DNA of 64,000 nt, taken from positions 96,001-160,000 of the forward strand of contig CAWANH010000029.1 of NCBI GenBank assembly GCA_963783375.1, read 5' to 3'. Within the stretch, counting starts at the first letter, position 1. Each line of letters opens with the position of its first letter. The position numbers and the translations under genes are program-made. The notes below the pieces were generated by a model, which had not been told where the DNA came from, did not search any database, and was given only the letters and a program-made list of their open reading frames with translations. This document shows positions 1 through 64,000 of the stretch, piece by piece. This DNA is from Candidatus Eiseniibacteriota bacterium (GTDB lineage: Bacteria; Eisenbacteria; RBG-16-71-46; JABDJR01).

Positions 1-1137
1 GGAGCGGTAGCGCACCAGCTCCGGGGCCACGAACCGGGAGGGGTCCACTCCGGCATAGGTGACCCGGGTCACCTTGCGGAGCTCCGGGGCCTTCCAGTCC
101 CAGACCCAGACGTCGGGGCTGTTCACCGCCGAGCTGAAGCCCACCGCCACCCGGCTTCCGGCGGTGAAGGAGAATCCGCCCACCTCGCCGTCCAGGGGCG
201 GCGCGGGAATCCCGCGGTCCCGGACCAGATCCCAGAGCCTGAGGCGCGCGTAGCCGTCCTCGTTCACCGTCCAGCCCATCACCTTCCGGTCGGGGGAGAG
301 ACCCAGGGCCGCGACCTCCCACGGTCCGGAGGTGTCGAGAAAGCTCAGCCGTCGGCTGGCGAGGTCCAGCTCCGCCCGGCGCGGGATACCGTCCGCATTG
401 GCGTTGGAGATGAGGTAGATCTTCCGCCCGGAGCGGTCGAATTCGGCCGCCTCGTAGACCGCCTCGCCCCGGTGCTCGGTGAGCAGGGTTCGCGAGCCGG
501 TGGCGGTATCGACCAGGTAGATGTCGGTGTTGGTGTTGGACTCGGCGTGGGTGACCAGGAGCTTCGAGCCGTCTTCGCTCACGTCGCCGGCGGCGTTCCA
601 CCCTGGAATGTCGGCCAGCCGCGACTTCTGCCGCGCGGCGAGATCGAAGCGGTAGATGTAGAAGTTCTTTCCGTCGGCTTCGGTGCTCGCATAGTAGATG
701 ATCCCGCCGTCCGGGCTGAAGGAGGGGCTCCCGTGGCGGGCCTGGGGCAGCCGGGTCAGGTTCTCGGTCTGGCCGGTGCGGGAGTCCATCAGCCAGAGCT
801 GGGCATTCTCGTCGCCGCCCCGGGCCACCCCGCAGATCAGGTAGTCCCCGGAGGGGGAGAGGTTGTAGAAATTCACTCCCTCGGTGAACACCGAGAGCTG
901 GTAAGGCCAGCCGCCCTCGCCGTCCATGCGGTAGATCTGATTGACCCCGGAGGCGTTGGATGTGAAGAAGAGGGTGTTTCCGTCCCGGGTGATCTGCGGG
1001 TTTCCCGCGTACCCGATCTGCATGAAGGTGTCGATGTCCGGGGGCGGGGCCTTGGCGAACAACTCCGGTTCAGCGGCGGCGGCGGGGACCGAGAGGCTGA
1101 CCGCGAGGAGCATGGAAGCGAGGACGGGTGACCGCAT
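1..1137 (-). CDS. S9 (prolyl oligopeptidase/acylaminoacyl peptidase) family peptidase, N-terminal beta-propeller part; runs off the window start
   Basis: Not in the ORF track because there is no stop in the window. Manual translation from ATG 1137 (RBS GGAGG) gives signal peptide MRSPVLASMLLAVSLSVPAAAA, then TolB/WD40-like repeats (GVNQIYRM, GGDENAQLWL, SFSPDG, WTVNEDGY) and the 'FVAPELVRYRS' linker that precedes S9 catalytic domains. The catalytic domain is outside the window. Confidence 0.8.
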   Translation of the reverse strand, partial: MRSPVLASMLLAVSLSVPAAAAEPELFAKAPPPDIDTFMQIGYAGNPQITRDGNTLFFTSNASGVNQIYRMDGEGGWPYQLSVFTEGVNFYNLSPSGDYLICGVARGGDENAQLWLMDSRTGQTENLTRLPQARHGSPSFSPDGGIIYYASTEADGKNFYIYRFDLAARQKSRLADIPGWNAAGDVSEDGSKLLVTHAESNTNTDIYLVDTATGSRTLLTEHRGEAVYEAAEFDRSGRKIYLISNANADGIPRRAELDLASRRLSFLDTSGPWEVAALGLSPDRKVMGWTVNEDGYARLRLWDLVRDRGIPAPPLDGEVGGFSFTAGSRVAVGFSSAVNSPDVWVWDWKAPELRKVTRVTYAGVDPSRFVAPELVRYRS

Positions 1138-1192
1138 GGCTGGATCCTCCGGGAAAGGCGGATGGTTCGGGGGGACCGGGGGAGGTGCCGGG

Positions 1193-1221
1193 AGTCTAGA
1201 AGCCGGGAATAGGCTTGTCAA
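1193..1221 (-). promoter_or_regulatory. sigma70-type promoter for the S9 peptidase
   Basis: Minus strand TTGACA-N17-TAGACT, about 55 nt upstream of the ATG. Confidence 0.65.
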
Positions 1222-1257
1222 ATCGAGAGATGCGAGGTGCGGGGCCGGTGGAGGCGC

Positions 1258-1266
1258 TGGTATAAT
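1258..1266 (+). promoter_or_regulatory. extended -10 promoter for the 1346-5100 operon
   Basis: TGg-TATAAT: perfect -10 with the TG extension, divergent from the S9 promoter. Confidence 0.5.
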
Positions 1267-1345
1267 TGATGTGCCGTTCACCGCCTCGCGCCGTCGTCCG
1301 ATCGGGCCCCATCCGGTCGTTCCGGAGTCCCCGAAAGGAGCCTCG

Positions 1346-1879
1346 ATGCCCCTCGGTCCCCGAGCCTGGAAGCGACCCGATGCGCTCCGGCTCGCCGCGT
1401 TTCTCCTCCTGATCGCCGCCTTGGCCAGCCTGCCGCGCCGGCCCCCGGTCCCCGAACCCTCGCGAAGCCTGGATTGCGCGGCGGACCTTGCGTTCCCCTT
1501 CGACGTCCGCGTGGTGCCCCTGGATCCCCTCCGCCCCGGGAAGGCGCTCCGGGCGCGGGTCGAGGTGACCTCGCGCCGCCTCCTGGACCGGGTCGCCGTG
1601 ACCCTCCCCGGACCCGGGTCGGTGGGCCCGGTGGAGAACCCGGGGGGCCGTCTGGGCCTGATGCGCGCGGGCGAGATGCGGTCCGCCGTGGTCACCGTGA
1701 CCCTTCCCCCCGGGCGGGTGCGGCGAACCCTGGACTTCCGGGTCCAGGCGGAGATCGACGGGTGGCCGGTGGTGCGCGGGGCCAGCCTGAACCTGGTCTA
1801 CGACGCGGAGCCCTCGCGGGTGGTGACCGCCCCCGGCGGGCGCCGGATCCGCGAGGTGCCGGCGCGGAGGATCGGGTGA
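1346..1879 (+). CDS. hypothetical exported/membrane-anchored protein, probably Ig-like beta-sandwich (177 aa)
   Basis: ATG after RBS AAGGAG; hydrophobic segment LAAFLLLIAALASL; alternating beta pattern; stop overlaps the next start (TGATG). Confidence 0.65.
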   Translation: MPLGPRAWKRPDALRLAAFLLLIAALASLPRRPPVPEPSRSLDCAADLAFPFDVRVVPLDPLRPGKALRARVEVTSRRLLDRVAVTLPGPGSVGPVENPGGRLGLMRAGEMRSAVVTVTLPPGRVRRTLDFRVQAEIDGWPVVRGASLNLVYDAEPSRVVTAPGGRRIREVPARRIG

Positions 1880-4800
1880 TGCGCGCGCTGGCGCTGGTCC
1901 TCGGCTTCCTCGCCCTGGCCGCCGAGGCCTCGGCCGCCGACTTCACCGTCCGGGGGTCGTTTTCCTACGAGGATCGGATCTGGGACCAGTTCGGGTACAC
2001 CGGAGACGTGCAGAACCTCCCCATTCGCCGCGCCGACGTGGAGGTGGTGAGCGCGTCGAACGGCGCGATCCTGGGCGCGGGCTCCACCGCCGCCGACGGG
2101 AGCTACAGCATCCCGGTGACCGGCCTGACCGGTTCGGTGACCCTCTACGTCCGGTGTCTGAGCGCGACCGACAACGCCGCCGACTATCACGTGAAGGTGG
2201 TGGACACGTTCGACCGGGTGAACGGCACGGTGGATCTCACCGGATCCACCGTCCACGCCATCACCACCTCCAACCGGACCCACGACACCGCGATTCCCCT
2301 CCTGGACGTGGGGATCTATCTCATCCAGGACACCACCGGCTCCGGGGTCGCCCAGGCCTTCAACATCCTGGACGCGGGGGTGGATACCTTCGACTACCTG
2401 CACAGCTCGGCCGGGATCGGACGCTTTCCCACCGGAAGCGAGTTCCTGGTGTACGGGTGGGACGGCACCTCGGGATCCAACGGCTCCAACTATCTTTGGC
2501 AGGGGATCTACATCGCCTCGTCCACCACCGACACCGACGGGTGGGCGGATGCGGTGATCCTTCACGAAACCGGACACTGGGCGTCGGACATGTTCGGGAA
2601 CGATCACAGTCCCGGCGGTATCCATTACATCGGGGACATCGATCAGGACCCCCGGCTCTCCTACGGCGAGGGTTACGCCACCTTCTTCATGGGCCAGATC
2701 CGCGAATTCCGGGCCGCTTTCCTGAACGGTTCCGGGCAGCCCAAGGACGATCACGTCTCCTTCTACGCCGATCTGGGCATCCCCCCGCCGGTGGGGACCC
2801 CGGGCGGGCTCGGGTTCGCTTTCGACTTCGAGACCGGCCTCTACCAGAACGGGAGCCCGGTGAACCAGGTGGGCACCGCCTCGGAGACCAACGTGACCGC
2901 CGCGCAATGGGATCTCGTGGACGGGTACGACACTCCCGATGAAACCCCGGGGGCGGATGACGAGTCCGCCGACGACACCGGCGCCCTGAGCTGGCAGGTG
3001 ATTACCGGGTACATGACCGAGCTCAACCCTCCCGCCCACTGGATCACCGTCGAGGACTACTACCGCGGATGGTTCTCGGTGCACGGGGCCGGTTTCATGA
3101 AGACCGCGGTGGACTCCGCGTTCGTGGGCCTGGCGGGGATGGACTTCTTCGCCGACGGCTACGAGCCCGACGACGACACCACCGACGCCCCCACCGTGGC
3201 CCCCGCCGGATACGTCGTGCTTCAGGGCGGCGGGGTGGTCCTGAACGAGCTGGATCTCGGGTCCGAGGACAAGGTCGAGCTCTTGAACCGGGGAACCGAC
3301 CCGGTGGTTCTCACCGGCTGGAAGATCAAGGTCTATCGGAACGAATACCCCCTCGACGCCACCCGGATCTACACGTTTCCCGCGTTCACCCTCTACCCCG
3401 GGGGATTCGTGGTGGTGCACGAGGGCGGGGATCCCGCGCGGAACGGGACCACCGACCTCTTCGGCGGGGACTTCTCGATCGTCTGGGCGAACGGCGACGA
3501 CGGCGCCGGCGTCCTCGAGGACGCCGGCGGCGTCGCGAAGGACTTCGTGCGCTGGGACAACCCGAGCGGCTCCGATCCCAACACCACCCCCACCCCCTCG
3601 GGGACGGGCTGGTCGGGGACCCTTTACGCGCCTCCTACGGGGAAGAACCTGGGACGCGACGCGGACGGGACCGACACCGACACGGCGGTCGACTTCAGCT
3701 CCGAGGGCGCCACCATGGGCGCGCCCAATTTCGGCGACGTCCGCTTCCACACGATCTTTCCGGAGGGGGATCGCGACATGGTGCGGGTGCAGGTGGCGTC
3801 CGGGGATCTGGTGGTGATCCGGGCCTACTCCCCGCACTCCGCGGGGGAGCCCCGGGTGGAGCTCCTTGACGACGTGGGGAACCTCCTGGGAAGCGCCCAG
3901 GGAACCCACGGCTTCTCCACCCTGGGGGAGCTTCAGGCCTACTTCCCGAGCGCCACCCACGTCTTCGCCCGGGTGAGCCACGTGGGACCCTATACCGACT
4001 GGGCCCCGATCCAGCTCATGGTCTACCGGCGGCCGGTGGCCGCCGTCCTGAGTCCGCCGGTGGCCTTGAGCGCGATTCCGGCCAACCAGTTCGACGCGGC
4101 GGATCCGGTGGCCCTGAGCTGGTTGAACGGTGGGGCCTATGACGAGCTCCGGGTGAGCCGTGACGGAGGGGCGCCCACCGTGCTCTCCGGCGCCGCCACC
4201 TCGATGAACGACACCGCCGATCGCGGACCCCACACCTACACCGTCACCGGGTGGATCTCGGGGGCGTCGTCGGCGCCCTCCACGGTGAAGGTGTTCAGCG
4301 GCGTTCTCGACTGCACGGTCGCCGACGGGCTGGAGTCGGGGACCGCGGGTTTCCAGCTGGACGCTCCCTGGGGCCGCACCGCGACGCGCGCCGCCTCGGG
4401 CATCTGGTCGTTGACCGACAGCCCTTCGGGGGATTACGCGGTCAACGCCGACGTCTCGGCCGTGTTCGCGACGCCGGTCCTCCTCACGGCGTACCCCCGC
4501 CTGGAGTTCGATCACATCTGCATCACCGAGGAGGGCTACGACTACGGGCGGGTGGAGATCTCCACCGACTTCGGAAACAACTGGAACGAGCTGGCCCGCT
4601 ACGACATGGGCTCCTACCCCGAGTGGACCGACGGCGTGGCCAATTCCGGGGATTGGAAGCACGAGACCATCGATCTGAACGACTACGTGGCGGAAAAGGT
4701 GATCGTGCGATTCCGCCTGGTAAGCGATCCCTACGTCGTCGAGGACGGCTGGTACGTGGACAACGCGTCCATCTCCGATCCTCTCTGCCGGACGCTGACC

Positions 4801-5100
4801 GGGGTTCCCGACGCGGAGGCGGACGGCCGTCCTCTCCTCTCGGCCGGCCCCAACCCGTTCTCCGGGCGGCTGGGTCTCCTGCTCTCGGTGCGCCCGGGGG
4901 GGCCGGTCCGGGTGGAGGTCTTCGACGCCTCCGGCCGGCGGGTCCGCACCCTCTTCGACGGAACCTCGACGCGGGGAAGCATGGACCTCGCCTGGGATGG
5001 GCGGGACGAATCGGGCCGGCGCACCGCGGCGGGGGTGTATCTGATCCGTGCGCGCACCCCCGGGGCGTCGTCGGTGCGGCGGGTGGTCCGGCTTCCCTGA
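1879..5100 (+). CDS. secreted multidomain Zn metalloprotease-like protein: gluzincin HExxH...E, lamin-tail domain, jelly-roll domain, C-terminal FlgD-Ig/T9SS-type sorting domain (1073 aa)
   Basis: Signal peptide MRALALVLGFLALAAEASA; ILHETGH and downstream YGEGYATF; LTD-like VVLNEL..DKVELLNRG..VVLTGWKI; YDYGRVEISTDFG..W..L..Y jelly-roll; C-terminal GPNPF...FDASGRRVRTL...WDGRDESG..TAAGVYLIR...RRVVRLP. Confidence 0.8.
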   Translation: MRALALVLGFLALAAEASAADFTVRGSFSYEDRIWDQFGYTGDVQNLPIRRADVEVVSASNGAILGAGSTAADGSYSIPVTGLTGSVTLYVRCLSATDNAADYHVKVVDTFDRVNGTVDLTGSTVHAITTSNRTHDTAIPLLDVGIYLIQDTTGSGVAQAFNILDAGVDTFDYLHSSAGIGRFPTGSEFLVYGWDGTSGSNGSNYLWQGIYIASSTTDTDGWADAVILHETGHWASDMFGNDHSPGGIHYIGDIDQDPRLSYGEGYATFFMGQIREFRAAFLNGSGQPKDDHVSFYADLGIPPPVGTPGGLGFAFDFETGLYQNGSPVNQVGTASETNVTAAQWDLVDGYDTPDETPGADDESADDTGALSWQVITGYMTELNPPAHWITVEDYYRGWFSVHGAGFMKTAVDSAFVGLAGMDFFADGYEPDDDTTDAPTVAPAGYVVLQGGGVVLNELDLGSEDKVELLNRGTDPVVLTGWKIKVYRNEYPLDATRIYTFPAFTLYPGGFVVVHEGGDPARNGTTDLFGGDFSIVWANGDDGAGVLEDAGGVAKDFVRWDNPSGSDPNTTPTPSGTGWSGTLYAPPTGKNLGRDADGTDTDTAVDFSSEGATMGAPNFGDVRFHTIFPEGDRDMVRVQVASGDLVVIRAYSPHSAGEPRVELLDDVGNLLGSAQGTHGFSTLGELQAYFPSATHVFARVSHVGPYTDWAPIQLMVYRRPVAAVLSPPVALSAIPANQFDAADPVALSWLNGGAYDELRVSRDGGAPTVLSGAATSMNDTADRGPHTYTVTGWISGASSAPSTVKVFSGVLDCTVADGLESGTAGFQLDAPWGRTATRAASGIWSLTDSPSGDYAVNADVSAVFATPVLLTAYPRLEFDHICITEEGYDYGRVEISTDFGNNWNELARYDMGSYPEWTDGVANSGDWKHETIDLNDYVAEKVIVRFRLVSDPYVVEDGWYVDNASISDPLCRTLTGVPDAEADGRPLLSAGPNPFSGRLGLLLSVRPGGPVRVEVFDASGRRVRTLFDGTSTRGSMDLAWDGRDESGRRTAAGVYLIRARTPGASSVRRVVRLP

Positions 5101-5273
5101 CGGTTCCCGTGCTGAGTTAGATAAATCTTGTAACATTCTTATCGTCAGTCATTTAGCAGTTGTTCATTCGAGCGGTGCACTCCCGTCCGCCCCTGGAATC
5201 CGCTAATCCTGCGGTTGCGAGCGCCGATACCTCCAGGACAGTCGAAATTCAACCCCCAGCGAGGTACCGCCCG

Positions 5274-5789
5274 ATGAACCGTGAGCCCGTCCTCGATCCG
5301 TCCGGTCTCGCTCGTGCCGCCGCGCGTATCGCCTCCATCATCCCCGGCTATTCCGGCTACAAGAACCGCGAACGCCTGCGGGAGGAGGATCGGGCGGTCC
5401 GGGATGCGGTGGTGCGCCAGCTCGGTCTCACCATGGGCCGTCTGGAGCGCGCCTTGAGCGCAACCATCCGCTCCCTGGCCCCCGCCGAGGTGGAGGAGGC
5501 GGATCGGGTGCTCCGCGCCCTGAGCCGTGACCGCGACCGGATCCGGTTCGCTCCCGCCGGCTACTCCTCGCTCTTCGCCCGGAAGAAGATCCAGTCCAAC
5601 GAACTGGACGGTCTGTTGGCTCTCGATGCCCAGCTCTGGGCCGCCCTGGACGCGCTGGACCGCTCCGCGGGGGACTGGGACGAGGCCACCCGGCGCGGGG
5701 AAGGGAAGTGGCCGGGCCGGGATATCGATGGCGCCATTCGCGAGCTGGAAGATGTCCTCGACCAGCGTGAGTCCACCCTGAGGAGCTGA
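5274..5789 (+). CDS. conserved-looking all-helical hypothetical protein (171 aa), first gene of the SPFH operon
   Basis: ATG after GAGG; motifs IPGYSGYKNRERLREEDRAVR and RFAPAGYSSLF; ends 2 nt before the SPFH gene. Confidence 0.75.
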   Translation: MNREPVLDPSGLARAAARIASIIPGYSGYKNRERLREEDRAVRDAVVRQLGLTMGRLERALSATIRSLAPAEVEEADRVLRALSRDRDRIRFAPAGYSSLFARKKIQSNELDGLLALDAQLWAALDALDRSAGDWDEATRRGEGKWPGRDIDGAIRELEDVLDQRESTLRS

Positions 5790-5791
5790 CC

Positions 5792-6796
5792 ATGTCGATC
5801 TTTCTTGAAGTCATCCAGGCCCATGATCCCACCGGGAGCGAGATGATCCATCGGGTTCCCGAGGACGGAACGGGGGCGATCAAGTTGGGCGCGGTGTGCA
5901 TCGTCCAGGAGAGCCAGGTCGGGGTGTTTTACCGGGACGGCCAGGTGCTGGACGCCCTGGGTCCGGGACGCCACGTTCTGTCCACCGCCAACCTGCCGCT
6001 GTTGAGCAGCCTCCTCTCCATCCCCTACGGGGGCACGAGCCCGTTCCAGGCCGCGGTGTACTTCGTGAACCAGAAGGTGTTCACGAACCTCAAGTGGGGT
6101 ACGCGCCAGCCGGTGGCGTTCCGGGACCGCGAGCTCGGGGTGGTGCGCCTTCGCGCCCACGGCGTCTACGCCATGCGGATCGCCGACCCCGTGCTCTTTC
6201 TCAACACGCTGGTCGGCACCCAGGGAATCGTGGCCACCTCCGACCTGGAGAGCTACCTCCGGGATGTGGTGGTGGCGCGCCTGAACGACCTCCTCGGCGA
6301 AAAGCTCACCAGCCTGCTCGATCTGCCCGCCCTCTACAACGAACTGGCCACCGAGGCGCGCCTGGAGCTGAAGCACGACTTCGGCCGGTACGGCATCGAC
6401 CTCATCGATTTCTTCGTCACCTCGGTGACTCCCACCGAAGAGGTCCAGAAGGCCCTCGACGAGCGCGCGGGCCTGAACGCGGTGGGACCGCTCCAGGCCT
6501 ACCTCCAGTACCAGGCCGGGAAGGCCCTGGGCCGCCCCGGATCGGCGGGCGAGAACCCGGGGGGGAACGGTGCCGCTTCGGGGCTGGGGCTCGGAGTGGG
6601 GGCCGGCATGGGTCTCCTGTTGCCGCAGGCATTTCTCGGGTCCGCCGCGCGGGCCCAGGGCGGAGGCTTCTGTCCCCATTGCGGGGCCTCCCTCGGCGGC
6701 ACGACCTCCTGCGTCTCGTGCTCCGTGGAGCTTCCCGCCGGCGCGCGGTTCTGTCCCAAGTGCGGAGCGGAGCAGAAGACCGCGCAATCGTCGTGA
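5792..6796 (+). CDS. SPFH/Band-7 domain protein (YdjI-like) with C-terminal double zinc ribbon
   Basis: IVQESQVGVFYRDG, GPGRHVLSTANLP, VYFVNQK, LKWGT, VRLRAHGVY; Gly-rich helix GLGLGVGAGMG; CPHCG..CVSC..FCPKCG. Confidence 0.9.
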   Translation: MSIFLEVIQAHDPTGSEMIHRVPEDGTGAIKLGAVCIVQESQVGVFYRDGQVLDALGPGRHVLSTANLPLLSSLLSIPYGGTSPFQAAVYFVNQKVFTNLKWGTRQPVAFRDRELGVVRLRAHGVYAMRIADPVLFLNTLVGTQGIVATSDLESYLRDVVVARLNDLLGEKLTSLLDLPALYNELATEARLELKHDFGRYGIDLIDFFVTSVTPTEEVQKALDERAGLNAVGPLQAYLQYQAGKALGRPGSAGENPGGNGAASGLGLGVGAGMGLLLPQAFLGSAARAQGGGFCPHCGASLGGTTSCVSCSVELPAGARFCPKCGAEQKTAQSS

Positions 6797-8223
6797 CCGG
6801 CGGCGCACGCTTCGAGCTCGAATGTCCCCGGTGCGGGGGGACGGTCACCTTCCTGGAGGGGGCGGCGGCCCTGGATTGCCCGAGCTGCCGGGGCCGGTTC
6901 TTCCTGGGCGAAGACGGCTCGGCGGGCTGGTTGCTCCCCCCCACGGTCGACCCCGAAACCGCGGCCGGCGCCGCCCGGACCTGGCTCCGCGAGAGCGGGC
7001 GGCGGGTCACCCGGATCGATCCCCCCCAGGGGGTGCTGATTCCATTCTACTGGACCCGCGGGCTCCGTTTCGTGTGGCGGCTGAAGGACCCGGCCCGAGA
7101 GCGGCAGGCGGCCTACGCCCGCTCCGAGCACGCGCTCCGGCGCGTTCTCGGCGCGGCGGATCCGTCGTGGGGCGCGGGCGATCCCGACGACTGGGAAGCG
7201 GGTGCGTCGGTGGAGGCCTTCACCTACACCTTCCCCGCCCATCCCCTGGCCCGCCCCGGCTTCGGGAGTGCGGTGCGTTTCCAGAGCCTCCCCCTGTCCC
7301 TTCTCGACCCCGACCGGCTGCCGTCGGGATACCGGCTGCTGGACCCGACCCTCGGGCCGGAGGACGCCGGGAGTCGCGCTTCCCGGCGCCTGGCCGCCCG
7401 GGAGCGGACCCGGGAAAGCGGGCGGGGAACCTCGGCCGGGGTGGACCTGCATCGCCGGCTCAACCTCGCCGCCGTCCCCGCGGTGCTCGTGCCCTTCGGG
7501 TTTCGCGACGTGGAGCGCGGGGCGGTGCTGGTGGACGGGGTGAGCGGCCGCGCGCGGGAAGCGGTGGATGAGGCGCTCCTTCTCGCCGCCGAACGGCCCA
7601 TATCCCCCGGGCGGCTTCGCTATCCCGAGCTCCTTCCCCTGGAGTGCGGGGAGTGCGGGTGGGAGCTGGACCTGGTGGAACGGGACCGGCTTCATCCCTG
7701 CCCGAACTGCGGCGCGTGCTGGGAAATGGTCGGTCGCGACCGGCGCCGGGTTCGGCAGTGGTTCCTCGACGTGGAGCCGGACCCCTCGGGGCGGCTTCTC
7801 CCGTTCTGGGTGTTCGGGGCCGGCTCGGGGACCGAAAACCCGCCCGCCGAACCGCTCTTCGTTCCCGCCTATGCCGCCCGCCACCTCGAGGCCCAGATGC
7901 ATCTGGCCGCCACCCTCACCCGCCGTCCGCCCTCCGGGGACTGGTACCTCGACCCCGACCGGGCCCCCCGCGGGGCCGCGGTGGGGAGCGAGGAGGCTCG
8001 GGGTTGGCGCTGGGCGGTAACCGGCTCTCTTTCAAGGGAATCCTATTCGGACTTCGCGCGGTTTCTGAAAGACTCCACCTCCGGCGCCGCCTCCGCCGAG
8101 CCCCCGGCGGGTCTGGCTTGGCTTCCGTTCCGGCGGGAGGGCGGCGATCTGGTGGAGCCGGTCACCGGCGCCCGGACCCGCGCGGTGGGCACCACCCCCT
8201 GGGAGCTCGACCAGGCGGTTTGA
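6793..8223 (+). CDS. zinc-ribbon-containing hypothetical protein (YdjG-like architecture, 476 aa)
   Basis: GTG overlaps the SPFH stop (GTGA). Two ribbons, CPRCG..CPSC and CGECG..CPNCG, each followed by a (I/L)PF(Y/W) motif, suggest an internal duplication. Confidence 0.75.
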   Translation: MTGGARFELECPRCGGTVTFLEGAAALDCPSCRGRFFLGEDGSAGWLLPPTVDPETAAGAARTWLRESGRRVTRIDPPQGVLIPFYWTRGLRFVWRLKDPARERQAAYARSEHALRRVLGAADPSWGAGDPDDWEAGASVEAFTYTFPAHPLARPGFGSAVRFQSLPLSLLDPDRLPSGYRLLDPTLGPEDAGSRASRRLAARERTRESGRGTSAGVDLHRRLNLAAVPAVLVPFGFRDVERGAVLVDGVSGRAREAVDEALLLAAERPISPGRLRYPELLPLECGECGWELDLVERDRLHPCPNCGACWEMVGRDRRRVRQWFLDVEPDPSGRLLPFWVFGAGSGTENPPAEPLFVPAYAARHLEAQMHLAATLTRRPPSGDWYLDPDRAPRGAAVGSEEARGWRWAVTGSLSRESYSDFARFLKDSTSGAASAEPPAGLAWLPFRREGGDLVEPVTGARTRAVGTTPWELDQAV

Positions 8224-8273
8224 CCCGGTTTCCCGGCGTCCTTCGGGTAAGATACGGCCGGAAGGGGGGCGCC

Positions 8274-10682
8274 ATGACGGCCGGTCCCGGACGCCGATTC
8301 CATTACACGCTCTCTGCGTTGGGCCTGGCGGCGTATCTCTGGGCGTTTCAGGCTCAGATCGGCCTTGCCCGGCTCCCCTTGGGATTTCCCCCCGCCGCGG
8401 CGGGCTACCCGGCGAGCTTCCAGGGTGTCCCGGCAGCGACTCGCGAGGAGGTCCGCTTCCTGGCCGAAGGGTTTCCCCCCGGTACGACGGTGACCCTGGT
8501 CGACTCGAAGGACCGGACGTGGATCACGTCCCTTCCCGCCGCCTTCTCCCGAACCTATCTCGTCATCACGCTGGTGAGCGGGCTCTTCTTCTGGGGGGTG
8601 AGCGCCTTCGTCTTCGCCTCCCGGGCGGCGGACCCCACCGTGCGCGACTTCTTCTGGTGCACGTTTCTCTACGGACTGACCGTTCTGGCCGGGGGCGTGT
8701 ACTTCGCGTTTCATCCCGGCCCCGGGGTGCTGGCCCGGAGCTGCATCGAGCTGGCCGGCCTGGCCGCGCTCCCGGTGATCTTCGTGCACCTCACCCTAAG
8801 CTTCCCCCATCGCCACCGGTTCCTGGATCGAAGGCGCTGGGTGATGCCGGCGCTCTGGCTCGCCGCCGCCGCGGTCTTCGCCGGGCAGGCGCTCGCGTTC
8901 CTGGGCTACTACCGGAACCCCGGCCCGGCGGCGGCCCGGTTCCTCGCCCTACCCCAGAAGGCGGCGGATCTGCTTCTGGTGGCCGAGGTGGCTGCGGGGG
9001 TGGCGATCCTCTTCGCCCGGAGCCGGGGCCTGGTGCTCACCCGGGAACGCCAGCAGACGAAGTGGCTCCTGTGGGGGTTCACCCTGGGGGTCACACCCTA
9101 CGTGTTCCTGCGCACCTTCCCGGCTCTCCTGGGTTTCCGTCCTCCCTTGAGCGCGGAGTTCGACCGCGTGTTCGAGCTGGCCATTCCGGTGGCTTTCGTC
9201 TTCGCGGTGGCGCGCTATCGCTTTCTCGACATCGACATCGTGATCCGGAGGAGTCTCATCTACGGGATCCTCGCCGCGGGGGCGGCGGCCCTGGTGCTTC
9301 CCTTCGTGTACCTGGCCCACCGACAGGTCGAGACCCTGGCTCCGCGACTCGAGTGGCTCGTGCTCATGGGGTTCGGCGCCCTGGCCGGCATTCTCTTCTT
9401 TCCCCTTCGCCGGATCATCGGCCGGTGGGTGGATCGCACCGTGTTCAAGATCAGCCACAACTACCGCCAGCGCCTGGCCGCGTTCGAGCCGGTGCTCCTG
9501 GAAGCGGCCAGCCCCGAGGAACTGGCCGGGGAGCTGGTGGAGTTCCTCCGCGACACCCTCGGCGCGGGGGCGGTGGGGGTGTTCATGGAGGGGGTGGATG
9601 CTCCGGCGGCGGTGGGGGATCTGCCGGCCGGCGCGGCCGCGGCGGCGAACCGTCTCGCCGAGGCCTCGGAGCCCGCGCGAAGGACCTGGGCCGCCCCCGG
9701 CGCCACCAGTCTCCCCGAGACCGAAACCCCCGAGTTTCCGGCGGACCTGGCCGAATCGGGCGCGGTCCTGATCCGGGCGCTGGAACGGGGAGGGGCGCGC
9801 TTCGGCTGGATCGTTCTCGGCCGGCGGGTGAACGAGCGGTGCTACGTGGAGACCGACCTGGCCGCCCTGGATCGCACCGCCGAGGCGGCGTCGGCGGCCC
9901 TGGAGCGTCTGCGCCTGGTCCGGCGGGCGGCGGAAGAGGCCTCGGCCCGGGAGCGGCTGGACCAGCTCGACCGGATGAAGAACGACTTCCTCTCCCGGGT
10001 CGCCCACGATCTCCGCACCCCGCTCACCTCCATCACCTGGTCCACCGAGAACCTGCTGGACGGGGTGACCGGCGCCCTCACCCCCACCCAGGTCGATTAC
10101 CTGGAGTCCATCCGGGCCTCCGGCGGACACCTGAACCGCCTGGTGACCAATCTCCTGGAGATCGCCCGGCTGGAAGCCGGGGAGCCGGCGTTCACTCCGG
10201 AGCCGGTGGATGCGGCGCGGGCGGCGCGCGAGGCGGCGGCGGCGCTCCGGGGCGCCGCCGGGGAGAAGGAGGTCGGGATCCGGGTGGAGGTCGCTTCCGA
10301 TCTTCCCCGGGTGCTCGCGGATCCTCACAAGCTGTTCGGGATCCTGATGAACCTCATCGACAACGCGGTCAAGTACACGCCTCCGGGGACCGCCGTGGAG
10401 GTGCAACTCGAACGCGATCCCTCCGGCGGCGTCCGCCTCGGCGTCCGCGATCAGGGAGCCGGCCTGGGCCCGGGGCCGCCGGAGCGGCTCTTCGAACGCT
10501 TCCAGCAGGGGTCGCCGAGCCCCCACGCCTCCCGGAAGGGCTTCGGTCTGGGCCTCTACATCGCCAGGTCCTATGCCGACTTCATGGGAGCCCGGCTCGC
10601 CGCGGGCGACCACCCCGAAGGCGGCGCGCTCTTCACCTGCGTGCTTCCCCCGGCGCGCGAACCCGACGAGGTGACCGCATGA
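8274..10682 (+). CDS. multi-TM sensor histidine kinase (TM region, GAF-like, HisKA, HATPase)
   Basis: Many hydrophobic helices; H-box VAHDLRTPLTSI; N-box NLIDNAVKY; G1 DQGAG; G2 GFGLGL. Confidence 0.92.
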   Translation: MTAGPGRRFHYTLSALGLAAYLWAFQAQIGLARLPLGFPPAAAGYPASFQGVPAATREEVRFLAEGFPPGTTVTLVDSKDRTWITSLPAAFSRTYLVITLVSGLFFWGVSAFVFASRAADPTVRDFFWCTFLYGLTVLAGGVYFAFHPGPGVLARSCIELAGLAALPVIFVHLTLSFPHRHRFLDRRRWVMPALWLAAAAVFAGQALAFLGYYRNPGPAAARFLALPQKAADLLLVAEVAAGVAILFARSRGLVLTRERQQTKWLLWGFTLGVTPYVFLRTFPALLGFRPPLSAEFDRVFELAIPVAFVFAVARYRFLDIDIVIRRSLIYGILAAGAAALVLPFVYLAHRQVETLAPRLEWLVLMGFGALAGILFFPLRRIIGRWVDRTVFKISHNYRQRLAAFEPVLLEAASPEELAGELVEFLRDTLGAGAVGVFMEGVDAPAAVGDLPAGAAAAANRLAEASEPARRTWAAPGATSLPETETPEFPADLAESGAVLIRALERGGARFGWIVLGRRVNERCYVETDLAALDRTAEAASAALERLRLVRRAAEEASARERLDQLDRMKNDFLSRVAHDLRTPLTSITWSTENLLDGVTGALTPTQVDYLESIRASGGHLNRLVTNLLEIARLEAGEPAFTPEPVDAARAAREAAAALRGAAGEKEVGIRVEVASDLPRVLADPHKLFGILMNLIDNAVKYTPPGTAVEVQLERDPSGGVRLGVRDQGAGLGPGPPERLFERFQQGSPSPHASRKGFGLGLYIARSYADFMGARLAAGDHPEGGALFTCVLPPAREPDEVTA

Positions 10683-12031
10683 AAGCCGACGTGCTGATCG
10701 TGGACGACGACGAGGGGCTTCGCCGCGCCCTCCTCGACCGCTTTCGCTTCTGGGGGCACGAGGCCCTGGCGGTTTCCGGGGGCGAGGAGGCCCTGGCCGC
10801 CGCCCGCGACAGGGCGTTCGACCTGGTCCTTCTGGACCTGGCCATGCCCGGCATGTCCGGACTCACCGTGCTCGAGCGCCTGCGGGAATCGGGGTGCAGC
10901 GCCGACGTGGTGGTGCTGACCGCCCACGGTTCGGTGGAGAAGGCGGTGGAAGCGATCAAGAAGGGGGCGGACGAGTTCCTGATCAAGCCCGCCGACTTCG
11001 AGGTGCTGCGGAAGTTCCTGGATCGCGCCCTGGAGAAGCGCCGCCTCCAGCGCGTGAACCGGGCCCTGGCCGACCATCTCACCGAAGCCGCGCCGCGGAT
11101 CCTGAGCGGGAGCGCGGTCATGGCCCGGCTCCTGGAGACCGCGGACCGCGCCGCCGCCTCCGACGCCACCGTGCTCGTGGTGGGGGAGAGCGGCACCGGG
11201 AAGCAGGTCCTGGCCGAGCACATCCACGCCCGGAGCCCGCGGAGCGATGGGCCGTTCATCTACGTCAACTGCGTGGCCATCTCCGACGAGCTCATTGAGT
11301 CCACCCTGTTCGGGCACGAGAAGGGGGCGTTCACCGGGGCGGTGAACCGGAAAGAGGGACGCCTGGAGGCGGCGGGTGGGGGGACCGCGTTTCTCGACGA
11401 GATCGGGGACATCAGCCCGAGGCTCCAGACCAAGCTCCTCCATTTCCTGGAGTCGGGGGAGTTCGAACGGGTGGGGGGGAGCCGGACCTTGAACGTGGAC
11501 TGCCGCGTCCTCGCCGCCACCGGGAAGGACCTCACGACCGAGGTGCGGGAGGGCCGGTTCCGGGAGGACCTGTACTACCGGCTGAACGTGATCCGGCTGG
11601 AGCTCCCGCCGCTCCGCGACCGCCGGGAGGACGTGCCCATCCTGGCCGAGGCGTTCCTCGCCCGGTTCGGCCGGGAGCTGAAGCGCGAGGGGCTGTGCTT
11701 CGTCCCCCGCACCCTGGACGTCCTCCGGCAATACGCATGGCCCGGCAACGTCCGCCAGCTCAAGAACGCGGTGGAGCGGATGGCGGTGCTGGCCCGGGAG
11801 AGCGAGCTCACCCCCGATCTCCTTCCCCCCGAGATCCTCCACCGCGCGGAGGACGGATCCGGAGACGCGGAGGACCTTCCCTACCGGGAGGCCCTGAACG
11901 CGTTCAAGCGCCGGCTGGTTCGGCGCACCCTGGCCCGGACCGGGGGCAACCAGACCAAGGCCGCGGAGCTCCTCGGGCTCCAGCGGACCTATCTCAACAA
12001 GCTCATCAAGGACCTGGACATCCAGGCGTAG
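10679..12031 (+). CDS. NtrC/AtoC-family sigma54-dependent response regulator
   Basis: REC domain (LIVDDD, DLAMPG); Walker A GESGTGK; GAFTGA loop; FLDEIG; WPGNVRQL; Fis-type [15 protein letters not shown]; ATGA overlap with the kinase. Confidence 0.95.
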
Positions 12032-12078
12032 CCCGGGCGGCCGGCCGGGGAGCCGTCTCCGGCCCCCCGGCCCGCGGT

Positions 12079-13186
12079 TCACGACGGGTCGCTCAGACAG
12101 TGGACCTGGCTTCGCCAGCGCTCCTGGCCGTGGTTTCCCACCTGGAGCCGGCTCAGGAAGAGCTCCGTCCCCCCCCTTCCGGGGCCACCCGCCGGTCGAT
12201 CGCGGTCACCCGGAAGTTCCCGGTCTCCCAGAGGCCGTTCTGGGATCCGGTGACCCGGAGGGTGAAGGGTTCGCCGACCGGGGCCGGCGGGTTCCGGGTC
12301 ACGTCCACCGGGGTGGCCAGGAGCATTCCCGAGTACCCGTTGTGGTAGGAGTAGCTCCCGTCCGCGGTCACGGTCACCGCTCCGGTGAATTCCAGCGGAC
12401 CGGAGAGCATGAAGTATTCGTACCCCGACTCGTTGCAGAACGGCTTGGGGACGAGCTGTCCGAAGGGCGTGTTGAACGAGTAGCTCGTGGTGCCCTCCGC
12501 GATCGGCGCCTCCAGGGCCAGGCTCAGCACCGTGGCCCGCCCGTCGTTCATGATCCCCACCGGCTCGGTGACCTGGCCCGCGGGCCCGCCGAAGATCTGC
12601 TTCAGCCCCTCGGGGAGCAGGTTGTAGATCATCGGGTCGATGGCGCGGTAGGTCGGCCCGGCGTTGATCGGGTTCGTGACCATGACCGGCGCGCCCGGGT
12701 CGAGAAGGCCGGGCCGCAAGAGGTCGAGCACCACCATCTGCTCGGCCAGCTCCCAGCTCAGGGGCTGGTGGTTGGAGGTCCCCGGAATCAGGAACTCGAA
12801 GTGGGCCGCACCCAGGGTGATCGCCCCGCCGTCCCCCCACGGGATCCCGGTGGAGAAGAGGCGGAGGTGGATGCGGAGCGGCTGGTAGTCCCCGAGCTGG
12901 AGCTGGACCACGCTCCCCGTCCACCCCGCGCTCTCGACCCACGTGGTCTGGACGTCGCCGACCGCGTCGGACCAGACCGCGTTGAAGGGATCGATGGGGA
13001 GCGAGAAGGGGAGGGGATAGCTCTGGCGGTTCCCGTCCAGAGCCAGGAGCGCGGCCCGGATGCGGACCGGGTCGGCCTTTCCCACGAACACCAGGTCGAT
13101 GGGATCGACCTTCACCGTGTCCAGGGAGGCGCTGGTATAGGGCCAGAGGTCGAGGGACGTCCCCGGGCCCCCCGCGGACGAATCAT
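12079..13186 (-). CDS. hypothetical protein, possibly LssY C-terminal-like; two apparent frameshifts in G runs and possibly 5'-truncated
   Basis: Core ORF 12153-13115 (DPIDLVFVG, RIHLRLF, LGAAHFE, NDG) extends upstream in frame to GTSLDLWPYT. Adding one G at 13168-13173 joins ATG 13186. Adding one G at 12169-12176 extends the C-terminus to ...TELFLSRLQVG...HCLSDPS* (12079), giving 369 aa. Confidence 0.6.
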
Positions 13187-13197
13187 GGAAGCGTCAA

Positions 13198-13213
13198 TTC
13201 AAGCTTCGTGCCG
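13198..13213 (-). promoter_or_regulatory. sigma54 -24/-12-like promoter
   Basis: Minus strand CGGCACG-aagc-TTGAA against consensus TGGCACG-N4-TTGCW, with correct GG-N10-G spacing. Confidence 0.6.
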
Positions 13214-13311
13214 AAGAATGGATCCGGACCCGTCGATCGTGAAACCCGGTCCGGCGCAGGGGCTTCTCGCTCGCCGACCGGTTCGGTCGGGGGAGTGCCG
13301 GACGCGACGCG

Positions 13312-13331
13312 CTGTACCGCCATGCGTACAG
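13312..13331. promoter_or_regulatory. palindromic upstream activator site candidate (TGT-N12-ACA)
   Basis: CTGTAC-cgccatgc-GTACAG, about 100 bp upstream of the sigma54-like promoter. Confidence 0.5.
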
Positions 13332-13344
13332 TCCGCGACCGGGG

Positions 13345-15336
13345 TCAGTTTTCCTCCAGGAGCTTCCGCACCTCGTCCGCGGTCTCGCCCTCCGGAGCAA
13401 GCTTCAGGTAGGCCCTGAAGTGTTCCTCCGCCTCTTCGGGGCGCCCCGCCCGCTGCGCGGCCAGGCCCAGGTTGAAACGGACGGCGGGATCGTCGGGCCT
13501 TTGATCGGCCAGGGCTCGAAGGAAGGGCAACGCCGCCCCCGGTTCCCCGTGGTGGAGGTGCCAATCGGCGAGGTGGGTGAGGGCGGCGGGGTCGGCCGCG
13601 TCCAGCTCGTGGACCGCCTCCCACTCCTTCCGGGCCTCCGCATCGCCCCCCGAGGCCTCGGCGAGGAGCGCCAGCTCCCGGTGGGCCTCGATATGGCGGG
13701 GATCGCGCGCGAGGCACGCGCGAAAGTCGGCCCGCGCTCCCGCCGTGTCCCCGGCCAGGCGCTCCCGGGCCAGGCCCCGGACGTACCAGGCCTCGGCCAG
13801 GTCGGGGTTCCGGGTGAGGACGGAGTCGAGGAGCGCGGTTCCCGGCCCGGCCTTGCCCGCCTCGAGCAGGGTCTGGGCGCGAAGCAGCAGGGTCTTCGAT
13901 ACCTGGAGCCGGGTCCACCGGGGGAGTTCGTCTTCGGGGTCCGGGACCGCGGCGTCCGTTGCCGGTCCGGCGTCCGTCGCCCCCACGTATCCGAGGCTCC
14001 GGAGCATCTCCCGCCGCTCGGGGTCCGCGCCTCCCGCCGCCCGGGCGAGGACCGCGTCGGGGGGATCGGTTTCGGTGATCGCGTCCAGGAAGCGCCGGAG
14101 CCGGTCCGCCTCCGGCGCGTCGGCGACCGGATGGACTTCCCCGGGATCGGCGGCCAGGTCGTAGAACCGATCCTCATTCCCGCGTACCAGCTTCCACCCG
14201 CCGAGCCGCGCGGCGCGAAGCTCCTTCCAGCGATAGGAGACCCGGGTGCGGAAGGTCTCGGCGTACTCGATCGGGGGATCGGGATCGGGGCGATTCCAGG
14301 CCAGCGTCCGTCCGTCCGGCGGCGGGCCCCCGTCGGCCAGGCGGAAGGTCCGCGCCAGGGTGGGCTCCAGGTCGACGAGGCTCACCAGGTCGTTCCGCAC
14401 CGCGCCCTCCGGCACCCCGGGCCCGGTTGCGATGAGCGGGACGTGCAGCGTGGACTGGTAGAGGAGGAAGCCGTGCTGGGGCTCGCCGTGCTCTCCCTGG
14501 GACTCCCCGTGGTCGGCGGTCACCACCACCAGGACGCCGGCGCGCTTTCGCACCTCGGCCAGGAGCCGCCCGATCTCCGCGTCCACGAACGAGATCTCGC
14601 CGTCGTAGGGGCTTCCGGGGTGCATGGCGGCGTAGGCCGGCGGCGGATCGTAGACCATGTGGACGTCGAAGTAGTGGACGAAGAGGAAGAACTTCCGGTC
14701 GCCGAAGCGGGTGAGTTCCTTCAGGGCCAGGTCGGTGACGGTGTCCGCGCGCCGGCGGGTGGCGGCGAACTCCGGGGCTTCCTTGTGGTAGACCGGGTCG
14801 TAGACCGGGTACGGCCCGTGGAAGTCGGCATCGTAGGTCTTGAATCCCCGGTCGAGGCCCCGGTCGGGGTTCAACACCGCCGAGGCCACCACCGCCCCCG
14901 TTCGCCATCCCCGGTCCCGGAAACGCTCGGCCAGGGTGGTCTGGTCCGGCTGGAGCACGAAAGCGTCGTTGTCCCGCACCCCGTGATGGAACGGCAGCCT
15001 TCCGGTCAGAATGCTGGACACCGCGGGCAGGGTCACCGGGACGGGGGTCATGGCATCGGCGAAGCGGGTGCCCGCCGCGGCCAGGGAGTCCAGGGTGGGG
15101 GTGACCGCGGGGGCGTACCCGTAGGAACCCAGCCGGTCCCCGCGCAGGGTGTCGATCACGATCAGGACGAGGCTCCGGGGGGCGTCCTTCGGCCGGCCGG
15201 GGGCGCAGGAGAGCGCCGCGCCGGCGGCGAGGGCGAGGAGCGCCGCCAGGGCGACGATGCGCACCGCGGGACCGCGGGAGGGGGGCAACCCCGTGTTCCC
15301 GGCGGTCACCTCGAGGAAATGGGTTCCCGATCTCAC
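13345..15336 (-). CDS. sulfatase-like hydrolase/transferase lipoprotein with C-terminal TPR repeats
   Basis: Lipobox ALSC; LIVIDTLRGDRLGSYG; TLPAVSSILTG; VHYFDVH; YDGEISFVD; TADHGE..GEH; LHVPLI; LRSLGY followed by TPRs. Start uncertain (GTG overlapping the folA stop, or later). Confidence 0.85.
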   Translation of the reverse strand: MRSGTHFLEVTAGNTGLPPSRGPAVRIVALAALLALAAGAALSCAPGRPKDAPRSLVLIVIDTLRGDRLGSYGYAPAVTPTLDSLAAAGTRFADAMTPVPVTLPAVSSILTGRLPFHHGVRDNDAFVLQPDQTTLAERFRDRGWRTGAVVASAVLNPDRGLDRGFKTYDADFHGPYPVYDPVYHKEAPEFAATRRRADTVTDLALKELTRFGDRKFFLFVHYFDVHMVYDPPPAYAAMHPGSPYDGEISFVDAEIGRLLAEVRKRAGVLVVVTADHGESQGEHGEPQHGFLLYQSTLHVPLIATGPGVPEGAVRNDLVSLVDLEPTLARTFRLADGGPPPDGRTLAWNRPDPDPPIEYAETFRTRVSYRWKELRAARLGGWKLVRGNEDRFYDLAADPGEVHPVADAPEADRLRRFLDAITETDPPDAVLARAAGGADPERREMLRSLGYVGATDAGPATDAAVPDPEDELPRWTRLQVSKTLLLRAQTLLEAGKAGPGTALLDSVLTRNPDLAEAWYVRGLARERLAGDTAGARADFRACLARDPRHIEAHRELALLAEASGGDAEARKEWEAVHELDAADPAALTHLADWHLHHGEPGAALPFLRALADQRPDDPAVRFNLGLAAQRAGRPEEAEEHFRAYLKLAPEGETADEVRKLLEEN

Positions 15337-15842
15337 CGGGTTTCCCGACCGGTCCTGCCCGTCCGCTCGTACACCCGAAAACTGAACGCGTGGTCGTGGC
15401 GGGAGTCCGCCTCGCGCCGGTCCTCGGAAACCAGCGTCCAGGCTCCCGGATCGAGCGCCGGAAAGGTCACGTCCCCCTCGACCGTCGCGTGGACCCGGGT
15501 GAGATACAACCGGTCCGCCCGCGGCATCGCCTCGGCGTAGAGCATCGCCCCGCCGATCACGAAGACCTCGTCCTCGCCGGCGCAGAGGGCCAGCGCCTCG
15601 TCCAGGGAAGCGAACACCTCCGCCCCCTCTGCCGCGTACCCCGGGGTGCGGCTCACCACCAGGTTCCGCCGGCCGGGGAGAGGCCGGCCGATCGACTCCC
15701 AGGTCTTCCTCCCCATGATGACCGGATGCCCCACGGTGAGCCGCTTGAACCGCTTCAGGTCCTCGGAGAGATGCCAGGGGAGCTTCCCCGCCCGGCCGAT
15801 GACGCCGTTCTCCGCCGCCGCCACGATCAGGGAGACGATCAC
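15333..15842 (-). CDS. folA: dihydrofolate reductase
   Basis: [60 protein letters not shown]; GTG overlaps the thyA stop. Confidence 0.95.
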
Positions 15843-16633
15843 ACCGAGACCTCGGCCTTGATGTGGGGATGGGGATCGTAGGCCTCGATCGCGATGTCCT
15901 CGTACCGGAACGCGAAGAGATCCCGCACCTCGGGGTTCAGCGCCAGCCGGGGGAGCGGCCGGGGCTCTCGGGTGAGCTGGAGGCGCGCCTGCTCCAGGTG
16001 GTTCCGGTAGAGGTGCGCGTCGCCGAAGGTGTGGACGAACTCCCCGGGCTCGAGTCCGGCGGCCTGGGCGGTCAGGTGGGTGAGGAGCGCGTAGGAGGCG
16101 ATGTTGAACGGAACCCCCAGGAACACGTCGCCGCTCCGCTGGTAGAGCTGGCAGGAGAGCCGGCCGCCGGCCACGTAGAACTGGAACAACGTATGGCAGG
16201 GGGGGAGCGCCATCTGCTCGATCTCGGCCGCGTTCCAGGCGGTCACCACGATGCGGCGGGAATTCGGATTTCGGCGGATCATCTCCACCGCGCGGGCCAT
16301 CTGGTCCACCACCCGGCCGTCGGCCCCGCGCCAGCGCCGCCACTGGACTCCGTAGACCGGACCCAGCTCGCCCTGGTCGTCGGCCCACTCGTCCCAGATG
16401 GAGACGTTGTTCTCCTTCAGGTACCGGATGTTGGACTCGCCGCTCAGGAGCCACAGCAGCTCGTGGACGATGGAGCGGGTGTGGAGGCGCTTGGTGGTGA
16501 GGAGCGGAAACCCCTCGGCCAGGTCGAAACGCATCTGGTGGCCGAAGACGCTCAGGGTGCCGGTCCCGGTCCGGTCGTCGCGGGCGGTCCCCTCCTCGAG
16601 GATCCGGCGCAACAGATCCAGGTACGGCCGCAA
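15839..16633 (-). CDS. thyA: thymidylate synthase
   Basis: [50 protein letters not shown]. Confidence 0.97.
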
Positions 16634-16637
16634 TACG

Positions 16638-18671
16638 CTACCCGCGGCCGAGCCGGCGGCGCATGACCTGTGCGATGGCCTCGGGGGTGAACCCGAACTC
16701 CTCCTGGATCTTCTCCCAGGGGGCCGATGCCCCGAACCGTCGGATGGCCACGATCTCTCCGTCCAGGCCGGTGAAACGCTCCCAGCCGAAGGGGGCGGCC
16801 GCCTCCACCGCCATCCGGTTCGTCACCTCCGGGGCCAGGACCTCCCGCCGGTAGGCCTCGTCCTGCTCGAGGAAGATCTCCCAGGAGGGGACCGACACCA
16901 CGCGGATCCTCGCGCCGTCCTTCCGAAGCCGCGCCGCGGCCTCGATGGTCACGTGCACCTCGGAGCCGCTGGCGAAGGCGATCAGCTCCGGCGGTTCCTC
17001 GCCGTCGCTCACCACGTAGGCCCCGCGCGAGACGTCCCCCCGCGCCCCCAGCGCCGCGTAGTCCAGGACCGGTACGTTCTGGCGGGTCAACGACAGCGCC
17101 ACCGGACCCTTCCGCGCGATCGCCACCTCCCAGGCCTGGACCGTCTCCACCGCGTCGGCGGGGCGGATCACCGTCATGTGCGGGATGGCCCGGAGCGCGG
17201 CGAGCTGGGCGATCGGCTGGTGGGTGGGACCGTCCTCTCCCAGGAACACCGAGTCGTGGGTGAAGACGTAGATCACCGGCGCCTTCATGAGCGCGGCCAG
17301 CCGGAGCGAGGGCCGGAGGTAGTCCGAGAAGATCAAGAACGTGCCCCCGAAGGGCAGGAGCCCCCCGTGAAGGGCCATGCCGTTCATGACCGCGGCCATC
17401 CCGTGCTCGCGGACCCCGAAGTGGAAGTACCGCCCGCCGGGGGTTTCCGGAGAGAAGGCCACGTCGCCTTCGTTGTGGGTCTTGTTGGACGGCTCCAGGT
17501 CCGCGCTTCCCCCGATCAGCGCCGGGACCCGCGGCTTCAGCCACCCCAGGGCCTTTCCCGAGGCGGAGCGGGTGGCGATGCCCTTCCCGGCCTCGAAGGT
17601 CGGCCGGCCCTCGACGGGAACCGCGACCTCCCCGGCGAAGAGCGCGTCCCAGAGCGCGGCCTTCTCCGGGTGTTTCTCCCGCCACGCGCGGAACCCCGCC
17701 TCCCAGGCCTCGCGGGTCTTCAGGTGCCGTTGCCCGAGCGCCCGGAAATGCTCCCCGACGTCGTCGGGAACGTAGAAGGTCTTCTCCGGCGGCCAGCCGT
17801 AGGCTTCCTTGGTTCCGCGGATCTCCTCCTCGCCGAGGGGGGAGCCGTGGGCGTCGGAGGTGTCCTGCTTGGTGGGGGCTCCGAGCGCGATGTGGGTGCG
17901 GGCCACGATCAGGGACGGGCGTTCGGTCTCGTCGCGGGCCGCCTCCAGAGCCTTCTCCACCGCGGCCCGGTCGTGTCCGTCCACCCGCTGGACGTGCCAG
18001 CCGTAGGCCTCGTAGCGCTTCCCCTTGTCCTCGCCGTCGAAGGCCAGGGCGGTGGTGCCGTCGATGGTGATGTGGTTGTCGTCGTAGAGAACGGTGAGCT
18101 TTCCGAGCTTCCACTCGCCGGCCATCGACGCCGCCTCGGATTGCACCCCCTCCATGAGGTCGCCGTCCGAGGCGATGACCCAGGTGCGATGGTCGATCGC
18201 CCGGAAGTCGTCGGTGTTGAGCCGCGCGGCCAGGTGCGCCTCGGCCACCGCCATCCCCACCGCGCTGGAGAGCCCCTGGCCCAGGGGCCCGGTGGTGGTC
18301 TCGATCCCCGGGGTATGCCCGTGCTCGGGGTGCCCGGGGGTTCGGCTACCCCACTGGCGGAACTGCTTCAGGTCGTCGAGGGAGAGATCGTAGCCGGTCA
18401 GGTGAAGAAGGGCGTACTGGAGCATGCAGGCGTGACCCGCGCTCAGGACGAACCGGTCCCGGTCGGGCCAGTCCGGATGGCCGGGATCGAAGCGCAGGAA
18501 CCGCGACCACAGCACGTAGGCCATGTCCGCCATGCCCATGGGGGCGCCGGGGTGGCCGGAGTTCGCATTCTGCACCGCGTCCATGGCCAGGCAACGGATG
18601 GCGTTCACGCAGCGCTGCTCTAGATCCTGGGAGGCCAATTGCTGCTTCAAGGTCGGGCTCAGGGTCGGCAA
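16638..18671 (-). CDS. tkt: transketolase
   Basis: [54 protein letters not shown]. Confidence 0.97.
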
Positions 18672-18699
18672 GACGATCCCCCTTCAATTCATTCGGGAC

Positions 18700-18975
18700 C
18701 TACTTCTTGTAGTAATCCGTGTTGATCTTCAGCCACTTGGCCCACTCGTCCTCGCTCACCCCCTCGATGGGGGCGTCCTCGGGGCCGATCGCCGCCACCG
18801 GGCAGGCCGGCTCGCAGGCTCCGCAGTCGATGCACTCCTCGGGATCGATGTAGAGCATCTTGTCGGTCTCGAAGGAGGCCTCGTCCTTGCGGGGGTGGAT
18901 GCAGTCCACCGGACAGACGTCCACGCAGGCGGTGTCCTTGGTGTCGATGCACGGCTCTCCGATGATATAGGTCAT
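18700..18975 (-). CDS. fdxA: ferredoxin (7Fe, FdxA-like)
   Basis: MTYIIGEPCIDTKDTACVDVCPVDCIH...CIDCGACEPACPV; RBS AGAGG. Confidence 0.9.
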   Translation of the reverse strand: MTYIIGEPCIDTKDTACVDVCPVDCIHPRKDEASFETDKMLYIDPEECIDCGACEPACPVAAIGPEDAPIEGVSEDEWAKWLKINTDYYKK

Positions 18976-19153
18976 GTGCTTCCTCTTTTGGCCAGTGGGT
19001 TCAACCCATCCAGGATGTGCGCGCGACCCCGTTCCCGCGCCGCCCCTCCCGGGACCGGGGGAGCGACGACCCACGGGCCGCAACCGCAAACCGTACCATG
19101 GTAATGCGTGCCCTCGGCCCCCGGCAACTGCGGCAAGCGCGCCGGGGTGAGTC

Positions 19154-19921
19154 TCAGTCGCGAGGGGGGGAGGGCGTCCCTTCCAGGGCCCGCCGGAGCG
19201 CCTCGGCGGTGATCGGGTGCGGGCCGGGTTCGACGCGGATCCGGTCCCCCAGGACGAGCCCCGCCCGGCCGACCCGCATGCGGTGGGCGATCACCTCCAC
19301 CCCGGCATCCAGAACCTCGCGGAGGAGCCGCCCGTACTCCGGATCGATCCCGTCGGCGGGGCCCGCCGCGGTCACGTCGGGGCGGGACACCGCGAAGAGG
19401 AGCACCGCGCGCTCGCCGGCCCGGGCGCGGGCGGCCAGGACCCGGAGATGTTTCCGCCCCCGCTCGGTGGGGGCGTCGGGAAAGAGAGCCAGGCCGGAAA
19501 GCGCCAGGGTGACGTTCTTCACCTCCACCCAGGTGGAGGGCCGCCCGGGCGTTTCCAGGCGGAAGTCGGCCCGCCCGCCGTCGTCCCACCGCGCCTCCCG
19601 GCGAAGCCCGGTGAACCCGGCGAGCGCCGGCACGAGGCCTCGGGTGAGCGCTTCCGCCACCACCGGGTTGGCCCGGACGGGGTGGATCCCCACCCAGATC
19701 CGTCCCACCCGGATGGCCTCCAGGGACCACTCGAGCTTCCGCGACGGCTTGGGATCGTGGGTGAGGTACACCGCCGACCCCGGCCGCGACACCCCCAGCA
19801 TGGAGCCGGGGTTGGCGCAGTGGGCCACCACGGTGCGTCCGTCGGGAAGCGCCACGTCGGCCAGAAACCGCTTGTAGCGACGGAGGAGGCGGCCCTGATG
19901 CACGGTTCCGGGAAAGCGCAT
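19154..19921 (-). CDS. sfsA: DNA/RNA nuclease SfsA (sugar fermentation stimulation protein)
   Basis: RRYKRFLADV, AHCANPGSM, WVEVKNVTL, FPDAPTERGRKHL, IDPEY. Confidence 0.93.
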   Translation of the reverse strand: MRFPGTVHQGRLLRRYKRFLADVALPDGRTVVAHCANPGSMLGVSRPGSAVYLTHDPKPSRKLEWSLEAIRVGRIWVGIHPVRANPVVAEALTRGLVPALAGFTGLRREARWDDGGRADFRLETPGRPSTWVEVKNVTLALSGLALFPDAPTERGRKHLRVLAARARAGERAVLLFAVSRPDVTAAGPADGIDPEYGRLLREVLDAGVEVIAHRMRVGRAGLVLGDRIRVEPGPHPITAEALRRALEGTPSPPRD

Positions 19922-20052
19922 GGCGGCAGAGGCTAGCACGCCCGCGCCCCGCGGGACCGTCTGGCCCCCCGGTGTCCCGGCTGTTAGGCTCTGCTCAACC
20001 GCGCCGGCGCTCCTCGAGTCGCGAGGGCCGCCCCGTCGGGAGGAGGGACGGT

Positions 20053-20973
20053 TTGAAGGATCTCCTGGCCCAGCTGGACTGGTCGAGCTTGAGCACCCGG
20101 TTCGTGGAGTTTCTGCCCAAGTTCCTGAGCGCGGCGGTCATCCTCCTCATCTTCTGGCTGGCCTTCCGGCTCACCCGGGCCGGGCTCAGCGCGGTGCTCC
20201 GCCGCGCCGGTTTCCACGAGACCCTGGTTCACATGCTGGTGGACAACGTCTACCGGTTCGTCCTCATCATCTTCGGGCTGGTCATGGCCGCGGACCAGGT
20301 GGGGATCGACGTGGGGGCGGCCCTGGCCGGAATCGGGGTGGCGGGCATCGCCATCGGCTTCGCCGCCCAGGACTCCCTGGCCAACATGATCGCCGGCTTC
20401 CTCATCTTCTGGGACAAGCCGTTCCAGGTGGGGGACTGGGTCACGGTGTCGGAGCAGTACGGGCGGGTGTCCTCGATCACCATGCGCACCACGCGCATCC
20501 GCACCAACAACAACACCTTCGTGGTGATCCCCAACAAGAACATCATCGACGAGGTGCTGGTGAACCACTCCAAGCACGGGGAGACCCGGATCGAGGTACC
20601 GGTGGGGATCGCCTACAAGGAGTCGATCCCCGAGGCCCGCCGGGTGATCCTGGACGCGGTCCGGAGTCTCAAGGGAGTCGCCGAAGAGCCGCCGGCCGAC
20701 GTGGTGGTGGAGGGGTTGGGATCCTCCAGCGTGGATCTCAAGGTCCGGGTGTGGATCGACGACGCCGCGGTCGAACGGCCGGTCACCTTCCGGGTGCTGG
20801 AGGCGGCCAAGCTGGCCCTGGACGCGGCGGGGATCCAGATCCCGTTCCCCCATCTCCAGCTCTTCGTGGACGACGTGGAGGAGCGGGTGATCGACAAGGT
20901 GTCGCGCCTTCCCCGGCTGGCCGCGCCGGCAGGGGAGGGAGAAGCCGCGGCGGAGGAGCGGACCGACGCGTGA
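20053..20973 (+). CDS. mscS: small-conductance mechanosensitive channel family protein
   Basis: TTG after AGGAGG; GIAIGFAAQDSLANMIAG, KPFQVGDWV, VVIPN, GIQIPFP. Confidence 0.92.
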   Translation: MKDLLAQLDWSSLSTRFVEFLPKFLSAAVILLIFWLAFRLTRAGLSAVLRRAGFHETLVHMLVDNVYRFVLIIFGLVMAADQVGIDVGAALAGIGVAGIAIGFAAQDSLANMIAGFLIFWDKPFQVGDWVTVSEQYGRVSSITMRTTRIRTNNNTFVVIPNKNIIDEVLVNHSKHGETRIEVPVGIAYKESIPEARRVILDAVRSLKGVAEEPPADVVVEGLGSSSVDLKVRVWIDDAAVERPVTFRVLEAAKLALDAAGIQIPFPHLQLFVDDVEERVIDKVSRLPRLAAPAGEGEAAAEERTDA

Positions 20974-20993
20974 GTTCGGCGCGGTGAGGCCCG

Positions 20994-21254
20994 CTAGTGC
21001 GGCTCTTTTCCCTCGGGAAACACCACCCCCAGCCAGAACCACTCCTGTCCCGACGGGTGCGCCTCGGCCAGGTTCACCTTGAACTCGCGGCGGCCGTGGA
21101 TCACGCGGGTCTGGGTGATCGTACCGGGGAGGTAGCGGTATTGCGCTTCGATGGGGCCGCCGGGGCGGGTGGGATCGAGATCGCGGGAGAGCTTGTGCTG
21201 GACCCGGACCTGCATTCCCACCTTCAAGGGCTCGATGTTGATGTGTTCGATCAT
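20994..21254 (-). CDS. small hypothetical protein (86 aa), possibly an SH3/Tudor-like beta-barrel
   Basis: ATG after RBS AGGAGG; host-like codon usage; LKVGMQVRV...YLPGTI...FKVNL...EWF pattern. Confidence 0.6.
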   Translation of the reverse strand: MIEHINIEPLKVGMQVRVQHKLSRDLDPTRPGGPIEAQYRYLPGTITQTRVIHGRREFKVNLAEAHPSGQEWFWLGVVFPEGKEPH

Positions 21255-21338
21255 CGCTTCACGATCCTCCTGGGCGGGAGAGGATATCACGGCGGGGGAG
21301 CGGGGGGGAGGCGCGACGGACCCGCGACCGTGGTGAAT

Positions 21339-22070
21339 TCAATTTTCACCGGGATCCGGTTCCCCGGCCGCCGGACCGGCGAGCTCCCATCCCGAGGCCA
21401 GCCAGGCCGCCGCCCTCCGGTCCTGGTCGGGGCCGAGGCGGTGGCCTCCGGGAAAGAGAGCCAGCTCGGCCTCGTAGCCCGCGCGCCGGAGCGCCTGGTG
21501 GGAGCGATGGGCGGCCTCGACCGACACCGCGCGGTCGGCCTCGCCGTGGAGGATCAGGGTTCGGAGCGGCCCCGGACGCTCCAGGGCCCCGGCCACGAAC
21601 TCCTCCTTGAGCCGCCCCGCCGCCGCCACCAGGTGGTCGAAGAGACCGGGTGGGGAGAGGGCGGCCACGTACCCGAAGTAGGCCCCCTGGCTGAACCCCA
21701 CCAGGGCCCGGCCGCGGGGGCGCCAGCCCCGGTCCGCCTCGACCCGCCGGATGAGCGCGCTCAGCCAGGCCGCCGACGCGGTCACCGTTTCCCGGAAGAG
21801 CCGGTCGCCGCCGTCGTAGAGGTACCAGGCGCGGCCGATCCGGAAGCGGTCCCCGGTCCGGATCTCGTAGGGGAGGGGACCGGCGGGGGCGATCACGTGC
21901 GCGGGCAGGGCCGACGTGCGCGGCCACCCGGCCAGGGCCCGGTCGGGATCCTCCCCCTGGCCGTGACAGAGCACCACCAGCGGGGCCTCGGGGGACGGGC
22001 CGGAGCGCACCCGGGCGGGCACGGGCCGGGTGAACGGCGAGGTCACGGTCTCGAAATCGGCGGGGCTCAT
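21339..22070 (-). CDS. alpha/beta hydrolase (phospholipase/carboxylesterase family)
   Basis: LCHGQG, nucleophile elbow GFSQG, LHGEADRAV, GGH. Confidence 0.88.
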   Translation of the reverse strand: MSPADFETVTSPFTRPVPARVRSGPSPEAPLVVLCHGQGEDPDRALAGWPRTSALPAHVIAPAGPLPYEIRTGDRFRIGRAWYLYDGGDRLFRETVTASAAWLSALIRRVEADRGWRPRGRALVGFSQGAYFGYVAALSPPGLFDHLVAAAGRLKEEFVAGALERPGPLRTLILHGEADRAVSVEAAHRSHQALRRAGYEAELALFPGGHRLGPDQDRRAAAWLASGWELAGPAAGEPDPGEN

Positions 22071-22096
22071 GCCGACAGTATAGCCGGGGAGGACCG

Positions 22097-23524
22097 GTGA
22101 GCCGATCGGTCCTTCCGGTACCGGCGAGCCCCCGCCCGCTCTGGCCGCGGTTGATCGGCGAGCGGCACGACCTCCTGGTGGTGGGGGGCGGAATCCACGG
22201 GGCGGGGGCGGCCCGGGACGCCGCCCTCCGCGGCCTCAGGGTGGCGGTGATCGAGCGCGACGACTGGGCCTCCGGCACCAGCAGCCGCTCCTCCAAGCTC
22301 TTTCACGGCGGACTCCGTTATCTTCGCCAGGGCGCGGTAGGCATGGTGCGCGAGGCGCTCCGGGAGCGCGACCTCCACCTACGGCTGGCCCCCGGGTTGG
22401 TCCGCCCGCTCCGGTTCCGGGTTCCGCCCACCCCGCCCGGGGCCCCTCCGCGCGCCCTGGTGCGGGCGGGGATCGCCCTCTACGGGCTCTTCTCCGGAGA
22501 TCCGGGCGGCGCGCGGTTCTGGGAGTCGGAGCCGGTCTACACCGACGCGATCACCGACGACGCGCGATTCTGCCTGGAGGTGGTTCTCGACGCCCGGCGC
22601 CACGGCGCCCTCGCGCTTTCCTACGTGGAGTGGTTGGAGTGGGTGCGCCGGGGGGAGCGGATCGTGGGCGCCAGGGTCCGCGATCGCCTGAGCGGGGAGG
22701 AAGGGGTGGTGGCCGCCGAGGCCTGCCTGAACGCCACCGGGCCGTGGGCGGAGATCGTGGGCGGTTGGGGCCGGGACCCCGGGCGCGAGCTTCGCCTCAC
22801 CCGGGGCACCCACCTGGTCCTCGACCGCCGCCCCGACGACGACGCCCGGCTCTTCTTCGCCGCCGCCGACGGGCGGGCGCTCTTCCTCCTCCCCTACGGG
22901 GAGCGGGGGAGCCTGCTCGGCACCACCGATCTCGACGAGACGGTCCCCACCCTGGACCCGGTTCCGCGCGAGGAGGAGATCCGCTACCTCCGCGACGCCT
23001 TCCGGGCCCAGTTCCCCGAATGGAACGGATGGCGCGCGGTGGGGCTCCAGTGTGGGCTTCGCCCTCTCGTCGCCGCCGCCGGCCGCCCCTCGGACGTTTC
23101 CCGCGAGGAGCGGATCGTGAACCACCCCGCCGGTGGGCTGGTCTCCATCCTGGGCGGGAAGTACACTACCTATCGCGCCACCGCGGAGCGTGCGGTGGAC
23201 CGGGTGGAGGTCGATCTGGGCCGGACCCTTGCCGGGCGCCCGACCCGAAGCACGCCGATCCCCGCCGCAGAGGAAGGGGGGGATGCCTCCACGCTCATCC
23301 GGCGGGCCTTCACCCACGAGGACGCGGTTCGCCTGGAGGACGTGTTCCTCCGGCGGTCCCGGCTGGGCCAGTTCGGACCGGCGGATCCCGCGCTGCTCCG
23401 GTTGGCCGGGAAGCTCTGGCGGGTGCGTTGGGGCCTTGGCGATCGCGAATCCGAGGCCGAGATGGAGGCCTTCCGGGAGTTCGAGGCGCGCCGGCTGGCC
23501 CCCCTCGCCTCATGGGAGCCTTGA
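22097..23524 (+). CDS. glpD: FAD-dependent glycerol-3-phosphate dehydrogenase/oxidase family protein
   Basis: VVGGGIHGAGAARDAALRG, ASGTSSRSSKLFHGGLRYL, NATGPW, GTTD, GLRPL, GGKYTTYR. Confidence 0.85.
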   Translation: MSRSVLPVPASPRPLWPRLIGERHDLLVVGGGIHGAGAARDAALRGLRVAVIERDDWASGTSSRSSKLFHGGLRYLRQGAVGMVREALRERDLHLRLAPGLVRPLRFRVPPTPPGAPPRALVRAGIALYGLFSGDPGGARFWESEPVYTDAITDDARFCLEVVLDARRHGALALSYVEWLEWVRRGERIVGARVRDRLSGEEGVVAAEACLNATGPWAEIVGGWGRDPGRELRLTRGTHLVLDRRPDDDARLFFAAADGRALFLLPYGERGSLLGTTDLDETVPTLDPVPREEEIRYLRDAFRAQFPEWNGWRAVGLQCGLRPLVAAAGRPSDVSREERIVNHPAGGLVSILGGKYTTYRATAERAVDRVEVDLGRTLAGRPTRSTPIPAAEEGGDASTLIRRAFTHEDAVRLEDVFLRRSRLGQFGPADPALLRLAGKLWRVRWGLGDRESEAEMEAFREFEARRLAPLASWEP

Positions 23525-23549
23525 CCCGCGTCGCCTCGGCAAGTAAAAC
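23521..23549 (+). promoter_or_regulatory. possible sigma70 promoter for the LysR gene
   Basis: TTGACC-N17-TAAAAC; the -10 is imperfect. Confidence 0.35.
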
Positions 23550-23603
23550 TTGCCCGGATTTGTGAACTTTTCAACCCGGCACAAACGAGGAAACAACCCC
23601 CCC

Positions 23604-24545
23604 ATGCTCCCATGCAATTTCAATCACATGTACTACTTCTACCGGGTGGCGGTGCACAAGAGCGTGAGCAAGGCGTCCAAGGAGCTCCTGATCGCCCAGT
23701 CCGCGCTCAGCACCCAGCTCAAGCAGCTGGAGGAGTCCCTGGACACCACCCTGTTCAACCGGACCAAGGGGGGCATGGCCCTGACCGAGACCGGGGAGCT
23801 GGTGTTTCGGTACGCCTCCCAGATGTTCGAGACCTACGAGGAGATGAAGCGGGCGATGGTCCTGGCCGAGAAGGAGGTGCGGGGTCCCCTCAACATCGGG
23901 GTGGTCAACTCCATCGGCATCTACCTCCTGCCCGAGATCCTCACCGCGTACCATGGGAAATTCCCGGACGTACAGATCAACCTGGAGATGCACAGCTCCA
24001 ACCTGGTGCTGGAGATGCTCCAGGAGAACCAGGTCGATCTCGCGCTCATCGCCTGGAACCGGCAGTACCCCCAGCTCGAGTCCGCGGTGATCATGCAGAA
24101 CAGCATGATCCTGGTGGGCTCGGCCAAGCTTCCGCTGGCCAAGCGGCGGAAGCTCACCCTCAAGGATCTCGCCGACCAGAAATTCATCGGTTACGAGGCG
24201 GGCACGCCCACCCGGATCATGATCGACTCCCACTTCAAGAGCATGGGGTTGAACCTGGACTACGTGCTCGAGCTGACCAACATCGCCACCATCAAGCACC
24301 TCGCGGTCACCGGGATGGGTCTGGCCTTTCTCCCCAAGATCGCGGTGGACCACGAGATCAAGGACAAGATCCTGAAGGCGGTGGACATTCCCGAGACCCG
24401 GATGGAGCGACCGGTGACCGTGTACTGGAAGGAACGGCGGGTCCTGAGCCGCCCCGCCCAGGAATTCATCGATTTCCTCAAGCACTGGCCGGTGCCCGCC
24501 GGCGAGGGCGAACCGGGTAAGGCGAGCAAGAGCAAGACGGCCTGA
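23604..24545 (+). CDS. LysR-family transcriptional regulator
   Basis: HTH NFNHMYYF..SVSKASKELLIAQSALSTQLKQLE..LFNR..LTETG, followed by a substrate-binding domain. Confidence 0.95.
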   Translation: MLPCNFNHMYYFYRVAVHKSVSKASKELLIAQSALSTQLKQLEESLDTTLFNRTKGGMALTETGELVFRYASQMFETYEEMKRAMVLAEKEVRGPLNIGVVNSIGIYLLPEILTAYHGKFPDVQINLEMHSSNLVLEMLQENQVDLALIAWNRQYPQLESAVIMQNSMILVGSAKLPLAKRRKLTLKDLADQKFIGYEAGTPTRIMIDSHFKSMGLNLDYVLELTNIATIKHLAVTGMGLAFLPKIAVDHEIKDKILKAVDIPETRMERPVTVYWKERRVLSRPAQEFIDFLKHWPVPAGEGEPGKASKSKTA

Positions 24546-24654
24546 TCCGGGTCCGCGTGATTCGGGCCCGGTTGTCCGGAGCCCCGGCGGTCCTCCCGCC
24601 CCGCCGGCGAAGCGTTTTCACCCCGTGCCCGGGGAAGCGGCGGGAAGGGAGTGA

Positions 24655-25779
24655 GTGGCGAGGATGTGGAAAGCCAGTGAGGGTTCGACCGGCCGGCTGA
24701 TTCAGCTATGTATCGGGTATTTCTTCTTCTACGTGATCACCGGGGTCACGGTGAAGTACTTCCTGGGGAGCGCGGACAAGGGGCTCCCGGGGATGACCGG
24801 GACCCAGTTCCTGGTCTACAGCACCATCGGAGGGACCTTCCTGGCCACCGGGGTGGTGCTCGTCTGGCGCTGGTACCGGATCCGATCGATCCGGCTGGTC
24901 AGGGTGGCCGGTCTCACCGTCCCCAGCGAGCTCTTCTACATCATCCCCTCCGGCCTCATGACCGCAGTGGTCATCCCCACCACCACCCTCATGTACACCC
25001 TTCCGATCTCGGTCATGGTGGCCATGGTGATCATGCGCGGGAGCGTGATCCTGATCGGCCGGGTGGTGGACGCCATCCAGAGCCGGCAGGGCCTCCTGGA
25101 CAAGAAGGTGTACTGGCAGGAGAACGTGGCCGTCCTCTTCGCCATCGGCGCGGTGGCCATGAACACCGTTTTCGCCAAGGACAAGAACGGGTTCGAGTTC
25201 ATCCACTCGCTCCCCGCCATGATCATCTTCGGAAGCTACATCACGGCCTACGCCATTCGCATCTACATCATGAACTACTACAAGAACACCCGGGGAAAGG
25301 GGAAGCCCCTGGACAACAAGGGCTTCTTCGCGGTCGAGCAGATCTCCTCCACCACCGCGCTCCTGATCGCGGGGTTCCTGGTCTACAAGTCCCCCTCGCT
25401 CTTCGGCTGGAGCGGTTCGGTGATCGACCAGTTCCGGGGCGCTCTCGCCCACCCGCTTCCCCAGTGGTCCGGAGCCGTCCTGGCCGGCATGGCCTTCGGG
25501 GCGGTGGCCTTCTTCTCGGTCTTCCTGTTCATGTTCAAGGGGCGAACCGCCACGTTCGCCGGACTGGTGAACCGGCTGACCTCGCTCATCGCGGGTACGG
25601 TGTCCACCCTCCTCTTCGCCCTGTTCTGGGTCGGCAGCTACCCGAGCCTGGAGGACTGGATCTCCCTGGTGCTCATCTTCATCGCCATCTACTTCCTGAG
25701 CGGGTCGGAGCGGCGCCGGGTGAAGGAGCTCCGCGCCCGAAACGAGCTCATCGAAGCCAAGGCCGCGGCCGGAAGTTGA
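24655..25779 (+). CDS. hypothetical multi-pass membrane protein (about 10 TM, DMT/EamA-like topology)
   Basis: About 10 hydrophobic segments; strong host codon bias; start GTG 24655 or ATG 24664. Confidence 0.75.
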   Translation: MARMWKASEGSTGRLIQLCIGYFFFYVITGVTVKYFLGSADKGLPGMTGTQFLVYSTIGGTFLATGVVLVWRWYRIRSIRLVRVAGLTVPSELFYIIPSGLMTAVVIPTTTLMYTLPISVMVAMVIMRGSVILIGRVVDAIQSRQGLLDKKVYWQENVAVLFAIGAVAMNTVFAKDKNGFEFIHSLPAMIIFGSYITAYAIRIYIMNYYKNTRGKGKPLDNKGFFAVEQISSTTALLIAGFLVYKSPSLFGWSGSVIDQFRGALAHPLPQWSGAVLAGMAFGAVAFFSVFLFMFKGRTATFAGLVNRLTSLIAGTVSTLLFALFWVGSYPSLEDWISLVLIFIAIYFLSGSERRRVKELRARNELIEAKAAAGS

Positions 25780-25783
25780 CGGC

Positions 25784-28219
25784 GTGGAACCGAACGGCCT
25801 TTTTCTAGGGCGCACCCTCGGGGATCCGGGCGCCCCGATGAGCGTCGATCCCGCCGATCTCACCACGCACGGCGTGGTGGTGGGAATGACCGGGAGCGGG
25901 AAGACCGGTCTCCTGGTGGGGCTCCTGGAGGAGTGCCTCCTGGCCGGGATCCCCGCGGTGGTGGTGGATCCCAAGGGAGATCTGGCCGACCTCTTCCTGA
26001 CCTTTCCGGACCTGGCTCCGGCCGACTTCGCCCCCTGGGTGGACCCCGAAGAGGCGCGGCGGGAGGGGATCGAGCTGGCCGAGTTGGCCGAGCGGACCGC
26101 CGCCCGCTGGCGCGAGGGCGTGTCGCGGGACCCGGGCGGAGTCGACCGCATCCGGCGCCTGCGTGAGGGATCCCACCTCAGGCTCTTCACCCCGGGATCG
26201 GACGCCGGCCTTCCGGTGAACGTGCTCTCCGGGTTCGATCCTCCCGACCTGGACTGGGACACCCAGGCCGAGGTCATCCGGGAGCGGATCTCCGCCGCGG
26301 TCACCGCGCTCCTCACCCGGGCCGGGGAGAACGCCGACCCGCTCCAGAGCCCGGCCCACATCTTCCTGGCCAACCTGTTCGAGGACCGCTGGCGGGCGGG
26401 GGAGCATCCGGGCCTGGCCGAGGTCCTGGGCTACCTCATCCATCCGCCTTTCGCCAAGCTGGGCGTGCTCCATGTCGATACATTCTATCCGCCGGAGAAG
26501 CGGCGTGAGACCGTGGCCCGGCTGAACGCGCTCCTGGCCAGCCCGTCCTTCGCGGCCTGGCAACAAGGTCCGCCTCTCTCCATGAACCGCCTCCTCGCCG
26601 CTCCGGCGGGGAAGACCCCTCTAGCCCTCTTTCATACCTCCCACCTCGGCGAGGAGGACCGGCAGATGTTCGCCACCCTCCTCCTGGGGGAGGTCATCGC
26701 CTGGATGCGTCGCCAGACCGGAACGGGGACGCTTCGCCTGGTGGTGGCCATGGATGAGGTGTGGGGCCTCCTCCCGCCGCATCCCGCCAACCCTCCCACC
26801 AAGGCGCCCATGCTCACCCTGCTCAAGCAGGCGCGCGCCTTCGGCGTCGGCCTGGTGGTGGCCACCCAGAACCCGGTGGATCTCGACTACAAGGCGCTGA
26901 CCAACGCCGGCTTCTGGTGCGTGGGCCGGCTCTCCACCGAGCGGGACAAGGCGCGGCTTCTGGACGGGCTCGACCTGGGAACCGCGGGGAGCACCCGGGG
27001 CGAGGCCGACGCCGCCATCTCCGGCCTGGGGCCCCGGCAGTTCCTGGTGAGAAACGTCCACGACCACGGCGGGAACCGGGTCTTCGCCACCCGATGGGTC
27101 CTCTCCTACCTGCGCGGTCCGATCACCCGGGAGGAAGTTCGCCGGCTGGTCACGCCGGAGGACCGGCGCGCCTGGTCCGGGGTCTCGGAGCCCCGGGCGG
27201 AGCCGGGTCCGGCTCACCGCGACCCGGGGAATGCGGGCGCCGATCTCTCTCCCGCCGCCGCCGCGGAGCCCACTCCGAGCGTTCACTCCCTACCCGCCGG
27301 AATCGACGTCCGCTACCTGGAACCGCGCGCCCTCCAACCCGACCGGCCCGGGGGTGCGGTGGCCGGGGTGCGCCCGGGGCCTCCCCGACGGTATCGTCCG
27401 GGGCTCCTGGGGCGGGCCACGGTGCGGTTCGACGAGGCGCGGGCGGGGCTGGATCTCACCCGGACCGAATGGCGGCTCATCTTCCCGCTCGAAGGCGCCG
27501 GGGGATGGCGCTGGCCGGAAGGGGATGCCCCCGACCTGGAGAACGATCTCTCGGAAGCCCCGGTGCCGGGCGTGCCCACCGACGCGCTCCCTCCCGCCCT
27601 GGAGGAGAAACGGACCTTCTCCGGGTTGGAGCGGGATCTCAAGGAGACGCTCCTCGCCGCGGAGCGGTTCGAGCTCTACCAGGCGCCGGCGCTCAAGCTC
27701 TATTCGGGGGTCGGAGAGACCCGCCAGGCCTTCGAGGCGCGCGTGCGGGCCCAGGTCGAGGACGACGCCGACCGCGAGGCGGCGGGGCTGCGGGAGAAAT
27801 TCCTGGAGAAGCGACGCCGGCTCGAAGAACGGATGGAGAAGGAGGAACTGGACGTCGAGCGGGTCCAGGGCCAGCTCCGCGCCCGGAAGCAGGAGACCCT
27901 GCTGGCCGCGGGGGAGGGCATCCTGGGCATGTTCCTGGGCGGGCGCCGCTCCACCCGGGTCCTGAGCCGCACCCGCTCCAAGCAGCGGATGGCCGGGACC
28001 GCGGCGGCGCGCCTTCGCAAGGAGGAAGCGGACGTGGAAAACGCCCGGGCCGACCTCGCCGCCCTGGAAGCGGAGTTGGAGCGCGAGCTGGGGCGGATCC
28101 GAGCCGCCCATCAGGCGAAGGCGAAGGAGATTCGGAGCGTGCCGGTGAGCCTGGAGCGGAACGACGTGCGGGTGGACGCGGTGATGCTGCTTTGGGTGCC
28201 GGACGCGGCCGGCGCCTGA
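25784..28219 (+). CDS. HerA/FtsK-superfamily ATPase (DUF87/DUF853-like) with C-terminal coiled coil
   Basis: TTHGVVVGMTGSGKT (Walker A), VVDPKGD, VAMDEVWG (Walker B), LLKQARAFG, ATQNPVDLDYK. Confidence 0.88.
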   Translation: MEPNGLFLGRTLGDPGAPMSVDPADLTTHGVVVGMTGSGKTGLLVGLLEECLLAGIPAVVVDPKGDLADLFLTFPDLAPADFAPWVDPEEARREGIELAELAERTAARWREGVSRDPGGVDRIRRLREGSHLRLFTPGSDAGLPVNVLSGFDPPDLDWDTQAEVIRERISAAVTALLTRAGENADPLQSPAHIFLANLFEDRWRAGEHPGLAEVLGYLIHPPFAKLGVLHVDTFYPPEKRRETVARLNALLASPSFAAWQQGPPLSMNRLLAAPAGKTPLALFHTSHLGEEDRQMFATLLLGEVIAWMRRQTGTGTLRLVVAMDEVWGLLPPHPANPPTKAPMLTLLKQARAFGVGLVVATQNPVDLDYKALTNAGFWCVGRLSTERDKARLLDGLDLGTAGSTRGEADAAISGLGPRQFLVRNVHDHGGNRVFATRWVLSYLRGPITREEVRRLVTPEDRRAWSGVSEPRAEPGPAHRDPGNAGADLSPAAAAEPTPSVHSLPAGIDVRYLEPRALQPDRPGGAVAGVRPGPPRRYRPGLLGRATVRFDEARAGLDLTRTEWRLIFPLEGAGGWRWPEGDAPDLENDLSEAPVPGVPTDALPPALEEKRTFSGLERDLKETLLAAERFELYQAPALKLYSGVGETRQAFEARVRAQVEDDADREAAGLREKFLEKRRRLEERMEKEELDVERVQGQLRARKQETLLAAGEGILGMFLGGRRSTRVLSRTRSKQRMAGTAAARLRKEEADVENARADLAALEAELERELGRIRAAHQAKAKEIRSVPVSLERNDVRVDAVMLLWVPDAAGA

Positions 28220-28249
28220 ACGGGCCGCGGGTGGGCTTCCAGCTCGCGT

Positions 28250-28519
28250 CTAGCTCGCGTTCTCCTTGGAGTGCGTGCTCTCGGGAGCCGGAGGGGCCTC
28301 CCGGCGGGGGGCGGTGGAGGCCGGGTCACGACGGCGCGCGTTTCGGCCCGGATCCTCGTCCCGGAGGTTCAGATCGTCCTCGATGTCCCGGGTGGCGCGC
28401 TTGAAATCGCGGATGCCCCGGCCGAGTCCCCGAGCGATCTCCGGAATCCGGTTTGCTCCGAAGAGGAGGAGGACGATCAGGAAGATGATCATGAGTTCCT
28501 GGGCGCCGATTCCGAACAT
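28250..28519 (-). CDS. tatA: twin-arginine translocase TatA/TatE subunit
   Basis: [40 protein letters not shown]; RBS GGGAG. Confidence 0.93.
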
Positions 28520-28625
28520 GAATGCTCCCTTCGGGGCCGTAAGGGCCCGCTCGAACCGCACGTTTCCCGTCCTCTGCCCGTCCAACCCGCGAGTTTAGCA
28601 CAACCTCGTCCGGACCGCCGGTCGG

Positions 28626-29126
28626 TTAACCGCGCTCGATACCCGTCGGATCCGCGGCGGAGTCCGGCGCGTCCGGCCGACGCCGCTCGACGCGCCATCG
28701 TGCCACGTCGGCCAGGATCTTCCGGTGATCGAAAGCGATGGGGGAGGGCAGCCGGTCGGCAGGGAAGAAGCGCGCGTCCGCGGCATCGTCCCCGCCCCGG
28801 GGCGTGCCCTCGGCCCGGACCAGGAACACCACCGTGACCGTGGGGTGGCGGGGATCGCGGGCGGGATCGGAATAGACGTGGAACTGCATGAGTTCCCGCG
28901 CGCGGAGTCCGGTCTCTTCCCGGAGTTCGCGGGCCGCCGCCGCCTCCACCGTCTCCCCCGGATCCACGAAGCCCCCGGGCAGGGCCCAGCCCCCGGGCTC
29001 GTTCTTCCGCTCGACCAGGAGCGTCTCGCCGCGATCGTTTTCCACCACCGCGTCCACGGTGAGCCGCGGCTGATCGAACCGGTCGAGTTGCCGCCCGCAG
29101 TGGGGACAGACCAGGCGCTCGCCCAT
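28626..29126 (-). CDS. NUDIX hydrolase (ADP-ribose pyrophosphatase-like)
   Basis: Nudix box [24 protein letters not shown]; RDPR; AFDH; N-terminal CPHC. Confidence 0.92.
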
Positions 29127-29132
29127 GCGGAG

Positions 29133-29681
29133 CTACCCCGCCAGGAGTTCGGCGACCCGGAACAGCGGCCGGAACTCCACCTCGTGCTCGGCGCAGGCCG
29201 CGTCCCCTCCCTGCTCCCGGTCCACCACGCAGACCAGGCGCGGCACCTTGGCGCCTTCGCCGCGGGCCACGGCCAGCGCCCGGAGCACCGAACCTCCGGT
29301 GGTCACCACGTCCTCCACCAGCGCCACCGTCCCGCCCACCGGGAAGTGACCCTCGATGAGCTTGGCGGTGCCGTGTCCCTTGGCTTCCTTCCGCACCAGG
29401 AAGGTCGGAAGCGGCCGTCCGCGCCGGAAGCTCTCCGCGGCGATGGCCCCCACCAGGGGAGCCGCCCCGAGGACCGGCCCCCCCACCGCGCTCAGCTCCA
29501 GGTCGTCCAGCTCGTCGAGGATCAGCTCGGCGCAAAGCGCCGCCCCTTCGGGGTGCATGCTGGTGCGGCGGACGTCCAGGTAGAACGAGCTCTTGGCCCC
29601 GGAGGCGAGGGTGAAGTCGCCCCGCATGAGGCTTTCCCGGACCAGGATTTCCTTCAATCGGCGGCGGGCTTCGGCGGACAT
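29133..29681 (-). CDS. pyrE: orotate phosphoribosyltransferase
   Basis: GDFTLASGAKSSFYLD, VRKEAKGHG, LVEDVVTTGGS, VVDR. Confidence 0.95.
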   Translation of the reverse strand: MSAEARRRLKEILVRESLMRGDFTLASGAKSSFYLDVRRTSMHPEGAALCAELILDELDDLELSAVGGPVLGAAPLVGAIAAESFRRGRPLPTFLVRKEAKGHGTAKLIEGHFPVGGTVALVEDVVTTGGSVLRALAVARGEGAKVPRLVCVVDREQGGDAACAEHEVEFRPLFRVAELLAG

Positions 29682-29708
29682 CGGGACCTCCTCGTAAAGC
29701 GTCTCGCC

Positions 29709-29737
29709 AAGCTAAGCCGCTCTCCGGCCCCCGTCAA
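29709..29737 (-). promoter_or_regulatory. sigma70 promoter for pyrE-NUDIX
   Basis: Minus strand TTGACG-N17-TAGCTT. Confidence 0.55.
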
Positions 29738-29761
29738 GACCCGGCGCCGCCGGCGCGAGCG

Positions 29762-29790
29762 GTGACCTGCCCCGCCGGATGGTCTAAACT
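29762..29790 (+). promoter_or_regulatory. sigma70-like promoter for the S8 peptidase (divergent from pyrE)
   Basis: GTGACC-N17-TAAACT. Confidence 0.45.
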
Positions 29791-29869
29791 TGTTCCCATG
29801 CAATCCGCGGGTCGCGCGCGTCGCGCTGTACGGGGAGGGTGGCGGTCCGCGCCGGGTCGCGGTGTCCGC

Positions 29870-32800
29870 ATGCTCCGAGGCCTCGGGGTGCCGGCGCTGG
29901 CGCTTCTGGTTTTCCTGGGCGCCGTTTCCCCCGCCGCCCGCGCCGCCGCCGCCGACGAGGTCCCCGGCCGGCTGGTGCTCGAGCTGACCGACGCCGCGGC
30001 CAGGGCGCTTCGGGCCGGCACCCTGGATCTCCCGATCCCGGTGGGGGGGAGGCGCTGGAGCCGCACCTGGAGCCGTTGTTCCGGAATGCCTCCCCGCGGC
30101 TTCGCCGCTACGCCCTTCTCACCTTCCATGCCGGGCGCGTCCCCGATCCGAGCGGCTTGAACCGCGAATGGCTGGACGCCTTGTCGGTCTCTCCCGAGGT
30201 GGTGCGCGGGGAGCCGGACCGGGTGATGGGGATGTCCGCCCTCCCCGACGACCCGTATCTCCTGGGCGACGGTGGGCTCCCGCGACAGCTCAATCTGGTG
30301 AACCCCGGCGGGCCGTCCCTGGCGGCGTCGCGGGCCTGGCCCTTCGTTCCCGCCGGCCGCACCGTCACCGTGGCCATCATCGACAGCGGGGTGGACTGGA
30401 GGCACCCGGACCTGGGCGGCCCCGATCCTCCCGGCACCGGCGTGTTCTGGGTCAACGTGGCCGAACGGGACGGCGTCGCCGGCGTGGACGACGACGGGAA
30501 CGGGTACGTGGACGATTTCATCGGGTGGGACTTCGTGGATCTTCCCCGCGATCTTGGCGGGACCCCGGTGAACCCCGGCGAGGACGCGGCCACCGAGGAC
30601 AACGACCCCTCCGACTTCGCCGGACACGGGACGCTGGTGGCCGGCTTCGTGAACGCCCTCACCGGAAACGGAGTCGGAATCGCCGGGGCCGCCCCTCCGG
30701 CCCGGATCATGGCGCTCCGGTGCGGATGGAAGGCCACGACCTCGACCCAGCTCGAGGCCTCGATCTACATGACCTACTGCGCGCGCGCTCTCCACTACGC
30801 GGCGGTGAACGGCGCCCGGGTCGTCAACTGCTCCTGGGATAGCCAGGATGTCCTGGGGCTCGGGGCGGCCGTCGACGAGGCGGTCATCGACTACGGGGTG
30901 GTGATCGTGGGGTCGGCGGGGAACCAGGGCACCTCGACGCCGGTCTACCCCTACCTCCAATACGTCGCCCAGCGAACCGACTGCCTGGGGGTCGCGGGGG
31001 TGCTGAGTTCCGGGGTGAAGGCGGGGGGGAGCAATTTCGGATCCTGGGTCGACGTGAGCGCGTTCTACACCGGGAACCCGAGCACCCTGTTCCGCTACTC
31101 CGACCGGCAGTCCAGCTACGGCGTGTACTCCGGCACCTCCTTCGCCTCCCCCCAGGTGGCGGCCGAGGCCGCGCTCCTTCGCGCGGTGGCCCCCGGCGCG
31201 GACGCGGCCCAGGTCCGGTCATGGATCACCGGCACCGCCGGGAGCCTCGACGATCTCAACCCCGGCTACGTGGGGCTCCTGGGCGCCGGGCTGGCCGACT
31301 ACGCCGCCGCGGTCCAGGCCGCGGGCGGGCGGATGGGACCGCGCGGATCGCCGCCCGGGGACTGGTCCCGTTCACCGCGACCGGAGCCGCCCCCGGCGTG
31401 GCCTACCGGAGCGCCGATTCCGTGGGCGTGGTGGAGACCGCCGGCGGCTTCCACCCTCCGGACTGGGGGCGGTCCCAGATCGCGGCGTTCCCGCCGGAGC
31501 GGCCGCCGCTCCCTGCGGTGGCGACCTGGACGGACGGCGAGGATCTCCTGCTCTGGCGCTCCCCGGGACTGGTCCAGGCCACCCGCGCCCCCGGCCTGCT
31601 CCTCGCCGGCTGGCCGCAACCGGTCCCCGCCGGGGCGGGGGAGCCGATCGTGTGGGGGGGGGACGCCGCCGCGCGGATCTACGTCCCCGCCGCGGACAGC
31701 GTGGTGCTCGTCACCCCCGGCTCCGGGTTCGACGTGGCGGCGACCTCCATCGACCTTCCGGTCTCCTCCCTCGCCGTGGGCCAGCTCGACGCGGACACCG
31801 AACCCGAGCTGGCCGGCCTCGATACCCTGGGAACGCTCCACGTGCTGGATCCCGCCCCCGGCGGCGGCTCCACCGCGTGGGAGGACGCGGTGGGGGCGGG
31901 CCCCCTCCCTCCGGTGATCGGGGAATTCGACGGATCGGGCTTGGGACGGATCGTCGTGGCCGGACCCGACCCCGCCCTGCCCGCCGCCCGCCAGGTCCTC
32001 CATTTCCGGGGCTCGGGGGGGAACTTCCATCTTGATGTGACGCTTGAAGCGTCGGCGATTACCGCGTTGTCCCTGGCCGGTTTCCATGACGCCGCCCGCA
32101 TGGAGGCGGTCGCGGTGGACGCCGGCGGCGGGATCCACCTGGTCGGGGTCGACGGCGCGGTGCGCAGCGTTTCGGCGGGGGGGCCGGTGGCCGGCGAGGC
32201 GCTCTGCGCGGACCTCGACGGGGACTGGGAGTCGGATCTCCTGGCCCTGCGCCGGGACGGGATGCTGGTGGCCTGGGACCGGAACCTCGTCCCGCTGCCG
32301 GGTTTCCCCCGGCGTTTTCCCGACCGCGCCGCCGAGACCCCGCTGGTGACCGACGCCGGCGACCGCCGCTACGTGGTGGTGGCCGACACCGCCGGGGGAC
32401 TCTGGTCGCTTCCCGTGGGGCCCTCGAACCGGCCCGCCCCCTGGCCCATGGCCCGGGGGAATCGCGGCCGGACCGGGTTCCTGGACCGGGAGGCCGCGGT
32501 CCCGGTCGAGCCCGTCCTGGTCGGCCTTCACTGGAACGGGGCGGACGCCTCGGTCTGCTGGGAGGGGATCGGCCTCGAAGCCCTGGCCTCCCTCCGGGTG
32601 ATCCGCGAGGACGGGGGGGCGACCCTCTGGAGCGGGGCCGCGGTCGATCGGGGGTGCGCGGGACTGGGGGATCGACCCCCGGGGGAGACCTTGGCGCTAC
32701 AGGGCGCGGACCGAGGCCTCGGATGGCGGACCCTGGGGCGCGTGACCGTCGCCGGCCGGACGGGGATCCGCCTGGCCGCCGGATTCCCCAACCCCTTCAC

Positions 32801-33029
32801 CGCCTCCACCCGGCTCACGTGGTCGGGGTCACGAGGAGCGGTGCGGATCGAGATCTTCGACGTGGCGGGGCGCCGGGCGGCATCGTTCCGGTTCCCGGCG
32901 GAAGCCGGGGGCTTCACCTGGACCGGCGACGACGACACGGGCCGGCTGCTTCCTCCCGGACTCTACTTCGTGCGGGCGGCCGACCGTTCCGGGTACGCGG
33001 TGACCCGGGTGCTGAAGCTTCCCCGCTGA
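29870..33029 (+). CDS. secreted S8 (subtilisin-like) serine peptidase with FG-GAP-like repeats and C-terminal FlgD-Ig/T9SS-type domain; two apparent frameshifts
   Basis: Signal peptide from ATG 29870; catalytic VAIIDSGV, HGTLVAG, SGTSFASPQVA; GQLDADTEPEL and ADLDGDWESDL repeats; GFPNPF..FDVAGRR..GLYFVRA. One added G at 30043-30049 and one near 31327-31329 join three ORFs into about 1053 aa. Confidence 0.85.
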
Positions 33030-33067
33030 GGGCCGGTCTCCGGCCGGAGCAACCCCGGGGAACGCGC

Positions 33068-33100
33068 GAACGGGACGCGGCGATGAGCGGCGTCCCGTTC
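33068..33100. terminator. GC-rich hairpin between convergent genes (possible bidirectional terminator)
   Basis: GAACGGGACGC-N11-GCGTCCCGTTC, an 11-bp perfect stem; no clear U tract. Confidence 0.45.
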
Positions 33101-33120
33101 GAACGATGCTCCCGGTGCGG

Positions 33121-33552
33121 CTAGCGCAGGGAGGACTTGTCGTCGACGCCCTCGATCGGGCTCCGGTTCGCGCCCCCCAGGGTGAGGGTCACGACCTTGG
33201 TCGCCGAGGGGCTGCTCTCGTTCCCCGAGACGTCCGAGGCGGTGATGTAGAGGGTCACCAGACCGCTGTTCCTGACGGGAACCGACATGGACGTGCCCTG
33301 GATCGGCCGGTCGTTGACCCGGTGGGTCACGCCGTCCATGGTGGCGTAGACCGTGTACCCGGCCAGGTCCGGCTCGATGTTCCCCTGCCACCAGATCTGC
33401 GCCACGTTCCCGGCGCCGTTCGCTCCCATGACCACCGGGGCCAGGGGAGGCGTGGTGTCGGGACGGGAGACCGACGTTGAGTCGCCGCATCCCATCAGGA
33501 CCATGCCGAGCATGAGGGTGACGGCGACCAGGGATGCGAAGCTCTGCTTCAT
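33121..33552 (-). CDS. lipoprotein with a fibronectin type III-like domain
   Basis: RBS AAGGAG; lipobox LMGC; DTTPPLAP, W..NIEPDLAGYTVY, ITASDVSGNESSPS. Confidence 0.8.
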   Translation of the reverse strand: MKQSFASLVAVTLMLGMVLMGCGDSTSVSRPDTTPPLAPVVMGANGAGNVAQIWWQGNIEPDLAGYTVYATMDGVTHRVNDRPIQGTSMSVPVRNSGLVTLYITASDVSGNESSPSATKVVTLTLGGANRSPIEGVDDKSSLR

Positions 33553-33830
33553 GTTCCAACTCCTTCTTGTCGAGCGCTCGGACCCGGCGATTCACCGGGC
33601 CCATTTCGTCTTCCGCGGGCGTTCCGTTTCCCCACCCCCCGGGTCCCTTCGCTGCGCGCCGGTGCGTTCGAGAAGCATCGAAGGGGAAACTCGTTCAGTG
33701 CCATTCCGTGATCGGAAGTTCCGCCGGGGGCTTGAGCGGGGAGATGGGGGTTCGGTGGGAAAGCGCCCGCGACGGACGGTCGTCTGCCCGTCGGGGGGCC
33801 GCGGCGTTGCGTTCTGCAAGGCGCGCCGGT

Positions 33831-33859
33831 TTGACCGTGCCGGAAACGCGTGCTAGTTT
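33831..33859 (+). promoter_or_regulatory. sigma70 promoter for the M23 peptidase
   Basis: TTGACC-N17-TAGTTT with an extended TG. Confidence 0.55.
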
Positions 33860-33895
33860 CCGCCGCTTGTGTTCTTGCAAGAAAGGAATTGCCGG

Positions 33896-35908
33896 ATGCG
33901 ACGAATCTCGGCGTGGGGGGCGGTTCTGGGGGTTTTGACCCTCATCCCGGCCGCGGCGGGCATCGCGGCGGGAACCGGTCCCCGTCTCGCTCCGGAGAAG
34001 GACGAGGCTCCCGCGGGACCCCTCCTTCCCCCCATGAAACGACCCCTGGTCCTCACCTCCTCCTTCGGGGAGTACCGGTCCGGCCACTACCATGGCGGGC
34101 TCGATCTCTCCACCGGCGGGGCGGCGGGGGAGCCGGTGCTGGCCCCCGCTTCGGGCTGGGTGTGGCGGGTTCGGGTGAGCGGGGTGGGCTACGGGCGCGC
34201 GATCTACTTCCGCCTCGAAGACGGGCGCACCGCGGTCTTCGGTCACCTGAGCGCGTTCGCTCCCACGATCGAGGCCGCGGCGGAAGCGGAGCAGGACCGT
34301 CTCGGCCGCTACGAGGTGGACTTCCAGCCCCCGCCGGACTCCCTGCGGTTCGCGGCGGGCGAGGTTCTGGGCCGGTCGGGATCGAGCGGCGCCGGGCCGC
34401 CCCACCTCCACGCCGAGATCCGGCGCGGGGAGAGCGCCTCCATCGCGGTGAACCCGTTCACCCAGGGGTGGAGCGTTCCCGATACGGTGGCTCCCTCCGT
34501 CACCCGCCTGCGGGTGGAACCGGCCGAGGCCGGTGTGCGGGTGAACGGCGGTCTCGATCCGGTGATCGTGGATCTCGCCCGGCCGGCGTCTCCGGCGTTT
34601 CGTATCGACGGGCCGGTGCGGGTGTGGGTCGAGACCTCGGACCGGGGGGAAGCGGGGGAGTCGCGGGTCGCCCCCTACCAGGTGCTCTGGTCGGTGGACG
34701 AGCGGCCGGTGAGCGCGGTGCGGTTCGACCGCTTCGACTGGAACTGGCCGAGCGAGGTGGAGTGGACCTTCGACGAGGCCCTGGCCCGGAGCCGGAACGA
34801 GCGGTGGATCGCCCTCGATCCCCCTCCCCAGGCCCACCAGGACCTGACGCAGTGGCTGGCCCGGGACCGGCCCTTCGGGTCCGGGCTCGTCCCCGGCGTG
34901 CACCGTCTCCGTTTCGAGGCTCGCGACGCGGCCGGAAACGTGACCCGAAGGGACGTGGACGTCGAGCGGGTGGAGCCGCCGCCTCCCGGGACGCCGTTCG
35001 AAGGCCGGCGGGTGGAGCGAACCGGGCTCAGAAGCCGTGGCCCGTACCTGGTCTGGCGAGCGGCCGGGGAGGGGCTCAAGACCGTGGTCCTCGCCGGAAG
35101 CACCCCGGCCGGGGACACCCTCGGTGGTGGATGGAGCGGCGCCGCCGCGCCGGGGGGATGGGAAGAGGAACTGGAGCGCCCGGTCCCGCCCCGCCGCGGA
35201 ATGTGGAGCTTCACCCTCACCCTTCCCGGAGGGACGTCCGAAACCGCGCGGGCGGCGTGGGCGGGCCGCCTCTTTCCCGCCCTCCCCGCCGAGCCGGTTC
35301 TCGTCTCGGCCCCCGGGTTCCGCATGCAGGTTCCGCCGGACGCGGTGTACGGATCCCTTTGGATCACCGTGGACGAGGGTGACGCACCGGCGCGGACCTC
35401 GAAGACCCGACCCGAGCTGGAGCCGGCCTCCCCCGAAGTGCGCCTCGGGCCCGGGGCCTGGCCCCTTCGTGAGGAGGTGCGGGTCACCCTGACCCCGCGC
35501 CCCGATTCGTCCCGCCGGGGACTCGCGGTCTACCGGTGGGACGACGGATGGAGCTGGGTCGGCGCCGACACCAGCGACGACGGCGTTTCGGGAACGGTGG
35601 GAAACCTCGAGACCCTCGCCCTCCTCCGCGACGACACCCCGCCCGCGGTGACCCTGGAGACACCGGACGCCGGGTCCAAACCCTCTCTCGTCGCCCGGGT
35701 CGCCGACCGGGGCGCGGGGGTGACCTGGCGCGGGCTCACCATGACCCTGGACGGCGCACCGGTCATCGCCGAATGGAATCCCGAGGCGGCGAGTTTCACC
35801 GCCCACCTCCGCCGCGGTCTCGAACCGGGCCGGCACGTCTGGAAGGTGGTGGCGGCGGACCGGGTGGGGAACCGCGCCGAGCGCTCGCTCACCGTGACCG
35901 TCCAATGA
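33896..35908 (+). CDS. M23-family metallopeptidase with C-terminal Ig-like domains
   Basis: Signal peptide; SSFGEYRSGHYHGGLD (HxxxD), GYGRAIY, FGHL, GSSGAGPPHLHAEIR (HxH). Confidence 0.88.
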   Translation: MRRISAWGAVLGVLTLIPAAAGIAAGTGPRLAPEKDEAPAGPLLPPMKRPLVLTSSFGEYRSGHYHGGLDLSTGGAAGEPVLAPASGWVWRVRVSGVGYGRAIYFRLEDGRTAVFGHLSAFAPTIEAAAEAEQDRLGRYEVDFQPPPDSLRFAAGEVLGRSGSSGAGPPHLHAEIRRGESASIAVNPFTQGWSVPDTVAPSVTRLRVEPAEAGVRVNGGLDPVIVDLARPASPAFRIDGPVRVWVETSDRGEAGESRVAPYQVLWSVDERPVSAVRFDRFDWNWPSEVEWTFDEALARSRNERWIALDPPPQAHQDLTQWLARDRPFGSGLVPGVHRLRFEARDAAGNVTRRDVDVERVEPPPPGTPFEGRRVERTGLRSRGPYLVWRAAGEGLKTVVLAGSTPAGDTLGGGWSGAAAPGGWEEELERPVPPRRGMWSFTLTLPGGTSETARAAWAGRLFPALPAEPVLVSAPGFRMQVPPDAVYGSLWITVDEGDAPARTSKTRPELEPASPEVRLGPGAWPLREEVRVTLTPRPDSSRRGLAVYRWDDGWSWVGADTSDDGVSGTVGNLETLALLRDDTPPAVTLETPDAGSKPSLVARVADRGAGVTWRGLTMTLDGAPVIAEWNPEAASFTAHLRRGLEPGRHVWKVVAADRVGNRAERSLTVTVQ

Positions 35909-36084
35909 TCGGATCGTCGCCGCCCACCGCGCTTGCCCGGGGAACCGGCGCGGCGGTATAACCGGGGCATCGAACGCTCGCCGAATCGAGGCGGTCCGGT
36001 TAGACTTCGTCCCTCGCCCGCGGGCCGGGTCCGGCCGTTCAGCCCGTCCCTCACCCGGTCACCCTGACAACGGAACCCAGGATC

Positions 36085-39000
36085 TTGGCAGAGCCCTTCG
36101 TCCACCTTCACGTCCACTCCGACTACAGCCTCCTCGACGGGGCGGCCAAGGTGTCTCGTCTCGTCTCCCGGGCCGCCGAACTCGGGATGCCCGCCGTCGC
36201 GCTGACCGACAGCGGAAACCTCTTCGGGGCGGTGGAGTTCTACCTGGCCGCGCGGCGGGCGGGGGTGAAGCCGATCCTGGGCATGGAGATCTTTCTCACC
36301 CGGGGGAGCCGCCACGACAAGACCCCGCGGAACGCCCGCGGCCTGGACCACCTGGTACTCCTGGCCCGGGACCGGACCGGGTTCAGGAACCTGATGAAGA
36401 TCTCCACCGCGGGCTACCTGGAGGGCTTCTACTACCGGCCCCGGGTGGACTACGAGTTCCTGGAGGAGCACGCCGGGGGACTCATCGCCCTCTCTTCGGG
36501 AATGAGCGGCGCCCTGGCCCGGGAGCTCCTGGAAGGACGCCCCCGCCAGGCCCTTGATCTGGGCGGCCGTTATCGTGAGATCTTCGGGGACCGGTTCTAC
36601 GTGGAGATCCAGGATCACGGGATCGCCCACCAGCGTCCGCTCATTCCCCAGCTCAAGGACGTGGCCGGCAAGATCGGCGCCCCCCTGGTGGCCACCAACG
36701 ACGTCCACTACCTGAGCCCCCAGGACGCGGAGGCCCAGGAGATCCTCATCCTCATCCAGCAGCAGCGTACGGTGGCGGACCAGAATCGCTTCCGCGCCGG
36801 CACCGACCAGCGGTACCTGAAGAGCGCCGGGGAGATGGAGGCGTTGTTCGGGCGGATTCCCGGGAGCCTCACCGCCACCCGGGAGATCGCCGAATCGATC
36901 GAGCTGAAGCTGGACTTCGACAAGCTGCTACTCCCGGACTTTCCCCTCCCCGAAGGGTTCGTCTCCCCCGACGAGTACCTGGTGCACCTGGCCCGGGAGG
37001 GCATGGGGACCCGCTACCGCGAGATCACCCCCTCCCTCACCGAGCGCCTGGACTTCGAGCTCGGCATCATCCGGCGGATGGGCTATGCCGGGTACTTCCT
37101 CATCGTGCGCGATTTCATCCATCACGCCCGGGAAACCGGGATCGCGGTGGGACCGGGCCGGGGCTCGGCCGCGGGGAGCCTGGTGGCCTACTCCCTGGGG
37201 ATCACCGACATCGACCCCATCCGCTTCGGTCTCCTCTTCGAGCGGTTCCTGAACCCCGAGCGGGTGTCGATGCCGGACATCGACGTGGACTTCGACTACC
37301 GCCGGCGGGGTGAGGTCATCGAGTACGTCAAGGGCAAGTACGGCGAGGACTCGGTGACCCAGATCATCACCTTCGGCACCATGGCCGCCCGCGGGGTCAT
37401 CCGCGACGTGGGCCGGGCGTTGGGGATCGAGTTCGCCGACGTGGATCGGATCGCCAAGCTGGTTCCCTCCGAGCTGGGGATCACCCTGGACCGCGCCCTG
37501 GAGCAGGTCCCCGAACTCCGGGAGATGGCCTCCTCGGACGAGGCCCACGCCCGCCTCATCCGGGTGGCACGCACCCTGGAGGGCATGTCCCGCCACGCTT
37601 CCACCCACGCCGCCGGCGTTCTCATCGCCCCCGGACGGCTGGACGAGATGGTGCCGCTCTTCAAGAGCGGGAAGGGGGAAATCTCCACCCAGTGGGACAT
37701 GAAGTCGGTGGAGAAGGCGGGGCTCCTGAAGATGGATTTCCTGGGGCTCCGCACCCTCACCGTGATCGAGGACGCCCTGGATCTCATCACCGAGCGCACC
37801 GGCGCCCGCCCCGACCTCGCCGGGCTTGCGCTCGACGATGAGCCGGCCTTCGATCTCCTGAGGCGGGCCCAGACGGTGGCGGTGTTCCAGCTCGAATCCT
37901 CGGGCATGCGGGACCTGTTGCGCCGGTTGGCGCCGGAGACCTTCGAGGACATCGTGGCGGTCAACGCCCTCTACCGGCCCGGCCCCATGGGCTCGGGCAT
38001 GGTGCAGAACTTCATCGACCGCAAGCACGGGCGCGAGCGGATCGCCTACGAGCACGACATCCTGGAGCCCATCCTCAAGTCCACCTACGGCATGATGGTC
38101 TACCAGGAGCAGGTGATGCAGATCGCCAGCGCGATGGCCGGGTTCACCCTCGGCGAGGCGGACCTCCTCCGGCGGGCCATGGGGAAGAAGAAGAAGGAGG
38201 AGATGGACGCCCAGGAGAAGAAGTTCGTCTCCGGGGCGGTGGAGCGCGGGATCGCCGAGGCCGTCGCGCGAAAGGTCTTCGAGCTCATGGCCTTCTTCGC
38301 GGGCTACGGGTTCAACAAGAGTCACAGCGCGGCCTACGCCATGGTCTCCTACCAGACCGCGTACCTGAAGGCCCACTATCCCGCCGAGTTCATGGCCGCC
38401 ACCCTGACCAGCGAGATGGACTCCACCGACCGGGTGGTGGTGCTGGTGGAGGAGTGCCGGCGCCTCGGCATGGCGGTCCTTCCCCCCGACCTGAACTCCT
38501 CCCGCGCCCCGTTCCACGTGAGCCCGGAGGGAATCCGCTTCGGCCTGGGAGCGGTCAAGAACGTCGGCGTCCACACCATCGAGGAGATCGTGAAGGAGCG
38601 GGAGCGTCGCGGACCCTTCACCTCCATCTTCGATCTCGCGAGGAGGGTGGCCCACGAGGTCATGAACCGGCGCGTGCTGGAGAGCCTGGTGGCGGCGGGG
38701 GCCATGGACGGCCTCCAGGCCTCGCGGGCCTCGATGTTCCACGCCGTGCCCGCCGCGCTGGAGGCGGGGGCCCGCCACCAGCACGACGAGGCCATGGGCC
38801 AGACCTCGCTCTTCGGCGGGGGGGAAGGCGGGGGGGCGGCGTCGACCCTGGTCGAGGTCGAGGACTGGGACCGGAACACCCGCCTCCGCCGGGAGAAGGA
38901 GGTGCTGGGGTTCTACCTCTCCGAGCATCCCCTGGACGCCTACCGGGACGAGATCTCCGCGGTGGCCTCGGGGGACTCCGCGCGGATCAAGGAGATGGGA

Positions 39001-39534
39001 ACCGGGGTCGAAGTCGGGATTCTGGGGGTGGTGACCGCGGTGGTGCGGAAGCTCGACAAGAAGGGCCGCACCATGGGGTTCCTGGTGGTCGAGGACTACG
39101 CGGGGACCCTGGAGTGCGTGCTCTTCAACGAGGTGTTCGAGAAGGTGAAGGACTTCCTGGAGCCCGACCGGGTGGTGCTGGCGCGGGGGAGGCTGGACCG
39201 GCGGGATCCGGAGGGGGACCCCAAGATCGTGACCAACGAGGTGTACGATTTCGAGGCCAGCCGCGGGGACCTGGAGCACACCCTCTATCTTCGTGTTCCC
39301 CTGGACGGCCTGGACGAGAGCCGGCTGGCCGGTCTGGGGAGTATCCTGGAGCGGTACCCGGGCCGGGGGGAGGTCGTGCTGTTCATGGAGACGACCACCG
39401 GCCGCCGGGTCCGCATGAAACTGGGCCGCTTCCGGGTCGGGGTCGAACAGGACCTCCTCCTGGAGCTTCGCGGCATGTTGGGAGACGCCGCCGTCCGCCT
39501 GGGCGAGGCGGTGAGCGGGAGGAACGGCCGGTGA
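36085..39534 (+). CDS. dnaE: DNA polymerase III alpha subunit
   Basis: FVHLHVHSDYSLLDG, VGPGRGSAAGS, MPDIDVDF, KMDFLGL, YGFNKSH, clamp-binding QTSLF, OB fold. Confidence 0.98.
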   Translation: MAEPFVHLHVHSDYSLLDGAAKVSRLVSRAAELGMPAVALTDSGNLFGAVEFYLAARRAGVKPILGMEIFLTRGSRHDKTPRNARGLDHLVLLARDRTGFRNLMKISTAGYLEGFYYRPRVDYEFLEEHAGGLIALSSGMSGALARELLEGRPRQALDLGGRYREIFGDRFYVEIQDHGIAHQRPLIPQLKDVAGKIGAPLVATNDVHYLSPQDAEAQEILILIQQQRTVADQNRFRAGTDQRYLKSAGEMEALFGRIPGSLTATREIAESIELKLDFDKLLLPDFPLPEGFVSPDEYLVHLAREGMGTRYREITPSLTERLDFELGIIRRMGYAGYFLIVRDFIHHARETGIAVGPGRGSAAGSLVAYSLGITDIDPIRFGLLFERFLNPERVSMPDIDVDFDYRRRGEVIEYVKGKYGEDSVTQIITFGTMAARGVIRDVGRALGIEFADVDRIAKLVPSELGITLDRALEQVPELREMASSDEAHARLIRVARTLEGMSRHASTHAAGVLIAPGRLDEMVPLFKSGKGEISTQWDMKSVEKAGLLKMDFLGLRTLTVIEDALDLITERTGARPDLAGLALDDEPAFDLLRRAQTVAVFQLESSGMRDLLRRLAPETFEDIVAVNALYRPGPMGSGMVQNFIDRKHGRERIAYEHDILEPILKSTYGMMVYQEQVMQIASAMAGFTLGEADLLRRAMGKKKKEEMDAQEKKFVSGAVERGIAEAVARKVFELMAFFAGYGFNKSHSAAYAMVSYQTAYLKAHYPAEFMAATLTSEMDSTDRVVVLVEECRRLGMAVLPPDLNSSRAPFHVSPEGIRFGLGAVKNVGVHTIEEIVKERERRGPFTSIFDLARRVAHEVMNRRVLESLVAAGAMDGLQASRASMFHAVPAALEAGARHQHDEAMGQTSLFGGGEGGGAASTLVEVEDWDRNTRLRREKEVLGFYLSEHPLDAYRDEISAVASGDSARIKEMGTGVEVGILGVVTAVVRKLDKKGRTMGFLVVEDYAGTLECVLFNEVFEKVKDFLEPDRVVLARGRLDRRDPEGDPKIVTNEVYDFEASRGDLEHTLYLRVPLDGLDESRLAGLGSILERYPGRGEVVLFMETTTGRRVRMKLGRFRVGVEQDLLLELRGMLGDAAVRLGEAVSGRNGR

Positions 39535-40511
39535 GCAGTTTCTGGCTCGATTTCGAGAAGCCGGTGGTGGAGCTGGAGAACAAGATCAAGGAGATCCGGG
39601 AGTTCGCCGTCACCTCCAACATCGAGGTGGGGGACGAGCTCGGCCGCCTGGAGAAGAAGGCGGACAAGCTCCGCCGGGAGATCTACTCCAACCTCTCCCG
39701 CTGGCAGCGCGTCCAGCTCGCCCGTCATCCCCGCCGGCCCTACACCCTCGACTACGTGGGGTTGCTGTGCGACGAGTTCACCGAGCTTCACGGGGATCGG
39801 GCCTACGGCGAGGACCCATCGATCGTGGGGGGGCTGGCCCGGCTGGAGGGACGTCCCCTGGTGGTGGTGGGACACCAGAAGGGGCGGAACACCAAGGAGA
39901 ACATCCACCGGAACTTCGGCATGCCCCATCCCGAGGGCTATCGGAAGGCCCTGCGACTGTTCCAGATGGCGAACCGGTTCCATCTGCCGGTGGTCACCTT
40001 CGTGGACACTCCGGGAGCCTATCCGGGGGTGGGGGCCGAGGAGCGCGGCCAGTCCGAGGCCATCGCCCGGAACCTGCGCGAGATGGCGCGGCTCGAGGTG
40101 CCGGTGGTCTGCCTGGTGATCGGCGAGGGGGGAAGCGGCGGGGCGCTGGCCCTGGCGGTGGCCGACCGGGTCTACATGCTGGAGAACGCGATCTACTCGG
40201 TGATCTCACCCGAGGGGTGCGCGGGGATCCTGTGGAAGGACAAGGCCAAGGCCCCCGAGGCGGCCGAGGTCCTGAAGCTCACCGCCCGGGACGTGCTGGC
40301 CTTGAACGTGATCGACGGTCTGGTCCCCGAGCCCCTGGGCGGGGCCCACCGGGATCCCCAGAAGACCGCGGAGGCCGTCCGGCAGACCGTGAAGACCGCC
40401 CTGGACGAGCTCTCCGGACTCTCCCCCGACGTCCTGATCGCGGATCGGATGGAGAAATTTCAGGCCATGGGGGTATTCCAGGATGCCGGGGCGAGCGCCC
40501 CGGACCGTTGA
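39531..40511 (+). CDS. accA: acetyl-CoA carboxylase carboxyltransferase alpha subunit
   Basis: GTGA overlap with dnaE; LDFEKP, ARHPRRP, NFGMPHPEGYRKALR, DTPGAYPG, GEGGSGGAL. Confidence 0.97.
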   Translation: MSSFWLDFEKPVVELENKIKEIREFAVTSNIEVGDELGRLEKKADKLRREIYSNLSRWQRVQLARHPRRPYTLDYVGLLCDEFTELHGDRAYGEDPSIVGGLARLEGRPLVVVGHQKGRNTKENIHRNFGMPHPEGYRKALRLFQMANRFHLPVVTFVDTPGAYPGVGAEERGQSEAIARNLREMARLEVPVVCLVIGEGGSGGALALAVADRVYMLENAIYSVISPEGCAGILWKDKAKAPEAAEVLKLTARDVLALNVIDGLVPEPLGGAHRDPQKTAEAVRQTVKTALDELSGLSPDVLIADRMEKFQAMGVFQDAGASAPDR

Positions 40512-40742
40512 CCTCCGGGTCATGCTCCTGCTAGCCTGTTGCCTTCGAACAGGTTATAAGACCAGCAGGGAAGGAGACATCCTCGATCCCAGGCTAGAGG
40601 TTCCATCGAGCTCGGACCGGCGCCGGCGCCCCGCGCCTCCGATCCGGTCCCGCCCCGCCGGTGCGCGAACCCCCGTCGCCGCCGGCATGAACCCAGGACG
40701 TTACTCCAACGACACGGACGGTCGAGGATGTTGGCAAACTTC

Positions 40743-43700
40743 ATGAACAGACGTCTTGCACGGGTTGCAGGGATCGCGGTCGCGACGCTCGCGCTGGCGG
40801 CTCTCACCCCCCTCCGCTCCCGGGCCGCGGTGACGGGGCCGGTGACCACCCTGGTCGAAGAGGCTCCCGGCGCGATTCGCTTCGAGGTGACCTTCGACCC
40901 TCCCCGGTGGGAAGAGACGACCCTGAACGGGGTCGACTATCGCTTCCCGAGCTGGCCGACCCTGCCCGGAACCGGCGATTCCGGAGATCCCGCTCTGCCG
41001 CTCACCGTGGTCCGGGTGGCCGTCCCCCCCGGCGCGGTCTCGGTGAGCGCCGCCACCCGGGAGCGGGGGCGGGCGATGGGGGTCCGGTTCCCTCCGGTGA
41101 CGAGCTACCAGCCGATCGATCCCCGGACGCGGCTTCGCGATCCCATGGTGTTGCACACCGAATCGGTGGAAGGGCCGCTCTTCACCGCCGACCGGGCTCT
41201 TCCCCCGGCCGAGATCCTCTCCGACGGGATCGAGCGCGGGGTTCGGATCCTGAACGTGGGCGTGCGGCCGGTGAGTTTCGACCCGGCCACCGGGTCCGCG
41301 GTGTGGGCGAGCGCGGTGACGGTGACCGTGAGCCTCCCTCCGGGCGCGGCGGCGCTGCCCGCGCGACCGGCGGTGGACCGGGTGGGGCAGGCGTCGTTCG
41401 AACGGGACCTGGTGAACCCCCGGGACGCTGCCCGCTGGTCGGGGGCGGCGGCCGACGAGGCGCCCGCGCTTCCCACCGCCACCGGCGTCCCTGCCACGTG
41501 GTTCGACGACGCCGACGGGTGGGCCAAGATCCGGATCGAATCCAACGGGGTTTACCGGTTGGATCGGAACGTGCTCGAGAACATGGGGGTGCCGGTCGGC
41601 ACCGTCGACCCGCGCACCTTCCGGCTCTTCGCCGGCCCCCTGGTGCCGCACCTGGCCTGGACCGATCTGGGTTGGGTCGGCAATCGCCCGGTCTGGCAGC
41701 ACGTCTACCAGCGCCCGGAGTTCGCCCAGGGATTCGACGGCGGGTTCGGTGAGATCCCCATGCTGGTTCGGGGGAACCTGGACGACGGCACGATGGACGC
41801 CTCCGACGCCCTCGTGTTCTACGCGCTCGGCCCGGACAATTACCGCGAGCGCTTCGGCCTCGCCCCCGACTCGACCGGCGAATACGTCATGAACCCCTAT
41901 ACCTCCCAGACCGTCTACTGGCTGGCCTGGGGAGGGGACTTCGCCGGTTCGCCCCGGCGCATGGCGGTCGAGGACGCGACCCCGGCCCCGGGGGCGCCGG
42001 TGGTGACCGACGGCCGGACGCGCATCCACTTCGAGAACATCAAGAACCGCGACAGCATCTACGACCCCTCGATGTACGACGGCGGCTATCCGTGGCCGCA
42101 GTGGTTCTGGGCCTCGATCTCCACCTCCAATCCCGCGGGCCAGGGATTCCTCCTGAACCTGCCCCAGGCCCTTTCCGGCTCCACCTTCGACGTCAGGATC
42201 CGCCTGTGGGGTTCGCAGGTTCCCCTCGCCGGGGGGGGCACCCTGGAAGAGGCGCGCCACCACGTCCACGTCAGGGTGAACAGCGTGGATCTGGGAACCC
42301 CGGCCTGGGGGGGCAGCTTCTTCACCTCGTTCACCCATCTTGACGTCACCGGCGAGGGCATCCCCACCGGCACTCCCGACACCCTCAAGCTGGTGGTGCC
42401 GCAGGTAGGGACCAACCCCGACCGCTACGATCAGGTCTACCTCACCTGGGTCGACGCAACCTATACGCGCCGGTTCGACGCCGGGGGGAACCCGGCGGAG
42501 TTCTCGGTCGGTGCCGGGGAATCGGGGCGGATGGTGCGGGTGTCCCGCCCGCCCTCCGGCGCCCCGCTGGTGCTCGACGTCACCGATCCGCGAAATCCGC
42601 GCCGGCTCACCGGGGTCCGGATCTCGGGATCGGGGACGGGAGCGATCGGGGAGTTCGCGGTCGGTTCGGACGCGGCCCGGACGGTGGCGGTGGCCTCGGA
42701 CGACGATCTCCTGACCCCCGCCGCCGGCTCCTATCGGGACGATCCGCCGGCGGGGGAGAACGGAAGCCCGACCTGGCTCCGGGACGCGACCTCCGCCGTG
42801 GACTACGTCCTGGTGGTGGGGGACGGATTCGAGGACGCGGCGGAGGTTCTCGCCCAGTGGAGGCGGAACAACCTTCTCGGCATCACCGAAAGCCGTCCCG
42901 CCAGGGTCCAGGTGGTCCGGGTGAGCGACATCATGGACGAGTTCACCTGGGGGATGTGGGACCCCATCGCCATCCGCTACTTCCTGGAGTACATGTACCG
43001 GTACTACGGACCCGGTGAGGACCGGCTCTCCTACTGCGTCTTCCTGGGGGACCACACCTACGATCCGCGGGACTTCCACCAGAACGGGATCCCCGACATC
43101 GTGCCTTCCTGGGAAGACAACCGGAGCGGCATCTCCGACATCCGGTACGGAAACATCCAGTACGCCACCGACGATCCCCTGGCCCGGTTCGACGGCTACG
43201 ACAGCGGACTCTACGACAACTACACCGATCTGATCCTGGGGCGGATCCCCGCCCGGACCGCGGCCGAGCTCCGGGGCGTCATCGAACAGAAGATCAAGCG
43301 GGCGGAGGAAGCCCCGTCCTACGGACCCTGGCGGACCAAGGCGATCCTGATCGCCGACGACAACTGCCAGGGACGCGACTCCGACTCGGCGGGGTCGACC
43401 CACATGCCGATCTCCGAGGAGGTGGACGCGGTCATCCCTTTCGTTTTCGATCGATCCAAGGTATACCTGTACGAATACGGGGAAACCTGCACCTATGACT
43501 CCAAGCCGGCGGCCAAGCGGGCGCTCCTGGACGCCTGGGACGACGGAGCCTGGCTGGTGAACTACGTCGGCCACGGCGGAAACGTGGTCATGGCCGATGA
43601 GCACGTGTTCGACGTAGCCGACGTGCCCGTTCTCACCAACGACGGGCGCCTTCCGGTGCTCGGGGCCTTCTCCTGCAGCGTGGGCAAGTTCAACAAAGCG

Positions 43701-44996
43701 ACGCAGGAAGGGATAGGCGAGGCGTTGGTTCTCCAGCCCCGGACCGGAACCATCGTCTCCGCCGCCGCCACCCACCTCACCAGCCCCGGGAACAACAAGC
43801 TCCTGAACAAGGATTTCATGCGCCGGCTCTTCCCCGGGGGGAACCCGGTGCCGCCGGTCCCCATCGGGGCCGCGCTCATGGAGGCCAAGCGCCTCCAGGC
43901 CAACGAGAACGACCGGTACATCTGTCTGGGGGATCCGGCCAGCCGGTTGAACGTGCCGGGGTCCGAGCTTGCGGTGACCGGCCCCGATACCCTGAAGGCC
44001 GGGGTCACCCCCGAGTTCTCGGTCCGCCGGGAAGACGGCGCGGGGACCGGCGGGACGCTGGACGTCCTGGCCCAGGGCCCGATGATCCTTCGCTCCAAGA
44101 ACTCCCAGGGGCAGCCGATCCCCGGCTTCGCCGCCGGATCCGGGTACCGGCTTCCCGGGGCGAGATTGTTCAGCGGGCGGTCGGCGATCGCCGGGGACAG
44201 CGCATCGGTGGCCTTCACCGTGCCGCGCTCGATCCGCGACGGCCAGGACGCGCGGGTGCGGATCTACGGTTCGGGAACCGGTTGGGACGGGGCGGGGATC
44301 GTCGGTCCGCTGCCCACCGATCCCCGCTCGACCGGGGCGGTGGACGACACCACCGGCCCGACCCTGAGCTTCAGCTCGCCCTCCACCGAGGTGTCGGCCG
44401 GCGACGAGATGGAGCTCCGGCTCGAGGACCCGTCGGGGATCAACCTCACCCGGGCGTTTCCGGTGTTCTCCATCCTGCTCAAGGTCTTCGATCCCGACGG
44501 GCGGGAACTCCTGCGTCTGGACCTGACCGACCGGTTCCAGTACGACGAGGGGAGCCACACCCGGGGCCGGGTGGTCTTCAACGTTCCCGATCTCGTCCCC
44601 GGGACCTACGACTTCGTGGTGACCGCGGCGGACAACAACGGGTTCACCTCCCGATTGACCGCCACCTTCCAGCTGGGCGCCGCCGCGCGGGGGGCGGCGT
44701 TCTCGGGCGTGCTGGCCTATCCGAACCCGTTCGACCCCGAGCGGGAATCCACCCGGGTCATGTTCACCCTGAACCGGGGGGCCAAGGTCACCGCGCGGGT
44801 CTACTCGGTGGCCGGGCGCCTGGTCTGGACGGACGAGAAGACGGTCTCCGCGGGGCCCAACGCCTTCCTGTGGAACGGGAGGGACCGGGGCGGGGACCGG
44901 GTGGCCAACGGGGTCTACCTGGTCCAGCTCGACGCCCGTCCGAGCGCGGGGGGAGGCCGCGCCAAGCATCTGGAGCGGGTCGTCGTCCTCCGGTGA
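40743..44996 (+). CDS. porU: C25 (gingipain-family) cysteine peptidase, PorU-like type IX secretion sortase, with C-terminal FlgD-Ig/T9SS domain (1417 aa)
   Basis: Signal peptide; C25 propeptide-like region; WAKIRIESNGVYRL, NPYT..TVYWL, IMDEF, LGD..YD, GRIPA; catalytic NYVGHG and FSCSVG; LGDPA; DTTGP..LEDPSGIN; YPNPF..GVYLV; lies directly upstream of porV. Confidence 0.85.
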   Translation: MNRRLARVAGIAVATLALAALTPLRSRAAVTGPVTTLVEEAPGAIRFEVTFDPPRWEETTLNGVDYRFPSWPTLPGTGDSGDPALPLTVVRVAVPPGAVSVSAATRERGRAMGVRFPPVTSYQPIDPRTRLRDPMVLHTESVEGPLFTADRALPPAEILSDGIERGVRILNVGVRPVSFDPATGSAVWASAVTVTVSLPPGAAALPARPAVDRVGQASFERDLVNPRDAARWSGAAADEAPALPTATGVPATWFDDADGWAKIRIESNGVYRLDRNVLENMGVPVGTVDPRTFRLFAGPLVPHLAWTDLGWVGNRPVWQHVYQRPEFAQGFDGGFGEIPMLVRGNLDDGTMDASDALVFYALGPDNYRERFGLAPDSTGEYVMNPYTSQTVYWLAWGGDFAGSPRRMAVEDATPAPGAPVVTDGRTRIHFENIKNRDSIYDPSMYDGGYPWPQWFWASISTSNPAGQGFLLNLPQALSGSTFDVRIRLWGSQVPLAGGGTLEEARHHVHVRVNSVDLGTPAWGGSFFTSFTHLDVTGEGIPTGTPDTLKLVVPQVGTNPDRYDQVYLTWVDATYTRRFDAGGNPAEFSVGAGESGRMVRVSRPPSGAPLVLDVTDPRNPRRLTGVRISGSGTGAIGEFAVGSDAARTVAVASDDDLLTPAAGSYRDDPPAGENGSPTWLRDATSAVDYVLVVGDGFEDAAEVLAQWRRNNLLGITESRPARVQVVRVSDIMDEFTWGMWDPIAIRYFLEYMYRYYGPGEDRLSYCVFLGDHTYDPRDFHQNGIPDIVPSWEDNRSGISDIRYGNIQYATDDPLARFDGYDSGLYDNYTDLILGRIPARTAAELRGVIEQKIKRAEEAPSYGPWRTKAILIADDNCQGRDSDSAGSTHMPISEEVDAVIPFVFDRSKVYLYEYGETCTYDSKPAAKRALLDAWDDGAWLVNYVGHGGNVVMADEHVFDVADVPVLTNDGRLPVLGAFSCSVGKFNKATQEGIGEALVLQPRTGTIVSAAATHLTSPGNNKLLNKDFMRRLFPGGNPVPPVPIGAALMEAKRLQANENDRYICLGDPASRLNVPGSELAVTGPDTLKAGVTPEFSVRREDGAGTGGTLDVLAQGPMILRSKNSQGQPIPGFAAGSGYRLPGARLFSGRSAIAGDSASVAFTVPRSIRDGQDARVRIYGSGTGWDGAGIVGPLPTDPRSTGAVDDTTGPTLSFSSPSTEVSAGDEMELRLEDPSGINLTRAFPVFSILLKVFDPDGRELLRLDLTDRFQYDEGSHTRGRVVFNVPDLVPGTYDFVVTAADNNGFTSRLTATFQLGAAARGAAFSGVLAYPNPFDPERESTRVMFTLNRGAKVTARVYSVAGRLVWTDEKTVSAGPNAFLWNGRDRGGDRVANGVYLVQLDARPSAGGGRAKHLERVVVLR

Positions 44997-45175
44997 TGCC
45001 GACAAATGGTTGTCGGGCAAGGAAATGGCAGGTTCGCTCTGGACCCGGTCGGCGGACCTCTGGTAGGCTCTCCGGCCGCCGCCCTACGGCAACCTTTTGG
45101 GAACCCGGCGTCCCCGCCAGGGTTCAACCAGCCAGTCCGGGGCACCGTTGTGCCCCGCCCAGGAGGACCGCGCCC

Positions 45176-46237
45176 ATGAGACTCTGGTACCGTCTAGCCC
45201 GCCCCCTCGCCGTAGCCGTCGTGCTCGTCACCGCCCTGGCCCCGGCCACCGCCTTCGCCGGGAGCACCGCGGGAGCGGCCTCGCTCCAGATCCCCCCCGA
45301 CGCCCGCGCCGAGGGGATGGGTCGGTTCTTCAACGCCGTCGCCGACGACGCCTTCGCCCCCTGGTGGAACCCGGCCGGCCTCGCCTTCCTGAAGGGCTGG
45401 AACGCCGGCCTCATGCACGCCAAGCTCGTGCCCGGTCTGGCCGACGACGTCTACTACGAGTACCTCGGGGTCACCAACAGCGTCCAGGGATGGGGCGGGG
45501 TGGCCGGCACCTTCACCTACCTGAACTACGGGACCAGCCAGGCCACCAATCCCGGGTCCTCGGAAGCCATCGGCACCTTTTCCTCCTACGAGTTCTCCCC
45601 CTCGATCGCGCTCGGAACCACCATCCTTCCCAACGTCGGCGTGGGGGCGAATCTGAAGCTGATCCACGTGAGCCTCGCCCCCGAGCAGTACGCCGGCCAG
45701 GGCGCGGGCAGCGGAACCAGCTTCGCCGTGGACCTGGGCGGCCTGTACCGGATGCAGCACCAGTCCGACAACATCTTCGGGATGGGCGCGGGAACCATGA
45801 GCCTCGGCCTCGGGGCCACCGTGGCCAACCTCGGTCCCGACATCTCCCTCACCCAGGGAAAGAAGTCCGACCCCATGCCCCGGAATCTCAAGGTCGGCGT
45901 GGCCCTGGGCGCGAAGATCCCCGAGTCCTACTCCTTCCTGGCCGGGTTCTCGGTCGAGAAGAACCTGGTGTTCAGCGACATTCCGGACAGCATCCGCGCC
46001 AAGCTCAACTTCGCCGACAAGCACGACGTGATCATGAGCGGAGGGTTCGAAGTCGGTCTCATGGACCTGGTGTTCGGCCGCGTCGGCTACATCTACGACG
46101 ACCCGGGCGAGATCAAGAACTGGACCTTCGGGGCCGGTTTCCACCTGAAGGAGTTCGGGCTCGACTTCGCGTCGATCCCCCAGGCCAAGGACCTGGACCG
46201 GGTGAGCAAGATCTCGCTGGTCGCGGCGTTTGATTGA
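45176..46237 (+). CDS. porV: PorV/PorQ-family outer-membrane beta-barrel (T9SS shuttle)
   Basis: RBS AGGAGG; signal peptide; LQIPPDARAEGMG, WWNPAGLA, LVPGLADDVYYEY, YLNYG, FAVDLG, NLGP..DPMPRNLKVG, GRVGY..TFGAG. Confidence 0.85.
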   Translation: MRLWYRLARPLAVAVVLVTALAPATAFAGSTAGAASLQIPPDARAEGMGRFFNAVADDAFAPWWNPAGLAFLKGWNAGLMHAKLVPGLADDVYYEYLGVTNSVQGWGGVAGTFTYLNYGTSQATNPGSSEAIGTFSSYEFSPSIALGTTILPNVGVGANLKLIHVSLAPEQYAGQGAGSGTSFAVDLGGLYRMQHQSDNIFGMGAGTMSLGLGATVANLGPDISLTQGKKSDPMPRNLKVGVALGAKIPESYSFLAGFSVEKNLVFSDIPDSIRAKLNFADKHDVIMSGGFEVGLMDLVFGRVGYIYDDPGEIKNWTFGAGFHLKEFGLDFASIPQAKDLDRVSKISLVAAFD

Positions 46238-49200
46238 GAGGGTTCGCCCCGGGGCCCGGTTCGCGGTAATCGTCCTGGGGCTCCTCGTCCCGGTCCTGGC
46301 CGGGGCCGACACGCCGCGACACCTGGTGGTGGTGGGCCGGTCGCACGACGCTCACTCCCGGGCGGAGCGGCTGGTCACCCTCGAGGCCCCGGCAGGCCGC
46401 AAGCCGGCGCCGCGGGGATCCGGGACCGCCCTCGAACCGCGGGCTTTCCCCCACGACCTCTTCCAGCCCGGGGCCGCGCGCCCCTTCCTCCGGCCGGTTC
46501 GCGAGCTCCTGCGGGACGGCCTGGCCGCCGCCGCCGCCGATCCCGGCCCCGACACCGTCCGGGTGGCCCTCATGCGGGTGGACTTCCGGAAGGATTCCCG
46601 CGGGGCGACCACCACCACGACCGACGGGCGCTTCGATCTCCGGACCGGGACCGGCGCGCTGGTCGATCCTCCCCCCCACAACAAGGCCTACTTCGAAGCC
46701 CACGCCCGCGCCCTGGCCGCCTACTACCTGGCCCAGTCCTACGGGAGCATGGTGATCGAGATCACGGTGTTCCCGGCGGAGGAGGACAGCGCCTACCACC
46801 TTTCCGACACCGGGGACTACGGCCCGTGGGAGGTGGCCCAGAACGCCGAGGTGGTGGCCAACGCCAGCCGCCTGGTCATCGACGCGGTGACCGCCGCGGC
46901 GACGAGCGGCGACTTCCGGTTCGACGACTTCGACGCCTACGTGGTGGCCCACGCCGGGGCCGATTACCAGAGCGACGTGAACCGGGACACCCCCGACGAC
47001 ATTCCCACCTTCACCCTGAGTCTGGCCGATTCCATCACGACCGGGACCGGGAAGGTGGGGCGGGTGCTGGTGCTTCCCGAGACCTCGGTTCAGGATGACT
47101 ATCTCGGGGCGTTGAACGGGACCTTCGCCCATGAGTTCGGCCACGTGCTGGGGCTCCCGGATCTCTACAACATCTGCAACGGGCTCCCCCAGGTCGGGTG
47201 GTGGAGCCTCATGGACAGCGGGGAGAACATCCGCTCCATCATCGCCGACGTGGCCGACGGGGACACCCTGGAGTACGAGGCGGCCGGGGTCTTTCCCACC
47301 AGCTTCGACCCCTGGTGCAAGCTCCAGCTCTTCCCCAAGGCGGTGGCCCCCCTCATGATCGGGGAAACCTGGCAGCAGGCGATGGAGGCGGTGGAGCTGA
47401 ACCCCCACATTCCCTACGTCTCCCTCGATCCCACCGAGACCTTCCTGATCGAGAACCGGGCGCTGGACCTGGACGGGAACGGGTTCCCCTACGTGCGCGC
47501 GGACTCCACCACCGGGGTTTTCCTGGGCCCGGTGGACGATCCCGAAGGCTCGGATCCGGTCGGCCACCTGGAGTACGACGCGGTGCTCCCGGGCGAGGGC
47601 ATCCTCATCTGGCACGTGGACGACAAGATTTTGGGCCCGGCCCTGGCCGGCCAGGACCTGGGGGACGGCTGCCCGGGGGGCATCAACCTCTACACCGGCT
47701 TCCGGGGGCTCTCGGTGGTCGAGGCCGACGGGATCTCCGACCTGGGGCGTCCGGCGCTGCTTCGCTACCTGGGGAGTCCCGAGGATCCGTTCTTCCTGGA
47801 CAACAACCCGCTCTTCGCGCCCGGCACCGTGCCCGGGACCGCGGCCAACGACGGCGCCTGGACCGGGATCCGGGTGGAGATCACCTCCAACCCGGGCCGG
47901 GTGATGGGGATCAAGATCGAGCGCCCCCTGGCCCGGGACGGCTGGCCGCGGCTCCTGCCCTATGACGACGAGGTGAAGAGCAACGTGGGGAAGCTCGCGG
48001 TGCTCGACCTCGACTCCGCGACCGGCGGCTCGAGCCCCGAGGTTCTCTTCACCCTCGACCAGTCGCGCACCGGTCCTCCCCCCGCCACCTTCCGCGGCCT
48101 GGGAGCGGTCCGCGCCGACGCCACCCCCTACGTGGACACTCTCTTCGCCCGGGCCAACGCCCGCATCCTGGGGATGGCCGTCTCGTCGTCTTTCGTGTTC
48201 GGCGCGGGGCGGCCCGGGGAACGGGTGATCGCGCTGACCGTGAACGGCGGCGCGGTGGAGCTCTACCAGCCCGGCGGACGGCCGCTCATCCGGGTGGCGG
48301 GGCCGAACGTGACCCGGCCGGCCCAGACCCCGCCGGTGATCTTCCTTCGTGGGAGCGACTCCAGCCTGATCCTGTACGGCACGCAGGCCGGGCTGGTCGC
48401 CCTGCGTCCCCAGGACGGAACGGCGGCCTACGAGACCCAATCCTGGCCGGTCACCGGCACCGCGGGGGCGATTCCCGTGGGCGCGCCGGTCGTCACCCCC
48501 TACCGCACCTACTCACTTCCGCTGGGTCCGCCGGGGCCGTCGACTCCGCCTCCCCAGGTCGCCGCCCAGGCCTACGCCGGCGGCCGGGTCGAGTTCTTCG
48601 ATCTCAATCAACCCGGAACCACCCCCTCGTCCCACCGGTTCTCGACCGAGGTGGCCCACATCCTGGGCGCCAACTGGCCCTCCGTCGACTCCGGTCTTCT
48701 GGACCCGAACCTGTCCGGCTTCGGCGATGCCTTCGCGGTGTTCACCGCGGACACCGTGGCGGTGATGAACGGGAACATCGTCACCGCCTGGAAGCTCCCC
48801 GCGCCGGTCAGCGTCCCGCCGGTCCTGGGCGACCTGGACGGGGACGGCGAAGTCGAGATCGTGGCGGTGACCGACGCCGGCGATCTCCTGGCCTGGAACC
48901 CCGACGGAAGCCCGGCGGTCGGGTGGCCGCGCCCGGTCGAGGCCCCGGTGCGGGACCTGAAGCTCGCCGACCTCGACGGGGACGGCGACCTGGACGTGCT
49001 GGTGCTGGATCACCATGGACGCTTCGTGGGACTCGACGGCCGGGGGAAGCTCCTTCCGGACTACCCCCGCGCCTTCGGCACCTATCCCGTACGCTTCGCC
49101 TGGTTGGCCGCGCTCGATCCCGCCGATCCGACCCGGGGGCTGACCTGGGTGGCCACCCTGGACAACGGGGCGCTGGTGGCCCAGCGTTTCCCCGAAGCCC

Positions 49201-49586
49201 GGGTGCTCACCGGCGATTGGCGGATGCCCGGCGGCCGCCCCGAGGGGGGAAACGTGCAGGAGCATTCCGTGCGGAGCATGGACGCCGCGGCCCCGGACCT
49301 GGGCAAGGACCGGTTGCTGGTCTATCCCAATCCCGCCCGGGGGGACGGGGTGGAGATCCGTTTTCTCCTCGACCCGGGAGAGACCGCCGACCTCACGATT
49401 CTGGATCTCACCGGCCGCGAGCTGGACGGGCCGCGGCTGGACAATCGCGGCGGATTCCACCCCGGGGAGAACGCGGTGCGCTGGACCCTGAACGGGGTGG
49501 CGCCGGGGCTCTACCTCTGTCGCCTGGAGCGGGAGGGGACCGGGGGAAAGCACGTGGATCTGGCCAAGATCGTGGTCGTGCGTTGA
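46230..49586 (+). CDS. M6 (immune inhibitor A-like) metalloprotease with FG-GAP repeats and C-terminal T9SS-type domain
   Basis: VAHAGAD, HEFGHVLGLPDLY, Met-turn WSLMDSG, DPWCK, FLIENR, GILIWHVD; GDLDGDG repeats; YPNP..GLYLCR..KIVVVR. Confidence 0.88.
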   Translation: MIERVRPGARFAVIVLGLLVPVLAGADTPRHLVVVGRSHDAHSRAERLVTLEAPAGRKPAPRGSGTALEPRAFPHDLFQPGAARPFLRPVRELLRDGLAAAAADPGPDTVRVALMRVDFRKDSRGATTTTTDGRFDLRTGTGALVDPPPHNKAYFEAHARALAAYYLAQSYGSMVIEITVFPAEEDSAYHLSDTGDYGPWEVAQNAEVVANASRLVIDAVTAAATSGDFRFDDFDAYVVAHAGADYQSDVNRDTPDDIPTFTLSLADSITTGTGKVGRVLVLPETSVQDDYLGALNGTFAHEFGHVLGLPDLYNICNGLPQVGWWSLMDSGENIRSIIADVADGDTLEYEAAGVFPTSFDPWCKLQLFPKAVAPLMIGETWQQAMEAVELNPHIPYVSLDPTETFLIENRALDLDGNGFPYVRADSTTGVFLGPVDDPEGSDPVGHLEYDAVLPGEGILIWHVDDKILGPALAGQDLGDGCPGGINLYTGFRGLSVVEADGISDLGRPALLRYLGSPEDPFFLDNNPLFAPGTVPGTAANDGAWTGIRVEITSNPGRVMGIKIERPLARDGWPRLLPYDDEVKSNVGKLAVLDLDSATGGSSPEVLFTLDQSRTGPPPATFRGLGAVRADATPYVDTLFARANARILGMAVSSSFVFGAGRPGERVIALTVNGGAVELYQPGGRPLIRVAGPNVTRPAQTPPVIFLRGSDSSLILYGTQAGLVALRPQDGTAAYETQSWPVTGTAGAIPVGAPVVTPYRTYSLPLGPPGPSTPPPQVAAQAYAGGRVEFFDLNQPGTTPSSHRFSTEVAHILGANWPSVDSGLLDPNLSGFGDAFAVFTADTVAVMNGNIVTAWKLPAPVSVPPVLGDLDGDGEVEIVAVTDAGDLLAWNPDGSPAVGWPRPVEAPVRDLKLADLDGDGDLDVLVLDHHGRFVGLDGRGKLLPDYPRAFGTYPVRFAWLAALDPADPTRGLTWVATLDNGALVAQRFPEARVLTGDWRMPGGRPEGGNVQEHSVRSMDAAAPDLGKDRLLVYPNPARGDGVEIRFLLDPGETADLTILDLTGRELDGPRLDNRGGFHPGENAVRWTLNGVAPGLYLCRLEREGTGGKHVDLAKIVVVR

Positions 49587-49678
49587 CCGGGATGGGCGAG
49601 GCGGTCCGGGGCCGCGAGCCGAATCCGCACTCCGGCCCGGTCGTGAAACCCCGGGCGATTCGAGGGGTATGGAACACC

Positions 49679-50506
49679 ATGAGACACTCCGGGATGAGAT
49701 CCTCGTGGATGGGGGCGGCGCTTCTGACCGGAGCGGCCCTGGTTCTCTCCGGGGCGCCCGCCGGGGCGGCGGACGACGGCGGCCGGCTCTATGCGGTCAT
49801 GGCCCGGGGGGACGCGCGGCCGGGGCTCGGGGCCGGGACGGCGCCGGAGCCCCGTTGGGGACCCTCGGAACTCGGCGGGGTGGGGGGCGCGCGGAGGGGC
49901 CGGTCGGTCTCCCCGGCGGTGGCCGGTTTCCTCTCCGCCCTGGTGCCGGGGGCGGGACAGCTCATCCAGGGCCAGTCCCGGGGGTGGGCCTACCTGGGGG
50001 TCGAGGGGGCGGCGTGGTTCTCGGTGCTCTCGCTTCACGACGCGGGGAATCAGGCGGAGACGGACTACCGGGCCTTCGCCGGGGACCCCAACGACACGCA
50101 CAGCCGGTGGGCCTTCCATCGCTACGAGACGGTGACCGACTGCGGGGAGGGGTTGGGCCCGGTGGACTTCGAGTCCGAGAGCGAGGCCATCCACCGGGTC
50201 TACGTGAACGCGCGGGACGACTACTTCGATGAGATCGGACGGCTCAACGTCTACGCCTGCGGATGGACCACCCAGGCCGACCGCGCGCGGTACCTGGGGA
50301 TGCGCTCCCACGCCGACGCGCTCTTCTCTTCCGCCCGATGGGTGGTGGGAGCGATGTTCCTGAACCACGTGGTGAGCGCGGTGGACGCGGCCAAGTCGGC
50401 TTCCAACCGGCGGAAGGCGGAGGCCGGGTTCTCCTGGGATTGGCGCGTGGCGCCCACCCCGCGCGGAGACCTGGCTTTCAACATGGAGCTCAGCCGCAGA
50501 TTCTGA
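49679..50506 (+). CDS. exported hypothetical protein, DUF5683-like (paralog 1)
   Basis: Signal peptide; FLSALVPGAGQL..YLGVE; YFDEIG..Y..GW; NHVVSAVDA; ends ...FNMELSRRF. Start uncertain (49679 or 49694). Confidence 0.7.
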   Translation: MRHSGMRSSWMGAALLTGAALVLSGAPAGAADDGGRLYAVMARGDARPGLGAGTAPEPRWGPSELGGVGGARRGRSVSPAVAGFLSALVPGAGQLIQGQSRGWAYLGVEGAAWFSVLSLHDAGNQAETDYRAFAGDPNDTHSRWAFHRYETVTDCGEGLGPVDFESESEAIHRVYVNARDDYFDEIGRLNVYACGWTTQADRARYLGMRSHADALFSSARWVVGAMFLNHVVSAVDAAKSASNRRKAEAGFSWDWRVAPTPRGDLAFNMELSRRF

Positions 50507-50603
50507 CCGGGATTCCCGAACTTTCCGGGCCTGTCGGACGCGCCGGGACTCATGGGCGTGCCGGCGCTTCCGGAATGACCTGCAACACGGAGAACAGATT
50601 GCC

Positions 50604-51413
50604 ATGCGCTGGATAGGTATCACCTTCGGCTCCGCGATCCTCGTCGCGCTCCTCGCCACCGCGGCCTCGGCGGGCGGGCGGGACCGGCCGGGACCGGCCC
50701 CGAACCTGTTCCCCGATCGCCTCTACGATTCGGGGCGCATCCTGGAGCAGGCCGCGGAGACGCCCGGGGTCTCGCTACCCAAGGCCTCGGGGAACAAGAA
50801 CGCCAAGCTGGCCATGCTCTACTCCCTGGTGCTCCCCGGCCTGGGGGAGCAGTATCTGGGGCATACCGCCCGGGCCAAGGGCTTCTTCGCGGCCGAGGGG
50901 GGGATCTGGACCGCGTTCGCGGTATTCCGGACCCAGGGTTCGCACCGGAAGGAGCTCTACCACGAGTACGCCGAGGTGAACGCGGGGGTGAAGCAACGGA
51001 GCGACGACGACTTCTACCGGATCGTGGGGAACTACGTGTCGTCCGACGGTCCCTACAGCGCCAACGAGTTCGTGAGACGCCAGGCCCGGGCCCTGTGGCC
51101 GGGGGTGGACGAGGCGAGCCGCCAGGCCCGGGAGCAATACCTCCAGGAAAACGGCTATTTCGGGAGCAATGCCTGGAACTGGCCGGACGTCCCCACCCTG
51201 ATCGCCTACCAGAAGATGCGCAAGTCCAGCCTGGACGCGTACCACCGGGCCGACCTGAGCGTGGGTCTCCTCCTGGCCAACCGGCTCCTGTCGGTGCTGG
51301 ACGTGGGACTTCTGGCCAAACGGAGCGGCGGTGATTATTCCGGCTTGTCCTGGGAAATCGACGCGGGACCCAAGGGCCCCGGGGCCCAGCTCACCCTCGC
51401 GCGCACCTTCTAG
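50604..51413 (+). CDS. exported hypothetical protein, DUF5683-like (paralog 2)
   Basis: Signal peptide; AMLYSLVLPGLGEQYLG..FFAAE; NRLLSVLD; ends ...AQLTLARTF. Confidence 0.75.
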   Translation: MRWIGITFGSAILVALLATAASAGGRDRPGPAPNLFPDRLYDSGRILEQAAETPGVSLPKASGNKNAKLAMLYSLVLPGLGEQYLGHTARAKGFFAAEGGIWTAFAVFRTQGSHRKELYHEYAEVNAGVKQRSDDDFYRIVGNYVSSDGPYSANEFVRRQARALWPGVDEASRQAREQYLQENGYFGSNAWNWPDVPTLIAYQKMRKSSLDAYHRADLSVGLLLANRLLSVLDVGLLAKRSGGDYSGLSWEIDAGPKGPGAQLTLARTF

Positions 51414-51423
51414 CCGCCGGCCC

Positions 51424-52359
51424 ATGAACCGGACGCGCGCGCAGCGGGGGATGGGCGCGCTTCTCCTTCTCACCGCGGTCGCGGCGGGCTGCGCCTCCCG
51501 GGCCGGAACGCCGCCCGCCTCCGGCCTCTCCGCCGGGACCGCGATCTGGTGGCCGGCCGGGCCCCCCGCGGATCGATGGTTTCCGGTGGCCGCGCTCTCC
51601 CTTCCCAACGGAAAGCTGGCGGTGGCAGAGACCAACCAGAACCGGATCTTCCTCCTGGACGACCCCGGCGCGGTTCCGTTCCGGCTCCCCGCTCCCGGTC
51701 GCTCCCCGCTGGAGTGGACCGCCCTCGCCCCGGCTCCCGGCCTCTCCTTCTACGCCCTGGACGGACCGGGGCGGTTGATCCAGCAGTACGACCTCCAGGG
51801 AAACTACCTGGGGCTGGCCCTCGACCTGAACACGGTGGCCCTGGACCACGATCTCGGAACGGTGGAGCCGGCGGGGCTGGCGGTGGACCGCACCGGCCAC
51901 GCGGTGGTGACCGATCGGGTCGGGGACCGGCTCCTGGTGTTCGGCCCGGGGTGGATCTTCCTGGGAGTGTGGGGGCAGAGCGGCTCCGAGGCCGGCTCGT
52001 GGCGCCGGCCGGGGCGGGTGGCGGTGGGAGACCGGCCGCCCTTCCTGGTGGCCGACGAGGGGAACCGGCGGGCGGTGCTTCTGGACGGTCTCGGGGAGGT
52101 GCTGGGCGTCTGGGAGAGCCCGGACGCGCCCCGGGGGGTGGCGGTGCTCGGCCCCGGCCTCTACGCGGTGAGCGAGGGGAGTCGCGTGCATCTCTTCGGT
52201 CGGGGCTTCATCCCGGATCGGACCCTGGAGCTTCCCGTCGCGGACGGTTGCGCGGGCCGGGGATACGCCACCACCGCCCTCACCGGCAACGACGAGAACC
52301 TGTTCCTGGGAGACGGCTGCTCGGGGCGCGTGGCGGAGCTCCGGCGACCCGGGAGTTGA
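51424..52359 (+). CDS. NHL-repeat beta-propeller lipoprotein
   Basis: Lipobox AAGC; repeats LAVAETNQNRI, PAGLAVDRTGHAVVTD..GDRL, PGRVAV..FLVADEGNRR. Confidence 0.8.
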   Translation: MNRTRAQRGMGALLLLTAVAAGCASRAGTPPASGLSAGTAIWWPAGPPADRWFPVAALSLPNGKLAVAETNQNRIFLLDDPGAVPFRLPAPGRSPLEWTALAPAPGLSFYALDGPGRLIQQYDLQGNYLGLALDLNTVALDHDLGTVEPAGLAVDRTGHAVVTDRVGDRLLVFGPGWIFLGVWGQSGSEAGSWRRPGRVAVGDRPPFLVADEGNRRAVLLDGLGEVLGVWESPDAPRGVAVLGPGLYAVSEGSRVHLFGRGFIPDRTLELPVADGCAGRGYATTALTGNDENLFLGDGCSGRVAELRRPGS

Positions 52360-55300
52360 CGGTGTCGGCCCGCGCCTGGATGGGGGGGGCGATGATCGCG
52401 GCCGGCGTGCTCGGCGCGGGCGCGGCCCGGGCCCAGTCCGGCCTCCCTCCGCTGGTCACCGACACCCTCTTCGTGGATCCCGGGGAGCGGGTCGTCTGCC
52501 TGAACCGCCCGTTCATCCTGGCCTCGACCTTCTCGCTCCGAGACCGGGGGCGCACCCTGGACCCGGGCGCCGACTACCTCCTCGACGCCGATTCCGGCTG
52601 CTTCACCCTCATGGTCGCCGATACCCTGGTGGGCGCGCAGGTCCTGGTGGCCTCGTTCCGGGCGCTCCCCATGACCCTCCAGGGAATCTACCGGCTCCGC
52701 GAGGATCCCCATCTCCGCGAGACCGGGACCTCCGCCCCCACCGACACCCTCGCCCGCCCCCCGACCCCGTTCAATCCCGAAGAGGAGACCCGGGGTCTCG
52801 ACATCTCCGGGAGCAAGACCTTCGGCGTCACCATCGGGAACCGGCAGGATCTGAAGCTTCGCCAGAGCCTCGACCTTCGCCTCTCCGGACAGGTCACCCA
52901 CGACGTATCGCTGTTGGCCATCCTCTCCGACCAGGACCTGCCGTTCCAGCCCCAGGGGAACACCGCGGAGCTGAGTGAGCTGGACCGGGTGCTGGTGCAG
53001 ATCCGGTCTAACCGCGCCGCGGCCAGCCTGGGGGACGTGAGCCTGGGGGTCACCGGGTATTCGTTCCTGGAGCTGAGCCGGGAGCTGGAGGGCCTGACCG
53101 CGGAGGCGACCCTGGGAGAGACCCGGACCCGGGCCGCCGCCGCCTCGGCCAAGGGCGAGTTCACCAGCCGGCAGTTCTTCGGGGTGGACGGGAAGCAGGG
53201 GCCCTACCTGCTCACCGACCGGGCCGACTCCACCGACATCGTGGTGGTGGCGGGTTCGGAGAAGATCTGGCTGGACGGAACGCTCCTCTCCCGCGGGGAG
53301 GAGGCGGACTACGTCGTCGACTATTCGTTGGGAGAGATCTCCTTCACCAGCCGTCACGTCATCACCGCCAACTCCGAGATCACGGTGGACTACCAGGTGG
53401 CCAGCTCCCGCTACCGGCGCCGGGTGACCTTCGCCGAGACCCGGACGGCGATGGGGCGGGCGGGAACCCTTCGCGCGGCGTACTTCGGCGAGGGGGACGA
53501 CGCCAACAACCCGTTCGGGGGGGAGCTCACCGCCGGGGAGCGGGCGGAGCTGGCCGCCCTGGGCGACTCCGCCCGGATCTCGGGGGGTACGCGATACGTG
53601 GGCCCGGGGAACGGCGGTGACTACCAGCTGGTGGTGGACCCCGAGACCGGCCACGACATCTACGTCTACGTGGAGGGCGCGGGGGACTACCAGGTCACCT
53701 TCGTGGACGTGGGAGAGGGGAAGGGGGAGTACGAGGTGGATCCCGAATCCCCGACCGGGAAGACGGTGTACCGGTACGTGGGTCCCGGCCAGGGGAGGTT
53801 CGTCCCCCGGCGCGATCTGCCCCCCCCGGAGCGGAAACGGCTGACCGATCTCCGGTGGGAGCTCCGTGGGACCGGCGGCCTGGTCACCGTGGAGGGCGCG
53901 GTTTCCCGGGCCGACGCCAACACCCTGAGCCCCCTGGGGGACGGGAACAACCAGGGGGGCGCGCTGATCGCCGAAGGACGGCTCCGGTCGGTGGAGACGG
54001 GTGCGCTCTCCTTCTCCCCCGGCTTCAAGGTGCGCCGGGTGGGGGGGGACTTCCGAAGCCCCGGCCGCATCCACCCCGCGTTCTACAGCCGGGAGTGGAA
54101 CCTCACCGGCTCGGAGGAATTCCGGGACGAGTCGCTCCAGGAGGGATCGCTCACCACCCGATGGGGGGAGCGTCTGCGCTGGGAGGCGACCGCCGCCCGC
54201 CTGGCCGCCGCCGACACCTTCAGCGCGGTGCGACAGAGCCAGACCCTCACCTGGAGCGACGCGTGGGTGGCCGGGAACGCGGGGTGGCGGACCGCCGACA
54301 ACCGGGTGAACGGGACGTCGGGGAAGCTGGTGAACACCGGCGGGGAGATCCTGCTCCGGCGCTGGACCGTCCAGCCCCGGGTGAGCGGTCTGAACGAGAC
54401 CCGACGGCGCGCCCTCGGCGGGGGCGAGCGGCACCGCCAGTGGGACGCGGCGCTGCTCTTTCCCTCGGCGTTCTGGCCGGTGGACGCCGAGGTCGGCGCG
54501 GGACGGCGCCTCGACGATTCCCTCGCCGTGGTCGACGGTTCCTGGCGTTCCGCCCTGGACACCCGAAGCATCCACGGAAGCGTCACCGGCCGGACGGGGA
54601 GCGTCGGCTTCCTCCTTCGCTACGAGGCGCGCCGGGTGACCCGGGACGGGGTGGGAACCGAGCGCCGGGACCTCGGGCGGTTGGACCTCCGCCAGCAGGC
54701 GGTGGAAGGGGCGTGGTCCGCCGTTCTCACCGCGGACATCGGGACCGAGGGGGTGCGCCGCCGGACCAAGGAGATCGTGCCCGCGGCCTCGGACAGCGCC
54801 GGCTACTTCGACCGCTTCGGAAACTATGTGGGACCGGGGGGCGGCTACGACGTGGTCTACGGTCCGCGCGGGGACGAGGTCCTCTCCGGCACCGTGAACC
54901 TCACCTCGCGCTTCCGCTGGTCGCCGCCGGGAGGAAAGAGCCGCTTACCGGCCTGGCTCACCCGCCTGGCCTGGGAAGGCTACCTGAACCTCATCGAGTC
55001 CTCGACGTTGCCGCTCACCACCCCGCGGTATTTCCTGAACCCCGGGTCCTACCTCTCCAAGGCCACCACCCTGAACGGACGGCTGGCCGAACGGCAGACC
55101 CTGGACCTCTTTCCCCTCCATCGCGGCGCCGGGCTCCGCCTGGCCCAGGCGACCGACCGGACCCTCACCCAGAGTCCGGAGAGCACGAGCGGCGACACCC
55201 GCCTGGTCGAGACCTCGGTGGAGGACACCTACACCGCGACCCTGCGCCTGAACCCCGGTCCGGGCTGGGATACCGAGGCCGAAGCCTCCTACGGCGATCG

Positions 55301-55739
55301 CCGCGAAGGGGTGGACCTGGGAGTGGGGGGCTCTTTCGAGCAGGCGACCCGGCTTCGCACCGCCACCGCGCGCGGGGGGCGGAAGCTCGCGGTGGGCGGG
55401 GGGAACGGCCGCGCGTCGGGGGAGGTTTCCTACAGCGTGGAGAAGGGCTCCGGGCGGGAAGGGCGGGCCTGGGTCTGGCGCCCGAGGCTCCAGTGGTCGC
55501 TCCCCCGGGTGGGGCGCCTCGACGCCCGCTACACCCGAACCGACTTCACCCTCCGCGAGGGCTTCACCGGCTTCCGCGGTCCCGGCGCGCCCGCCCTCAC
55601 CGAGGGGTGGCGGCTGGACGTGATCGGCGAGGCCCGGGTGAAGGAAGGGGTCACCCTGACCCTGGCCGTGGCTCTCGATCATCCCACCGGGTTGAGCGAG
55701 GTGCGTGAGGGGCGGATGGAAGTGAGAGGATCCTTCTGA
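52356..55739 (+). CDS. large outer-membrane beta-barrel protein with SprA-like motifs (about 1127 aa)
   Basis: Signal peptide; GSKTFGVTIGN..LRQSLDLRLSGQV..LSDQDLP..GNT..ELDRV; GSEKIWLDG..L.RG..DYVVDYSLGEISF (SprA-like); long amphipathic beta C-terminal half; terminal Phe (EVRGSF). Start TTG 52356 or GTG 52362. Confidence 0.7.
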   Translation: MTVSARAWMGGAMIAAGVLGAGAARAQSGLPPLVTDTLFVDPGERVVCLNRPFILASTFSLRDRGRTLDPGADYLLDADSGCFTLMVADTLVGAQVLVASFRALPMTLQGIYRLREDPHLRETGTSAPTDTLARPPTPFNPEEETRGLDISGSKTFGVTIGNRQDLKLRQSLDLRLSGQVTHDVSLLAILSDQDLPFQPQGNTAELSELDRVLVQIRSNRAAASLGDVSLGVTGYSFLELSRELEGLTAEATLGETRTRAAAASAKGEFTSRQFFGVDGKQGPYLLTDRADSTDIVVVAGSEKIWLDGTLLSRGEEADYVVDYSLGEISFTSRHVITANSEITVDYQVASSRYRRRVTFAETRTAMGRAGTLRAAYFGEGDDANNPFGGELTAGERAELAALGDSARISGGTRYVGPGNGGDYQLVVDPETGHDIYVYVEGAGDYQVTFVDVGEGKGEYEVDPESPTGKTVYRYVGPGQGRFVPRRDLPPPERKRLTDLRWELRGTGGLVTVEGAVSRADANTLSPLGDGNNQGGALIAEGRLRSVETGALSFSPGFKVRRVGGDFRSPGRIHPAFYSREWNLTGSEEFRDESLQEGSLTTRWGERLRWEATAARLAAADTFSAVRQSQTLTWSDAWVAGNAGWRTADNRVNGTSGKLVNTGGEILLRRWTVQPRVSGLNETRRRALGGGERHRQWDAALLFPSAFWPVDAEVGAGRRLDDSLAVVDGSWRSALDTRSIHGSVTGRTGSVGFLLRYEARRVTRDGVGTERRDLGRLDLRQQAVEGAWSAVLTADIGTEGVRRRTKEIVPAASDSAGYFDRFGNYVGPGGGYDVVYGPRGDEVLSGTVNLTSRFRWSPPGGKSRLPAWLTRLAWEGYLNLIESSTLPLTTPRYFLNPGSYLSKATTLNGRLAERQTLDLFPLHRGAGLRLAQATDRTLTQSPESTSGDTRLVETSVEDTYTATLRLNPGPGWDTEAEASYGDRREGVDLGVGGSFEQATRLRTATARGGRKLAVGGGNGRASGEVSYSVEKGSGREGRAWVWRPRLQWSLPRVGRLDARYTRTDFTLREGFTGFRGPGAPALTEGWRLDVIGEARVKEGVTLTLAVALDHPTGLSEVREGRMEVRGSF

Positions 55740-57237
55740 TGCGGGGGGCGCGCCGCGCGGCCACGGCGCTCTTCCCGGTCGCCGCCGTGGTGGGGGCGCT
55801 CCTCCTCGCCGTCCCCGCCCGGGCCGACGAAGTCCTGCGCTGGGGTGGGGTCGAGGTGCGCTGCTCCTCCCCCGCGGACTCGATCGCGTTTCTGGAGGCC
55901 CTGGATCTCGAGGGCCGGCCGGTGGCCGGGGCGTCCCTGGACGCCGCGATCCGCCGGGGGCTCGACGCCCTGGCCGAACGGGGGCATCCCTTCGCCGAGG
56001 CGCGGCCCGGAGGTTTCGCGCTCGAAGATGGCCGCCTCACCGGGCGTATCCGGCTCGATGCGGGCGTTGCCGCCCGGCTCGACGGCCTGGTGCTTCCCGG
56101 GGCCGAGGTCACCTCGGTCTCCACCGCCCTCCGCCTGGCCGGAATCACCCGCGGCGAGCTCTATACCGGAGACGCCGATCGGCGGGTGCGCGACCGCCTG
56201 GCCCGGTCCGGCCTCTTCACCTCGGTGGGGGAGCCGGTGCTCGAGCCCGGCCTCGCCCCCGACGCGGTGCTTCTGAAGCTCCCGGTGACCGAGCCCCCCT
56301 ACACCCGGTTCTCGGGGATCCTGGGGGTGAGCGGGCGGAACTCGAAGCTCACCGGGCTGGTGGATCTCGATCTGGCCAACCTCGGCGGGACCGCCCGCCA
56401 CGCCGCGGGCCGGTGGGAGAGCCGCGGAAACGGGCTCACCCGCTACAACCTCTCCTACCGCGAGCCCTGGCTCCCCCTCATCCCGGTGGGGGTGGAGGGA
56501 GCCCTCGCTCATGACGTGAATGAAGGCGTGTATTCGCATACCACATGGGAGGTTAGTGGTGTCGTACAATGGGCGGGAATCTGGACCTTCCGCCTGGGGC
56601 GGGGGGAAGCCGGGCGGTGGACGCCGGCACCGCCGCCGGCGACGTTTCCGAGGGATTCACCCTGGCCGGAATCGAGCTCGACCGGCGGAACTCGGTCCTC
56701 GTCCCTACCGCGGGCTACCGGCTGGGGCTCACCAGCCGCCGGGGGATCAAACGCTACACCCCCGCCGGCGACTCGCTCCGGGTGCGGATCGACCGGACCC
56801 GTTGGGACGTCGAAGGGGACGGGTACCGGCGGGTCGGCCGTCGCTGGCTGGCCGCGGTCACCGCGAACTTCCGGTACCTGGAGACCCCCGAGGACTCCCT
56901 TCCCCGCTACGACCTGTTCGCGGTGGGGGGGGCGGCTTCCCTTCGGGGCTACCGCGAGGAGCAGTTTCTCACCCCGGGAGCCTTCGTCCTCCAGGTGGAG
57001 TGGCGGTGGCTTCAGGATGACCGGGGCTCCGCCCTGTACCTCTTCGACGACCTCGGTTTCATCTCGCCGCGGGAGGGCCGGAGCCTCCGCGACACCTTCC
57101 ACACCTTCCTCATGGGGACCGGGGTGGGGGTCCGTCAGGCCTCGAAGCTCGGCGTTCTCGGGGTGGAGTACGGGGTGGCCAAGGGGGAGAATCCCCTCGA
57201 CGGCCGCATTCACCTCCGGGTGGACGCGGTGTTCTGA
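55739..57237 (+). CDS. Omp85 (BamA/TamA-like) outer-membrane protein with POTRA-like domains; one apparent frameshift
   Basis: TGATG coupling to the upstream gene; POTRA-like LAERGHPFA and RLARSGLF; NLGGTARH, SYREPW; loop-6 motif VGGAASLRGYRE; terminal ...IHLRVDAVF. One added G at 56601-56606 gives 499 aa. Confidence 0.8.
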
Positions 57238-57255
57238 TCGCGGGCGGAGCGGCGG

Positions 57256-58302
57256 CTACTTGGGCGAAGCGCCGGCGCCGGGAAGCTCCTTCAGCGCCTG
57301 CTCGGCCACGTTTCGCACCTGGGGCTCGGAATCGTGGACCGCCCGCTCGAGGGCCGCGCGGACCGCGGGATCCTCGGGGGCGATCTGGGGGAGCACGCGC
57401 ACCACCGACGTCCGGACCGCGGCGTCCTTCCCCGTATCCGCCAGCCTGATCAGCGCGGGGATGGCGCTTTCGGCCCCGGGGCCGATCCGCCCCAGGCACA
57501 CCGCGGTCATCATCACCAGGCTCGGATCGGGATCGTCCAGGACGTCGATCAGGGTGGGGACCGAGGGCGCCGCTCCCGGCCCCATCCGGGCCAGCTCCTG
57601 GGCCGCGCGCATGCGGTCCATCTTCGCACCGCTCTTCATGATCTCGGCCAGAGCGGGGCCGGTCCGCCCGTACCCCTCGCCCAGGGTCGCGGCCACGTCC
57701 ATGGCCCGGTACCGGGTTCCCCAGTCCGGGTTCTTGAAGTCCGCGATCAGCGAGTCCAGGGTGATGTAGGGCACCGCGTCGGAGCCGCTCGTCCACTTCG
57801 GCTTCCCGAGCCGGTAGAGGTCCGCGGTCGACGAGAGCGCCCGGTTGGTCCGGGTGCAGTCGTCGGTCCAGAGCACCCCGTCCCGGTCGTAGGCGAACAC
57901 CAGGTAGACCTCACCACCGATGAATTCGGAGCCGCAACCCTCGACGTCCCGGTAGCTCCGGACCCGGAGCGTATCTGCCGCCCGGCCCTTCCACACCCGC
58001 TCGGTCCTGAAGACGTAGTCGAAGACGAGGCCGGTGGGGGGGACGGGGGCGGAGAGCGGGATGGGATCCTTGGAACGGAGGAAGGTCCCGGCGAAGATCG
58101 CGGCCGCCTTGTCGAGGCAGTCCTTCACCGGTGGGCGGGGTTCGCCGCCGATGCCGTAGGACACCGACATCGGGATCGCTCCGATGCGATGGGACGCCTG
58201 GGTGGAGTCGGTCGGGGTTCTCGCCGCGCAGTTGCACTGGGCGGCGGCGCGGCCCGGCCCGAGAACGGCCAGGAAGGCGACGACGAGGGCGAACGCTTTC
58301 AT
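57256..58302 (-). CDS. exported protein: N-terminal TIMP/NTR-like domain fused to HEAT (PBS-lyase-like) repeats
   Basis: RBS GGAGG; signal peptide then QCNC; AAAIFAG, VWKG, GCG..F..GEVYLVFA, CTRT; HEAT repeats (VPTLIDVLDDPD..AVCLGRIG, AIPALIRL, D.EPQVRNVAEQAL). Confidence 0.75.
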   Translation of the reverse strand: MKAFALVVAFLAVLGPGRAAAQCNCAARTPTDSTQASHRIGAIPMSVSYGIGGEPRPPVKDCLDKAAAIFAGTFLRSKDPIPLSAPVPPTGLVFDYVFRTERVWKGRAADTLRVRSYRDVEGCGSEFIGGEVYLVFAYDRDGVLWTDDCTRTNRALSSTADLYRLGKPKWTSGSDAVPYITLDSLIADFKNPDWGTRYRAMDVAATLGEGYGRTGPALAEIMKSGAKMDRMRAAQELARMGPGAAPSVPTLIDVLDDPDPSLVMMTAVCLGRIGPGAESAIPALIRLADTGKDAAVRTSVVRVLPQIAPEDPAVRAALERAVHDSEPQVRNVAEQALKELPGAGASPK

Positions 58303-58304
58303 GA

Positions 58305-60398
<2,094 letters not shown>

Positions 60399-60450
60399 CC
60401 GGCCGCCCGCCCGTCGATGCCCACGCTCCCGTCCGGAAAGCGAGCCGATC

Positions 60451-62645
60451 GTGACCTACAACGCCGAGCTCATCCCCGATCTCCTGGGGCCGGAAGGGCC
60501 TCTGGCCGCCGGGCTCACGCCCTACGAGGACCGCCCCTACCAGCGGGAGCTGGCCCTGGAGGTGGCGCGGCTCCTGGAGGACGGCGGGTATCTCGCCGCC
60601 GAGGCCCCCACCGGGATCGGGAAGTCCCTGGGCTACGGCCTCCCCGCCGCCGCCTGGGCCGCCGCGGGTCACGGGCCGGTGGTGATCTCCACCCAGACCA
60701 AGGCGCTCCAGACCCAGCTCCTGGAACTGGAAGCCCCCCGGCTGGCCCTGGCGGTGGGGGGGACCCTGGCGGTGGAGGCGCTGAAGGGGCGCGCCAACTA
60801 TCTCTGTCGCCGCCGCTACGAGGCGGCCTCCGCCGAGGCCTCGGGGGAGGCGACGCAGGCGCTCCTCAACCGGCTACGCCGGTGGGTGGAGACCACCCGA
60901 ACCGGCGACCTGGCCGAGGCGGGGGAGCGGAACCCGCGCGACCTCCAGTTCCTCCACTCGCGGGTGGCCGGGGATCCGCGCTTCTGCGCCGGGCCGTCCT
61001 GCACTCCCCAGTCCGGCTGCTTCTTCAAGGCGGCGCGGGCGCGGGCGGCCAAGGCGGACCTGTTGGTGGTGAACCACGCGCTCTTGGCCATCCATCTCTT
61101 CGGCGGGGGGAACTCCTCCCCACCCATCGGGCGCTCATCGTGGATGAGGCCCACGCCTTCGTGCGGGTGGCCCTGGACCACCTCGGGGTGGGGGTGGGGC
61201 CGGCGCGGGTGGCGGCGCTGGTGGAGAGCGCCCCGGGCTCCGACGGCATCCTCCCCGAGGCGGCGCGGGATGGGGTGGGGCAGTCGCGCCTCACCGCGCT
61301 CCGCCGTTCCCTCGCCGCCATGGAGCGCGCGTCGCGCGAGTACTTCGGAAAGCAGAACGGCGGCCGGGGAGCCGGGGACGACCGCCGCCGCTACCGGTCG
61401 CCGGAGGATCTGGTCCGGCTCTGTCCGCTCACCCCGGAGCCGCTGGTGGACGCCCTGGGGACCCTTCACGCCGACGCCCGATCGCTCCAGGGTTTCGCGG
61501 ACGGCGAGGGCGCGGGCGGCGATCCCGAGGGCGCGTTCCTGGTCGAGGTCCAGCGGTTCGTCGAGGAGACCGCGGCCTTCCGGAAGGATCTCGACGATCT
61601 TCTCCATCCCGATTCCTCCGACCGCGAGCGGGTGACCTGGAAGGAATGGGGCGCCGACGACGCCTTCTCTCTCAACGCGTCGCCCCTGGAGATCGGCGGC
61701 CCCCTGGCCGCGGCCCTGGAGGAGGGCCCCGACCGGGTGGTCTTCACCTCGGCCACCCTGGCCGCGGGGAAGGACTTCTCCTACTTCGCCCGGGAGGTGG
61801 GGCTCTTCGACCGTCTCCACGCGGTGGCCTACCCCTCCCCGTTCCGGTTCGAGGAGCAGGCGCTGGCGGTGGCGGTTCGCCGCGGTCCCGATCCGCGGGA
61901 GCGGGGATGGGCCGAGGCCACCGCTGCGACCCTGGACGCCCTGCTCCGGGATCCGGCCCGGAAGACCATGGCGCTCTTCACCTCCTATCGCGACCTCGAT
62001 CAGGTGCACGCCGCCCTCACCGGGCGCTCCGGAGGGAAGCGCGCGAGCTACGAGGATCCCTTCGCGGGGTCGGGGGCCCAGATGACCCTGGACGAGGCCG
62101 GCAAGCCGGCGCCGCCGGAGCGCGCCCCGAACCGGAAGGGCCGCGAACCGGACTACCTGGTGCTGGCCCAGGGCTCGGGGGGAACCGCCGCCGATCTCCT
62201 CACCGCCTTCCGGCGGGCGGAGCGGGCGCTCCTCCTGGGGACCGCGAGTTTCTGGGAGGGGGTGGATCTCCCCGGCGACGACCTGGAGGTGCTGGTGCTG
62301 ACCCGGCTCCCCTTCGGCGTTCCCACCGATCCCCGCTACCAGGCCCGGGCCGAGCGGCTGGAGGCGGAGGGGGGGAAGCCCTTCATGGATCTCTACCTCC
62401 CCGAGGCGGTGCTACGTTTCAAGCAGGGCTTCGGGCGCCTGATCCGCCGTCGCTCCGACCGCGGCATCGTGGCCGTGCTCGACCCGCGGTTTCTGGGCAA
62501 GGGGTACGGCCGCCGCTTCGCCGACGCACTGCCGCTTCCGGTCACCGCGGTACCCGACGGGACCGCCCTGGCCCGCGCCGCGGCCGCGTGGTGGGCGCGC
62601 GGAGGGGAGGCGGGCCGCCTTGGAGGGACGGAGCCGCTTCGGTAG
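60451..62645 (+). CDS. dinG: DinG/YoaA-family Fe-S ATP-dependent DNA helicase; one apparent frameshift
   Basis: [17 protein letters not shown], Fe-S cysteines, [34 protein letters not shown]. One added G at 61105-61110 joins the two ORFs (731 aa). Confidence 0.88.
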
Positions 62646-62697
62646 ACTGGAACCCCACCGGTCTCCGGCCGGAGGCCACGAGAAAGGACAGCTTCCC

Positions 62698-64000
62698 ATG
62701 AGCGACGCGACCACCGCGCGCATCGTGCGCGCTCCCCGCGGCACCGCGATCTCCTGCAAGGGCTGGGCCCAGGAGGCGGCGCTCCGGATGATCATGAACA
62801 ACCTCGACCCCGAGGTGGCCGAGCGCCCCGAGGACCTCGTGGTCTACGGCGGCACCGGCCGCGCCGCCCGGAGCTGGGAGGCCTTCGACGCCATCCTCCG
62901 CACCCTCAAGAGCCTCGGGTCCGACGAGACCCTGCTCGTCCAGAGCGGGAAACCGGTGGCGGTGTTCCGCACCCATCCCGACGCCCCCCGGGTCCTGATC
63001 GCCAACTCCAACCTGGTGGGCAAGTGGGCGACCTGGGAGCACTTCCGTGAGCTGGAGCGGAAGGGTCTCATGATGTACGGCCAGATGACCGCGGGGTCCT
63101 GGATCTACATCGGGACCCAGGGGATCGTCCAGGGCACCTTCGAGACCTTCGCCGAGGCCTCGAGGCAGCGATGCGGGGGCGACATGAGCGGGCAGATCCT
63201 GTTGACCGCCGGCCTCGGCGGGATGGGCGGCGCCCAGCCCCTGGCCGTGACCATGAACGGGGGGGTGTGCCTGGCGGTGGAGGTGGACGCCGAGCGCATG
63301 CGCCGCCGGATCGACACCGGCTACCTGATGGAATCCACCGAGTCCATCGACGACGCGGTGAAGCGGGTGGAAGCGGCGCGGGAGGAGAAGCGAGCGGTTT
63401 CGGTGGGCCTGCTCGGGAACGCGGCCGAGGTCCTCCCCGAGCTTCTCCGGCGGGGGTTCCGGCCGGAGTACGTGACCGACCAGACCTCGGCCCACGACGA
63501 GCTGAACGGCTACGTCCCCCACGGGATGCCCTACATGAACGCCCTGGCCCTCAGGGAATCCGATCCGCCCGCCTACGTGGAACGCTCGATGGCCTCGATG
63601 GCCGAGCACGTCCGGGCCATGCTGGACTTCCAGTCCGCGGGCGCGGTCGTCTTCGACTATGGAAACAATATTCGCGGCCAGGCCGAAAAAGCCGGGGTCG
63701 CGAACGCGTTCGATTTCCCCGGATTCGTCCCCGCCTTCATCCGCCCGCTCTTCTGCCGGGGGAAGGGGCCCTTTCGCTGGGTGGCCCTCTCCGGAGATCC
63801 CGAGGACATCCGCGCCACCGACGAGGCGCTCCTGGCCGCCTTTCCCGACGACGAGGTCCTCGCCCGCTGGCTCCCCCTGGCCGCCGAGCACGTGCGCTTC
63901 CAGGGGCTCCCCTCCCGGATCTGCTGGCTGGGGTACGGCGAGCGGGCCAAGGCCGGGCTCCTCTTCAACGACCTGGTGGCAAGCGGGCGGGTGAAGGCGC
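62698..64000 (+). CDS. hutU: urocanate hydratase (runs off the window end)
   Basis: Manual translation from ATG 62698 (RBS AAAGGA): [76 protein letters not shown]. Confidence 0.96.

Follow-up and report, generated by a model that had tools for sequence, protein, structure and literature searches.

The window, a stretch of 64,000 nucleotides from a bacterial genome whose same-genus and same-family relatives are Candidatus Eisenbacteria, contains a row of eight genes, listed in Table 1. All eight open reading frames lie on the + strand and have the codon bias of real genes (GC3 0.84-0.91, full ORFs checked), with overlaps of 8 nt between porV and the M6 gene, 4 nt between the NHL and barrel genes and 1 nt between the barrel gene and omp85, the remaining gaps being 10-179 nt. 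This agrees with the original prediction, made from the sequence alone, of co-directional, overlapping envelope genes in a genome from outside the Bacteroidetes. The gene order is kept across Candidatus Eisenbacteria (20/20 class loci, few losses) and in 27 of the 42 loci with enough flank, and the surroundings of the locus are a housekeeping string, with dnaE-accA upstream and ligA downstream. The promoter and terminator scan of the locus gave no signal above shuffles.

Table 1. Genes of the locus (feature, positions in the window, strand, remarks)
PorU-like C25 sortase	40743..44996	+	1417 aa, signal peptide, catalytic His/Cys, C-terminal sorting domain
PorV/PorQ-family carrier barrel	45176..46237	+	353 aa
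M6-family metalloprotease, FG-GAP-like region and sorting domain	46230..49586	+	1118 aa
DUF5683-like exported helical protein A	49679..50506	+	beta-hairpin-like C-terminal tail, last residue Phe
DUF5683-like protein B, paralogue of A	50604..51413	+	predicted long helical hairpin and C-terminal beta-hairpin
NHL beta-propeller protein	51424..52359	+	PF01436; lipoprotein-like signal in window protein
SprA paralogue ("second giant barrel")	52356..55739	+	1127 aa, predicted 38-stranded outer-membrane barrel, short strands 3-4
Extra Omp85-family protein	55739..57237	+	~500 aa, PF01103; frame split in window near 56600

The proteins encoded by the first three genes are largely as predicted. The PorU-like protein matches C25 peptidases (PF01364, E 5e-67), retains the His/Cys dyad (His949/Cys983), and scores 23.5 bits with TIGR04183 (cut-off 23) and 401.5 bits with NF033707, just under the cut-off of 420; the NY.GH motif is found in 35 of the 39 PorU orthologue ORFs. 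Its neighbor, predicted as PorV, belongs to the PorV family (NF033709, 189 bits with cut-off 90; PF19572, E 6e-14), while the PorV equivalog NF033710 is not reached (117 bits, under the cut-off of 250). The M6 protein matches PF05547 above the cut-off and also PF13517, its C-terminal sorting domain being weak.

In the alignment, the zinc site HExxHxxxxxD is invariant in all 41 distinct M6 orthologues from full-cassette loci, whereas all 15 outside M6 orthologues have lost it. A count by a strict regular expression, according to which most M6 orthologues would be inactive, was rejected, as the alignment shows all 41 to be intact. The NCBIfam family NF052323 ("T9SS-dependent M6-like inactivated metalloprotease"), like the window M6 gene, is found directly after porV; with a cut-off of 600, an outside M6 orthologue scores 847 and the window protein 177. 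The latter is an orthologue of this family (M6i), yet its zinc site is intact, contrary to the family name. Rather than being ordinary cargo, M6 is probably a permanent partner of PorU-PorV, since it remains next to porV even where its active site has been lost. As for the cargo itself, 95 of the 103 TIGR04183 matches in the genome exceed the cut-off, a local profile yields 118 C-terminal tags, and a hydrophobic N-terminus is seen in 79/114 tagged proteins vs. 1465/3229 in the background.

The NHL gene is located directly upstream of the barrel gene in several phyla. Its product, predicted to be a lipoprotein, has the PF01436 domain and, in the window, a lipobox-like AAGC, but the lipobox Cys is not retained in all orthologues. 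The last gene is of the Omp85 family, as predicted, but a frameshift near 56600 had been missed: one G is short in a G run. The gene is intact as a single ORF in relatives, including one that is 95% identical, and the extra G is present in contigs from three of the four runs, the fourth having no coverage of the site; the frameshift is likely an assembly error. POTRA domains are detected in distant orthologues. The protein is not recognized as BamA (TIGR03303, 37 bits with cut-off 297 for an intact 500-aa relative, BamA being ~800 aa long), and a BamA-like gene of 832 aa is found at C29:590975, beside skp-like and lpx-like genes; TamA/TamB-like genes are also present elsewhere in the genome.

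The 1127-aa protein matches SprA (TIGR04189) weakly, with E 9e-7 and 26.4 bits vs. the cut-off of 200, being 1127 aa long vs. 2000-2500 aa; the same search gave no match in 14 control genomes, Deinococcus radiodurans among them. In the AlphaFold2 model (pLDDT 79.1), 38 strands are predicted, with short and long linkers alternating and strands 3 and 4 being short (8 and 7 residues). To our knowledge, 38 strands is more than in any solved single-chain barrel. The terminal residue is Phe in 20/20 sequences. With this model, the top three Foldseek matches are SprA structures (PDB 6H3I, 8GL6, 8GL8; E 6e-10 to 7e-9), though whole-model TM-scores are low (0.24), and the VIA alignment of barrel residues 144-1127 with SprA residues 133-2401 covers 693 residues (Z 14.3, rmsd 9.2). 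The hhalign matches to SprA span residues 145-348 (P 90.9%) and 295-381 (P 97.2%), conservation being highest at residues 151-350; the homology is detectable in the N-terminal third only, over strands 1-9 and the loop beta-sandwich. The barrel is half as long as SprA, is predicted to have 38 strands (SprA has 36), lacks most of the SprA extracellular cap, has no Pfam or NCBIfam family of its own, and is always accompanied by a true SprA. Judged by these sequence comparisons, it is a SprA paralogue, not an orthologue; the true SprA is encoded elsewhere.

At least 2,448 representative sequences are homologous to the barrel (E <= 1e-30), also in Flavobacterium-type genomes. In the protein atlas, the clusters at 0.99 are unnamed, the nearest named ones being a porin-family cluster (0.88) and the SprA cluster (0.87). 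Barrels with the same strand number, 38, have been predicted in D. radiodurans (PMC9388160). A complex prediction for PorV and barrel residues 144-800 (the barrel cut to fit) scored 0.00 and counts neither for nor against an interaction.

Full-length SprA, over the cut-off and with one frameshift, is encoded at C29:765039-771268, ~610 kb from the locus. This bears on the original reading of the locus as a compact self-sufficient T9SS with translocon, shuttle, sortase, assembly factor and cargo together, the 1127-aa barrel being the translocon. The overlapping co-directional genes, their conserved order and the SprA-like fold of the barrel agree with that reading. However, full-length SprA is present elsewhere in this genome and in 30/30 relatives, none of 44 outside genomes or 30 relatives has the small barrel without SprA, and BamA, ~95 cargo genes and five of the six over-cut-off PorV-family genes (the sixth being the window porV) are scattered over the genome. 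Self-sufficiency is thus largely refuted, and we consider it very improbable; "streamlined", too, is the wrong word for a system with an extra giant barrel.

Profile searches identified porK/L/M/N neither in the window, as had been noted before, nor in the whole genome. Among Eisenbacteria genomes at least 90% complete, GldM and GldL are over the cut-off in 0/101 each, with one weak GldL match (E 9e-6, 1185-aa frame) in the set, and GldN was found in 0/10 Eisenbacteria. As controls, GldM is over the cut-off in 9/41 outside genomes and GldN in the same nine (9/44), and the leave-one-out positive controls of the local motor profiles have E <= 1e-25. Unfiltered six-frame searches for GldK/L/M/N gave a single partial match, to the GldK profile, at C28:1173585. 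It was rejected as GldK, as it covers the C-terminal third only and belongs to an FGE-fold protein with no signal peptide, which we take to resemble EgtB. PorP/SprF, PorZ and Plug were not found in the genome either, with controls positive (the PorZ search scored 56 of the 89 candidates); one PorP match (E 3e-5) is a PorV-family gene, not a true PorP. Hence, the whole-genome component search yields full-length SprA without porKLMN, and no canonical complete T9SS was found elsewhere in the genome. A genome titled Chitinophagales has no motor genes either.

One could suppose that an equivalent of the GldKLMN motor and ring is present but too divergent to be detected; the T9SS would then be of the usual kind, and the barrel an accessory to it. 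The motor is described as essential where tested (PMC10994853, PMC12635249), Eisenbacteria SprA scores ~500 bits vs. >2000 bits in Bacteroidia, indicating large divergence, and profiles based on Bacteroidia would miss a GldLM that had diverged very far. Against this, the six-frame searches gave no match for the four proteins beyond that partial one to the GldK profile, the motor was also not found in lineages where SprA scores 1500-2600 bits, and the DUF5683-like proteins have no profile likeness to GldK/L/M/N. We therefore regard a hidden motor as improbable.

Protein B was considered as a hidden GldM and rejected: the top two Foldseek matches are GldM, but with E 0.24-0.30 and TM ~0.2, hhalign probabilities against GldK/L/M/N are below 0.3%, and a wide structural search retrieved generic helical hairpins only (Z <= 8.7). 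Its AlphaFold2 model (pLDDT 86.5) has no clear structural match. Proteins A and B are indeed paralogous, as predicted, while their likeness to DUF5683 is less firm: neither has a Pfam match on its own at E 0.01, and 22 of the 40 family members match PF18935 weakly (best E 1e-5), a window protein scoring 16 bits with cut-off 26.7 and outside members 23-26 bits. The terminal residue is Phe in 17/20 sequences of protein A and, likewise, 17/20 of protein B, and protein A accompanies porU-porV-M6 in other phyla. DUF profile matches occur in 25 of the 28 SprA-positive motor-less genomes (three lack them), 0/9 motor-bearing and 0/7 SprA-negative ones; since the nine motor-bearing genomes form one clade, this anti-correlation amounts to a single evolutionary contrast. 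If motor-bearing lineages have dispensed with some part of the envelope apparatus, this pair is the best candidate for it.

The barrel is present in 97/101 Eisenbacteria genomes and, outside this group, in 35/37 SprA-positive (including all 28 motor-less ones) and 0/7 SprA-negative genomes. As two motor-bearing SprA genomes lack it, T9SS as such does not require the barrel. Outside Eisenbacteria and TA06, the barrel gene is usually away from porU/porV, and in 15/42 loci (at least 8.5 kb upstream) NHL-barrel-omp85 has no porU/porV nearby; thus, the downstream genes are partly independent of porU/porV, while within Eisenbacteria the order is kept. The porU-porV-M6-DUF5683-like part, in turn, is also found in motor-less Ignavibacteria-, Balneolales- and KSB1-type genomes. 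The cassette porU-porV-M6-(peptidase-propeller barrel)-DUF was identified in 12 of 20 outside loci, ~10 of which had been chosen for a DUF match near porU; it adjoins lptF/G and sprA in two loci and is one gene from the barrel in one.

These data allow the locus to be seen as a fusion of a T9SS sorting cassette (porU-porV-M6-DUF) with an unrelated NHL-barrel-Omp85 module that has a job of its own (large-solute import or polymer export), the two being merely side by side in Eisenbacteria. The 15 long-flank loci without porV nearby would fit such a fusion, as would the barrel standing alone in Flavobacterium- and Ignavibacteria-type genomes or before exbB-exbD-exbD in five Balneolales-like loci, the SprA homology over only about one third of the chain, and the housekeeping surroundings of the locus. 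However, the barrel is a SprA paralogue that was never found without SprA, and its gene follows the porU cassette in TA06 and is one gene away from it in an Ignavibacteria-clade genome, which makes the fusion unlikely, though less so than a hidden motor. On balance, we lean towards reading the gene row as an outer-membrane handling operon of a T9SS without the GldKLMN/PorKLMN motor, in which the SprA paralogue is a predicted second giant pore beside full-length SprA.

In the tree of 40 SprA sequences, rooted on Eisenbacteria, the motor-bearing genomes fall into a single clade (SH-aLRT 100) that lies within the diversity of the motor-less genomes. This suggests, so far as the SprA sequences can tell, that the translocon may be older than the motor, and fits the earlier notion of an ancestral T9SS-related machine. 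Tentatively, and with less confidence than in the operon itself, the ancestral FCB T9SS could be pictured as a two-pore, motor-free machine, with SprA and its 38-stranded paralogue served by PorV, PorU, M6 and DUF5683-like proteins and powered by ExbBD/TonB or binding energy; GldKLMN would have been added once, in Bacteroidia, and the second pore would survive in Flavobacterium-type genomes. If true, this would reverse the order of events proposed in a 2025 paper (PMC12635249), which infers that T9SS arose first as a component of gliding.

By analogy with Bacteroidia, cargo would cross the inner membrane by Sec and then enter SprA, the cargo tail would bind PorV, and PorU would cut the tail and then anchor or release the cargo. 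The second barrel would most likely act as a smaller carrier-gated pore for part of the cargo or carriers, since it retains the first strands and the loop domain of SprA, and its two short strands could leave a notch in the side. Its folding or holding would be aided by the NHL propeller and the extra Omp85. Extraction of cargo from SprA depends on the motor in F. johnsoniae (PMC10994853), and therefore a motor-less system would need another energy source. The energy for cargo release may come from a general ExbB/ExbD/TonB set, or none may be needed, this being the weakest step of the proposal; the genome has four ExbB-like loci.

Common to this genome and the T9SS of F. johnsoniae and P. gingivalis are full-length SprA/Sov, PorV-family carriers, a PorU-like His/Cys sortase, type A C-terminal sorting domains on ~100 proteins and the porU-porV adjacency. 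The differences are that GldK/L/M/N, PorP/SprF, PorZ and Plug are not found here, and that porU-porV is extended by M6, the DUF5683-like genes, NHL, the second giant barrel and Omp85. SprA and PorV without other T9SS proteins have been reported for Melioribacter and Ignavibacterium in one sentence of an oral motility gene survey (PMC11705866), where Plug, not found in our genome, is reported as well. Thus, motor-less SprA is already briefly in print, in a sentence that extends neither to Eisenbacteria nor to PorU, the cassette and the second barrel; a literature search, with most subscription papers outside its reach, turned up nothing that deals with this barrel or with T9SS in Eisenbacteria.

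The T9SS model rests on two Bacteroidia species, where cargo is extracted from SprA by a proton-driven motor. Here, SprA, PorV and PorU (and, in this genome, ~100 tagged proteins) are present across an entire phylum and in several further lineages in which the motor was not found and which lie outside the motor-bearing clade. Two questions thereby become testable: where the energy for cargo release comes from if GldLM is missing, and whether the translocon or the motor is the older part. Moreover, the locus points to unstudied parts of the system, above all the SprA paralogue, which belongs to no Pfam or NCBIfam family and is encoded in Flavobacterium-type genomes too.

All eight genes originally predicted to form a co-directional envelope cluster are present on one strand, flanked by accA and a HEAT-repeat gene, and family scans agree with the assignment of PorU-like C25 (its profile score is just under the cut-off), PorV, M6, NHL and Omp85 proteins. 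The predicted DUF5683 likeness of the two helical genes is present but weak, with 22 of 40 family members below or near the cut-off. In the window omp85 is split, being one base short in a G run near 56600; this frameshift is likely an assembly error, as the gene is unbroken in a 95%-identical relative and the extra G is present in contigs from three of four sequencing runs. Another gene, which we take from its sequence to be DinG-like, appears split over two frames, probably due to another assembly error, since a close relative has one 749-codon frame.

Features of the locus and related genes (coordinates without prefix refer to the window; C28 and C29 are contigs of its genome; L157 is a locus outside Eisenbacteria)
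Feature	Position	Strand	Remark
porU-like	40743-44996	+	C25/PorU profile 401.5 bits, cut-off 420
porV	45176-46237	+	PorV-family profile 189 bits, cut-off 90
M6	46230-49586	+	confirmed by family scan
DUF5683-like A	49679-50506	+	helical, weak likeness
DUF5683-like B	50604-51413	+	helical, weak likeness
NHL	51424-52359	+	confirmed by family scan
barrel	52356-55739	+	SprA paralogue
omp85	55739-57237	+	confirmed by family scan
HEAT-repeat protein	57256-58302	-	exported; between omp85 and ligA; position shared by only two, same-genus, relatives among those compared
protein with C-terminal sorting domain	31398-33029	+	upstream of dnaE; FG-GAP/M6-like similarity
DinG-like helicase (presumed)	60451-62645	+	
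sprA	C29:765039-771268	-	full-length
second large C25 protein	C29:1325027-1329214	-	1395 aa, C-terminal tail
exbB-exbD-exbD-tonB-like operon	C29:698809-701312	-	candidate energiser
TonB-dependent-receptor-like, tagged cargo and PorV-family genes	C29:824716-832603	-	tandem
same	C28:1978582-1987292	+	tandem
5137-codon open frame	C28:162255 region	-	terminal sorting domain; adjoins PorV-family gene
peptidase-propeller protein	L157:6764-9868	-	
distant homologue of the latter	C28:560207		
distant homologue of the latter	C29:254714		

The original suggestion of a whole T9SS in one locus fails, since the genome (4.73 Mb, 97% complete) contains elsewhere a full-length SprA above the TIGR04189 cut-off, other PorV-family genes (six above the cut-off among 13 matches genome-wide), sorting domains (95 above the cut-off among 103 matches, again genome-wide), a BamA-like gene, a pair resembling TamA/TamB and four ExbB-like loci. 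Thus, the locus is neither the sole translocon nor self-contained. The sprA gene is frameshifted once, near C29:770585, where a relative has a single ORF, and adjoins genes that, from their sequences, we take to be lptF/lptG-like and rimP-nusA-infB-like. Most Eisenbacteria loci, and also several genomes outside the phylum, share the adjacency of lptFG-like genes and sprA. The second large C25 protein matches the local PorU profile with E 5e-139. Several PorV paralogues directly adjoin a cargo gene, as if the PorV-family carriers were cargo-specific.

The 1127-aa barrel has no Pfam or NCBIfam family in the scans; its own family is large, with 2,448 representatives at E <= 1e-30. Profile comparison aligns residues 145-348 with SprA 167-432 (90.9%) and residues 295-381 with SprA 642-730 (97.2%), with no significant match beyond residues 145-381; this SprA-related part is also the most conserved one. 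The AlphaFold2 model (32 sequences, pLDDT 79.1, pTM 0.67) has 38 membrane strands as counted from its secondary-structure listing, both closure and strand number being predicted, against 36 in SprA according to the available text of PMC10994853. Short turns alternate with long loops, strands 3 and 4 are short, two beta-rich loop domains follow strands 7 and 9, and the terminal residue is Phe. SprA structures occupy ranks 1-3 in Foldseek with low TM-scores; a second structural aligner places smaller barrels above SprA by Z, with 693 barrel residues aligning across the whole SprA. Three 38-stranded barrels predicted in Deinococcus, as given in the accessible part of PMC9388160, may bear on the novelty of this strand number. 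The barrel is present in 97 of 101 Eisenbacteria genomes. Among 44 outside genomes (completeness not given, kin not independent) it is found in 35 of 37 SprA-positive and none of seven SprA-negative ones; all 28 motor-less SprA-positive genomes have it, and the two SprA-positive genomes without it are both motor-bearing.

The gene order, whose conservation was to be surveyed, is kept in all 20 relatives sampled (from 29 barrel-positive ones, chosen for long contigs), with few losses: porU is reached in 17, the other three being cut by contig ends, M6 is absent from four, NHL and omp85 are undetected in one each, and in one relative porU and porV are separated by an insertion. The genome-wide scan yielded 80 barrel loci, 42 of them with 8.5 kb or more of sequence 5' of the barrel. 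The porV-M6-DUF-NHL set precedes the barrel in 27 of these, including Eisenbacteria and one TA06, and is missing in 15, of which eight keep NHL and seven omp85. In other lineages the barrel is solitary or, in five Balneolales-like loci, directly 5' of exbB-exbD-exbD. Of 20 outside loci, 12 carry a porU-porV-M6-[peptidase-propeller barrel]-DUF cassette; this is not an unbiased rate, about half of the 20 having been selected for a DUF match near porU; a thirteenth locus (KSB1) has porV-M6-[peptidase-propeller barrel]-DUF-DUF. The outside cassette lies next to lptF/G-like genes and sprA in two loci and one gene away from the barrel in one, and only porU-porV is kept in the two motor-bearing loci examined. 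Since both halves are found in other lineages, the locus unites two modules, each of which predates Eisenbacteria.

As originally noted for porK/L/M/N in the window, motor (GldL/GldM) and ring (GldK/GldN) components went undetected more widely as well. Among 101 Eisenbacteria genomes with a completeness of 90% or more, none has GldM or GldL above the cut-off (GldL has one weak match), and GldN was found in none of ten. Of 41 control genomes from the phylum of G031, presumably Bacteroidota in the GTDB sense, nine have GldM above the cut-off, and GldN matches the same nine. Local GldK/L/M/N profiles, built from the gldKLMN operons of these nine and recovering each left-out member at E <= 1e-25, have a single match in six frames of the window's genome, which covers just the C-terminal third of an FGE-fold protein. 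Searches of this genome with positive controls yielded no PorP, PorZ or Plug, whereas the available part of PMC11705866 reports SprA, PorV and Plug, without any other T9SS protein, in Melioribacter and Ignavibacterium. In the canonical system cargo release needs the motor (PMC10994853, as far as its text was available); the present one would be T9SS-like in working but outside the canonical T9SS, failing on motor and ring.

Of 39 PorU orthologue ORFs, 35 keep the His-Cys motif. For M6, all 41 orthologues from full-cassette loci have an intact zinc motif and all 15 outside ones have lost it, one of the latter matching NCBIfam NF052323 above the cut-off; a structural role is suggested by a dead protease still being kept beside porV. 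For DUF protein B, a long helical hairpin and a C-terminal beta-hairpin ending in Phe are predicted. Of the 28 SprA genomes without a motor, the profile of this protein matches 25, one of them weakly; it matches none of nine motor-bearing and none of seven SprA-negative genomes. The peptidase-propeller protein (about 1030-1150 aa, HExxH peptidase and TolB-like propeller, 12 homologues) occupies the place between the M6 and DUF genes of outside cassettes and is not in the Eisenbacteria locus.

What is shown directly is gene content and order, homology and co-occurrence. By analogy, cargo would be exported by Sec and then pass through SprA, its tail being captured by PorV, and PorU would then cleave and anchor it, with M6 and the DUF pair as putative resident partners. 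The barrel might, tentatively, be a carrier-gated pore, with NHL and Omp85 as possible helpers. ExbBD/TonB seems a rather unlikely energy source, its candidate being the exb/tonB-like operon, whose best match (E 6e-71) is the ExbB directly after the barrel in Balneolales-like genomes.

Literature searches found no publication on the barrel, the operon or T9SS in Eisenbacteria. In the available portions of the sources, SprA is FCB-specific and, among tabulated FCB phyla, absent only from Chlorobiota (PMC12611786), and T9SS is inferred to have first evolved within the gliding machinery (PMC12635249). Our SprA tree (40 proteins, 1751 columns, LG+F+G4, fast search) was rooted on ten Eisenbacteria, the root being assumed; it includes 30 of 37 outside SprA genomes and omits the split SprA of the window's genome. 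The nine motor-bearing genomes form one nested clade (SH-aLRT 100), before which four motor-less branches split off in turn (KSB1, a clade with Ignavibacteria, a third clade and one with Balneolales), so that, with Eisenbacteria counted, one motor gain would be simpler than five losses. The original idea of a T9SS-related, possibly ancestral machine is thus retained for a conserved, motor-less and probably ancestral system.
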